DNA from: Heterodontus francisci
Lineage: Eukaryota
Assembly: GCF_036365525.1 (NCBI RefSeq)
Contig: NC_090390.1
Span: 40,707,993 to 40,771,992 of the forward strand
Direction: 5' to 3'
DNA: 64,000 nucleotides
Position numbers and translations under genes: made by a program. The stretch's first letter is position 1; each line of letters begins with the position of its first letter. A model generated the notes under the pieces. The model ran no database searches, had not been told where the DNA came from, and saw only the letters and a list, made by a program, of their open reading frames with translations. Shown one piece after another: positions 1 through 64,000 of this stretch.

Positions 1-2681
1 CTAACAGGTACCACACTGGAGGACGAAATAATGGGGGCTTGTGAGAAAGACATGGTGATAATCATGGGTGATTTTAATCTACAGATAGATTGGATGAATC
101 AGATTGGCAAAGGTAGTCTGGAAGGTGAGTTCATGGAGTATTTTCAGAACAGTTTCTTAGAGCAGCACGTTCTACAGCCAACCAGACAGCAGATTACTCT
201 AGATCTGGTAATGTGTAACGAGACAGGATTAATTAATGACCTCATAGTAAAGACTAAGTAGCAGTGATCACATCATGATTGAATTTTGCATTCCGTTTGA
301 GGGTGAGAAGAGTGGATCTAAGACTAGTGTTTTAAACTTAAATAAGGATAATTATGAGGGTATGAAGACAGAGATGGCTAAAGTAAACCGGGACGTCAGT
401 TGAAGGGATAGGTCAGTAGAGATGCAGTGGCAGACATTTAAGGAGATATTTCATAACACTCAGCAAAGCTACATTCCAGTGAGAAAGAAAGACTCCAGGG
501 GAAAGACACAACATCCATGCCTAACTAAGAAAGTTAAAGATAGTATCAAATTGAAAGAAAAGGGTACAATTCTGCGAAGAGTGGTGGCAGGTCAGAAGAT
601 TGGACAAAATATAAAAAAAGCAAAGAATTATCAAAAAAATAATGAGAGAGAAATTAGAGTATGACAGAAAGCTGGCTAGAAATATAAAAATGGATAGTAA
701 GAGTTTCTACAGGTATTTAAAAAGGAAAAGAGTAAGTAAAGTGAGTGTTAGTCCTCTAGAGATTGAGTCCTGGGAGTTAATAATGGAAAATAAGGAAATG
801 GCGGAGGAACTAAACATATTTTTTGCATCTGTCTTCACTGCAGGGACTGCAAATAACATCCCAGAAGTAATTGTGAATCAAGAGTTGAAAGGGAGGGAGG
901 AACTTAAACCAATTGCCATCACCAGGGAAAGGGTACTGAAAAAATTATTGGAATTAAAAACTAACAAGTTCCCAAGTCCTGATGGACTTTATCCTATGGT
1001 CTTAAAAGAAGTAGCTGGTGAGATAATCGATGCATTGGTTTTAATTTTCCAAAATTCCCTAGATTCTGGACAGGTCCCATCAGATTGGAAAATAACAAAT
1101 GAAATTCCGCTAAACAAGAAAGGAAGAAGACAGAATGTAGGAAATTACAGGTCAGTTAGCTTAATATCTGTCATAGGGAAAATGCTGGAATCTATTATTA
1201 CGGAGGTTATAGCAGGTCATTTAGAAAATCTCAATGCAATCACACAGAGTCAACATGGTTTTGTGAAAGGAAAATCGTGTTTGACAAATTTATTAGAGTT
1301 CTTTGAGGAAGTAACAAGCAATGCGGACAAAGGGGAACCTGTGGATGTGGTGTATTTGGATTTCCAGAAGGCTTTGACAAGGTGCCACATCAAAGATAAC
1401 TTAACAAAATAAGAGCCTATGGTATAGGGATAACATATTAGCATGGATAAAGAATTAGTTAGCTAACAGGAAACAGAGAGTAGGCAGAAATGGGTCATTT
1501 TCAGATTGGCAAGCTGTAACCAGTGGAGTGCCACAGGGATCAGTGCTGGGGCCTCAACTTTTTATAATCTATATCAATGACTTGGATGAAGGGACAGAAT
1601 GTATGATTGCTAAATTTGCTGATGACACAAAGATAGGTAGGAGAGTAAGTTGTGAAGAGGACATAAGGAGTCTGCAAAGGGATATAGATGGATTAAGTGA
1701 GTGGGCAAAGATTTGGCAGATGGAGTATAATGTAGGAAAGTGTCAACTTGTCCACTTTGGCTGGAAGAATAGAAAAGCAATATATTATTTAAATGGAGAG
1801 AGATTGCAGAACTCTGAGATCCAGAGGGATCTGGGTGTCCAAGGACACGAAATACAAAAAGTTAGTATGCAGGTAACAGCAAGTGATTAAGAAGGCAAAT
1901 GCAATGTTGTTGTTTATTGCAAGGGGAATGAAATATAAAAGTATAGATGTTTTGCTACAGTTGTATAGGGCATTGGTGAGACCACATCTAAAGTATTGTG
2001 TACAGTTTTGGTCTCCTTACTTAAGAAAGGATATAATTGCATTAGAAACAGTTCAGAGAAGGTTCACTCAACTGATTCCTGGGATGAAAGGGATATCTTA
2101 TGAGGAAAGGTTGGACAGGTTGGGTTTGTATTCATTGAAGTTTAGAAGGATGAGAGGTGGTCTTATTGAAACATTTCAGATCCTGAGGCGACTTGACAGG
2201 GTGGATGTTGAAAGGATTTTTCTCCTTGTGGGAGAGATTAAAACTAGGGGGCACAGTTTAAAAATAAGGAATCTCCCATTTAAGACAGAGATAAGGAGAA
2301 AGTTTTTTTCTCAGGGTCTTGAGTCTGTGGAACTCTCTTCCCCGGAGAGAGGTTGAGGCAGGGTCACTGAATGTTTTTAAGGCCGAGGTAGACATATTCT
2401 TGACAAACAAGGGAGTCAAAGGGTATCAGTGATAGGCAGGAAATTGTAACCATAGAGCCATAGAAAAATTATGGCACAAAAGGAGGTCATTCAGCCCATC
2501 GTGTCTGCGCCGGTTGAAAATACTAGCCGCCCAATCTAATCCTACCTTCCAGCACCTGGTCCATTGCCTTGCAGGTTACAGTACTTCACGTGCACAAACA
2601 GATTAGTTATGATCTTATAGAATGGCGGAGCAGGCTTGAGGGGCTGAATAGCTAACTCCTGCTCCTAGTTCGTATGTATGT
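1..2681 (+). mobile_element. CR1 LINE, ORF2 (APE endonuclease + reverse transcriptase) through 3' UTR, decayed; runs off window start
   Basis: Frameshifted ORFs carry IIMGDFN (APE), GNYRSVSL, QHGFVKGKSCLTNLLEFFEEV, PQGSVLGP, FADDTK and RPHLKYCVQFWSPY; CR1-type 3' tail near 2670. A short antisense CR1 3' tail is nested at ~2450-2595. Confidence 0.95.
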
Positions 2682-2844
2682 AACTACTCTCTTCAGACTC
2701 TCAGCAGCTATCCACCTCACATGCTGCTGCCACTGAGGTTGCACTTCGTAGAAGCACCAGAATAGGCAAGAGCACTTATAGGATAGCCAATAAGACTAAG
2801 CACTAGGGTGAATAGTTTAATATTTTTCAATGTTGTTGGTTGTG

Positions 2845-3845
2845 TCATAGAATCATAGAATGTTTAAGGCACAGAAAGAGGCCACTTGGCCCATCATGTC
2901 TGTGCTGGCTGAAAAACGATCCACCTATTCTAATCCCACCTTCCTGCATTTGGTCCATAGCCCTGAAGATTACGGCACTTGAGGTGCATATCCAGACTCC
3001 TTTTGAATGAGTTGAGGGTTTCTGCTTCAACTACCTTTTCAGGCAGTGAGTTCCAGACCCACACCACCCTCTGGATGAAACAAAATTTCCTCAACTCCCC
3101 TCTAATTTTTCTACCAATCACTTTAAATCTATACTGTCCAATCACTGACCTCTCTGCTAAGGTGAATAGGCCCTTCAACTCCACTCTATCCAGGTCCCTC
3201 AAAATTTTGTACATTTCAATCAGATCACCCCTCAGCCTTCTCTGTTCCAATGAGAACAAGCCCCAGCCTATCCAATCTTTCCTCATAGCTGCATTTTGCC
3301 AGTCCGGGCAACATCCTTGTAAATCTCCCCTGTACCCTCTCTAGTGCAATTACATCATTTCTGTAATAAGGTGACCAGAACTGCACACAGTACTCAAGTT
3401 GTGGCCTAACCAATGAGTTATACAGTTTCAGCATAACCTCCCTGTTCTTATATTCTATACCTCGACTAATAAAGGAAAGAATTCCATATGCCTTCTTAAC
3501 CACCTTATCAACCTGTCCTGCTACCTTCAGGGATCTGTGGACATTCACTCCAAGGCCCGTCACTTCCTCTATACTTCTCAGTATTCTCCCATTAATCATG
3601 TATTCTTTGCCTTGTTTGACCTCCCCAAATACATCACCTCACACTTCTCCGGGTTGAATTCCATTTACCACTTTTCTGCCCATCTGACTAGACCATCAAT
3701 ATCTTCCTGCAGCCTACAGCTATCCTCCTCGCTATCTACCACACAGCCAATCTTTGTGTCGTCTGCAAACTTTTTGATCATGCCCCCTACATTTACGTCC
3801 AAATCGTTAATATATACCACAAAAAGCAGGGGACCCAGTACTGAG
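2845..3845 (-). mobile_element. 5'-truncated CR1 LINE (RT C-terminal half + 3' UTR)
   Basis: Minus ORFs with SVLGPLLFVVYINDLD, FADDTK, RPQLEYCVQFWSPYY; (ATTCTATG)n tail at the left end; very similar to 31730-32712. Confidence 0.95.
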
Positions 3846-6774
3846 CAATGGATGTAGTCATCCTGCAATTTGTTTTTGCTGTAGATAAAGAGTGATGATA
3901 TGAAACGAGTAGTGGTGAAATTGGTAGTCTTTTTTATTGTTTTCTACATGGGGAAGTGGTTGAAAGGATTGAGTGCAGATGGTAGACTTCTTGATAGATC
4001 CTCAGTCGTGCAAGGTAAGGCATATGACAACAGTGCTCTGAGGTCCAATGGTTGAGGATGTCTCTCAAAAGCAGTCTTCAATTAAATGGCGGCAAGCACC
4101 TTTCCCAGGTGTGGGACATCTACCTGGAACCCTCTGGTTCTCCCCTTGGTCCCCCTCCTCTTCCAGCTCCTCCTCTTCCTCTACTTGTGGATCCTGAGCT
4201 TAACCCTCTGGTACAATGGCTGGACATAATATCTGGTCTCTTACTCATGCCAGATTGTGAAACCTGCAGCAAGTCATCACAAAACTGGAGCCCTACTCAT
4301 CCTCCTGTCCCTCCTCTCCCTCTCTTCTCCATCAGCTAGTACTGCTTTGCCTGGTTTCATCTCCTCCTAATCCTGCTCCAGACCATGGGGACCCCTGGCA
4401 AGATCCCCATGATCAGGCATTCCCTTTCTGCTGCTGACTCCTGTGAGACCTCCAATAAGATAGAGAAGAACAGCACTCACTTTCTCTAAGTGATGCCCTC
4501 AGAGAACTTTCAGAATAAATGTTGATAAGAGTGTTGGTGAAGTTTTGACCAAGGTTCCCTCGAGTCTCCCAATGTGTATTAAAGTCCTTTTCAAACGCAA
4601 TGTAGTTAATCAATCTTTGGCAGCAACTGAAGAGTGAAAGCTGAGTGCGGCTTTAAGTAGCTCGAGACTCCTAGCATCGTCTTGTTTACTGCTGTTCAGC
4701 TGGTCACTTTTAAGAAAGGTCAGTAGTTGCAACACTAGCCAGCAAAATGGCATGCAGCCTCTTTAATGAATGATAAGAGCCATGTTTATTGGTCATCAGA
4801 GCCTTAATTATCCTCATGGCAGCCGTTCCTTGTGTGCACTTCAACTCCTTTACCAAGATGTGTTTTGTGCTGAAGGCAGGCTAACCAGGCATTGCAGCCA
4901 AAGACACCATCTTGGACACCTTGAAGGCTCCAGAGTACTTAAAGTGCCCAGGGAAAATCACCCCCACTGTATTGCAAAAAAAAATCACAAATACCAGGTT
5001 GCAGAGAATGTGCACATAACTGATAAAATTTTAACGTTGCATTTGCAACTACTATTTCTACAAACATATTAGGTATGTAATAGGAGCACACTTTGTACAA
5101 CAAAGTGTTTTCTTAAGTATGCTTTGCTCGTTTTTTTAAGTTTCTTTGTTACTAAATATAAAGTATTTTTGACTTATCACGCTCTCGACTTCTGGTAAAA
5201 TATGCAATTCAAAAACTGCTCAGAAACCTAAGAGTAGGTGATTTATGATATTTAACAGATTTCAGATTTCTTCATGTTGAGAAATATTATTGAGAGTTTC
5301 ATTACATAATCTGCAGCTTTTCTTGTAATGCTTGTACATGGGTTTTGTGCCTCAGGACATTGATTTAATGGATAATGCTTATGCTATTACTTGGCATTGA
5401 AATTACATGCTGCAATAATGACATTTCAGAGAGACATGTACTCCTGTGAATAGCACATAATATATTATCTGTGATTTATTATGAAGCTGTAACGAGGTAC
5501 AGATGAATTCATTGTATTTTATAACAGTTGGGAAAATGTGTCTGCCATTGTACATTTTATACGAATATCAAATTATGAAATCTTGATACATTTAATAGAA
5601 AATCTTTATCGTCATTGTAAATTCTCCATTTTCCTGCACAATAATATGACACCTTCAGTAATAACCTGCATATTGAAGAAGAAAGCAAATTAGTGTTTCA
5701 TAAGAGTAGATTGTTATTTTGCTTGGGGATCTCCTAATTGGGCTATTTATTCCAAATTGCAATGAGAAATTAACCTCTCCAATTGCAGATTATTTAATTT
5801 GTTGATTAGACATGAATTAAGAGATCCCCGCAACTTTGATGCACAGTGACCGATGTCAGAAAATTTATTGTTTATAGCCTGACACTAATCATTAACCTAT
5901 AAAAGCATGCAATTTACAAAGTGGTCGCTTTATAATGTGCTTTCCCATACATAACTTCATAAAATGCTCCAAGGCTAATAAAACAAAGGAAATTTCCTTT
6001 CAACCTCAGATACCGTTTGAAAGTTTGCAAAATATAATGCCACATCCATGTCTTGAAAACTTGCCTCATGTCTGACACCTGTAGTGCTCAGAGCAGCCCA
6101 ATTTTTGTTTATAAAAGGCATTAGGCCCCATATTAGCATATTCCAGGGCATTCTGTTTTAGGAGGCTGCCCTGGATAATTGAAACAGTGTCCCGAAAAAA
6201 TTTTGTTTGCAGTATCTAGTTGGCTTATACATCTGCAGAACTGGCAACCTATGAACAACTGGTAACTTGATATATACCAGTAGAGTTTTAAAAAAATCTA
6301 AACATATGCCAAGAGCATTAACCACATAATAGCAAACTACTTTAATTTCTTGGTGCCTTTCAAATTTGCTGTGATGTGTCTCAAAGCATTTATGTTGGCC
6401 TTACCTATTCAGTTTGTGCAGCTGCTTTTTGCCTGGTGCCAGAGCTTTGCTACGCATTTTGAGCATGATCATATGTTACATTACATCAGGACTCAAGCCA
6501 CCATATGGAAGATGCTTTAAGATTTTTATCAATTTTTTAAAAAAGTTCATTTTTTCACCTTTATTTTGTAAAGCTTCTCCTTATTGATGATTTTATTTCC
6601 TTTGGCATTGCAGCATCAATTAGAGATGTACTATGAGGAAGGTGTGTTTGTACTCTTATTTACTTAGCATCTGCACTTTGTGAGAAAGATGCAAAGAGAA
6701 TGTGTGTGCAAAAGAGTAGGAGGACATATGTGGATGTGTGTATACAAATGAGGCAGCGAGAGTGAATGGCAGCT

Positions 6775-8228
6775 GAGCTTCGGTGGCGAGCCGGGAAAAG
6801 GGCGGTGTTCCCATGCATCATGTGTGCAGCTGTGCTGCCACAATATGTGGTGGGTGGCCATTTGACATAATGGTGATGCCAGTCACCCCCCCTCCTCCCC
6901 CCCCATCATGTGGTGGGGGTGGGAGGCAAGACGCCGATTATGCCATCAGCTGACAGCAGATCAGGTGCTGGCGCCATCTTTAAAAGCCTGCCAGCCCTGC
7001 AATCACTCCTGCCTTGTAATCAATAGAAGGTCTGTTTACTGCACAGTCATAGAAACATTTACGGCACAGAAGGAGGCCATCGGCCCGTTGAGTCCATGCT
7101 GACTCTCCACGGAGCTATGCTGTCAGTCCTACTGCCTAGCTCGATCTCCTGTAGCCCTGCAAGTCTATTTCTCTCAGGTGGCCATCCAATTTCCTCTTGA
7201 AGTCATTGATTCTGCTTCCACCACCCTTGTGGACAGCGACTTCCAGGTCATTACCACCCGCTGCAAAAAAAGTGCTTCCTCATATTCCCCCTGCATCTTT
7301 TGCCCAAAACCTTCGATCTGTGTCCTTTAGTCCTTGTACCATTTGTTAATGGGAACAGTTTTTCTTTGTCTAACTGGGCATAAAAATTCACAGCACTGTT
7401 TCCTGCACCACCTAACCCCCCTGGGAAGAGTGGACAGGATGGCAGTGGGTAGACCAACGCCAGCCCCACACTTCAGTGGTGCCTCCCTGCAGATTCTCCT
7501 CCAGGCTGCACGGGAAAGGCAGGAGGTTCTCTGCCCCAGTGATGGAAGAAAAGATCCTCCCACCTGACCAAGCAAGCCTGGATAGAGATTGCAGAGAAGG
7601 TCAGCAGCCTTGGAGTGATCGGACGCTACTAGGTCCAGTACAGGACGTGGGTCAATGAACTCCTGCATTCAGCCAAGGTCAGTGCTATGTTCCAATGCTC
7701 TTTTCTGAGGTTTGCATTTCACTACAACACTGCCAGTGTGATGATAGAGAGGTTATAACCTGCTCATGACAGATGCATGGCTGCATCTGGAACACAAGCC
7801 ACCCTTGTTCATAGCCCACCCTCAGTAAATCCCATGACAGCAAGTGTCATCCTGAGATATATCAGATCCCCCAATTGGGGATGAGGGGGCCCACAGTAGC
7901 AGAACTGTCATGGTGATACAGGGTGCCCAATCAGGAGGGCCACCGCAGTCTGCAAGGAGGCCGCCAGATTTAACTGGCTGGCCTCCTTAGCTGGCAAAGT
8001 GCCTGGCCACCGCTGGTTATATACCAGCGCCGGCTGGAGGAGGCCCTTTAGTGTCAATTAATGGGCCACTTAAGGGTCTCAATTGGTCTGGGGCGGGCTG
8101 GCCGTTTGCACTTCCCCTGCTGCTGGTTAAATGGTAGCGGGGGTGGGTAGGTGATAGGAACAGCACCCCCCCCACCCCACCACCCACCCCCTCAACCACC
8201 AGCCCATTCCCGGCATACAATTCCGGCC
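6775..8228 (+). mobile_element. PIF/Harbinger relic with Myb/SANT-like gene fragment (~7425-7690), interrupted by a CR1 tail
   Basis: PAPHFSGASLQILLQAARERQEVLCP...WIEIAEKVS resembles the Myb/SANT-like partner protein of Harbinger transposons; GC-rich subterminal sequence ends in a TIR-like AAATTCCGGCC. Boundaries approximate. Confidence 0.6.
7047..7375 (-). mobile_element. CR1 3' end fragment
   Basis: Minus frame DKEKLFPL..TRTKGH..VLGKRCRGNMRKHFF plus CR1 3' UTR hairpin and tail. Confidence 0.85.
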
Positions 8229-9574
8229 AGAGAGTGCATGTAAGGGACAGAGACTGTACAGGTGCAAAATGGACTGGGAAGAAAGGAGAGAGAAGAGGCT
8301 GTGGTGTTGGCTGATAAGTATAATTTGATTTTTTTTTCTAGTTGCACAGAAGTATGATTGTAATCTTCAAAAGATTAATTAGCTGTGAAGCATCACTTCT
8401 TGATTTTTACATTTCTATTGATTTTGTTTAGTGGATAAAGGATGAACAGTTGCTAATAGAAAATAAAATCTACTGCAAACTAAACACTGCTAAAGGAGGC
8501 AACGGTCAAACATTTTGCAGCTGTTGTCTGTTTCTCATAAGCCTCGAATTTCTATAACATTGAATCATTACTGTTTCAGCTTTGTGTGTATAGCAATTTC
8601 AGTGTTATCTCCTTGATCATTTCTGAGAAATGGAAGGTTTGTTGTGTAACTAAGATAGGCTGGAGAAGAAGTTGCATACTGTGCACACATGATTTCACAA
8701 AGTTATTAAATATTGTTCTTAGCAAACAAATATTCTTGCACCATTTTGAAACAATTACTGTTCACAATTCCAGTCCTAATAAGGTATTTTTACTATTTTT
8801 TAAGGTATAGTTTTCTTTGACCAAATTTCTTGCTTCATTAACAATGTTGCATTTGTATTTATTATATATATATATACATACATTAATTATGAAGTGATTG
8901 TTACATTTCTTTTAACTTGTCATTCTATAAATAGTCCAACACAATAATGTGAGTCAGTGTGACAGTAATGTGATGATTATCACAGTTTATAAAAATGTAA
9001 CAGCCATGAGACAGCCTTATTAATTTGGAAGGTAGATGTGTTCTGATAACTCTTATGAAATGCTCTAATGATGATTCCCTTATCCAGTCCTAGCCACACA
9101 ATGAGCTGTTTCTTTTGGCTTGTCTCTGCTGGAGCCACGTACTATATAGCATTTTAGCTCTAACAAGTCTGTACTTCAAAATTGATGGACAATTCAACAA
9201 AAGATGTACCTTTGAAATCGATGCTAATATGTAGCAATAGTTTTCAACTTGGGGCTGTCCTCTGGTGATCCACAGAGACCCTAAAACCTTTTCTGATATT
9301 CACAAAAAAGTCCTGATTGTTGCAGGCAACTGAAGTTTTCAGCAGAGAGTATGGTGAAAATACAATTTGTTTTTTGTTTTGTTGTCCACTTATGCTGATT
9401 GCATTAGGATGTGTGGAAATGCTTCTCGAGACAATCCTTGTTTAAAAAAAAGTTAGTCAGCTTCTCCAGCCTCAGCGTTCTCAGATCCAACCCTAACTTT
9501 TTCCTGAACATGATAATTTTTTTCTACATTACCTTGATAATTGTGAAAACACTTAATATAGTATTAAAAATACA

Positions 9575-9935
9575 AACATACAAACATACGAATTAGGAGC
9601 AGGAGCAGGCCACTCAGCCCCTCGAGCCTGCTCTGCCATTCAACAAGATCATGGCTAATCTGATTGTAACCTCAACTCCACATTCCCGCCTACCCCAATA
9701 ACCTTTCCGCCCCCTGCTTATCCAGAATCTATCTACATCTGCCTTTAAAATATTCAAAGACTCTGCTTCCACCACCTTTTGTGGAAGAGATTTCCAAAGA
9801 CTCATGACCCTCAGAGAAAAAATTTCTCCTCATCTCTGTCTTAAATGGGCGACCCCTTATTTTTAAACAATGACCCCTAGTTCTAGATTTTCCCACAAGG
9901 AGAAACATCCTTTACGCATCCACCCTGTCAAGACT
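9575..9935 (-). mobile_element. CR1 3' end fragment
   Basis: SLWKSLPQKVVEAESLNILKADVDRF and typical 3' UTR; same subfamily as the 3' end of 1-2681. Confidence 0.9.
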
Positions 9936-10359
9936 ATTTTAAATATTTGTAAAGATTATATAATACTAGTCTATCTCCTGTGCACACAGGTTGTTATGAC
10001 CCAGTGTAGTCTTCAAATGAAGTGAGATTAGAAGTCAAGGAATAATTGGGTCAGGGTATGCAGACATAATTCACCCTTATTTTAGAGACATTTGTACAGT
10101 CTTTATTTTTATATATATATTTATTTGATATTTATATTTGCCTGGATTTTGCATTAAGAATAACGTTGAGGCTAACACACTTGCAGCTATGATGGAGTAA
10201 ATCAGACAACAACTTCCAGAGTCCCACATGCACAGCTAAATGCAGGAAGCTAGAAGTTGTTGTATGATTTGCCCTGTTCTTCTTACAGAAGCTCCACTTC
10301 ACCAGCATCTTGCTGATCAAATCAGCATTGAAATCCATGTAAGGAGGCGAAGTTATGGT

Positions 10360-10492
10360 ACATAGAAAAATTTACAATAGAAAGAGGCCATTCAGCCCAT
10401 TGTGACTGTGTCGGCTGAAAAAGAGCTATCCAGCCTAACCCCACTTTCCAGCTCTTGGTCCATAGCCCTGCAAGTTACGACGCTTCAGGTGA
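10360..10492 (-). mobile_element. short CR1 3' UTR fragment
   Basis: GAGGCCATTCAGCCCAT...CCCACTTTCCAGC motif shared with the CR1 3' ends at 2450, 2845 and 29170. Confidence 0.75.
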
Positions 10493-10966
10493 AGGGTGAG
10501 AGTAACAAGTGAGCTCTCATCTGCCACCTCCATTCATTCAGATAGCTATTACAGATCCTGTTGCATTATTCAAACTTTATTCATCTTGGTCAGCATTCTA
10601 CCTTCAAACACCAACAGTAAAACAAATTTCAATTGATCATTTATCTCAGTTCTCATTTTCTGGGAAACATTTCAGGATGATTTTGAGATGCAATGAAAAG
10701 GCCACTTACCCACTAGTTAAGCACTAAACATGGCAAAAAAAGTTAGGGCTGGTGTATTCAGGTATAAATTTATAATGGTGTGATAAGTCTTAACACTTGC
10801 GAAGCAACCTCTCTGGCCCTGAAAATGTAGTTTTACAGATATGGACTCTTATTCCTTCACAATTTAATTATTGTTGGAGATATAAAAATAATTATTTTTG
10901 TAACTTTTTCTTTCTGTCTCTTTTATCTCTTTCTCTTAATCCCATTCTTCTTTCCTACTCTTATTT

Positions 10967-11460
10967 TACATACGGCACAGAAATAGGCCATTCGGCCCAA
11001 CCAGTCCATGCCGGCGTTTATGCACCACTGAAGCCTCCTCCCATCTTTCCTCATCTAAATATATCATCATAACCTGTCTCTCATCTCCCTCATATGCTTG
11101 TCTAGCAGTCCTCTACGTGTGGTCGAACTAAGTTTTGATACAGGTTTTAGCAGAAATAAAGCCTAGTGCTTGGTTTGCTGTTGTTACGGCCTTGCTAACC
11201 TGTGGTGCAACCTTTAGTGATTGGTGTATTTGTACTCCGAGATCCTTTTGTTCTTCTACCCCACCTAGACTCGCACCTTCCAAGTAATAAGTGACCTAAC
11301 TATTCTTCCTACCAAAATGTACTACCTCACATTTATCTGTGCTAAACTTTGTTTGCCAATTATTTGGCCATTCTGCAAGTTTATTAATGTCCTCCTGTAA
11401 TTTGTTGCAGTCCTCAGTTTTGACTATCCCTCCCAATTTGGTTTCATCTGCAAATTTAGA
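10967..11460 (-). mobile_element. decayed, internally deleted CR1 fragment
   Basis: CR1 3' UTR (GGCCATTCGGCCC) followed by RT region remnants (TCATCTGCAAATTT = KFADE). Confidence 0.7.
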
Positions 11461-11645
11461 AAATCAAATTTAGAAATTTCGCTTTCTATACTCGATTTTA
11501 CAATGAATTCAACACTCTATACTTCCTGGTTTCTAGACTACAGGGGCTAACTTGAATAGCCATCAAGAATAAGGCCTGCTCCTTTCAATGACTGCTTCTT
11601 TCAGCCAGCACTAACTGCACTGTTCATTGGCTGCACAAATTGTCA

Positions 11646-14600
11646 TGTTGAAAATGTGATTCCATTGCCTTGACCGGTCTGGAGGGGCTGTTCAGTACAT
11701 GCCACAGAGGGTGTCACAAATAATCGTTGTCTGCTGTGCCTTGCACGACCTTGCAATTAGACACGGCAACATTCTGCAGGCAGAGGAACAGGAGGAACAC
11801 CAGTCCTCCTCAGAAGAGGATGACTATAAAGAGGGTGAGGAGGAGGACAACAATGACAACAATGCCTTCATCGAAATGTGGGCCATGGAGGGACATGCAA
11901 GGGGCATCAGGGAGATACTCATTTATGCATATTTCAGGCAACAATAAGCCACGTCCTCAAGGAACATTGGGAGGAGAAACATAACAATTCCCCACAGAAA
12001 TTCCCTTTTGCATGAGGTCTTATTCATCCCTGCAATCTTAACGAAGTGTGGCTGCATGATTGGCATTTGAAATCATCTATGGGCTACAATGAATGCAACT
12101 ACACACCACCGTAAGCAGCGTTAAATTATGACCATAGAAAACAAACATAAGGCATGACAGTATTGGAAAAGGTTATTAATCATCAATAGGAGAACAGCCA
12201 TCATTGAAGAGTCAAGGCTCAAATTCCAATGAAATTTGGACACTGGACATTTCCTGAGATGCTCTGCAAGCATCATTACACTCCTTCCATAGGCCTCCAA
12301 AAAAATCTTTGTATCCATCTGTAACCAAGCAAAACATTACCGAAAGTGGATCAAATTTTGCATGAAATAGATATGTTTTAATACATGGTGTACATGGACT
12401 TTCAAAAGACTTTTGATACAGTGGCACACAACAGACTTGTGAGCAAACTTGTAGCTCATGGAATAAAAGAGACGGTAGCAACATGGATACGAAATTGGTT
12501 GAGTGACAGGAAACAAAATGTAGTGATTAATGGATGTTTTTTGGGCTGGGGGAAGGTTTGTAGTGGAGTTCCCCAGGGATCAATGTTGGACCCTTGCTTT
12601 TTCCGATATATATTAATGACCTAGACCTTGGTGTACAGGACATAATTTCAAAGTTTGCAGAAGATACAAAACTTGGAAGCATTGTGAACTGTGAGGAGGA
12701 TAGTGTAGAACTTCAAAAGGACATAGACAAGTTGATGGAATGGGCAGACAGGTGACAGATGAAGTTCAATGCAGAGAAATGTGAGGTGATTCATTTTGGT
12801 AGGAAGAACATGGAGAGACAATATAGAATAAAGGGCACAATTCTAAAGGGGGTGAAGGGGCAGAGGGACCTATGTGTATATGTACATAAGTCATTGAAGG
12901 TGGCTGGACAGGTTGACAGCACAGTTAATAAAGCATACAGTATCCTGGGCTTTATTAATAGGGGCATGGAGTACAAGAGCAAGGAAGTTTTGTTGAACTT
13001 GTATAAGATACTAATTTGGCCTCAGCTGGAGTATTGCGTCCAATTCTGGGCGCCGCACTTTAGGAAGGATGTGAGAGCATTGGAAAGAGTACAGAAAAGA
13101 TTCACGAGAATGGTTCCAGGGATGAGGAATTTCAATTATGAATATAGATTGGAGAAGTTAGGACTGTTTTCCTTGGAGAAGAGAAGGCTGAGAGGTGATT
13201 TGATAGAGGTATTCAAAATCATGAGGGGTCTGGACAGAGTAGATAGAGAAAAACTGTTCCCACTCGTGAAAGGATCGAGGCGAGAGGGCACAGATTTAAA
13301 GTATTTGGTAAGAGAAGCAAAAGTGACATGAGGAAAATCTTTTTCATACAGCGAGTGGTTAAGGTCTGGAATGCACTGCCTGAGAACGTGGTGGAGGGAG
13401 GGTCAATTGAAACATTCAAAAGGGAATTAGACTGTTATAGGAAAAGGAAGAATGTGCAGGGTTATGAGGAGAAGACAGGGGAATGGAACTGAGGGAACTG
13501 ATCTTTCAGAGAGCCAGTGCAGATACGATGGGCCGAATGGCCTCCTTCTGCACTGTAACGATGCTGTGATCTTTGCAATCATGACAATTTGTACAGCACG
13601 CGTGCCACTTTCATGATCAAAACAGTTTCAATTTCCTTTTTCTCCCACTATGTCTAGGTGCTACCCGACATTAGCAGCTATGGTGGAGGCAGTCTGCTCA
13701 GTGCGCTGCCCCATTGCAATGGATGACCGTGGCAGGCATCCTCTGGAGGAATGGGGACTTGATGGCTCCATCCTACTGGGGGTCTGCAGCAATGGTGCTT
13801 GAGTATCCCCCGTGTGCTCGCCTACTGGAGGTAAGGAGACCGATGTCAGGGGGGAGGCCGAGATGCCACTTACCTTGGCGCTACCCTGAGAGGAAGGCCC
13901 CGGGGTAGCTGGCATGTGCTCCTCCTCCATCTATGTGTACGGTGGCACCTGCCTGTCTCCCTGTGGGGAAGGAGCAACTGGAAGGAGATCCAGGTTCCTT
14001 GTACCCCTCTCACTTAGACTCTGTTGCATGGAGCCAACGGCAACAGCGATGGAGTGCAGGTCAGATTGCATATAGCTCGAGTGTGCTGCCAAACTCTCGA
14101 CTGAGGAAGCCATATGCTCAAATGCCTGGGACATGGCAGACATCATGGCTTGTATGGAATCCTCCATGGCACACATAAAGCCACGCATGACCTCAGGCAT
14201 CTCCGACACATTTTCCACATGGCTTTGCTGCACATCCAGCAGACTTCTCATAGCTACAAACATCATGTGCGTGAGGCTGAGCAGGAGTCTGGTCCCCAGC
14301 AGTCCTCCGATTGTCAGGGGTCCCAGCTGGCACATGCTCCCTCAGCTGCAGGGATGTGTCTGTGTCGTGCACAACAGCTTGTGACCCAGATTCTATTCTT
14401 AAACCCCCCGCGGACCATGTGGATGTATCTGCGCTGGCGGAGGTGTAAGAGTCAGGTGACAGTGTACCCGCTGGGGCATTGGCTTCTTCTTCCTCCCCAG
14501 AGGAGGATTCTTGGGCCACATGCCGTTCTGTGATTCGAGTGTGGGCACCTGCAGTGGGGACACAAACAGAGGCACTTTAAGCATGTGCTTCACATGAGTT

Positions 14601-15633
14601 CACACAATTTCCTTCAGTTTCCACATGTGGCTACATGGGCAGTGATGACACCTGTGGCTCCTGCTTCGCCAGCTCTGCTCGTTCTGCTTCCCTCCTCTCT
14701 TGTAATCTCCAACACCTCCTTCTCAGCTGTGGTCTGCAGCCTGATGTCAGGGACCCCTCATCCCATTCTAGTCCGCTCATGCTAGTTGTGGCTTTGTTTA
14801 TCCTGCAGCAGACAGTACAGATTTAATGACATGGCAAATGATGCATCACAATCATTGCATACATGCATCAACATCGCTCATTCTGCATTGGCTTTTGCAT
14901 GACACATCTAATCACATAAACAATGCCAGTCTTCATCATTTAGTAGATGGCTCTCGCATTCGACTATATTCCTTGCATACCCTCTGCCTTAAAGACACAG
15001 AGCCATGGAAGAAAACAATGGAGACACTTCACCAGGACCACTTAACCGTGCCAATCTGAGCAAGTCATTGATGTTTTTGTGGCACTGCACCCCACAGTTC
15101 GAGAACTCCTCTGCTACCTCCATCCAGGGCGGCTTAGCAAGGTGGGAGGGTCTTCTGACTCCATCTGCAGGAACGAGGACCTCTCACCTTTCACTGACAG
15201 CCTGGAGGAGAACCTGCAGGGAGGCATCACTGAACATGGGGCGGGACACTGCCTGCTGGCTGCCATGTCATTCACTTTGGCTGTAGGGAAAATAAATGAT
15301 ATGAAGTTGGTCGTGACTTGCACAAAATAAGGGAGGCAAAAACATTTTGATTTAAGTAAAAGCTTCAATTTAAGTTGGTCTGAAGACATTACATGAAAAG
15401 AAGGCTGCTGATCCTTGAGGCTGCAAGCACAGAATGTTTTAGATCTGTGGCGATCATGGTGCTTGGGGCAGTGACGGCAGGTTCCACCAATGAAAGGCCG
15501 CCTTTCCCCCCTGCTTCCAGCAAGATTGGCCGGAGGTGGGAACGCATCGGCTCGCCAACCTGACGCTCTCCCATCTACTGTCCTCCTTGTCCAGCCATCA
15601 AAGCCACCATGACAGAACCGATAAGATTCTGCC
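11646..15633. mobile_element. PIF/Harbinger transposon remnant: HARBI1-like transposase C-terminus (+, 11646-11947) and convergent Myb/SANT-like gene (-, ~13660-15270)
   Basis: LKM*FHCLDRSGGAVQYMPQRVSQIIVVCCALHDLA followed by an acidic tract matches the Harbinger DDE C-terminus; minus-strand FSDASLQVLLQAVSE...WMEVAEE..QCHKNINDL matches Myb/SANT-like; TIR-like AAGATTCTGCC at 15623-15633. Confidence 0.8.
12380..13572 (+). mobile_element. 5'-truncated CR1 LINE nested in the Harbinger remnant
   Basis: VYMDFQKTFD, GVPQGSML, KFNAEKCEVIHFGRKN, PQLEYCVQFWAPHFRKD; CR1 3' UTR. Confidence 0.95.
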
Positions 15634-15871
15634 GTACAAGTCTTTACATCTGCTCTGCCGAGTACTGCAGTGCTGCTCTAGCCAGTGAAACCGTCGTTTC
15701 AGCCTGCCAATGGTCTGCTTTATCGCATTTCATGTGGCAGCATGGCTTTCCTTTTATGCGTGCTACCCATGTCAGCGTGGGTTACGCACCAGAATCATGA
15801 GCCATGTATCAGCGGATAGCCCTTGTCACCAGGCACTTACCCTCTGGTTTGCCTTGGTGGCTCAATTGCAT

Positions 15872-16005
15872 GATCAGATGAAAGGTTTCAGGACCTGAAA
15901 TGTTAACTTTGTTTCTCTCTCCACAGATGCTGCCTGACCTGCTGAGTATTTCCAGCATTTTCTGTTATTATTTCAGATTTCGAGCCTCTGCAATATTTTG
16001 CTTTT
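15872..16005 (+). mobile_element. short Penelope pLTR fragment with degenerate hammerhead core
   Basis: CAGATGA..AGGT..GACCT-GAAATGTTAACT followed by CCACAGATGCTGCCTGACCTGCTGAGTATTTCCAGCA, shared with the PLE ends at ~53745 and ~56578. Confidence 0.8.
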
Positions 16006-16400
16006 GTCCAGTTAGAATTTGTTTCCTTGTTTCATGTTCCATTTTATCATGCAAGCAAGAAAGTAGCCTTGACAAACTGAAGTTAAAGGAGCACATATGC
16101 AGTGACATACACGCACGCAACCTGCAGCCTACCCAACACGCCAACAGTGACCACGTAACATTCAGCTAGATTACACTGCAATCCATTTATATATATTTTG
16201 AAGTTGTCATTGTGCCTAAGCTTTCAATTTTAAATTTTAGGTTGAATGTATGTCCTGCTGGAGTATAGGTGTGCATGATAAATAAGAAAAGAGTCATAAG
16301 TTTGTTTGAGTGCTTGGCCTGGAGCGGCATTAAATGTACAATAGATTGACAGGCAGTATTTTGTGACATGCATACATAAGGCAGAAACATGGGAAGAAGT

Positions 16401-17181
16401 GGGCTGGATTTTATGGGCTACCCGAGGCGAGGTCGGAGATGGGTGGGGGGGAGGGGGGGCCATAAATCATGACAGGAGGTGGGGGGGGAGGGGGGGTGGT
16501 GGAGGGCCTGTCGCCATCCCATCGTCAAGCGACCTTGCTGGGACGGGATAGGCCGACAATGGCCTTCCCACCCAGAGGCCAACTGAGGCAACGGCCAAAT
16601 AAGGGCCTCTTCCCATCACCACTGTGATATAACGAGTAGTGGGGTGTGCCTCCACCACATGGGGAGGGCCCCTTGTAAAACAAGGTGCTCTCCCTGTGGG
16701 CTTGGCGGCAGGGGGGCCCTCCTGTGTAGGCAATCTGTAGCCCATGGATGGCCCTGGCTGGGAAACAATGCACCTCCCAGGAAACCCTTCCCCCTGGGCT
16801 TTATGATCACCCCCCCTCCCCAACACCCTTCGCCGGGGCCTTCTGGATTGGCAGCGGTGAACCCACCTCACTTACCAGAGGTGCGGGGTTCCAGCACTGG
16901 GCCTGGGTTCAAGGCCTCTATAATATGGGCAGTGGCCACCACTTACAGTGGTGCTGCTGATACTGCTGAGCTGCCTGCCCTGTGATTGGCCAGCAGCTCT
17001 TGGAGGTGGGATCCCCGTCTTTAAAGGGATGGGGATCCCGGCATGGGACATTTAACCTTCAAAGCATTGGAACAGCGCTCTGGGGACAGGGGGGAGGGGG
17101 CACGAAAAGGCCGAGGCAGGTTCACTCCACCATTTCGGCCCAGCGCCAGGAGCGCTGCTTCCTCCACAAGATCTATGGACC
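16401..17181. mobile_element. Harbinger-type MITE (right TIR degraded)
   Basis: Starts GGGCTGGATTTTA; internal sequence homologous to 19025-19782. Confidence 0.8.
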
Positions 17182-19024
17182 TCATTGTGTCACCTTCTGC
17201 CTCTATTCCCAGGTCCTGCAAGTGCTGCACTAAGTATTGACCCCGTCTGCCATCTCCTGCCAAGCATGCTGCATTGCTGCCCTCTAGGGAGGGTACCTCG
17301 GAGTGCCAAACAGGGCAATCCTTCTCACACTATCTTGTGCTGCAGTACCTCTACTTTTCCAGAATTAAACAGGGGATTCAGAGGTTGCACGATTCCATCA
17401 GTTGCTCACAAACTCCATCCCCGTTTCCACATTTGTTTTGCCATCCATTAGCTTTTACCAGCCATTTCTCTTTTGCCATCCGGTTTCCAGAAAGACTGGA
17501 AACCTTTTTTATTCCCACATGTTGCCACTTATCTTTTAAATGGTTGCATCCTTTTAAATCCAGATTGCAGTCCTTTAAGGGCTGATGGTGCACTGAATTT
17601 CCCATATCTCCTTGAGTGAGCTCAGTGCCGAGTCCTCAGTGAGAGCAGGAACTGACTGTGCCTCAGCACAAGGAACAGAAAATATACCCATAAAGTGTTA
17701 TAAGGTTTAAGAAATTAAAACAATTATGGGCTGCCAAGGCTGAGGACTATGGTCTGGGAATAGAAGAATGGGTCAATGGGCAGGTTTAATTGAAATATCA
17801 AAAAAATTGCCAATTGCACAGGTGAAAAGTAACAGATGGGAGGCAAATATGGACAAAGAAATAACTGTGGATTTAGGAATTATATGTTTAGGCTCCAAAT
17901 CAATTCTGTTTAAAAAAACGAACATTGTGAAAAATGCCAAATGCACTTTGAAATTTTCATCCTGGGTGATATATGTCATGTAAAAACAATTGGATTTTTG
18001 AATTCTATGACTGGGTGTGCATTACAAAACTTTATTGTAAAACCTGGGACATTAATTACATATTCTCACAGGTTTGCATGACCTGGGAGTGGGAGTGTGA
18101 CTTGTACACTGGTGCGCATGTTGCTAACTTTCAATTCATAAATATAATTTCTACACTGGATTTCACAGTGCATGGTAGCTGAAAAACATTGGACATTTAT
18201 TAAATATGTATATTTAGACCTCTGTATCTACTTATGTATAATGATATATAACTGGAAAGTCTAATTCTAGTACACAGTATTATACTTGGAGTCTAGACTA
18301 CCCTTGTATTGTGCTGATTGCAGGTGAAGAAAATGAATCTTAGGATGACGAATGCTAGAAGGCATCAGCTGGAGGTTTGGGAGTGTGAATACAGATCTAT
18401 GTGTCTAGGGATCAGTGCATAACTTGACTGGATTGTAACTTTGCACCTCTGACTGGTGGAATGAGAATTTAATGGGGTATTGTGTGTGTCAGAAAGATAG
18501 TGACAGTGCACACATAAATTGGGCCAGGACCCAAATATGCCAGGTCCCAGTCTTCTTTGCCTGTTTCCACAGTGACTTGTTTGAGTCAGAACTTACAGAT
18601 GTCCCAAACCGAATCATTCATGTCAGAGATGGTTTCATCTCAGGAAAGGGGGCTCTCTGGCCTAGGACCTGACCTGAACCATCATCTGCAGAAAATTGTC
18701 CCCTTGTAAAGGTGGTTGGTGGGACATCAAGAAGCATTTCTTGAATTAATGGCATCATCAGCTTGAAAGTGGCTGCCGCTGCCCTTCAGGTGGGTACCTG
18801 AGATGCACTCGGAAAGGTGCAGTTAGCTGCCCAGATTATTAAAATTCAAGAACCTACCCATGACCTTGGAGACAAAGGTCAGAGGTTCCTGGTGGGCCAA
18901 TCCCAGCAATTATGCCATAATCAAAGGTCCTGGATTTTCAGCTACCAGCAGATATGCCACAGCCAAAGAGAAAATTAAAATCTGTGAGGTCAATTTTACC
19001 TTGCCCTGGCCTTGCAGAAACCTG

Positions 19025-19782
19025 GGGTTGGATTTTATGGCGCCCCCCCCCCCCCCCAATGAGGCGGGATCAGAGATGGGGGGGTATGGAATATCGTGAC
19101 AGGTTCTGGTGAGGGGCGGTGGAGTGGAGGGCCCGTTGCCTCCCTGCTGCCCAGCGATCTTCCCGGGTACAGGATAGGCTGACGACAGCCTTCCGACCCA
19201 GAGGCCAGTTGAGGCCCTTAAGTGTTCTATTAATGGCCACTTATGGGGCCTCTTCCCATCACCACTAGGATTTTACCAGCGGTGAGGAGGGGGCCTCCGG
19301 AGCACGGGGAGGACACCATGTTAAACGAGCCACCCTCCCTGCTGGCTCAGTGAGGTGTGGGGGGTGCTGTGGGCACTTTGTAGCCCATTGAGGATCCCCA
19401 CTTGGAACAATTCACTCCTCACGACCCTCCTCCCCTGGACCGCAAGACTGGACTGGCCCCGGCAACCCCGCCTCATCTACCACTTGTCCAAGATTCCACT
19501 GTTTGGTCTGGGTCAGAGGCCTCTGCAGTACCAGCAGTGGTCACCACTTCCGGCTGCACTGCCAATATTGCTGAACTGCTGGCCCTCTGATTAGCCGGCA
19601 GCTCTTGGAGGCAGGATCCCCATCCCTTTAAAGTCTTTAAAGGGATAGGGATCCCACCTCCTAAAACGTCAACATGAAAAGACCAGAGGATCTCTCCGGG
19701 GGCGGGAAAATGCAGAGGCAGGATTCCTCCCACCTTTTCAGCCTGGCGCTGGGAGCCCCGCCTCCAGCACAAAATCCAGCCC
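19025..19782. mobile_element. Harbinger-type MITE with 3-bp TSD (CTG)
   Basis: TIRs GGGTTGGATTTT / AAAATCCAGCCC; CTG on both flanks. Confidence 0.9.
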
Positions 19783-22228
19783 CTGGTCTTACTCAGTTCC
19801 TATGGATATTCCTTGGGAATGTCACACCTGCTCTTGAGAATCCCTCACTGTGGCAGGGTCTATAATGGATGGTCAACCACTGCAGCCTGGTTTGTGCCCT
19901 GACAGAAGTTAAATTTCAACCTTTTTGTGTTTTACATATCTGCTGAACAATGTTTATCCCTGCTGAGATGATTAAACAATTGAGTCACTGCTATAAGGAT
20001 AAAACATAAATAGGAGAATTGTGTCTCTAAACTCACCTTCGCCCATTCCTGACAAAGATTTGACTTGGTCCTTTCCTCATATTGGGACAGCTGCTTTACC
20101 ATGGTTGGGCCATTGGCCCTCACTCTCTGATTATGTGCCTCCTTGGCTTTAAAGCACACAAAATTTCCAAAGATGTCTGCAACTTTCTATTTACCTCAAG
20201 CAGTCCCTTTCTGCCATCCACCTTCTTCTCTTCTACAAGGGCTTTGCAAATTGCTTTTTATTCTGTTTATGCTGGAAGTCCTTTTTAGGAGCAGTATCTT
20301 TGGTGCCCCATTAGAACTGTGTCCTACAGCTTTTGTGAAATCAGGGTCAAAGATCTCTGCATACTATTATCTTTCAGAGAAGGTAGCAGCTGAATATTTC
20401 AATTTGTTTTGTATTTTCTATGGCTGAGCAATACGCATGTTATACAAAAGTGAGAAATTTTACTTTGGCATTTTTGATGCCACTAAATGTTTTTGTTATA
20501 TTTACGCTGGATTGCTGGATATTTTGTATCTATCTGATTTTTCTCAGAACAATGCAGATATCACACTTGTATTAATTCACCAACTGGTTTATTTATAGAA
20601 TTTTAAAATATCTTAGCACCAACAAGGTTTCAGTACAATGTCTTCTCAGAACAATGACTGTTTATTGGAACATTCTAGTCCTGCTCTTTTAGTTTCAGTT
20701 TAAAACTCTTCAGCTCCACCCATAGGCTTAAGCAATCAAGCACAGTGAACACAGACCAGTGGACATACTAATACAATCAAACCCAGATCAATCAAACACT
20801 ACAGTTTTCCAAACTGCTTTAACTTTTTCCTACATTACAGCAGAGATTATAAGTTTGTGAAAGCAACAATATAAATGAAAATTCTTCCATTCTGTTATAT
20901 TGTAGCTGGCAAAATCTGCAAGCACCAACCTAAAAAATAGAATTTTGTTTAACCATTTATGTGCTGATTTTCTTTCAACATTTCCAACCTCTGCTGGTTT
21001 TTCATCAGGTGCAGAACTGATTTTGAAGCATTTCAAAGTTCAGAACATAAAAGTAGAATCACACAAATGCAAGAACTGTAACACTCTTTCTTTAGCATAT
21101 CATTTGATGAAACTAGAAGAAGTCATGGAATTATGTAATTTTTGAGCAAATCATATATTTTCAACCATTTTCTGCCCTTAAGCGAAGGAGTCCAGTGGAA
21201 CTTCCATGGACTTTCTGAGCCCTGGTGTTTACTGACAAATTATCAACTGAGCTTTGTTTTGTTGCTCCAAATATATTTAAAGTCACATTCAGTGATTCCC
21301 AAGCTTGACAGATATTCAAAGACACTTCTTTAATAATCTATTAATGGTGTACATGTTGAAGAATTTAAAGGTGTTGGTGGAATAATTCACAAAATGAGAG
21401 GAAAGGTAACCTTATCCATTTATACTGAGCACTGAAACTGAAAAATGAGTTCAACTGGTACAAGTCAGTTCCAGTTTTTGTGAGGTTGACTGAGGAGTAA
21501 TTTACTGAGTATAGTCTGGTGGCAGGAAATGCCACTGCTGTCAAAACACATCAGAAAATCTCAGGTGCCCAGCTCATGATCTGCTATCCTTTATTTTCAA
21601 AATACTATACTGGTTTATGTCCATTTTCATCGTAATTTTAGTACATACCTGTCAAAAAGTCTTGACAGTTGTCATGCAGGCCCCCACCTGCCAAGACTGA
21701 GGCAAAATTATTTTGCCACATGAACATTAAAACTTAAAATTGTGGCTGGGAAGAAAAGAGGGCCTATCACAAGGAATTGCCAAGCCCCTGACTGGAAAGA
21801 CATTTGCATGCTAAAAGACAGTGTTGGAACAAGGGACTCAGTCCTTGCTTCCCCAATGCACAGAAGAAGTGGTCAGACCAGTCTGTCACATGACTAACTG
21901 ACTGTTGGAGGTTTTTTTGAATTTGAACTTGCTGAGAGAAAGAACTCAGAAAGCTCTTTGCTCCTGGACTGAAAAGATCTCTCTCCTGTCTGCTCTCATC
22001 TCTTTCTCACGGAACTGAAGACCCATTGAAGACACATGAACACCAAGTGAGAAAAGTTTCCTACAGTGAAAAAGGTTTAAAAAGAATACTGGGCCCCAAC
22101 AAAAAGCAAGACTACTTACAAAGGGACTAAAGTGAGCTCAAAGCACAGAAACTCTTCTGGTTGCCTCAAACCTCTCTACTTTATTTTCTTCTGCTCTTTT
22201 CTGTCCCTATTTACATGTGTGTATCATG

Positions 22229-25200
22229 TTTTTTTTCATTCATTCAGGGATGTGGGTGAGGCTGGCTAGGCCAGCATTTATTGCTGATCCCTAATTGCCC
22301 TTGAGAAGGTGGTGGTGAGCTGCCTTCTTGAACTGCTGCAGTCCATTTGGGGTAGGTATACCCACAGTGCTGTTAGGAAGGGAGTTCCAGGATTTTGACC
22401 CAGCGACAGTGAAGGAATGGCGATATAGTTCCAAGTCAGGATGGTGTGTTACTTGGAGGGGAACTTGCAGGTGGTGATGTTCCCATGCATTTGCTGCCCT
22501 TGTCCTTCTAGGTGGTAGAGGTCGTGGGTTTGGAAGGTGCTGTCTAAGGAGCCTTGGTGCATTGCTGCAGTGCATCTTGTAGATGGTACACACTGCTGCC
22601 ACTGTGCATCGGTGGTGGAGGGAGTGAATGTTTGCAGATGGGGTGCCAATCAAGTGGGCTGCTTTGTCATGGATGGTGTCGAGCTCCTTGAGTGTTGTTG
22701 GAGCTGCACCCATCCAGAGTATTCCATCACACTCCTGACTTGTGCCTTGTAGATGGTGGACACGCTTTGGGGAGTCAGGAGGTGAGTTACTCACCGCAGG
22801 ATTCCTAGCCTCTGACCTGCTCTTGTAGCCACGGTATTTATATGGCTACTCCAGTTCAGTTTCTGGTCCATGGTAGCCCCTAGGATATTGATAGTGGGAG
22901 ATTCAGCGATGGTAATGCCGTTAAATGTCAAGGGGAGAAGGTTAGATTCTCTCTTGTTGGAGATGGTGGTTGCCTGGCACTTGTGTGGCGCGAATGTTAC
23001 TTGCCACTTATCAGCCCAAGCCTGGGCATTGTCCAGGTCTTGCTGCATTTCTACACAGACTGCTTCAGTATCTGAAGAGTCACGAATGGTGCTGAACATT
23101 GTGCAATCATCAGCGAATATCCCCACTTCTGACCTTATGATTGAAGGTAGGTCATTGATGAAGCAGCTGAACATGGTTGGGCCCAGGACACGACCCTGAG
23201 GAACTCCTACAGTGATGTCCTGGAGCTCAGATGATTGACCTCCAACAACCACAACCATCTTCCTTTGCGCTAGGTATGACTCCAGCCAGCGGAGGGTTTC
23301 CCCCCTGATTCCCATTGACTTCGGTTTTGCTAGGGCTCCTTGATGCCATACTCAGTCAAATGCTGCCTTGATGTCAAGGGCAGTCACTCTCACCTCACCT
23401 CTTGAGTTCAGCTCTTTTGTCCATGTTTGAACCAAGGCTGTAATGAGGTCAGGAGCTGAGTGACCCTGACAGATCCCAAACTGAGCGTCACTGAGCAGGT
23501 TATTGCTAAGCAAGTGCCGCTTGATGGCACTGTTGATGACACCTTCCATCACTTTACTGATGATTGAGAGTAGGCTGAAGGGGCGGTAATTGGCTGGGTT
23601 GGACTTGTCCTGCTTTTTGTGTGCAGGACATACCTGGGCAATTTTCCACATTGCAGGGTAGATGCCAGTGTTGTAGCTGTAATGGAACAGCTTGGCTCGG
23701 GGTGCGGAAAGTTCTGGAGCACAGGTCTTCAGTACTATTGCCGGAATATTGTCAGGGCCCATAGCTTTTGCAGTATCCAGTGCCTTCAGTCGTTTCTTGA
23801 TGTCACGCGGAGTGAATCGAATTGGCTGAAGTATGACATCTGTGATGTTGGGGACTTCAGGAGGAGGCCGAGATGGATCATGAACTCAGCACTTCTGGTT
23901 GAAGATTGTTGCAAATGCTTCTGCCTTATCTTTTGCACTGATGTGCTGGGCTCCCCCATCATTAAGGATGGGGATATTTGTGGAGCCACCTCCTCCAGTT
24001 AGTTGTTTAATTGTCCACAACTTCACGACTGGATGTGGTAGGACTGCAGAGCTTAGATCTGATCTGTTGGTTGTGGGATCCTTAACTCTGTCTATTGCAT
24101 GCTGCTTATGCAGTTTGGCATGCAAGTAGTCCTGTGCTGTAGCTTCACCAGGTTGACACCTCATTTTGAGGTATGCCTGGTGCTGCTCCTGGCATGCCCT
24201 CCTGCACTCTTTATTAAACCAGGGTTGGTCTCCTGGCTTGATGGTAATGGTAGAGTGGGGGATATGCCAGGCCATGAGGTTACAGATTGTGGTTGAGTAC
24301 AATTCTTCTGCTGCTGATGGCCCACAGTGTCTCATGGATGCCCAGTTTTGCATTGCTAGTTCTGTTCGAAATCTATCCCATTTAGCACAGTGGTAGTGCC
24401 ACACAATACGAAGGAGGGTATCCTCAATGTGAAGGCGGGACTTCTTCTCCACATGGACTGTGTGGTGGTCACTCCTACCAATACAGTCATGGACAGAAGC
24501 ATCTGTGGCAGGCAGATTGGTGAGGACCAGGTCAAGTATGTTTTTCCCTCGTGTTGGTTCCCTCACCACCTGCCGCAGACCCAGTCTAGCAGATATATCC
24601 TTTAGGACCCGGCCAGCTCGGTCAGTAGTGAAGCTACCAAGCCAGCCACTCTTGGTGATGGACATTGAAATCCCCACCCAGAGTACATTCTGTGCCCTTG
24701 CCACCCTCAGTGCTTCCTCCAAGTGGTGTTCAACATGGAGGAGTACTGAGTCATCAGCTGAGGGAGGGCGGTAGGTGGTAATCAGTAGGAGGTTACCTTG
24801 CCCATGTTTGACCTGATGCCATGAGACGTCGTGGGGTCCGGAGTCGATGTTGAGGACTCCCAGGGCAACTCCCTCCCTACTGTATACCACTGTGCCACCA
24901 CCTCTGGTGGGTCGACAGGGCTGCGTTTGCCGTTGTCGTTTCCGGTGCCTTGGTCGATGCCGGGTGGTCCATCCGGTTTCATTCCTTTTTATTGACTTCG
25001 TAGCGATTAGGTACAACTGAGTGGCTTGTGTTAGGCCATTTCAGAGGGTGTGTAAGAGTTAACCACATTTCTGTGCGTCTGGAGTCACATGTAGGCCAGA
25101 CCAGGTAAGGACAGCAGATTTCCTTCCCTAAAGGACATTAGTGAACCAGATGGGTTTTTACAACAATCGACAATGGTTTCATGGCCATCATTAGACTAGC

Positions 25201-25336
25201 TTTTAATTCCAGATTTATTAATTAAATTCAAATTCCACCTTCTGCTGTGGTGGGAATCGAACCCATGTCCCCAGAGAAATACCCTGGGTCTCTGGGTTAC
25301 TAGTCCAGTGATAATACCACTACGCCACTGCCTACC
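22229..25336 (-). mobile_element. single-ORF APE-RT LINE (CR1/L2/Jockey group, distinct from the other CR1s here) with tRNA-derived 5' head
   Basis: ORFs with TTYRPPS, PTRGKNILDLVLTN, SDHHTV (APE); GPDNIP, PANYRPFSLLS, ALDIKAAFD, GVPQGRVLGP, FADDCT (RT); 3' end GAATGAATGAAAAAAAA; 5' end has A and B boxes. A few stops and frameshifts. Confidence 0.92.
25245..25336 (-). promoter_or_regulatory. tRNA-type (type 2) RNA polymerase III internal promoter at the LINE 5' end
   Basis: Minus strand A box TGGCGTAGTGG (25327-25317) and B box GGTTCGATTCC (25263-25253), both matching consensus; the A box is ~10 nt from the element end. Confidence 0.8.
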
Positions 25337-25931
25337 TTGCTAGCGTGAGTGTGTCATATATCCATCGGCGTTAACCAAATTAGGGTTTAAGTTTAAGTTT
25401 TAATAAATTTCACTTTTCTTCTTTAAACCTAAGAAAACCTGGTGTGCTCATTTCTTTGCCTTATAATTGGAAAGTGGCGAACATGGATTTACAAAGGGGA
25501 GCTCAAGCCACTGTGTGTTTAAAATTAAAAATCCTGTTACAATAAAACCAGGTGAAGACAGTAAAAGACCCCTAGACATCTTTCTCACCTTGTCAGAACA
25601 CAGTGTATTGAAGCAAGTAAATAAATGTCTTCCTTTCCTCTGCAGTCCAGTAGCTATTACGTATCTAATCCCTGGCAAACCATAATTTACATGTACAGTC
25701 ACTGGTGGTCCAAGGGGAGGGTGAGAAACTCCAGCTGACTTGCAAGACTCTCTTGTCTGTGCTTTGCCTCCAGTTCTCGTGATTTCTCTTGATTTCAATT
25801 TTGATGTTTTAAAAATTGATCCTCAATTTGAGGACAACATTTTTAATCATTTGCTCATTTCTAATGTCAGTGGCTCCTTGGAGATATTCTATCAGACTGC
25901 AGCGTGAGACCAACTCCCTCCCTGGCACATT

Positions 25932-26654
25932 GGGCTGAATTTTACCAGCTCCTCGACACTGTGGGTCGTGGCACGTGGGCGGGTAAAATTCTGCGGGAGA
26001 GGCCCGCCTCGACCCGCGACATCGAAAAGGGCCCGCCGCATTTTTGCCCACGGTGGGGGTGGCCCTCCCCGCCGCAGGTGGTGGGCCCTTCATCTCCATA
26101 TTAAAATGAACCCGAATGAAATGTAAATTAACTTACCTGCAGGCGGCAACCAATTTTACGGCCTCCGTTCGGCCTTTGCGGTGCTTCATTCTGAGGCGAG
26201 AACCTGGTCGGGAGGGCGAAGGAATAACATTTTCAGGACGGGAACGGTGGAGGGGTGAGGAAAACACTTTTGATTGGATGTGGAGATGGTGGGAAGGGGT
26301 TGAAGGGCAAAAGATTGAAGGTTGGGGGGGACGTTCGGGTATTTGAAAAAGCCAATTTGGGCAATGAAATAACTATTGGGGGGTTGGGGAGAGGCCTCCA
26401 TCACAGCATTTTTTATTAAATAAAATTTAACAATGGTCTAACTCTAAATGTTAAAATTTTGCTGAAGGGCTTAAAGCCCTTTAAAAATGGCACCGGCGCC
26501 TGCATGGTGGCACCGGACGCTGTTGCTGGGGATGCGGCAGCCGCCCCCTCTACATCATCGGGGGTGGGCCGCTCCACCCTCTCTATTTAAATGAGCCCCC
26601 GCACGTAATATCGCGGAGGCTCAGGGACTGCGATGCACTCGTAAAATTCAGCCC
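25932..26654. mobile_element. Harbinger-type MITE, perfect 14-bp TIRs, 3-bp TSD (ATT)
   Basis: GGGCTGAATTTTAC ... GTAAAATTCAGCCC flanked by ATT on both sides. Confidence 0.93.
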
Positions 26655-27958
26655 ATTGTTTTTATTAAGTCATAAAACTCTTCTGACAGCATGGGGTTCG
26701 ACCTGTCATGAAACTCGGCTTGAAGTTTGATTTTTGTACTATTTGAAGTCTTCATTGAACTGCAGTCGTTTCACGTCCACATGATTGCATGAATGTTGCG
26801 TAATTTTCCATTGCTTGTACAAAATAATGAAAGCAGACTTGCAGTCTCAATATCCAAGATGTTTTCCAGTGAAAAGTTATGGAACTGAAGTAGAAGTTAA
26901 TACAGAGTCCTACTTTGTTGATTTAGGATCGGGAAAGAAATTGTATTTATTCAGGGATTGCAGGTGATCGACAATATGCTTTTAAGAAAACCTCGGGATA
27001 TGCAAATAGTTTTGCACAAAGTTTGGTACGTGGAATTCATTACAGCAAGTTGACAATCACATATGAATTAAAAAGCCATTTCTTAGGGATTGCAGCATTT
27101 GCTAGCCTACAATATAACAGATTGGTGACATCAATAAAGGATTCATTTACCACAATGTAACGTGTTAAAAAAATGCTAATGTGTTTACTGGCAAAACATC
27201 AACTGGCACCTTTTACTCTTATTACAGTTATTGATCATGAATGGCAATTTGACAAACAGGATGTACACAAAAAGCCATGGATCACATTTTGCAGCTGCTT
27301 TTTGCTAAGAAGAGATAATGATAATGTTTCAAGCCACAAATGTAATTATTTTGAGCCCTGCAAAACAAGAAAAGATTATGATTTTTGAAATGTTGGATTG
27401 CAATGACAGGAAGCCAGACAGTGCTGCATCTATTAAAATTGATTGACAACTAATGTGTTTTTACCCTGGATGCACCAGGCTAGAATAAATAAATAGGCTA
27501 CCAAGGTGAGAAAGGAGGCAGGTTGTTCATTATCTACTCCTCCATTAAGCAAAAAATAAAGAATCCTGCAGACTGCTATCATTAAGTCTGTATTATCCCA
27601 TTAGTGTATGCAGAAAAAGTGACACCTTAATGAATTTTGATTTACATCAGTTTAGAGGAAAAAACTGTACACTGGACTCGAGGCACAAACAAGCTTCCAG
27701 GTTATATTTTGGATCTGGATGATATATGGAATGAAAGCTGTTTTTGCACACTATTAGTATGACAAATTCTGGAGGTTTCCAGAAATTTGAAGGCTAAAGG
27801 GTACTGACGGGAAATCTATAGAAACTATTCCACAATAAGGAGGGCCTCATAGATTGTATGTGGTAACATTTATGAGTCATGAAGATTGCTTCAATTTTTG
27901 GAATAAAATCTATATTCATCAGTTTACCATGGTGTGTTCTATTTATATGCAAAACAAT

Positions 27959-28325
27959 GGGCGGCGTAGTGGCGCAGTGGTTAGCACTGGAGCCTCACAG
28001 CTCCAGCAACCCAGGTTCAGCTCTGGGTACTGCCTGTGCGGAGTTTGCAAGTTCTCCCTGTGATGGCGTGGGTTTCCGCCGGGTGCTCCGGTTTCCTCCC
28101 AGAGCCAAAGACTTGCAGGTTGATAGGTAAATTGGCCATTGTAAATTGCCCCTAGTGTAGGTAGATGGTAGGAGAATGGTGGGAATGTGGTAGGGAATAT
28201 GGGATTAATGTAGGGAATATGGGATTAATGTAGGATTAGTATAAATGGGTGGTTGTTGGTCGGCACAGACTCGGTGGGCCGAAGGGCCTGTTTCAGTGCT
28301 GTATCTCTAAATAAATAAATAAAAA
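27959..28325 (+). mobile_element. HE1-like V-SINE (tRNA-derived), full length
   Basis: tRNA head GTGGCGCAGTGGTTAGCAC, V-domain TGTGCGGAGTTTGCAAGTTCTCCC..GGGTGCTCCGGTTTCCTCCC, CR1-like tail ending (TAAA)n; internal 20-bp tandem duplication at 28191-28230. Confidence 0.92.
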
Positions 28326-30194
28326 TTTATAAAGATAGGAACAAGTAGCAAAGTACATTAGTTTATCAGTGTTCTTTGCCACATAATACTGAAATGCAGT
28401 TTTGTTCTGTAATTCATCACTTGCTAAGTTCTGAATGTTAGCTGTGCCATCTGGGATGTGCCAAGCAGGGCAAAGATCTTCCACCAGAGATAGAGGAAAA
28501 ATTAGAAGGTGAATCACCTTGGATGACTCTCTTGAATTTCCCATTAACCAATCAATTAGTAGCGATCTGGCAAACTGCCCACAGAGTAGAATGTGACGTA
28601 TGAGAAACAAAAGTGGGTAAAAGTTAGTTCCAAAAATTTTTTCAATTTTTAATTTTTAAAATGCATTTATAACAAGAACATGGAGCCATAGAAGGTGCTG
28701 TAATATACTAAAGTGAGTAGCTAATGTGGGATGGCTCTTATCTATCTTCAGAACTGAGAATCTGTTTTAACAATCATTTAGTGGCTGGGAGAGACGGACA
28801 TTAAAACTTACAGAAAACCAGGAACTACATTAAAACTGGAACCTTTTTTTTAATCTAAGTTATCTGCCTCCCCTCTCGCTCTCAATAAAGGAGTGACTAT
28901 TTGTTAAACCTGATACTGCTATTAAAGTTTTGTTAATGAGCTTTCAGAGGAACATGTGGTTGTTTCCTACTAGGGGAAAATGACCAGATAGAAAGTGACT
29001 GGAGTTGGTTCAACAATGGAACAGCTAAATCCTTTGGCCCAGAACTGGACTTGGCTGCAATTTTTACAATAACTGGATCAGTGTAGTGCTGCCAACTCTG
29101 GAGATTCAGTCACATGACATTTAGTCACATGACAAACATTGCAGTCTGCAAATGTTACTACATTTATTTAATAGAACCATAGAACCATCGAAAATTTACG
29201 GCACAGAAGGAGGCCATTCAGCCCATCGTGTCTGCAGCAGCTGAAAAAACTAGCCACCCAATCTAATCCCACCCTCCAGCACCTGCTCCGTAGCCTTGCA
29301 GGTTACAGCACTTCAGGTGCATGTCCAGGTACCTTTTAAAAGAGTTGAGGGTTTTTGCCTCCACCACCAATCCAGGCAGTGAATTCCAGACACCCACTAC
29401 CCTCTAATATCCCCTCTAATCCTTCTACCAATCACCTTAAATCTGTGCCCCCAGTAATTGACCTCTCCGCTGAGGGAAACTGGTCCTTCCTGTGTACTCT
29501 ATCTACGCCCCTCATAATTTTTTACACCTCAATTAAGTCACTCCTTAGCCTCCCCTGTTCTAAGGAAAACAACCCTAACCGATCCAATCTTTCCTCATAG
29601 CTGCAACTTTCAAGCCCTGGCAACATTCTTGTAAATCTCCTCTGTACTCTCTCCAGAGCAATTATGTCCTTCCTGTAATGTGGTGACCAGAAATGTACGC
29701 AATACTCCAGCTGTGGCCTAATCAGCGTTTTATACAGTTCCAGCATTATATCCCTGCTTTTGTATTCTATAACTTGGCCAATAAAGGAAAGCATTCCATA
29801 TGCCTTCTTCACTGCTCTATTTACCTGTTCTGCTACCTTCAGGGACCTGCACTCCAAGGTCTCTCACTTATGCTACCCCTCTCAATATCCTCCCGTTTAT
29901 TGTGTATTCCCTTGCTTTGCTGTCTCTCCCCAAATGCATTACCTCACACTTCTCCTGATTGAATTCCATTTGTCACTTTTCTACCCACTCAACCAAACCA
30001 TTGATATCATTATGGAGTCTACGGCTATCCTCTTCACTATCAACTACATGGCCAATTTTTATGTCATCTGCAAATTTCCCAATCATGCCTCCCACTTTTA
30101 AGTCCAAATCATTTAAACAGCTAGGGACCCAACACTGAGCCCTGTGGAACACCACTGGAAACCACCTTCCATTCACAAAACATTCGTTGACCAT

Positions 30195-32714
30195 CGGCAG
30201 GTGGAAGGGGTGGCAGTGGGAGAGCATTTTGGTGGTAGCGATCACAATTCAGTCAATATTAACATAATTATGGAAAAGGACAGAGATAGAACAGGAGTTA
30301 AAGTTCTCAATTGGGGCAAGGCCAATTTTACTAAACTGAGGAGTGATTTAGTGAACGTGGACTGGAAATAATTACTTGAAGGTAAATCCGTGTCAGAACG
30401 GTGGGAGGCATTCAAAGGGAAGATTCAAGGGGTTCAGAGTAAACATGTTCCCACAAAGAAAAAGGGTGAGATGACCAAATCTAGAGCCCAATGGATGTCA
30501 AGGAGCCTAATGGGGAAGATAAGGCAGAAAAGGAAAGCTTATATCCGACACTGAGGACGCAATACTACAGAAAGTCGAGGGGAGTATAGAAAGTGGAGGG
30601 GTGAAATCAAAAAGGAAATTAGGAAAGCAAAGAGAGGGCATGAAAGAATATTGGCAAGCAAATTCCAGGTGAAGCCAAAGATGTTTTATCAATACATTAA
30701 GAGTAAGAGGATAACTAAGGAGAGAGTAGGGCCCATAAAAGACCAAAAAGGTAATCTATGTGTAGGGGCAGTAGATGATGGTATGGCTCTTAATGAATAC
30801 TTTGCGTCTGTCTTCACAAAAGAGGGGGACTATGCAGATATTGTAGTTAAGGAGGAGGAATGTGGAGTATTGGATGTGATAAAGATAGGGAGAGAGGAAG
30901 TATTAATGGGACTGGCATCCTTGAAAGTTGATAAATCACCAGGGCCAGAAGAAATGTACCCTAGGCTGTCAAAAGAAGCAAGAGAGGAAATAGCAGAAGG
31001 TCTGACCATCATTTTCCAGTCCTCACTGGTCATAGTTTTAGGATAAGGGGTAGCAGATTTAAAACAGAGATGAGGAGAAATTACTTCTCTCAAAGGGTCG
31101 TGAGTCTGTGGAATTCACTACCCCAGAGTGCGGTGAGGCCGGGCTGAGATCAGCCATGATCGTATTGAATGGCGGCGCAGGCTCGAGGGGCTGAATTGCC
31201 TACTCCTGCTCCTAGTTCTTAAGTTCTTATGTTTACTGGATACAGGTGTGGTACCGAAGGATTGGAGAACTGCTAACGTTGTACCTTTGCTTAAAAAGGG
31301 AGCGAAGGATAGACCGAATAATTACGGGTCAATCAGTCGAACCTCAGTAGTGGGCAAATTATTGGAATCTATTCTGAGAGGCAGGATAAACTGTCATTTA
31401 GAAAGGCACAGGTTAATCAAGGATAGTCTGCATGGATTTGTTAAGGGAAGATCTTGTTTGACCAACTTAATCAAATTTTTGAAGAAGTAACAAGGAAGAT
31501 AGATGAGGGTAGTGCAGTTGATATGGTCTACATGGATTCTAGCAAGGCTTTTGACAGGGACCGACATAGCAGCCTGGTTAAAAAAATGAAATCCCATGGG
31601 ATACAGGGAAATGCAGCAAGGTGAATGCAAAATTGGCTCAGTGGAAGGAAACAAAGGTACTTGTTGACAGGTGTTTTAGCAACTGGAGGGCTGTTTCCAG
31701 TGGCGTTTTGCAGGGCTCACTACTGTGTCCCCTGCTTTTTGTGGTATATATATTAATGATTTGGATGTGTAGGGGGCATGATCAAGAGGTTTGCAGATGA
31801 CACAAAGATTGGTCATGTGGTAGATAGCGAGGAGGATAGCTGTAGGTTGCAGGAAGATATTGATGGTCTGGTCAGATGGGCAGAAAAGTGGCAAATGGAA
31901 TTCAACCTGGAGAAGTGTGAGGTGATGCATCTGAGGAGGTCAAACAAGACAAAGAAATACACGATTAATGGGAAAATACTGAGAAGTGTAGAGGAAGTGA
32001 GGGACCTTGGAGTCAATGTCCACAGATCCCTGAAGATAGCAGGACAGGTCGATAAGGTGGTTAAGAAGGCATATGGAATCCTTTCCTTTATTAGTCGATG
32101 TATAGAATATAAGAACAGGGAGGTTATGCTGGAACAGTATAACTCATTGGTTAGGCCACAACTTGAGTACTGTGTGCAGTTCTGGTCACCTCATTACAGA
32201 AATGATGTGATTGCACTAGAGAGGGTACAGAGGAGATTTACAAGGATGTTGCCAGGACTGGAAAAATGCAGCTATGAGGAAAGATTGGATAGACTGGGGT
32301 TGTTCTCCTTGGAACAGAGAAAGCTGAGGGGCGATCTGATTGAAATGTACAACATTTTGAGGGGCCTGGATAGAGTGGAGGTGAAGGGTCTAGTCACCTT
32401 AGCAGAGAGGTCAGTGATGAGGGGGCATAGATTAAAGTGATTGATAGAAAAATTAGAGGGGAGATGATGAAAATCTTTTTCACCCAGAGGGTGGTGGGGG
32501 TGTGGAACTCACTGCCTGAAAGGGCAGTTGAGGCAGAAACCCTCAACTCAATCAAAAGGAGTCTGGATATGCACCTCAAGTGCCATAATCTGCAGGACTA
32601 CAGACCAAATACTGGAAGGTAGGATTAGAATAGGTGGTTCATTTCTCGACTGGCACAGACATGATGGGCCCAGTGGCTCTTTCTGTGCCTTAAACATTCT
32701 ATGATTCTATGATT
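30195..32714 (+). mobile_element. 5'-truncated CR1 LINE nested antisense in the preceding CR1
   Basis: GGSDHNSV, DKSPGPEEMYPR, FADDTK and a 220-aa RT C-terminal ORF (31778-32440); (ATTCTATG)n tail at ~32696-32714. Confidence 0.95.
31030..31233 (+). mobile_element. CR1 3' fragment nested in the nested CR1
   Basis: CR1 3' UTR with GTTCTTA-type tail; ACTGG duplicated on both flanks; host frame FQSSL..DTGVVPKDW resumes afterwards. Confidence 0.85.
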
Positions 32715-35088
32715 CATTACCCTTTGTTTCCTGTCACTGAGCCAATTTTGGATCCAACTTGCTACATTCCCCTGTATTCCATGGGCTTTCATTTTTCTGA
32801 CCAGTCTGCTATGTGGGACCTTGTCAAATGCCTTACTAAAATCAATGTAGACCATCCACTGCACTACGCTCATCAATCCTCCTTGTTACTTCCTCAAAAA
32901 ATTCAATCAAGTTAGTAAGACACGACCTTCCCTTAACAAATCCATGCTGACTATCCCTGATTAATCCGTGCCTTTCTAAGTGGCAGTTTATACTGTCTCT
33001 CAGAATTGATTCTAATAATTTACCCACCACTGGTCAAACTGACTGACCTTTAAGTATTTGGCCTATCCCTTGCATTCTTTTTAAACAATGGTACAACATT
33101 CGCAGACCTCAATCGTCTGGTACCTCGCCTGTATTTAGTGAGGATTTGAAGATGATCCTCAGCGCATCCGCTATTTCTTCCCCGGCTTCCTTTAACAACC
33201 TGGGATACACTTTCAAGGTTGTCAGACCCTGTAGTACTTCCTCTCTCATTAAGCTTATCGTATCTAATATTTCACACTCTTCTTTTACTACAATGTCTGT
33301 ATCAGCCCTCTCCTTTGTGAAGACAGAGACAAAAAAACTCATTAAGAACCCTGCCCACATCTTCTGCATCCATGTTTACGTTTTCTTGTACATCTCTGAT
33401 AGACACTACCCTTTTCTTAGATATCCTCTTGCTCTTAATGTACTGTTAAAACATCTTTGGGTTTTCCTTGATTTTACCTGCCAATAATTTTTCATGTCCT
33501 CTCTTTGCTTTCCTAATTTTCCTTTTTTACTTCATCCCTGCACTTTCTATACTCCTTTAGACTTTCTAAAGTATTAAGTTTTTTGTGACCATCATAAGCT
33601 TTCTTTTTCTGCCTAATCTTACCCTTTATACTTTTGATAACCCGGAGGCTCTAGATTTGGCCGTACTACCCTTTATCTTTGTGGGGACATGTCTACACTG
33701 TACCTGTAGAATCTCGCTTTTGAACGCCTCCCACAGGTTTGCCACTGATTTTCCTTCAAGCAGCTGTATCCAGTCCACTTTCACCAGATAACCTCTCAGC
33801 TTCTTAAAACTTGCCTTTCCCCAATTTAGAACTTTTACTCGTTTTATCTTTGTCCTTTTTCATGATTATGCTAAAACTTACTGTATTATGGTCGCTATCT
33901 CCAAAATGGTCACCCACTGCTACTTCATCCACTTGCACAGCTTCATTACCGAAGACTAAATCTAGAATTGCGCCCACTCTCGTTGGGCTTGTTACGTGCT
34001 GGTTAAAAAAGTTCTCTTGAATGCAGTTCAAGAATTTTGTGCCCTCTGTGGCCTTCACACTGTTTGTATCCCAGTTGATATTGGGGTAGTTGAAATCCCT
34101 ATTATTGCCCTATTGTTTTTGCACTCAGAAATGTGTCTACATATTTGTTCTTCTATCTCCCTTGCACCATTTGGGGGTCTATAGTCCACTCCTAGTAGTA
34201 TGGACGCCCCTTTTGTATTTCTGAGCTCAACCCATATGGCCTCATTGGATGATTCATCTAGCATATCATCTTTCCTCACAGCTGTTATTGACTCCTTAAC
34301 CAATAATGTTACACCCCCTCCTTTTTATCCCTCTCTCTAATCTTTCTATCCCCCTGCCTGAAAACTCTATATCCAGGGATGTTGAGCTGCCATTCTTGCG
34401 CCTCTTTAAGCCACTTTACTGTTATAACAATGATATTGTGTTGCCATGTGTCTCTCTGTGCCCTCAGCTCATCGGCTTTATTTGCTATACTCCTTGCATT
34501 TAAATAAATACCTTTTAACACTGCCAAATTCCTGTGCTGCACGTTTTAACGTTTGCTTCTTCTGTCTTTCAGAGTCACTCGCTAATTTTCTGCCTCCTGT
34601 TCCCTGCCCTGAATTTGTCCTATCTGAAACTGCCCTCAGGTTCCCATCCCCCTGCCATCTAGTTTAAACCATCTCTAACAGCACTAGCAAACCTTCCTGC
34701 AAGGATATTCGTCCTGGTCCTGTTCAGGTATAGACCGTCCGGCTTGTACAGGTCCCACCTTCCCCAGAAACAGTCCCAATATCCCAGAGATCTGAAGCCC
34801 TCCCTCCTGCACCATCTCTCCAGCCACGCATTCATCTGGTGTATTCTCCTATGTTTATACTCACTAGCCCATAGCCTTGGGAGTAATTTGGAGATTACTG
34901 CCTTTGAGGTCCTGCTCGCTAATCTCTTTCCTAACTCTCTAAACTTAGCCTGCAGGATCTCATCCTTCTTTCTTCCTCTATCGTTGGTACCAATGTGGAC
35001 CACATCCTATGGCTGTGCACCCTCACCCCGCAGAATGCTCTGTAATAGCTCGGTGATATCCATGACCTTTGCACCAGGGAGGCAACAC

Positions 35089-35105
35089 GTTAGGGTTAGG
35101 GTTAG
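35089..35105 (+). repeat. short interstitial telomeric sequence GTTAGGGTTAGGGTTAG
   Basis: Perfect TTAGGG array of 17 nt inside CR1 ORF1, giving DSNPNPNV in the ORF track. Confidence 0.85.
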
Positions 35106-36199
35106 AATCGCGTCTGTGATCACAGAAACACCTGTCTGTTCCCCTAACTATAGAATCCCTTACCACTATTGCTCTCCTGTCTTTTCTCCTCTCTCCTTGC
35201 ACGGCTGAGCCACCCATGGTGCTCTAGTCATGACTCTCGCTGCTCTCTCCAGAGGAAGCCTCTCTCCCATCGGTCCTCAGAACTGAATACAGGTTAGAAA
35301 GTGCAATGCCCTGCGGGGACTCCTGCACTACTTGCCTTGTCCTTCTTGTCTGTCTGGCAGCCACCCAATCCCTCTCTGCCTCTGCTCTCTTAAGCTCCAG
35401 GGTGACTACCTAGTGAAACTGCTATCCACGTAGTTCTCTGCCTCATGGATGCGCCACAGTGACTCCAGCTGCTGCTCGAGGTCCAAAACCAGGAACTCAA
35501 GCTTCTGCAGCCAGTGACACTTCCTGCAGATGTGTTTGTCAAGGACACATGGTGCGTCCACGACTTCCCACATACCACTTAGCCAAGCTGCCCTACCATA
35601 ACTTAGCTTTACAAACTAATTATTGCTAGTGTAATAAGTGTAATAAGTAGAATAACTTACCAGTTACTTGCCAATCAACTTCTTCCCCTGTCCTGTGAAG
35701 GCTGAAAAGGCAGAAAGGAAAAGAGACCAAAGAGACCAAAGAGCACCTCTGTCCCCTTGTCAGTGAAGTCCCTCACGCACCAACTCACAGCCTCACACTC
35801 TGTCCAAACAACACTTTCTAATTAGTAATTACTAATAAATTACACCAACTAAAACCTTAGTAGGGCTAATATGGTACCTATTTGAGGGTTTAAAAAAAGT
35901 AATTTTCTTTCTCTGATTTTTAAGCTATTTACAGGCATTATCTAACAGCTGTTACTCACCAACTAATCAGCTTACAGATTTCCCATGATGTCATGGTTAG
36001 GCTTTTTTTACTTTTCAAACCCAGCCGCCGACATTGACTGCCTCTCCAGTCTTCAGGTAAGTAAGGGCCTTGATTTTTATATCTGCCGCCTGGGTTTGAT
36101 TCCTCCCAGGTCCGCTGACTGCCTCTCCGGTCTTCAGGTAAATAAGCTTGATACTTAATAGCTTGATGACTGTGCTTTGGTTAGAGTGCTAATAACTCT

Positions 36200-36520
36200 C
36201 AGTGGTACAGTGGTTAGCACCGCAGCCTCATAGCTCCAGTGACCCGGGTTCGATTCTGGGTACTGTCTGTGCGGAGTTTGCAAGTTCGCTCTGTAACCGC
36301 GTGGGTTTTCGCTGGGTGCACTGGTTTCCTCCCACTGCCAAAGACTTGCAGGTTGATAGGTAAATTGGCCATTATAAATTGCCTCTAGTATAGGTAGGGG
36401 AATTGAGGGAAGGTGGGGATATGAGAGGGTAATAGGATTAGTATAAATGGGTGGTTGATGGTTGGCACAGACTCAGTGGGCTGAAGGGCCTGTTTCAGTG
36501 CTATATCTCTAATAAAATAA
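36200..36520 (+). mobile_element. HE1-like V-SINE
   Basis: A box, B box GGTTCGATTC, V-domain and tail homologous to 27959-28325. Confidence 0.92.
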
Positions 36521-37344
36521 ACTACCATTGAAGGCTATATTGGCAAACAACTGATTTGAGTATGATGGTGTTACATTCAAGCTTAAGGATGGCAATGCAT
36601 ATTCTGTTATATTGAAGAATCCAATATTCCTTTTGCAAATTCATCATCGAAGAACTCGTGCTTAGATTTGGAGATCATGTCCTCCTTGACGCCTGAACCA
36701 AATATGGAACGTCCTGCCAGCTTATGACAATAAACCAAGCAAGTCCGGCTGCTGCATGGCTCATGGCTGGTCCTCCTTCCTGTGAAATGGCTAGCTGTAA
36801 CTAGCTAGAACGTATGGGCAGCCACACGGGATATTGTAGCGGAGAATCACTTAATCTGGTGGTAGGCAGTGCCTCCAGCTCCAAGGAAGCAGATAGGGAT
36901 GGTGCTGGGCGGCAGGAATTGACTGATCAGGGAAGGAATTGACAGTGTGGGCCATTAGAGAAGTGCAGGCGCAAATCAGAGCATAGAAGTACTTTTCTCT
37001 TAGGACATGAGCAGCACCACACGGGAGACTGAGCATCCATTTTGACGGTCTCCTAGATGATCTTGGGGGGTTGATAACTCTATGATACAGGGTGGTGACT
37101 AATTGGACTGGAGCTGGCAAGGACTATGATGCAGAAATCTAAAAGCTAGAAGAGGAAGGCAGAGCAGTGTGGGGTGAAAGAGAAGGAGCAGGGGCACAGG
37201 ATGATAAGAGGCTGGGAGAGGAATGTAAAGCAGGGTTAAGGATGGTTTCCCAATATTAAAGGTGGCACTCACAAAATTAAAAGAATCAGCAGCTATATAC
37301 GTTTTATTCATTTCATTTAATTTTATATGTAATATAGAGTTATT

Positions 37345-37975
37345 ATAGAATCATAGACTGTTGTAGTGCATAAGGAGGCCTTTCGGCCCATCGTGCCTTT
37401 GAAAGTCCAATCCAGTTAGTCCCATGCCCTGCTCTTTCCTCACAGTCATGCAAATATTTTCATTTTCAAGTATATATCCAATTTCCTTTTGGAAGTTACT
37501 ATTGAATTTGCTGCCACCACCCTTTCAGGCAATGCAGTCCAGGTCATAACAACTGACTGCTTTAAAAAAAAACTCATCTCCTCCTTGGTTCTTTTGCCAT
37601 TACCTGAAATCTGTGTCCTTTACTTACCAATCGTCCTGTCAGTGGAAAAAGTTTCTCCTTATTTACTCTTTCAAAACTTGGCATGATCTCGAACATTTCA
37701 TGAATACCCCTCATAATTCCAATCTATGATTAATCCTCCCTGCTCTGAGAAGAACAACCCCAGCTTTTCCAGTCTCTTCAGTTAATTGAATTTCCGCAAA
37801 GCTGGTACCATTTTAGCAATACCTCTCTGCACCCTCTGAGCTGAGCATAACTAGTGATTTATAAAGATTTAGCACAACTTCCTTGCTTTTGTACTTTAGG
37901 CCCAGTATCCCAGATGCTTTTTTTAACAGCCTGATTAACTTGGCTGCCACTGTCAAAGATTTGTGATTGTGAACA
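37345..37975 (-). mobile_element. old CR1 3' fragment
   Basis: CR1 tail and degenerate KYKSKEVVLNLYKSLV frame. Confidence 0.75.
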
Positions 37976-38204
37976 TTATATAAACGTTTCACGCCTATAT
38001 TTATAAGAATTAGCTGTGGGAGAGAACATTGCCAATTGGGCTGGCAAAGCAGGAGAAAGGTCTGTGGCATCGGTGGGGGTTATATTGGGAGCAGGGGTTG
38101 CGATCATGACCGCAGCAAAATGCAGCTTTGGGTGGAGGGGAGAAGGAAACAGAAGATGACAAGAACAATTCAGAGCTGGTGGTACATCCAACTTGATTAA
38201 AATT

Positions 38205-38353
38205 CTTATCCAATAGACTGCACTTCGAACAATGCTGCACTCCCTCAGTACTACACAAAGCATTAGCTTGGATAATGTGTTGAAGTCCATAGTGGGATAT
38301 AGACACACAACCTTCTGACTCTCAAGTAAAAGTGTTACTACTGAGTCATGCTG
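38205..38353 (-). mobile_element. Deu-SINE (SacSINE1/AmnSINE1-like) 5' fragment
   Basis: TGCACTCCCTCAGTACT and AACCTTCTGACTC motifs, reverse-complementary to the head region of 53960-54335. Confidence 0.65.
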
Positions 38354-38360
38354 ATACTGT

Positions 38361-38702
38361 TGGTTGAATTTTAGCTCTGGGGTCCGAATCCCGACACCAG
38401 GCTGAATTCAGGGTCGGGAACACTGAAGTGGTCATGGCGGGTCCCTGGAGGAGATTTTTGAGGTGGGCAGACAATTAAGAAGCCTCCTGTGTGAGCCCCA
38501 TCCAATTAAGGATGGCGGGCTCAGCAGCTGGGAGGCCCAGTGAGAGTGCCAGAGGCTTCGGGTGGCCAGGAGAGGTAGACGCTGTCGATTTAGATGGGCG
38601 ACCGCAAGGGTGTCTCAAGATGGATGGCCTGCGCCAGTAACGAGAAATTTCCGTCACACTTACCTCCAAAGCTGCCTCTGCCTCGGGATGAAAATTCAGC
38701 CC
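38361..38702. mobile_element. short Harbinger-type MITE, 3-bp TSD (TGT)
   Basis: TGGTTGAATTTT ... AAAATTCAGCCC with TGT flanks. Confidence 0.8.
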
Positions 38703-39944
38703 TGTGTTCTTGTATAATTAAACCTTACAACTCAAAAGATAGACACCGCAAATGCTGGAATCTTGAAATAAACCTGAAAGGGGTCTGAATACACAGCATC
38801 TGTTAAGGGGAAATGCAGGTTAATGCTGGGTACCCTTCAGTTCATAGAAGCAAGGAGCATTCCCCTAAGCGGCTACACCTCCTGAAAATTCTCTTAAACA
38901 TGGCCCTAAAATGGAACATGCTGGAAATTCACTGGTGAAGGTAGGATGAGACCTTAACTTTATTACTAGATTATGAAAACAAGCAAAAAATGTTTGTGGA
39001 AGTTTTCCCTCATAAGCAAATGAAAATTAAAGTCAAAGAAATCAAACTCTGGTTCTTTAAATTCTATTAAAACTCAGCATTATATCATATGATGTATGCT
39101 TATGTGTTTCTAATAGCAACATGGAGTTAAAACGTTATCTAAGCTCTGTGCATCTACCTGCAAATATTCCATTTTGAAGCAGTTTGAAAAATAAACTTTC
39201 CCCAGTATCTCTGAATAGTTTTCTACATAACCTAAATATCAGCATAATACAGTACGTTATGTACAATGCTTTTGTTGTTCAGGTGACTGCTGTAATATAG
39301 AAATGGGTACGGTGACAGCAGCATAACTGATGGGTGAAATGATATCAAAAGTCAGTGGAACTGTTTCAAGAATTATAGATTATGACACTCTCTTTAATGA
39401 CATTGTACCAATTATTTTCTACAATAGTTTTTTTTGTGTCTGGCAATTGAGCAGTCTTAACTCACTGATGTTCAGTGTTCGCTCACATCCTCTGCAGAAA
39501 ATCCATTGAAATTGTTGACAGGAGTCATTACGCTGAATTCATACCAATCGTATTATAACATAAGCAGGTGGGTGTTGTCACATTACATGATTGGTAATAG
39601 GATGTTGCCTGTTGCTTGCAGTGATATGTTTGGTTATTCTGTCTGTTATAGAAACTGTTAAACACCTTTTGACATTTTGCTGCGTATGGGTGTTGGTAAA
39701 TGGTGTGGTATTTTTATGTTGAGTCTAATCCATTGGAATGATATAAACATGGTAGGGGTAATTTTGCAAGTCAGCACTGGTGATAAGAAGCCCCTTAGCT
39801 GACCTCACATATTAGAAGTTCAAACATGGTCAGAAACCGATGGACAGTGCACAGGTGAATTTTCAGATGTGCTGTCAGTGGACGAGACTCCATGCAGGGT
39901 GTATGGACTCACAAAATTACCTCTATGATTTATACTAAAATACC

Positions 39945-40771
39945 TTCCTCTTTGGCCTCATTGTCTCGAGAGACAATGGGTAAGCGCCCAGTGGTTTGTG
40001 GAGCAGCGCCTGGAATGACTATAGAGGCCAATTCTAGAGTGACAAACTCTTCCACAGGCGCTGCAGATAAAATTGGTTGTCGGGGCTGTTACACAGTTGG
40101 CTCTCCCCTTGCACTTCTGCCTTTTTTTCTGCCAACTGCTAAGTCTCTTCGACTTGCCACTCTTTAGCCCCACCTTTGTGGCTGTCCGCCAGCTCTGACG
40201 ATCACTGACAACTGACTCCCATGACTTGTGGTCAATGTTACAGGACTTCATGTCGCGTTTGCAGACGTCTTTAAAGCGGAAACATGGACGGCTGGTGGGT
40301 CTGATACCAGTGACGGGCTCGCTGTAGAATGCGTACTTGGGGATCCTGCCATCTTCCATGCAGCTCACATGGCCAAGTCATCTCAAGCGCCGCTGGCTCA
40401 GTAGGGTGTATATGCTGGGGATGTTGGCTACCTCGAGGAATTCTACATTGGAGATACAGTCATGCCTCCTGATGCCAAGGATTCTTCGGAGGCAGCGAAG
40501 GTGGAATGAGTTGAGACGTCGCTCTTGGCTGACATACGTTGTCCAGACCTTACTGCCATAGAGCAAGGTACTGAGGACACAGGCTTGGTACACTCGGACT
40601 TTTGTGTTCCGTGTCAGTGCGCCATTTTCCCACACCCTTTTGGCCAGTCTGGACATAGCAGCGGACGCCTTTCCCATGCGCTTGTTGATTTCTGCATTGA
40701 GAGACAGGTTACTGGTGATAGTTAAGCCTAGGTAAGTGAACCCTTGAACCACTTCCAGAGTGTGGTCGCCA
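39945..40771 (-). mobile_element. 5'-truncated RTE-clade LINE
   Basis: FTYLG..I..EINKRMGKASAA, VYQACVLSTLLYGS, FHLRCLRRILGI, EDGRIPK and a C-terminal CxxC..H finger; degenerate TSD ACTAAAA(T/C)ACC. Confidence 0.92.
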
Positions 40772-40975
40772 CACTAAAACACCACAATTGTTTATTTATC
40801 ATAGGGCAATATTAAATATTTAACATGAATTAACAATGAAGTTAAATTAAACAGAACTACTGACACATTTTCTCCCATGTACTTATTAGCAATGGAAATT
40901 CGTTGCTTTTCATGGCAACCATTATTAAAAAAGCATAATCAGCATGGCTGATGCAGCATGCCAGATAACATTTGA

Positions 40976-41101
<126 letters not shown>

Positions 41102-41479
41102 GTTACAGAAGTGTAAAGTTAATCTTCAATAGAATTCACTCATTATGAATTTGACAGAGGAAAAAGGGAATTTTCATGTAAAATTTGATGATTTTTTAAA
41201 GCATATTGTTACAACGAGGTGAGAAAGGTCTTTTACTGTCTTTACCTGGTCTTATTGTAACAGGATTTAATTTTAAACACACCATATTTTTAGCTCCCCC
41301 TTGGTGAATCCTTGTTCACCACTTTCCAATTGTAAGGCAAAGAAATGAGCATAAACAGGCTTTCTTAGGTTTAAAGAAGAAAAATGAAATTTATTAAAAC
41401 TTAAACTCTAATATGGTTAACGCCTACAGATATACGATGCATCCACGCTATCATGAAAATAGGGACAGAAAAGAAGAAA

Positions 41480-41485
41480 AATAAA
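41480..41485 (+). promoter_or_regulatory. candidate polyadenylation signal for DNTT inside the antisense LTR
   Basis: First AATAAA after the stop codon (ATTAAA also at 41393); T/GT-rich sequence ~35-55 nt downstream. Use is unverified. Confidence 0.35.
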
Positions 41486-44400
41486 GTAGCAACGTTTGAG
41501 GCAATATCAGAAGAATTTCTTGTTTACTGTGCTTTGAGCTCACTGTAGTTCTTTTGTAAGTAGTCTTGCTTTTCGTTGGGGCCCAGTATTATTAAACCTT
41601 GTTCACTGTAGGAGACTTTACTGTCTTGGGGTTCACATGTCTTCAATGGGTCTTCAGTTCCGTTAGAAAGAGATGGGAGCAGACAGGAGAGAGATCTTTT
41701 CAGTCCAGGTGCAAAGAGCTTTCTGAGTTCTTTCTCCCAGCAAGTTCAAATTCAAAAAACTCCAACAGTCAGTTAGCCATGTGACTAAACTGGTCTGACC
41801 ACTTCTTCTGTGTATTGGGGAAGCAAGGACAGGGTCCCTTGTTCCAACACTGTCTGCTAGCATGCAAATGTCTTTCCAGTCAGGGGCTTGGCAATTCCTT
41901 GTGATAGGCCCTCTTTTCTTCCCAGCCACAATTTTAAGTTTTAATGTTCATGTGGCAAAATAATTTGTGCCTCAGTCTTGGCAGGCAGGGGCTTGCATGA
42001 AACCTCCACACTCAGGGGAATGAAATGCAATTTGAAAAAAAATAGCGCATTTCATTACAAGGTTTGAGAGAAATGTAAGATATAGAAAGAAAAACCATGC
42101 ATTTATCTTATTCATTTCCATTCATTCATCAAGCTTAAAGCTTATTAGAATAGTCTTTTCTGGGCGCCAGTGCTGCTTTAATTTCCCCCTTTTGTTTTAG
42201 GAGAGTGGCAGGTCTATCCTGAACTCTCTGAGTAATGCAAAGGCTTTTGATTTCAGGGGTAGGCTGGTTCCCTTTTCCTCTGACTTGGGGGAGGACTTTT
42301 TTATTAATCTCCCCTTTGTTCTCTGGGACACTCCTAACTGCAGGTATTTGTGTAGACTTGACTGCATTCTCCTGTGGCACTTCAACTAGGTGGGGCATCC
42401 CTTCATGGTTTCTGTGCCCCCTAGAGGTCTCTCTTTGTCTCTGCAGGTTCCTGTAAATGCTGTTAGCAACTCTGATGGGGTGCTTCTAGAGTCTGCCTTT
42501 ATTAAGGAGGATGTGGGGTTGGCTGACCATACAGTAGGGGTTTGCATCCGGGATTCCTCCCGGACTTCCTTTAACCTGCCCCCTTGGTTACCTTTTCCCC
42601 TTCTCTTTCTAAACTTTTGCCAGCCTTCTGCCTGCCTGTTCCCTTGTGTTCTCGGCGGGGGTCCCTTACAGTTTACCAGCTCTCTGCTGGAGGGTCCTCC
42701 TAACACCGGTACAGGACTTAGGGGTGAAGGTTTCACTGTAGGTTGGGGTTTCCCCGCAACCTGGCACATGTGGCAACTCTTGCAGTACTCCACCACATCT
42801 TTGTGGAGTTTTGGCCAGTCAACCTGCTGTCTTATGTGGGCTTTGATCTTTCATATACCGGCATGTACAGTCACTGTAGTCTTGTGGGCCCTTCTTAATA
42901 TTTCTCCCCGGTACCTCTGTGGCAACACTAACTGGTGAACTACTGTCCACTCCTTGCCCTCAGGTCTGTGAGGAGAACTCCATTTCCTCATCAGTACCTC
43001 ATTCTTTAAATAGTAGCAGTCAGGGATTCCCTCTGCTTCACTTTCAGACTGGGCAGTGTGTGCTAACTCTCACAATACTGGTTTGGCTCGCTGAGCCTCA
43101 CCGAGGGAAAATCAATTTAATTCATTCCCTGGGTCTCCTAACTTTCCAAAGAAAGTCTCAGACAGACAGACCTCCTGGTCATCTGCCTGCAGTGCCAATG
43201 CAGTCTCCTCTGGGGGAGCTGGTTTGATCATGGCCTGATCCATTACACATTCAGGGAAATTGCAGGGAATTTCCTGCAGTCTTTCTTTCACTAATGGAGG
43301 GGGGTGGCGCTACCATCTTCACCCCCGCCAGATCCTTACCTAGGAGCAGGTCAACCCTGTTCACAGACAAACTAGGGACAATCCCTACGGTCACTGTTCC
43401 CAAAACTAGACTGCCCTCCAATACCATTCACCACCATTTTGGTGTTCACCTCACTCTCTGGGGGAAAGGTCAGGCCTTTTCCCAGTAAAAGGGATCTAAT
43501 CACCCCTGTGTCCCTGAGAATCACTATGGGCTTGCTTGCCCCAGTCGAGCGGTATGGGGTTATTTTCCCTTCAGACACGAAACCCTGATAACCTTCAGGA
43601 ATCCTATTAACTTTTCCTGCACTGGCTGTAGTAAGCTTCCTAGTTTACACTCTTACTGCAGTTAAAGCCACAGCTTATTCTGTGTTTTCAGGGTCCTGTC
43701 TTCACTGAGCGGGTATACCCTGATTAACCCTAGCAGTTTTCCCTTTAGTTTCCAGCAGTCAGCTTTTAAATGCCCTGCTTTATTACAATGGAAGCACGCA
43801 GGTCTCCAGGTCTCACTCTTGCTCACAACACCTTCCCTTTTGGTTGGAGGAGGGCCCCCTGTGTCTCCTGCTTTCCTTTCTCTTCCAGGACTGCCTGGGC
43901 TTCTATCACCTTCCCATCCTTTGTCCCTTTCAGATTTGTAAAGGTGATTAGGAAAGGTTCTCCCCTGGGAAACCGACTTATATAAATTAAAGCAAACTCA
44001 TCGGCCAGAACAGCTGCTTGCTGGGCTCCCTAAACCCGCTGCTCCTCTACATGGGTCTTTCTGGAGAGTGGAAGAGAGTTTTTAAACTCCTCTAGCAGGA
44101 TTACTTCTCTGAGATTCTCATAGCTGAGCTTTACTTTAAGAGCCCTCAGTCACTGGCCAAAAGCCAGCTGCTTACTTCTTTCACACTCCAGATAAGTTTG
44201 ATTAGCTTCCTTTTTGAGGGTTCTAAACTTTTGGTGATAGGCTTCGGGTACTAATTCATATGCCCCGAGGATAGCATTTTTGGTCAGTTCATAATTTGAT
44301 GAACTGTCATCTGGCAACAAGGAATAAACCTCATGGGCTTTTCTGCTTAGTTTGCTTTGCAATAAGAGAGACCATTTTAGCTGCCTTGCCAGTTTCTCAA

Positions 44401-45192
44401 AAGACACAAAAAATACTTCCACATCTTCCTCATTGAAGTTTGCAATTAATCGAGCAAGTTTTAGCAATTTTGTACCCAGCCCTGAATTTTGCTCCTTCAC
44501 ATTGGCCATGCTTTCACTGGAGTTACTCTGTCAACCCCTAGCTAACTCAAGCTGCTTCAGTTCGTTCTTTCTTTGGATTCTTTCTGGAATATTCTTTCTC
44601 TCTCTCTCCTGCCTTTCATTCTCTTCACGTTCCTTTTGCAAGGCTCACTCTTTCTCCCTCTCCTGCCTCTCTCTTTTTCCTGTCTCTCGTTTTCTTTTTC
44701 CTCTAATTCAAGATTCCTTTGTTCCAATTGTAACTTTTCTAGCAGTACCCTTTCTGGGTCTGCTTCTAACACTGCTTCTGCATCTTCAGATTCAAGGGAA
44801 AAATGGTTGGCCACCAGCCTTAGGAGCTCAGACGTCCTAGCCTTGTCACGTATAGTGATCCCACACTGCTCAGCCATTTTTCTCAGCTCTTCCATAGACA
44901 TTGCTTTTAACTTATCCCAAGTTACTTCACCCTGGCTTGGAGAGCTACACGCTTCATTTGCAGACATGTTAGTATTGAATAACACATAACTAAAAGAAAA
45001 CCTGTATTAATATTGCTCTTTTTTTGATTGGGATCAATTTGGCTTCCCACTTCAATTTCTCTTGTTTGTCTGTGGGTAAAATCGGGAATGTTAGCAGCCA
45101 AATTCCTGTTACAACCACGTGAGAAAGCTGTCCAGGGGTCTTTTACTGTCTTCACCTGGTCTTATTGTTATGGGATTTAATTTTAAACACAC

Positions 45193-45930
45193 AGGCCGAA
45201 ATTTTCCTCCACCCCAGCGAGCCAGATGGCGCCAGGGGGGGCGTAAAATTGAGCTGGATGCTCTGGGATGCCTTCCCGACCCGCTCCTGCCTCCACCCCA
45301 CTTTACAAAGGACGAGGGGGAGTGAAAAACGGTCCGGCCACCCCAGGCCAATCAAGGCCCCTAAATGGCCACTTAACGGCCACTTAAGTGCTTTCGCCCT
45401 CCTCCACGGGGATTTTACCTGTGGCAAACAGGCATCCTAGAGCCGGGAAAGACCGCCCAATGAGAGTTGTCGGCCTCTCCGTGACCTGGGGAGTGGGGGC
45501 CCTGATAAACGGGCACAAGGTGCCCGATTGAGAGCACCCCACTTCCCCAACCACCCCCAGGATCCAAGACGCCCCCCTTCCCCCCAAATGACCACCCATG
45601 CCTCGCTGGGGCCCAAGCAATTACCCCGGCGAGGCAATCCAAACTTACCTGCAGTCCTGGCTCCATGTCCTCAGCTGGGCTGCAGTCCCAGCAGTGGCCA
45701 CCACTACCTGTGGCGCGGGCTGTGACTAAGAGCTGCCGGCCTGATGATTGGCTGGTAGTTCATTGAGACGAGACTTCCTCCCTCAAGTGGGTGGAAGTCC
45801 CGCCTCGGAATAGTTAAATCCCGAGGACCCGTAAAATGCGGGATGGATCCCCGGGCTAGGCAGAAGCGGGTTCACCACCAACTTTTATGTCGATGGCCAG
45901 CTCCCATCCACCCGACGTAAAATCCAGCCC
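45193..45930. mobile_element. Harbinger-type MITE inserted into the 5' LTR of the Gypsy element
   Basis: AGGCCGAAATTTT ... GTAAAATCCAGCCC; LTR sequence is contiguous on either side when compared with the other LTR copies. Confidence 0.88.
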
Positions 45931-46599
45931 ACTGTGTTTTGAGCTCCCCCTTGGCGAATCCTTGTTCACCACTTTCCAATTATACGGCAAGGAAATGAGC
46001 ATAACAGGATTTCTTAGGTTTAAAGAAGAAAAGTGAAATTTATTAAAACTTAAATTTAAACTCTAATATGGTTAATGCCTACAGATATACGACGCGCCCA
46101 CGCTAGCATGCACACACAATACACACATACAAATAGAGACAGAAAAGAGCAGAAGAAAAATAAAGTAGAGAAGTTTGAGGCAATATGAAAATAGTTTCTT
46201 GTTTACTGTGCTTTGAGCTCACTGTAGTCCTTTTGTAAGTAGTCTTGCTTTTCGTTGGGGCTCAGTATTCTTCTTAAACCTTGTTCACTGTAGGAGACTT
46301 TTCTCTCTTGGGGTTCATGTGTCTTCAATGGGTCTTCAGTTCCGTGAGAAAGAGATGGGAGAGACAGGAGAGAGGACTATTCAGTCCAGGTACAAAGAGC
46401 TTTCTGAGATCATGACAACATTGATTTGTAAATAGGCAAGTGCAACTTTAGTTGTCACCACTGAGATTGGGAAGTATAAATACAGGTGTCCAGCAGTAGA
46501 AAAATGATACTACATAAACTGCAAATTAAACTATTTTGTGGAAAAGGATCTTAATTTACTGAACTCTTCAACATTGCATTGTGAAACTGATTAAGACTT

Positions 46600-46800
46600 A
46601 GGAACATAGGACAAAGCATAGTTTATTCAGCCCCTCTAGCTTATTCCACCTTTCAGTTGGGTCATGGCTGATCTGTACATCTACTCTATTTACCCACCTT
46701 TGATTCATATCCCTTGATCTGCTTACCTAATAAAAATCTATCAATCTCAGGCTTGATAATTTCAATTCACCCAGGATCTGCAGCCTTCTTGGGGAGTGGG
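46600..46800 (-). mobile_element. old CR1 3' fragment
   Basis: TAGGAACATAGG tail and TCATGGCTGATCT 3' UTR motif. Confidence 0.6.
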
Positions 46801-48179
46801 TTATACATTTCTTTTTGGCGGATATGGTGGAAAGCCTCAAAGTACATATTAAAGAATAATTTATTGTTTTCTCCCATTACTACCAGTTCTTATAAAAATG
46901 GTATAAATAACTCAAAATTTTGATTTTTCCCCTCATAGTTACATGCTGAATATTGTAAATATTTCGGAATTTATACATCATGCATTTTTATACAGAGTCC
47001 TGTAGATCTCTTAATAATGTTCCATATGTTATTTTGAATTGTTTTTCTCAGTATTATGGTATCACACATTATGAAAGTAATGGTGTGGGCAGAAGTCCAA
47101 ATTTTAAAGCTAATATTATTTTTGAATACACGTCCACAATTTCTATTAATTATATCAGCACTTGATGTATACATTGTATATCTGTGCCAAATAACTGAAA
47201 TAACAATCTAAATAAGCAGGTTATGTATAACTCTCAAATAGTTCCAAAGATATTAATTCATGGTGGAAAAGCTATAAGGCTGATACAAAGGAACTATTTC
47301 TGCAGTTTTCATTTTTTAAACATTATTGCATTTTAGACTTTCTGTGATATTCTATATTGTCTCTTAATGTGCATTTACTAAAAATCCTTCACATTTTAGA
47401 TTGAATGTATTTTTTACACATTTGTCATTAACGGGTAAACTGCCCAGAATATGACAAAAATACAAGTTCTGCCTTGACTCGTAATAAATATAGTTTATGG
47501 TAATTAGCTCCATTTACAGTAACAAATCACAACGATTGGGTTATACATCCATCTTAGCAATTTATACCCCATAACTAACATCATTTTGTTCAGTCTAAAA
47601 TTATTTAATAGTAGTTGAAAATTCAAAATGTAAAGTGACATTAATGGAATACAGATACGAACAGAGGAAAAATGAATGATTTATGTTAGGATTAAGGGTC
47701 TGTATTTCAATGCATGTCTGTAGATTGCCTCGTACAAATTCAGTACTGTGGAAGGGGTTGAAATTTGTATATGATGCGCCTGTTTCTCGGGTGTAAAATT
47801 GATGTAATGCTGACCAATTTCACAGTGGGATGGCCTATGTCCAATCTGCACAGGCTTTCGGCCCACTGCTAAACTTGCCAGGCCCATTTTATAAGTTAAG
47901 TAACTGAAACAGGAATTTGGTCCCTTGTGTATGTTAAGTAGTGGCCTAATGCCTGTTGAAGAACCCCTGTGCCAAATTGAACTGCTCAAAGGCCTTCAAT
48001 GCGGCCTAGCAAACAGCTGCCACTGAAAGGTTAGGTAACAATTCTCTCCCAGCTCCATAGCAATCCTGATGACCACTGCTGGCTTCAATCTGAGGGCCAA
48101 TCTTGAATCCTTCTCTCAGGTGAGTTTCATGTGGAGGCATGACAGACAGTGGTAGTTCCTCCTGAATTTGTAGATAAGT

Positions 48180-48885
48180 CCTAGGAACATAGGAGCAGGA
48201 GCAGGCCATACAGCCTATCAAGCCTGCCTCGCCATTCAATACGATCATTGCTGATCATCCACTTCAATGCCTTTTTCCCACACTATCCTCATATCCCCTT
48301 ATGTCACTGGTATTTAGAAATCTGTCAATCTCTGCTTTAAACATACTTAATGACTGAGCTTCCACAGCTGTCTGAGGTAGAAAATTCCAAAGATTTACGA
48401 CCCTCTGAGTAAAGAAATTTCTCCTCATCTTTGTCCTAAGTGGCTTCCCCCTTATTTTGAAATTGTGCCCCCTGGTTCTAGACTCCCTAACCAGAGGAAA
48501 CATCTTAGCTGCATCTACCCTGCCTATCCCTTTAAGTATTTTGTAGGTTTCAATGAGATCACCTCTCATTCTTCGAAACGCAAGAGAATACAGGCCCAGT
48601 TTCCCCAATCTCCCTTCATAGGACAGTCCCGCCATCCTGGGAACAAGTCTGGTGAACCTTCATTGCATTCCCTCTATGGCAATAATATCCTTCATTTGGT
48701 AAGGGGACCAAAACTGCACGCAGTATTCCAGGTGCGGTCTAAGCGAGGTTCTATAGAATTGAAGCAAGACTTCACTACTTCTGTTCTCAAATCCTCTTGC
48801 GATGAAGGCTAACATACTATTCGCCTTCTTAATTGCTTGCTGCACCTGCATGTTAGCTTTATTGACAAGGACAGCCAGGTCCCAC
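48180..48885 (-). mobile_element. 5'-truncated CR1 LINE
   Basis: MQVQQAIKKANSMLAFIARG, RPHLEYCVQFWSPY, RRMRGDLIETYKIL; CR1 3' UTR. Confidence 0.93.
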
Positions 48886-49233
48886 TCTGAGCGATCCTCA
48901 GGCCTTTATCTTTCTTTATCTGCAGTGGCTAGTCTGGGCCCCAAAAACTGACCTAGATGAAAAAATATTCCTGTTACTTTCAAGATTCTAAGTCTTCATA
49001 AATGCACATTTTTATTATTAATCTGCCACTCAGTTTACAAATGCTTTAAATGCTAATAGAAAAAAGCCAAGTGTGTAAATTCCACTTGCCATCAGTTAGT
49101 AAGTGACACATCTAAGCATCTTTCTACAAGGAATGGAGATGGAGTGATGCAATTAGATAGAATTTTTCCTTGTCATGGCAAAGACCCAAGTCCACTCCCA
49201 GTTCAGGCTGATGGAATCACAGTGCTCGTTCGT

Positions 49234-49305
49234 TCTCTCTCTCTCTCTCTCTCTCGTCTACCGCACCCCCCACCCCACCCCCACCCCCCCCTCCCACACC
49301 CCACC
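49234..49305. repeat. (CT)n microsatellite followed by C-rich tract
   Basis: About 11 CT units, then CCCCA-like repeats. Confidence 0.8.
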
Positions 49306-49984
49306 ACATCTCTTTCCTAGAAAACCTCAACCCAGCTACTAGTGGGCATGAATCTATGTCAGAAACTGACTATAATTAGCAACTATTTAACTACTCAGAT
49401 TTTCAAAATTTACATATTATTCTGTGCTTTTCTTTCAATTGTTGTAATATTTGTGACTGCAACAGTACTTCGTGTATGATTTTCATTGTGATCTCTGAGA
49501 ATTTTAAAACTATTTTATTCAAATTTGGCAATTAATACTTCCTTTGGATTACTGTTAGAGTCCTAATTCAAGTGGTGCTATGAAACCTCATCGTCATTTC
49601 AAGGTGCCAATAAATCTATTGAACAAAGTGGGTCAGAAGAAATTCTGGACACCTCATTCTCTAATTTCCATAAATTATCCAAACTGTAATTACTATGAAC
49701 TGTTTTTACAATAGTTTTAAGGACAGAGGATGGTGAATGAAAAACCTTTGAGTAGAACAGTTCAATTAAACACAAACAGCATTTCCGGAAACCTGTTCCT
49801 TCCACAAACTATGTGCAATTCAGCCTATCATAGATTCTACAACTCATTTAATCTCTCAAGGAAAAATGCTGCCAGAAGTTTTCCCCGTCTCCCAAAGTTC
49901 AGGTTATTAATATATATCAAAATGAGCAGTGGCTCTAATTCTGATACCTAGGGAACACTACTGTATACTTCTCTCCAGTCAGAT

Positions 49985-50610
49985 AACCAACTGGTCACCA
50001 TTACTCTCTGCTTTCTGTCTCTTCGCCAATTTTTGAACCAAATTGCCATTGCCTAAGTTTATTATGTGGCACTGTTTCAACCACCGTTTGAAAGTCCATA
50101 TACACAACATCAGCTGCACATACTCATCCACACTCTCTGTTATTTCATAGAAGAACTCAGTTATGTTTGTCAAACATGATTTGTTTTAAAAATCTATGTT
50201 GGCTGTCATTTATTGACCCATGCACTTCTGTGACAATTAATTTTGTCCCAGATTATGGTCTATAGAACCTATAGTTTCCCCATCGCCAATGTTAGGCTGA
50301 CTGGCCTGTAGTTATCGCGTTTATCCCTCTCCCCTGTTTTGAACAGGGCTGTAACACTTGCGACCCTCCATTCCTCTAACACTACTGCCATATCCAAGGT
50401 GAATTCAAAGATTGCGGCCAGAGCCTTACATCTCTCAGTAATCTAGGATGCATCCCGTCAGTCCCTGGGGACTTTCTAGTTTGAGCAGTGACAATCTTTA
50501 AAGTGCCACTTGTTTATCTATTTTATCATATCCAATTTCTCTGACACATCCTCCTTTACTGTGACATTGGCAGCAACCTCTTCTTTTGTGAAGACAGATG
50601 CAACGAACTG
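49985..50610 (-). mobile_element. highly decayed CR1 RT-region fragment
   Basis: TNITEFFYEITESVD, NYRPVSLT (GTTAGGCTGACTGGCCTGTAGTT) and FVASVFTKEE remnants. Confidence 0.75.
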
Positions 50611-52303
50611 TTACATCTCTCTAATAAATGTTTGGTAATGAAACATTCAATGTTCTGAACATTCTGTATTCAACTCTTTTGGTCAAAAGTTGATGTTGCA
50701 TGAACCTCTTTGAAAACACCAATGTTACAGTAGTAGAATCTAATTCAAAATAATGTTATTGCTTTCAGTTTTTAAAAGAATTACTGCGCCCCTTACCCTA
50801 GGTATCTGCGCCATGTGTTGCTGCAATGAGCAATAAAGCGCAAGAAATCTCCAGGTTTCGTTCTTGATCTGTGCTGTTCTCAGTTGGGGAAAGACACAAT
50901 GGCCTTTTTACATGTGATATAATTCTAACATGATAATTGGTGGTTGAGAATATGACAACTGGTTTTGTTGCCCCCAAACTAGGGAGGTAGAAAGAACATC
51001 TGGCAGGATGCCTGCCAGAGTTGCTATTCGATGAATTCTGTTGGAAGTCCCCATATATTGACCCAGGTACAACATCAACTTGGTTGTGGTGGCTGTGAAA
51101 GTTAACAGATCTATCAACTATTTGATAGAAAGGCCATATTTAATTCCTTTCAATTTTAGACTGAATTGTTGAACTCTCCTGAGAACATGCTATATAACCT
51201 CTCCTTGGCTCAGCCAAGTAAATATTGAAAGAGTCAGGCTCATTGAACCTATCTCACATCTTGCTATCCGTCTTATCAAGTAGCAGGCCATTATTGTGCG
51301 GGAAATGCTTGTAGAGAAGCTCCAGCTGCAGTGCACTGAAAGATAACATTTTTAATGCTGTAATCTGGACAATGTTGCTGATCTTTTAAATTGCTGACAC
51401 AATAAAGATTTAAACAAATACTTTTGTGTTTCTGTAGCTGATATTATGCACTATTTGGAAGTCTGATTAAGAATGTAGCTCTATAAGGAGGATATGGAAA
51501 TCAGCTTTTATTTCAGGTACAAATATGACAAAATGCTTTTTAAATTAAAAAGTAGTTGAAAACAACTAGACTCAATGGAAATTCATGGAGAAAGGCAACT
51601 TGGGAGCTAAAATGGGACAACGATTCCTATTTAAGATGTAAACAGAGTTACTGTTTAAGATTTTGTTCAAAATTGCAAAAAGTAATTTTCCCAGAGAATG
51701 TTGAAATGAGCATAAATTTGCCACTTCTGTGCTCCCAGTATCTAGATTTAACCCCTGGAATGCCTGTCACGAATCATTCACTTGCAGCTTTTCTGCATTC
51801 ATCTATTTGTGTTAAGGGATGGAAAATCAGGAACTGTTGAGATTAGATTTCCTGGTATCAAATCCTAACAAGCATGGTTTCACACCAGGAGGACTAATGT
51901 GGAAAATTTAACAAATAACGTCAAAACCCGGTTAACACTTTCAGATAAATGAGCCAATTCTTTTAAACTGACGCAAGGGGGTCTTAACAGCCTGGCTTTT
52001 GTGGTAGTAATGATAGCGAAACTGCCAGTGTTCACCATCATTCCTCCTCTGAAACTGACGGCAGTTTCGGGAGTCTACACATATGCAGTTGAATGTGGAA
52101 ATGCTGTAAGTGATTCTACTCTTCTCCATAGGGTGCATTGTGGAAGTCCCTGCAGATTGTAATCAATTAGATATCACTGAACTGGCGTGAACCAGCCCTT
52201 TTATGCTCTTAGTCTAGCTGTAAAAACCTTTTAAAAAGTTAATAAAAACAAGAAATGCTGGAAATACCCAGCAGGTCTGGCAGCATCTGTGGAGAGAGAA
52301 GCA

Positions 52304-52342
52304 GAGTTAATGTTTCAAGTCACATGACCCTTCTTCAGAACT
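52304..52342 (-). ncRNA. minimal type I hammerhead ribozyme motif (inverted pLTR copy)
   Basis: Minus strand AGTT-CTGAAGA-agggtcatgtgactt-GAAACATT-AACT. Confidence 0.7.
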
Positions 52343-53740
52343 AGCAAATATTAAAAATGTAAAACGTTATAAGCAAGTAAAGCAGGGGTGGGGCAAGAGA
52401 TAACAAAGGAGAAGGTGTAAATAGGACAAGGTCACAGAATAGCTGACCAGAAGGTCGTGGAGCAAAGGCAAACAATATGTTAATGGTGCGTTGAAAGACA
52501 AAGCCTTAGTACAGATGGGGTGTTAATGGACTGAAAATTGAACAGCCGCAAGTACAAACATGAAAAAAAACAGTGGGTAAGCAAACTGAACAAACTAAGA
52601 TGAAATAAAATAAAACACAAAAAAACATTTTTTAAAACGAAACAGAAAAAATAACTGAAAATGAAAGTAAAATGGGGGGCCCGTCATGCTCTGAAATTAC
52701 TGAACTCAGTGCTCAGTCCGGCAGGCTGTAGTGTGCCTAATCGGTAAATGAGATGCTGTTCCTCCAGCTTGCGTTGATGTGGAAAGTGACTTTCCACCCC
52801 ATCAGCCTCCAGATCCAAAGGATCATCCTCCGCCATTTCTGCCACCTCCAGCGTGATGCCACTACCAAACGCATCTTCCCCTCCCTTCCCTTGTCAGCAT
52901 TCCGAAGGGATCATTCCCTCCGTGACACCCTGGTCCACTCCTCCATTACCCCCACCACCTTGTCCCCTTCCCACGGCACCTTCTCCAGCAATCGCAGGAG
53001 GTGTAATACCTGTCCATTTACCTCCTCTCTCCTCACTATCCCAGGTCCCAAACATTCCTTTCAGGTGAAGCAGCAATTTACTTGTACTTCTTTCAATGTA
53101 GTATACTGTATTCGCTTCTCACAATGTGGTCTCCTCTACATTGGCGAGACCAAACGCAGACTGGGTGACTGCTTTGCGGAACACCTCCGCTCAGTCCGTA
53201 AGCATGACCCCGAGCTTCCGGTTGCTGGCCATTTCAACACTTCCCCCTCCTCTCATGCTCACATCTCTGTCCTGGGATTGCTGCAGTGCTCCAGTGAACA
53301 TCAACGCAAGCTCGAGGAACAGCATCTCATTTAACGATTAGGCACACTACAGCCTGCCGGACTGAACATTGAGTTCAATAATTTCAGAGCATGATGGGCC
53401 CCCCATTTTGCTTTCATTTTCAGTTATTTTTTTCTTTTTCCTTTTTTAAATATTTTTTTTGTGTTTATTTTGTTTTATTTCATCTTAGTTTGTTCAGTTT
53501 GCTTACCCACTGTTTTTTTTCAGGTTTGCACTTGCTGCTGTTCAATTTTCAGTACATTAACACCCCATCTGTACTAAGGCGTTGTCTTTCAACACACCAT
53601 TAACATATTGTTTGCCTTTGCTCCACGACCTTCTGGTCAGCTATTCTGTGACCTTGTCCTATTTACACCTTCTCCTTTGTTATCTCTTGCCCCACCCCCG
53701 CTTTACTTGCTTATAATCTTTTACATTTCTAATATTTGCT

Positions 53741-53778
53741 AGTTCTGAAGAAGGGTCACTGACTTGAAACATTAACTC
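53741..53778 (+). ncRNA. minimal type I hammerhead ribozyme motif
   Basis: AGTT-CTGAAGA-agggtcactgactt-GAAACATT-AACT: stem I AGTT/AACT, CUGANGA and GAAA cores. Confidence 0.72.
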
Positions 53779-53959
53779 TGCTTCTCTCACCACAGATGCT
53801 GCCAGACCTGCTGAGTATTTCCAGCATTTCTTGTTTTTATTTCAGATTTCCAGCATCCACAGTATTTTGCTTTTATTTAAAAAGTTAAACCTTGTTGAAT
53901 GAGGTGTACTAAGATCATAATTACTACTGAATTGTGTTCCAGATGTGGCTGGAGTACTC

Positions 53960-54335
53960 TTGTTAGTAGTACTCTTGCCTCCTCAAATGCTAAGGTTCAT
54001 CTCCAGCGCAGTAGTGAGGGAGTGCTGTGCTGTCAGAGGTACTGCCTTTTGGATGAGAAGCTAGACCAAGGCCCCATTTGCTCTGTCAGTTGAATGCAAA
54101 AGATCTCATGGCACTATTTCAAAGAATAGCAGTGGAGCTATCCCCAGTGTCTTGGCCAATACTTATCCCTCAATCCACATCACAAAAACAGGTTGTTTGA
54201 TCATTATCACATTGGTATTTGTGGGAGCTTGCTGTGCCTAAATTGTCTGCCGCACTTCCTATATTACAACGGTGTTTACACTTCTAAAGTATTTCATTGG
54301 CTGAAAGTGCTTTGAGACGCCTGATGGTCGTGAAG
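53960..54335 (+). mobile_element. Deu-SINE (SacSINE1/AmnSINE1-like)
   Basis: GAGGGAGTGCTG..TGTCAGAGG, AAAAGATCTCATGGCACTATTTC and the Deu core TTTGTGGGAGCTTGCTGTGC..AAATTG..TGCCGC. Confidence 0.8.
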
Positions 54336-55462
54336 TCTTTCTTATCTTTTTGAACAGCCTCGCTGGCCCTGAGAAACTAATTCTATATTTGCGGAATGTC
54401 AAATTTCTCTATTGTGATCAAAATTCCACATAGTTTTAAAATAATTATTTTTAAAGGATTTTATGATATTTCAGCTTGTACCTTAATCCCATATGTATGC
54501 CCCAATCTTTATTTCACTCTTTTTAATTAAAAAGTGAAGGATAATCAGTGCTTTTAAAACCCTGGTTTGCTGTCTGAGAATTCTTCAATGTTTGTTTACA
54601 AGGCTTGATGCCATCAGTGTTGCTGGATGGCTGGAGATCCTCTGGACTTGGCACCAGATTCAAACTAACATCTGGAAAGGGGAAATCCATACCATAGGGA
54701 CTGCTAAATCTTTGTGGGCAGTTTCCTTTGAAGTCAACACTGAGCACCACTATTTTGCTGCTGACCGCAAAATCCAGCTCAATATCTTGAACTACAAAGT
54801 GGGGTTCCTCACAAGTTATACATTTCCCTTAGATTTAGTTCCAGTACTTTTTCTAGCAGGTGAACATGATTCTGAACTTGTGTTGGTGGTCCTGTAGCCT
54901 TTTCCAATATTAAAAAGCGCATATAAAGTTATAGCAACTTATCAAATTAATGCAATTGTAGGAAAATTAATTTAGTTCCCTACTGTTTCTCCTCAGTTAT
55001 CCAACCATCAGATCCAGAGTATTTTTTTTTCTATTTTTTATTCATCAATTCATCAATTTCAGAATTGATGCCAAACTAATATGATTAGTTTGGTAAGAGT
55101 AGAAATGACAGCAATGATGTACCCACATAATTTACACCGCTGTTTCACAATTTGAATTAAAATCAAAGCCACACATAATCAGCTGAAAGTATCAGCTTTT
55201 TATAAACTCACAAGATATAAATCAAACCTATATAACTGCATGTCTGCAATGCCATTTTAAAACAATTAGGTTGTGAAATGCAAGTATTTTGTGAAAATTG
55301 CATACTTGCAGACTATAGCTTAACTAAGTGCCAATGTTACTTTTCAATTTGATTTAATTTCTTGAATTCAACATATTAACTAACTTTAAAAAAGGTTAAA
55401 TAACGAAAAACACAACTAACAGTTTGGATTCGCTCTTTTATAAATTATTATCATTCCCGCAA

Positions 55463-56572
55463 GGGCTGACTTTTTGTGCCCTACCGGCAGCTGAAACAGA
55501 AGTGGTCAGGGGCCAAAAATACCGGTGCTGGTTGGTGTGTCGGTTTTGAGATTCCGTTCTCGGCACTGGCAATGTTCACCAGGATGGGGGAGGGCTGGGC
55601 TGCTATCCCGTCCGCCTCCCGATTAAGGCCAATTAAAGTTCTTAAAGAGCTCATTATGAACTTGGTAAAGGGGGAAGTGGAAATTTTCACAGGGGTCCAT
55701 GGGTTGCACGCGCTGCCTTGGGCTTCCAGCTGAAGGGAGGTGGGTACAGATTGGGGAGCCAGTCATGGTCACCCCAGGGAATTCGCTCAGCCCCATTAGA
55801 GGGTCAATAGTGAAGGGAGACCTCAGCCTTTGAGAAAAAGGTGCCCTTGGCAATGTACAGATAATGGGGAGAATGGGCAGTCAACGCTTGGGCATTGAAC
55901 AGGGTTGGCACCCCGGCATCATGGGGGCAAAAGAGCAAGGGGCAGGGCTTCCAATCACATTAGGACATTTACCTGCCCACAAGAAAGGCTGCAGCTGGCA
56001 ATGGGGGTACGACTGTCAGATTTTGGGTCCAGTGGCGATGAGGGGCAATACCTTCCACGGGAAGGGCGGAGCCCTGAGCAGCAGGTGGGCACAAGAAAGG
56101 AAAGATGGGCGGGAAGGCAACAGAGGCCATCCCTCAACACAGGATCTGCCTCTGAAGCTGGAACAACCTGGAGATAATCAAGACTCAGTGCCATAGGACA
56201 CTACAACTCTTCAGGCAGATGGTCACAGACATCTGTGATCTTGTTGCCGAAGACCTCACGCATTGCATGACTAGTCGCCATGCCTTACCAGTAGCCATCA
56301 AAGTCACTGTAGCCTTCTGGCTTCTTCCAAGGCACAGCTGCGGACCTTAGTAACACCTCGCAAATGGCTACACACCACTGCATCTCACATGTCACTGATG
56401 TCCTCTTTGCCAGAGCTGGACAGTACATTTATTTCATGACCGATGCGACCTTGCAGGCACAGAGGGCATCGGGTTTCGCCGCCATTGCTGGATTCCCCCA
56501 AGTGCAGGGTATCATCGATAGCACCAATGTGGCAATGAAAGCCCCCAGTGACCGGCCAGTTAGATTTGTCAA
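55463..56572 (+). mobile_element. Harbinger transposon 5' part with HARBI1-like transposase fragment
   Basis: TIR-like GGGCTGACTTTT; HALPVAIKVT, ATHHCISHVTDVLF, FAAIAGFPQVQGIIDSTNVAMKAP (first catalytic Asp motif, cf. GxIDCTH). Confidence 0.85.
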
Positions 56573-56705
56573 CAGTTCTGATGAAAGGTCACAGACCTGA
56601 AATGCTAACTCTGCTTCTCTCTCCACAGATGCTGCCTGACCTGCTGAGTATTTCCAGCACTTTCTGTTTTTATTTCAGATTTCCAGCATCTGCAGTATTA
56701 TGCTC
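56573..56705 (+). mobile_element. short Penelope pLTR fragment containing a hammerhead motif (56574-56610)
   Basis: AGTT-CTGATGA-AAGGTCACAGACCT-GAAATGCT-AACT with perfect stem II AGGTC/GACCT, then the PLE terminal sequence. Confidence 0.85.
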
Positions 56706-56867
56706 TCTACTTTTGTTTTCAATTCCCCTTGCAATAAACAATATTATTTCCTAATTACTTGCTGAACCTGCATACTAACCTTTTGTGAATCATGCACTAG
56801 GACAGCCAGATCCTTCTGCATCTCAGAGCTCTGCAATCAGTCACCATTTAGATAATATGCTTCTTTT

Positions 56868-57213
56868 TTATTCTTATTTATTTAGAGATACAGCACTGAA
56901 ACAGGACCTTCGGCCCACCGAGTCTGTGCCGACCAACAACCACCCATTTATACTAATCCTACATTAACCCCATATTCTCTACCACATCCCCACCATTCTC
57001 CTACCACCTACCTACACTAGGGGCAATTTACAATGGCCAATTAACCTATCAACCTGCAAGTCTTTGGCTGTGGGAGGAAACCGAAGCACCCGGCAGAAAC
57101 CCACGCAGACACAGGGAGAACTTGCAAACTCCGCACAGGCAGTATCCAGAACTGAACCCGGGTTGCTGGAGCTGTGAGGCTGCGGTGCTAACCACTGCAC
57201 CACTGTGCCACCC
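56868..57213 (-). mobile_element. HE1-like V-SINE
   Basis: Reverse complement of the SINE family at 27959 and 36200. Confidence 0.92.
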
Positions 57214-58917
57214 CAATAAGGCCAAAAAGTTCAATTTCAAATTTTCCCACAGTATAGTCTGTTTGCCAGGTCTTTGCCCACTCAATTAACCTATCTACAT
57301 CCCTTTGTAGCCTCCTTATGTCCTCTTCACATCTTACTTTCCTACCTATCTTTGTGTCATCAGCAAATTTAGCAACCATACCTTCGGTCCCTTCATCCAA
57401 GTCATTTATATAAATTGTAAAAAGGTGAGGCTCCAGCACTGATCCCTGTGGTACATCACTCGTTACATCTTGCCAACCAGAAAATGACCCATTTATGCCT
57501 ACTCTCTGTTTCCTGTTTGCTAGTCAAACTTCTAACCATGCCAATATGTTACCCCCTACATCCTTTTTTGGCCTCCCTGTCTCGAGAGACAATGGGTAAG
57601 CACCTGGAGGCGGTCAGTGGTTTGTGAAGCATAAGCTTCACCATAAGCTTCTAGTTTCTGCAATAACCTTTGATGTGGCACCTGATCAAATGCCTTCTGG
57701 AAATCTAAGTACAGTACATCCACCAGTTCCCCTTTATCCACAGCACATGTTACTTATTTAAACAACTCCAGTACATTGGTTAAATATGACTTCCCTTTCA
57801 CAAAACCATGTTGACTCTGCCTGATTACCTTGAATTTTTCTAAATGCCCTACTATAACGTCTTTAATAATAGCGTCTAACATTTTCCCTAAGACAGATGT
57901 TAAGTTAACTAGCCTGCAGTTTCCCACTTTCGGTCTCCTTCCCTTTTGAATAAAGGAGTTACATTCGCTATTTTCTAATCAACTGGAACCTTCCCTGAAT
58001 CTGGAGAATTTTGGAAAATTAAAACCATTGCATCAACTATCTCACTAGCTACTTCTTTTAACACCCTAGGATGAAGTCCATCAGGGCCCGGGGACTTGTC
58101 AGCCCACAGCTCCAACAATTTGCTCAGTACCACTTCCCTGGTTATTGTAATTTTCTTGAATTCCTCCCTCCCTTACATTTCCTGGTTTACAGCTATTTCT
58201 GGGATGTTACTTGTATCCTCTATGGTGAAGACCGATGCAAAATATGTGTTCAGTTCATCTGCCATATCCTTATTTTCCCTTAAAATTCTGAAGACTTTCT
58301 TTCGGACAAATGCTCACTTTTTACACTCTTTTATTTTTAAAATATCTATAGAAACTCTTACTATCTGTTTTTATATTTCTAGCTAGCTTTCTCTCGTACT
58401 CTATTTTTCCCCTCCTTATCAATCTTTTGTCATTCTTTGCTGTTCTTTATATTCTGTTCAAACGTCACCCATCTTTGTGCAATTATATGCTTTTTCTTTA
58501 AGTTTGATACTATCTTTAACTTTTTTAGTTAACCATGGATAGTGGGTTCTCACTTTGGAATTTTTCTTTCTCATTGGAATGTATCTATTCTGTGCATTCT
58601 GAAATATCCCCTTAAATGTCTCTATTGTCCTATCCCTTAACCTAATTTGCCAGTTCACTTTAGCTATCTCTGCTTTGATGCCCTCATAATTGCCCTTTAT
58701 TTTAAGTTTAAAATACTAGTCTTGGACCCATTTTTCTCTCCCTCAAACTGAATGTAAAATTCATTTTATGATCGCTGTTACCTAGGGGCGCCTTCACTAT
58801 GAGATCATCAATTCATTATATCTCGTTGCACAATATCAGGTCTAGTATAGCTTGCTCTCTGGTTGGTCCAGGCGTGCTGTTCTAAGAAACAATCCTGAAA
58901 ACATTCCACGAGCTCCT

Positions 58918-60437
58918 CAAAATAAGAACAAAATATTGCGGGTGCTGGAACTCTGAAATGAGAACAGAAAGTGCTGGAAATACTCAACAGGTCTGGCAGT
59001 ATCTGTGTAGAGAGAAAAAGAGTTAACGTTTCAGGTCTGTGATGCTTCATCAGAACTGACAAAAGTTAGAAATGTCTTTGAGCAAGTGAAAAGAGGAGGG
59101 GGGGGAAGAAGAACAAGAAGGAAGGTCTGTGATAGAATGGAGGGGAAGAGATTAAATGACAGAGATGTCATGGAACAGAATGCAAATGGAGTTTTAAATA
59201 GTTGTAGCGAAATACAAACCATGAGTCCAGAGAGAGTGCTAATGGCAGAATAATAAACAGCTCTGTACAAAAGCAAAAACACGAAAAACAATTTTAAGAC
59301 TAGCACATGATTTTTAAAAAAATAAAAAAATAACTATACATAAAAAAAATGAACAAAAAATAATAGGGCTCATGGTCTGGGTCTGAAATTATTGAACTCA
59401 ATATTGAGTCCAGAAGGCTATAGAGTGCCTAATCGGATGATGAGGTGCTTTTCCTCAAGCTTGCATTGGTGTTCACTGGAGCACTGCAGCAGGCCGAGGA
59501 CAGAAATGTGGGCATGCGAACAAGGTGGTGAATTGAAGTGGCAAGCAACCGGAAGCTTGGGATCATGCTTGGGGACCGAGCAGAGGTGTTCTGCAAAGCG
59601 CTCACCCAATCTACGTTTGGTCTCTGCAATGTAGAGGAGACTGCACTGTGAGCAGCGAATATAGCATACCAAATTAAAAGAAGTACAAGTAAATCACTGT
59701 TTCACCTGGAAGGAGTGTTTCAGACCTTGGATGGTGAGAAGAGAGGAGGTAAAATGACAGGTATTACTTCTCCTGTGAAAGGGACAAGGTATCGGGGTGA
59801 TGGAGAAGTGGACCAGGGTGTTGCGGAGGCAATGGCCCCTTCAGAATGCTGACAGGGGAGGGGAGGGAAAGATGTGTTTGGTAGTGGCATCATACTGAAG
59901 GTGGCAGAAATGGCAGAGGATGATCCTTTGGCTATAGAGGCTGGTGAGGTGGAAAGTGAAGACAAAGGAACCCTCTTGCTGTTCTGGGAAGGAGGGGAAG
60001 GGGTGAGGGCGCAAGTGCGGGAACTGGGTTGGACAAGGTCGAGGGCCCTGTCAACCACAGTGCGGGGGAATTGTTGGTTGAGCAAAAAGGAAGACATATC
60101 AGAGACGCTGTTGTGGAAGGTTGTATCATCAGAACAGATGCGTCAGAGACGGAGAAACTGGGAGAATGGAATGGAGTCCTTGCAGGAGGTAGAGTGTGAG
60201 GAAGTGTATTCGAGGTAGTTGTGGGAGTCAGAGGGCTTATAATAAATACTCGTGGACAGCCTGTCACCAGAGATGGAGACAGAGACATCGTGGAAGGGAA
60301 GAAAAGTGTTAGAGATGGACCATTTGAAGGTGAAAGAAGGGTGGAAATGGGAAGCAAAGTTGATGAAGTTTTCCAGTTCATGGCGAGTGCAGGAAGCGGC
60401 ACTGATACAATCATCATTGTACTGGATAAAGAGTTCG
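58918..60437 (-). mobile_element. 5'-truncated Penelope-like element (RT C-terminus, GIY-YIG, pLTR)
   Basis: FIQYNDD, LPFHDV, IYYKPSDSHNYL..SSH, SIPFSQFLRL; VCYIRCSQCSLLYIAETKRRLGERFAEH; PLE terminal sequence at the left end. Confidence 0.93.
59020..59057 (-). ncRNA. minimal type I hammerhead ribozyme motif
   Basis: Minus strand AGTT-CTGATGA-agcatcacagacct-GAAACGTT-AACT; palindromic ACGT stem III intact, stem II partly mutated. Confidence 0.72.
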
Positions 60438-63179
60438 GAAAAATCCCCCATGATTATCACCGTACCTTTCTGACAAGCTCCCATTATTTCTTCCTTTATA
60501 CTCTGTCCTACCATGTGGTTACTGTTAGGGGACCTGTACACCACTCCCATGAGTGACTTCTTGCCTTTATCATTCCTCATCTCTACCCAACCTGCTTCTA
60601 CATCCAGGTTTCCTGAACTTACGTCATCCCTCTCTAATGTGCTAAGACTCTCATTAATTAACAGAGCCACCCCTCCACCTTTTCCTGGCTTCTTGTCCTT
60701 TCTAAATGTCATGTACCCTTCAATATTCAGGTTCCAATCTATGTCATCCTGCAGCCATGTCTCTGTAATGGCTATCAGATCATACTTATTTACTTCTATT
60801 TGCGCTATCAGTTCATCTGTTTTGTTTTGAATGCTACGTGCTTTCAGATACACAGCTTTTAGTTTTGTCCTTTTATTATTTTTGTAAAGTCTAGCCTTGA
60901 CTGCTGATTTACTCTTAGATTTGTACTCTCTATCCCTTCCTTTCCCATATCTTTCTCTCTTACCTTGTCTCTACTCTTTGATTTACCACATCTTCCCAAA
61001 TTTGATCCCTTGTCCCCACTATTTAGTTTAAAACCCTCTCTACTTCCCTAGTTATGCAGCTCACTAGAACACCAGCCCCAGCACCGTTCAAGTGTAGACT
61101 GTCCCAATGGTACAGCCTCCACTTTCCCAGTACTGGTGCCAGTGCCCCATGAACCAGAACCCACTTCTAACACACCAGTCTTTGAGCAATGCATTCATTT
61201 CTCTAATCTCATTTCTCCTATATCAATTTGCATGTGGTTCAGGTCATCATCCAGAGATTATTACCTTTGAGGTTCTTCTTCTTAATTTGGTGCCTAGATC
61301 CTCATACTGACCATGCAGAACCCCCTTCCTTGTCCTGCCTATGTCATGGACCATGACAACTGGATCCTCTCTCTCCCACTGTAAGTTCCTCTCCTGCCCT
61401 GAGCAGATGTCCTGAACCCTGGCAATACAGCCTTCAGGACTCTTGTTCTTTGCTGCAGAGAACAGTGTCAATTCCCGTCACTATACTATCCCCTACTACC
61501 ACTACATTCCTTTTTGCTCCCCCAACTTGAATGGCTTCCTGTACCACAATGCCATGATCAATTGGCTCATCCACCTGCAGCACCCAATCTCATCCAAACA
61601 AGCTGAAAGAACCTCAAACCTGTTGGACAATCGCAAAGACTGAGGCTCATGCACACCTGCCTTCTGGGTCCCCTTACATGCCTCAGCTGCAGCCACACTC
61701 TCCTGTCCCTGACCACTGACCAAATCAGAAGAACCTATCCTACGAGGTGTAACCGACTTCTGGTACAAAGCGTCCAGGTAACTTTTCCACTCCCTGATGT
61801 GTCGCAGTGTCTGCAGCTTTGACTCCAGTTCAATGACTCTGAGCCGAAGCACCTCGAGCTGCAAACATTTACTGCAGACGTGTTTGTCCTGGATCACACT
61901 GGCATCCAGGAGCTCTCACATGCTGCAGACATGACACATCACCTGTCCTGCCATCCTTAATGTGTTTCAATTAACTACTTAATTATTTTATTCATTTTGC
62001 TTTTTTATATATTTTATTAACCTTACCACCAGTTCATGTACTATTTTAAACCTTATGAATAGAATAGACCTTAACCACTTACCACATACTCACCAGACAG
62101 CTAGCTTCTTCCCCTGTAATAGAGTAAGAACCAAATCCGACAGGGTGAGAAAGTTAGAAAAAACAAAGTAGCACCTCCTTCCCCTCCTCACCCAACTCCC
62201 TCAACTCACCAAACTCCCAGCACTCTGTTCAAGTTGCACTCAGTGCAAAGTCGGCTGAGATGCCTGTATTTATATGTTCTAAGACTAAAGAGATTAGCTG
62301 AGACCCAGGTACAAAAAAAAGTTCAAGCTAGTTCCTTTAACTAACTACAGCTGCTCCCCAGTGAATAGCCCTGCTTAGGCCCCTGGATGAAATTTAGAAT
62401 TTAAACAGTAACTTTCTGTTAAATTTTCAATGTTAAATACAAACAAAGTTAGATTTTTAAAAAGAGATTAAGATTCCCTCAACTCACCAAACTCCCAGCA
62501 CTCTTTTCAAGCCTCACTCTAAATCCTCTCCTCTCCGAGTCTCATCGAATATGGTGGAAAAATGGCACCCCTGCTCCCGTCTGGGCCCGCTCTCAGACAT
62601 TATGTGCCCGTTTCTCCTGCAGGGACAAAAGAGAGTGAGATAAGGCACTTCTGTCCTTTGTGTCCGCTGTCATGTGCCCCCATTCATTAGAAAGTGCATG
62701 TTTCAGTGGTGACAGGACTTCAGCAGCACTATGACTCTGAGCTATTCTGAGGGGTCAGTAAGTGCCCTGGGCACATACCCCTCCCATGTTCAGGAGCAGC
62801 ATGCGCCCTGAAGCTCACTGCTGCCATTATGTCATGAGCTTCTTTGTGTTATCTTAAGCAGCACAATGAGGTACGTGAATTCCAGTTCCTTGAAGATACC
62901 CAGAAGGTTTATTAACAGATAATCGAGTATATGCAATACACAGCAAACTATATACAGAACCTTTGTTTAGCATGTTTCAGTGCAGAGTGACTATGGCTTC
63001 TAGTCACATGACTACATCCCAGTATTTAGCTCATTAGCATACTGAGTTCTTAAAGGGACATCACTCTTAAAGCAATCATACAACAGAGAATGAACAACTA
63101 GAAGCCTGTCCTGAGGGTTGGGGGTAACAGTCTCCTTGCCAGAGCATATCAGATCATTGATCCTCTCCCAACACTGAAT

Positions 63180-63410
63180 TCATGCCCTTCTAAATATGCT
63201 CCAGCCACTTACTGCGGATGCCACCTCCACTCACACCTCTCTGGTTTGGGCCATCCTCCAGGAAGAGGACTTCCCTCCTCTACCTCACGGCCTCGAGCAT
63301 GACAGCCAGGTCTACATCCGAGAACCAAGGGGCATCTCTGCCCCGGGTTTCAGGCCTCCGGCTTTCCTGAGATATCTGGTTCTGCTCCAGTGCTCTCCAC
63401 AGCTCTGACA
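63180..63410 (-). mobile_element. Harbinger Myb/SANT-like gene fragment
   Basis: Minus frame RGRDAPWFSDVDLAVMLEAVR*RREVLFLEDG, homologous to the fragments at ~7450 and ~15230. Confidence 0.7.
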
Positions 63411-63608
63411 CTCTCTGCTGCTTTCCTCCTTCAGTCAAACAGCAGCCTTAGTAATGGCTGTTGCGGTGAGTTTAAATTGGGCCCACATTTCCTCTGACCC
63501 GCCTCTGTTCCTACCCCCGTGGCCTCCAATTGGCCAGCAAACCTGTCTTTATATCAATTTAGGGGTCACCCCCATGAAAATCATGATGTAAATCAGTTTC
63601 CCCACTGT

Positions 63609-63668
63609 GGGGGTGGGGGGGGGGGGGGGGGGTGGGGGGGAGGGGGGGTGCGGGGGAGGGTGGTGGGT
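63609..63668 (+). repeat. poly-G / G-rich low-complexity tract
   Basis: Multiple long G runs. Confidence 0.8.
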
Positions 63669-63789
63669 TTGCGAACCAGAAACAGTCCCGACTTCCATTT
63701 CCCTTCTCCAATGCGAAATTGCATCCCTCTGTGTTGGGCAATTGGAGCAACATCACTGGTGGGAAACTGTGCACTTTTCTACTTTTTTT

Positions 63790-64000
63790 TAGGAGTAAGA
63801 AGCCACGGTGAATAGCGAATTAGTCCCTCTCCCCTATACTTTCCCCATAGCCCCCTAATCTCTTCTCCCTTCAATTATTTATCCAATTTCCTTTGGAAAG
63901 TTACGATTGAATCTGCTTCCTCTATCCTTTCAGACAGTGCATTCTAAATCACAACAAGTCACTGTGTAACAAAAAAAATTCTCATACCACCTCTGATTCT
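63790..64000 (-). mobile_element. old CR1 3' fragment
   Basis: TTATCCAATTTCCTTTGGAAAGTTACGATTGAATCTGCTTCC..CTTTCAG matches the CR1 3' region also seen near 37475. Confidence 0.65.

What the first reader, a model, noticed from the sequence alone, without database searches (positions are those of the whole stretch)
22229..25336. Candidate RNA polymerase III-transcribed, protein-coding LINE: tRNA head, single ORF, and no oligo-T terminator in 3.1 kb
Seen in sequence: (1) the whole unit occupies one insertion point in a solo LTR whose halves rejoin. (2) Its 5' end is a tRNA-type head with consensus A box (TGGCGTAGTGG) and B box (GGTTCGATTCC), continuing with no tail or TSD into a ~230-nt leader and then an APE-RT ORF. 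(3) There is no ORF1. (4) The frame opens without AUG (track start is TTG at 25016) with a basic stretch RHRPRHRKRQRQ. (5) Scanning every line by hand I found no AAAA on the + strand from 22229 to 25336, so no TTTT on the element's sense strand, while sense-strand AAAA runs occur about a dozen times and the ordinary CR1s here have many sense TTTT runs. A rough eyeball estimate (about 21-22% T) would predict several runs by chance. Established: vertebrate Pol III terminates at four or more T, A/B boxes drive SINE transcription, and LINEs normally use Pol II. Inference: this family may be an autonomous SINE-headed LINE transcribed by Pol III, purged of terminators and translated cap-independently through the leader. 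This copy is decayed and seems to lack the first APE motifs. I cannot confirm whether the family has already been described.
Basis: partly seen in the sequence, partly recalled or inferred. Interest (0 to 1): 0.92.

Follow-up and report, generated by a model that had tools for sequence, protein, structure and literature searches.

The report
Shark LINE with a SINE head
This is a dead copy of a shark jumping gene (a LINE) whose front end is the tRNA-like head and body of its own partner SINE; the layout recurs in other sharks, so the LINE may be copied by RNA polymerase III, but that is not shown.

Summary
The anatomy is real. One 3,109-base unit (window 25337-22229, minus strand) sits at a single point in a repeat whose halves rejoin. 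It has a tRNA-like head with exact A and B boxes, about 225 nt of SINE-type body, one APE/RT reading frame, no ORF1, AATAAA and an A-tail.

The sense strand has no TTTT. That is only marginally unusual: 2.1-2.8 runs expected, P(0) = 0.04-0.10.

One claim fails. The "AUG-less" frame with RHRPRHRKRQRQ is an artefact of a roughly 183-nt deletion in this copy. The family ORF starts at ATG 24982 (MKPDG...), shown by a shark gene model, probably whale shark.

The head-ORF link is not private to this copy. A horn shark protein model reads through the same SINE-body/LINE junction, and contigs from three organisms bridge it. First readers of this scan also noted at least seven similar 3.2-3.3 kb copies on other DNA of this genome; I could not check those.

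The LINE fits the ORF1-less, poly(A)-tailed Zenon type of the CR1 group. The partner SINE equals the LINE minus its ORF.

Pol III transcription is plausible (about 0.4) but untested.

The parts
22229..25337 (-). Whole retroposed unit (3,109 nt): SINE head and body, LINE ORF, tail and A-run
   Evidence: Empty-site comparison with two other copies of the host repeat; sequence
25242..25332 (-). tRNA-derived head (tRNA-Thr(AGT)-like, 91 nt)
   Evidence: ARAGORN; the fold z-score of -1.9 is not significant on its own
25317..25327 (-). A box TGGCGTAGTGG, starting 10 nt from the unit's 5' end
   Evidence: Sequence; pattern unique in the window
25253..25263 (-). B box GGTTCGATTCC
   Evidence: 1 match, 0 expected by chance
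25015..25241 (-). SINE-type body shared with the partner SINE (probably a Deu-type domain; not tested)
   Evidence: Depth rises at 25044-25271, and the SINE-form joint links 22304 to about 25017-25053 in three runs
24983..25014 (-). LINE-specific end of the 5' UTR; the SINE/LINE junction lies at 25014-25016
   Evidence: Point where the SINE form leaves the LINE; the same junction is read through by Heterodontus P0007
24980..24982 (-). ATG, start of the family ORF (MKPDGPPGID...)
   Evidence: In P0171 this frame runs into the APE N-terminus; P0171 overlaps P0025
24908..24914 (-). Site of a copy-specific deletion of about 183 nt that removed the first APE motifs and shifted the frame
   Evidence: Loose-end consensus at 24913; the missing residues are present in P0025 and P0171
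24456..24788 (-). Remaining APE endonuclease domain
   Evidence: Pfam Exo_endo_phos_2, E = 2.9e-4, below the curated cutoff; 74% identity to the P0007 APE part
22875..23609 (-). Reverse transcriptase domain, split by a stop codon
   Evidence: Pfam RVT_1, 37 and 54.6 bits, above the cutoff
23886..23888 (-). In-frame TGA stop; the same kind of stop also lies at 23352-23354 and 22791-22793
   Evidence: ORF list and frame arithmetic; P0001 and P0003 have R at the first site
22291..22293 (-). TAG, natural end of the ORF
22229..22304 (-). 3' tail shared with the SINE, with AATAAA at 22277-22282 and an A8 run at 22229-22236
   Evidence: Joint at 22304; sequence
21672..22228 (.). One half of the host repeat of about 0.8 kb (the other half is 25338-25570); 'CA' is duplicated at both edges

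Best explanation
This is a decayed copy of an elasmobranch LINE lineage of the Zenon type (CR1 group). Such elements have one APE-RT ORF of about 955 codons, no ORF1, a short 3' UTR with AATAAA and a poly(A) tail, and are about 3.3 kb when complete. In this lineage the 5' UTR is the tRNA-derived head plus body of its own partner SINE.

Shown:
- The unit entered its site in one event.
- The SINE-body/LINE junction recurs in other shark species.
- The abundant SINE is the same element with everything between 25015 and 22305 missing, like the Persaeus/Zenon pair of moths.
- The ORF starts at an ordinary AUG.

Inferred:
- Headed copies descend from headed masters (about 0.7).
- To regenerate a 5' end that starts 10 nt before the A box in every cycle, the full-length template RNA is most simply made by RNA polymerase III from the A/B boxes, reading 3.3 kb that holds no T4 terminator (about 0.4 overall).
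- Whether that RNA is also the mRNA, or the protein comes from Pol II transcripts and acts in trans through the shared tail, is open.
For: - Single insertion with a clean empty site.
- Head with exact A and B boxes.
- APE and RT domains, no ORF1.
- The horn shark gene model P0007 translates colinearly the SINE-body 3' part, the junction, the LINE 5' region and then APE (Expect(2) = 8e-8 and 2e-42).
- Contigs carrying the majority letter G at 25006, which this copy lacks, extend 33-79 nt into the SINE body in four runs from three organisms. Organism B has almost no depth on the flanking repeat, so those contigs are not orthologues of this insertion.
- The SINE-form joint links 22304 to about 25017.
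- AUG start.
- No T4: P(0) = 0.04-0.10. None of the 37 listed majority letters creates one.
- Phe content is 1.6-2.0%, against a mean of 3.9% in 34 full-length relatives.
- The Zenon traits (no ORF1, poly(A) tail, presence in elasmobranchs, about 3.3 kb) match PMC13343379 and PMC6740152.
- As a lead only: first-reader notes of at least seven other headed copies of 3.2-3.3 kb in this genome.
Against: - No census of full-length copies was possible. Depth just inside the body (25029) is about 40% of depth just inside the LINE (25006) in run X1, so many headless copies are not excluded.
- T4 absence is marginal and was noticed after the fact.
- AATAAA plus an A-tail and an AUG in good context look like a Pol II mRNA.
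- No LINE is known to use Pol III, and natural Pol III RNAs are rarely longer than 0.5 kb (own knowledge).
- There are 12 T3 runs that could act as weak terminators.
- All available runs were contigs, so no RNA start, strand or level could be read.
- Zenon membership was not tested by phylogeny.
Confidence: 0.42

Rival explanations
1. Same family-level architecture, but the SINE-derived region is only a captured 5' UTR. The LINE is transcribed by Pol II from an internal or nearby promoter, capped, polyadenylated at AATAAA and translated from AUG 24982. The lack of T4 is chance plus T-poor composition.
For: AATAAA lies 40 nt before the A-tail. The AUG start has a purine at -3. T4 absence has P(0) of 0.04-0.10 by chance. 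The nearest relative P0018 is also Phe-poor at 2.3%. All studied LINEs use Pol II, or Pol I read-through (own knowledge; Kojima 2018, PMC5786205).
Against: Eight upstream AUGs in the 355-nt leader would block scanning from a cap at the head. No Pol II element is known that would start exactly at a tRNA-like +1. The A and B boxes are still perfect in a copy whose ORF is badly decayed.
Confidence: 0.28
2. Headed copies are made afresh each time. The reverse transcriptase finishes a headless LINE RNA, then switches at a short homology (CAGTT/TCAAG) onto partner SINE RNA held in the same particle. That gives a reproducible junction without any headed master.
For: The SINE and LINE share 'CAGTT' and 'TCAAG' motifs at the relevant joints. 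Template-switch chimeras are well known for L1 (bioRxiv 10.1101/2025.02.02.635956). Headless copies are not excluded.
Against: The junction appears identical in register over 21 codons in a distant shark. There is no SINE tail or A-run at the junction, which end-to-end jumping would leave. Several near-equal-length headed copies are reported in this genome (unchecked).
Confidence: 0.17
3. One-off event at this locus: a lone template-switch chimera, or a SINE that landed exactly at the 5' end of a truncated LINE.
For: There is only one copy in the 64-kb window.
Against: The same junction occurs in Heterodontus P0007 and in contigs of three organisms. There is one clean empty site with a single 2-bp duplication.
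Confidence: 0.03

Closest known systems
Zenon LINEs (CR1 group) and their internally deleted derivative Persaeus in Lepidoptera (PMC6740152; vertebrate Zenon in PMC13343379)
   Same: Single APE-RT ORF, no ORF1, poly(A) tail and about 3.3 kb full length. Both have an abundant short derivative made of the LINE's 5' and 3' ends. Zenon is reported in elasmobranchs.
   Different: Persaeus and moth Zenon have no tRNA homology and no Pol III promoter (PMC6740152). Here the shared 5' part is a tRNA-derived head with A/B boxes plus a SINE body. PMC13343379 never mentions tRNA.
SacSINE1/LmeSINE1, tRNA-headed Deu-domain SINEs of sharks, chimaera and coelacanth (PMC5499810)
   Same: tRNA-like head with A/B boxes, a conserved body, a tail shared with a partner LINE, and very high copy number in cartilaginous fish.
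   Different: Those are elements of about 0.4 kb that encode no protein. This unit carries a 2.7-kb APE/RT frame between body and tail. Sequence identity with SacSINE1 could not be tested (no Repbase or Dfam access).
Bov-tA / Bov-B and other bipartite LINE-derived SINEs (Okada and Hamada 1997, as reviewed in PMC5786205)
   Same: The SINE is a tRNA head plus the 5' and 3' parts of a LINE, and the model of head addition and internal deletion is the same.
   Different: In those cases the autonomous LINE itself is headless. The review found such contributions only from RTE and Vingi, and states that SINEs cannot encode a protein.
U6/L1 and other small-RNA/LINE template-switch chimeras (bioRxiv 10.1101/2025.02.02.635956)
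   Same: A Pol III-type small RNA sequence is fused 5' to LINE sequence within one insertion.
   Different: Those are sporadic, with variable LINE break points and the small RNA's natural 3' end at the joint. Here the joint is fixed, lies inside the SINE, and recurs across species.
R2 elements co-transcribed with rRNA by Pol I (own knowledge; mentioned in PMC5786205)
   Same: They are a precedent for a LINE whose template RNA is not an ordinary capped Pol II transcript.
   Different: R2 depends on its target gene's promoter and a self-cleaving ribozyme. Here a portable internal Pol III promoter is proposed, and it is unproven.

Membership tests
Non-LTR retrotransposon (LINE) | APE endonuclease plus reverse transcriptase in one frame | tested here: met
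   RVT_1 scores 37 and 54.6 bits, above the cutoff. Exo_endo_phos_2 scores 21.1 bits, below the cutoff in this deleted copy. HMMER finds 388 relatives at E <= 1e-10, including 962-983 aa proteins.
Zenon (CR1 group) | No ORF1 | tested here: met
   Only 355 nt lie before the ATG, with no ORF longer than 29 aa.
Zenon (CR1 group) | Poly(A) tail, said to be unique among CR1-group elements (PMC13343379) | tested here: met
   An A8 run ends the unit at the insertion edge, preceded by AATAAA.
Zenon (CR1 group) | RT domain groups with named Zenon elements in a tree | not testable with these tools
   No labelled Zenon, CR1 or L2 references were available. The only named distant relative is from a moth (P0033), which is weakly consistent.
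tRNA-derived SINE (SINE2) | tRNA-derived head with A and B boxes at the 5' terminus | tested here: met
   The 5' edge was fixed by the empty sites.
tRNA-derived SINE (SINE2) | Short and encodes no protein | tested here: not met
   The unit is 3.1 kb with APE/RT coding sequence.
Sporadic template-switch chimera (U6/L1 type) | Junction private to one insertion, variable between insertions | tested here: not met
   The same junction is seen in P0007 of Heterodontus and in contigs of three organisms.
Pol III type-2 transcription unit | A and B boxes at workable spacing, with the transcript start just upstream | tested here: met
   The A box lies at +11, there are 53 nt between the boxes, and the unit starts 10 nt before the A box.
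Pol III type-2 transcription unit | No T4+ run before the intended 3' end | tested here: met
   No sense T4+ in 3,108 nt. The first T5 lies 124 nt into the 3' flank, at 22101-22105. Chance probability is 0.04-0.10.
Pol III type-2 transcription unit | Actual Pol III occupancy, or 5'-triphosphate transcripts | not testable with these tools
   All runs offered were contigs, not reads.

The most novel reading that the evidence does not exclude
Elasmobranch Zenon-type LINEs are autonomous retrotransposons whose full-length, protein-coding RNA is made by RNA polymerase III from the tRNA-derived internal promoter in their own 5' UTR. They are kept free of T4 terminators. The hugely abundant tRNA-headed SINE of sharks is simply their internal-deletion derivative. 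If so, a conserved SINE body (Deu-type) would be a LINE 5' UTR or the reverse, and a Pol III transcript would serve as an mRNA in vertebrates.
Probability: 0.25. Interest if true: 0.92.

Novelty: new variant of a known kind. Interest (0 to 1): 0.72.

Why it matters
LINEs are thought to rely on Pol II (or host Pol I units) and SINEs on Pol III. SINEs are described as heads added to LINE fragments that "cannot encode a protein" (PMC5786205).

A propagating LINE that carries the complete SINE head and body at its 5' end blurs that line:
- It gives a concrete intermediate for how a SINE and its partner LINE arise from one another.
- It offers a lead on the unexplained origin of conserved SINE bodies.
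- It makes the idea of a Pol III-made LINE RNA directly testable in sharks, where CR1-group elements fill 22-34% of the genome (PMC13343379).

If Pol II turns out to drive it, it is still an undescribed case of a LINE adopting its parasite's sequence as its 5' UTR.

Tried and rejected
No shark DNA around P0001, P0007, P0025, P0171 or P0018 could be fetched, so a census of 5' ends was impossible.
- **DNA and protein scans for family copies found nothing.** This covers viral contigs, JGI metagenomes and prokaryote genomes. The family fragments looked up come from NCBI, eukprot and ENA; none of them is from JGI.
- **A second metagenome scan with distant relatives was uninformative.** It returned three loci at 26-28% identity with no tRNA-like head. 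Scans with P0018 found nothing.
- **Two protein searches for more junction-spanning models gave little.** The P0007 region search returned only P0007 itself. The 66-aa ATG-frame ORF returned P0171, which settled the start codon but does not reach upstream of the ATG.
- **Rfam gave only sub-threshold noise**: mir-33, snoU83B and tmRNA on the head.
- **The search of earlier findings by sequence was blank**.
- **Depth ratios of the "RNA?" runs were not used as expression evidence**, because all runs were contigs.
- **Rejected: the basic N-terminal stretch as a real feature.** It is a frame artefact.
- **Rejected: a one-off chimera.**
- **Not tested:** whether the body is a Deu domain and whether the SINE is SacSINE1. 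I recall the resemblance only from memory, so it is a lead.
Full report
**What is there**

Read on the minus strand, window 25337-22229 is one retroposed unit of 3,109 nt.

With the unit removed, its two flanks align as a single 803-bp stretch (87% identity) to another copy of the same repeat at 42000-41227. They also align to a third copy at 46411-45930. At base level only 'CA' is duplicated at the edges. So the head, leader, ORF and tail arrived together. No other copy of any part of the unit is present in the 64-kb window.

**The parts**

- **Head.** ARAGORN finds a 91-nt tRNA-Thr(AGT)-like gene at 25242-25332(-). The A box TGGCGTAGTGG (25327-25317) and the B box GGTTCGATTCC (25263-25253) match the textbook consensus. 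The pair is unique in the window, with none expected in 100 shuffles. The unit begins 10 nt before the A box.
- **Body.** About 225 nt of body follow the head.
- **ORF.** The coding region gives Pfam hits to Exo_endo_phos_2 and RVT_1.
- **3' end.** The frame ends at TAG 22293-22291. It is followed by a 3' UTR of about 55 nt with AATAAA (22282-22277) and an A8 run.
- **No ORF1**.

This copy is dead:
- It has three in-frame TGA stops at positions where relatives have arginine.
- It has small frameshifting indels.
- It has an internal deletion at about 24913. The missing sequence is shown by the loose-end consensus of other copies and by the protein fragments P0025 and P0171.
- From those fragments the deletion is about 61 codons (roughly 183 nt). 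That would make a complete element about 3.29 kb.

**The start codon**

- A shark gene model from eukprot, probably whale shark (P0171; its source species was not looked up), begins MKPDGLPGIDLGT.... It continues in the same frame into VTNIWGLVPKPGELPHRLVKQ...SYLTDNVPDT, the N-terminal APE motif.
- That motif overlaps P0025 at 73% identity. It also matches the LLTNxxGL...GEL motif of distant full-length relatives.
- In the window the same peptide (MKPDGPPGIDQGT...) starts at ATG 24982 but lies in another frame than the downstream APE. The deletion shifted the frame and by chance fused the basic-looking frame to APE.

The family ORF therefore starts with an ordinary AUG (G at -3), 32-35 nt past the SINE/LINE junction. 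The 355-nt 5' UTR does contain eight upstream AUGs.

**TTTT**

- The sense strand has 0 T4+ runs, 14 A4+ runs and 12 T3 runs. T content is 21%.
- Dinucleotide shuffles give a mean of 2.1 with P(0) = 0.10. Mononucleotide shuffles give 4.7 with P(0) = 0.006.
- Shuffling synonymous codons within the four ORF pieces gives 2.8 with P(0) = 0.04.
- Ten other LINE fragments of at least 250 nt in the window carry 0-8 sense T4+ per kb (nine have 1.6-8.1; a 259-nt piece has none). All have more T (22-26%) and more A.
- Applying the 37 best-supported majority letters of other copies one position at a time creates no T4.
- The family is poor in Phe: 2.0% here and 1.6% in fragments from other sharks, against a mean of 3.9% (range 2.2-7.1%) in 34 full-length relatives.

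The absence is real and suggestive. On one ancestral sequence it is only marginally significant, and it was noticed after the fact.

**Is the head-ORF link private to this copy? No.**

(a) *Contig evidence.* Contigs of four runs from three organisms were laid on the unit.
- The family is enormous, with about 750,000 contig pieces in one run. Depth falls toward the 5' end, as is typical of LINEs.
- At 25006, ten bases inside the LINE-specific part, about 99% of the depth in X1 (74-99% across the four runs) carries G, where this copy has A. These contigs are therefore other copies.
- The best such contigs lie 72, 59, 89 and 43 letters from an end, so they run 33-79 nt into the SINE body.
- Organism B has almost no depth on the flanking host repeat (1.6 and 27). 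Its bridging contigs therefore cannot be orthologues of this insertion.

(b) *Protein evidence.* P0007 is a 379-aa predicted protein of the horn shark Heterodontus francisci. tblastn places it colinearly on the unit:
- residues 223-239 lie on window 25089-25036 (SINE body);
- residues 242-290 lie on 25027-24872, straight across the junction, with KPLS|FINLLKRLRKGTKPDGP against KPLS|CT*SLRSQ*KGMKPDGP in the same register over 21 codons;
- residues 276-374 lie on the APE region at 74% identity.
- The scores are Expect(2) = 8e-8 and 2e-42.

(c) *Other notes in this scan.* First-stage readers noted at least seven other pieces of this genome with a tRNA-headed, ORF1-less LINE of 3.2-3.3 kb without TTTT. 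They also noted SINEs that equal it minus the ORF. I could not read those pieces, so they are leads, not support.

**The SINE partner**

A joint seen in three runs links 22304 to about 25017-25053, with diverged body letters in between. The abundant SINE is thus head plus body joined to the last 76 nt of the LINE. The two joints share short motifs (CAGTT, TCAAG).

**What kind of LINE**

- Protein hits at 60-78% identity come from Heptranchias, Heterodontus, Cetorhinus, Pristiophorus and Rhincodon.
- Full-length relatives reach only 30-35% identity, are 962-983 aa long and sit on contigs of 3.6-3.8 kb.
- The absence of ORF1, the poly(A) tail and the size of about 3.3 kb are the traits given for Zenon elements.
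- A 2026 survey reports Zenon in elasmobranchs, coelacanth and hagfish, and says the elasmobranch ones are in no repeat library. Its text never mentions tRNA (PMC13343379).
- Moth Zenon elements are 3.27-3.37 kb in most species listed (up to 3.74 kb) and spawn Persaeus, a short element made of their 5' and 3' ends. Persaeus explicitly lacks tRNA homology and a Pol III promoter (PMC6740152).
- Shark and coelacanth tRNA-headed Deu SINEs (SacSINE1, LmeSINE1) are described only as elements of about 0.4 kb (PMC5499810).
- Kojima's survey found LINE 5' parts in SINE bodies only for RTE and Vingi (PMC5786205).
- Phrase searches for SINE-LINE chimeras or tRNA-headed LINEs found nothing relevant.

I did not test Zenon membership by phylogeny, or SINE identity against Repbase or Dfam.

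**How it most likely works**

Shown:
- a one-piece insertion;
- a fixed SINE-body/LINE junction across species;
- a SINE that is the LINE without its ORF;
- an AUG-initiated single ORF.

Inferred:
- Headed copies derive from headed masters (about 0.7). A family can keep such a 5' end only if transcription restarts at it in each generation. The one recognisable internal promoter is the Pol III A/B-box pair, and the same head presumably drives the SINE.
- A 3.3-kb body without T4 would let Pol III reach the A-tail. The first T5 lies 124 nt into the flank.
- I put Pol III synthesis of the template RNA at about 0.4 overall, and the stronger claim that this RNA is also the mRNA at about 0.25.
- The main rival (0.28) is Pol II transcription with the SINE part as a captured UTR. 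AATAAA, the A-tail and the good AUG favour it. The eight upstream AUGs and the intact boxes count against it.
- Recurrent homology-guided template switching onto SINE RNA (0.17) is not excluded, because headless full-length copies could not be counted.
- A one-off chimera (0.03) is contradicted.

**Limits**

- The public collections that could be scanned hold no copy of the family.
- All sequencing runs were contigs.
- There is therefore no census of 5' ends, no family-wide T4 count and no RNA-end evidence.

**Verdict**

The architecture is a family trait that appears undescribed in the searchable literature. The Pol III idea is a reasonable, testable inference rather than a finding. The scan has flagged the same architecture before on other DNA of this genome.

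Noticed in passing
window 21672-22228 + 25338-25570; 41227-42000; 45930-46411 (and 45119-45194): The host of the insertion is a repeat of about 0.8 kb with three copies in the window, 85-87% alike. Run X5 (organism B) shows almost no depth on it, so this repeat family seems absent there although the LINE family is abundant. Whether it is an LTR was not tested.
   Followed up: partly
window 645-2062(+), 12325-13432(+), 30177-32428(+), 57227-58742(-) and smaller pieces: Other CR1-like LINE fragments, richer in A+T (A 30-37%), carry 1.6-8 sense-strand T4+ runs per kb. They served only as a composition-unmatched control.
   Followed up: partly
P0007, P0003, P0093, P0013, P0014 (shark gene models): Several annotated shark proteins contain translated pieces of this LINE: an Ig V-set protein, an aldo-keto reductase-like protein, a CWC25 homolog, a MyoD-inhibitor-domain protein and a chitobiase-like protein. 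These are likely exonised or mis-annotated repeats.
   Followed up: partly
window 24983-25337(-): The 355-nt SINE-derived 5' UTR holds eight upstream AUGs with short uORFs of 1-29 codons. This is awkward for cap-dependent scanning whichever polymerase makes the RNA.
   Followed up: partly
family ORF (window pieces and P0001...P0171): Phe content is 1.6-2.0%, at or below the minimum of 34 full-length relatives (mean 3.9%). The nearest relative P0018 is also low at 2.3%.
   Followed up: partly
literature (PMC13343379, PMC5499810, PMC5786205): The three vertebrate lineages reported to hold Zenon LINEs (elasmobranchs, coelacanth, hagfish) are also lineages with tRNA-headed Deu-type SINEs (SacSINE1, LmeSINE1, EbuSINE). 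This is a co-distribution worth testing for a shared 5' module.
   Followed up: no
P0018 cluster (P0018, P0163, P0165 and others): The closest full-length relative (35% identity, 983 aa) occurs as identical-length ORFs on several ENA contigs of 3.6-3.8 kb. That looks like a young, possibly active element in an unidentified organism. Its 5' end could not be fetched.
   Followed up: no
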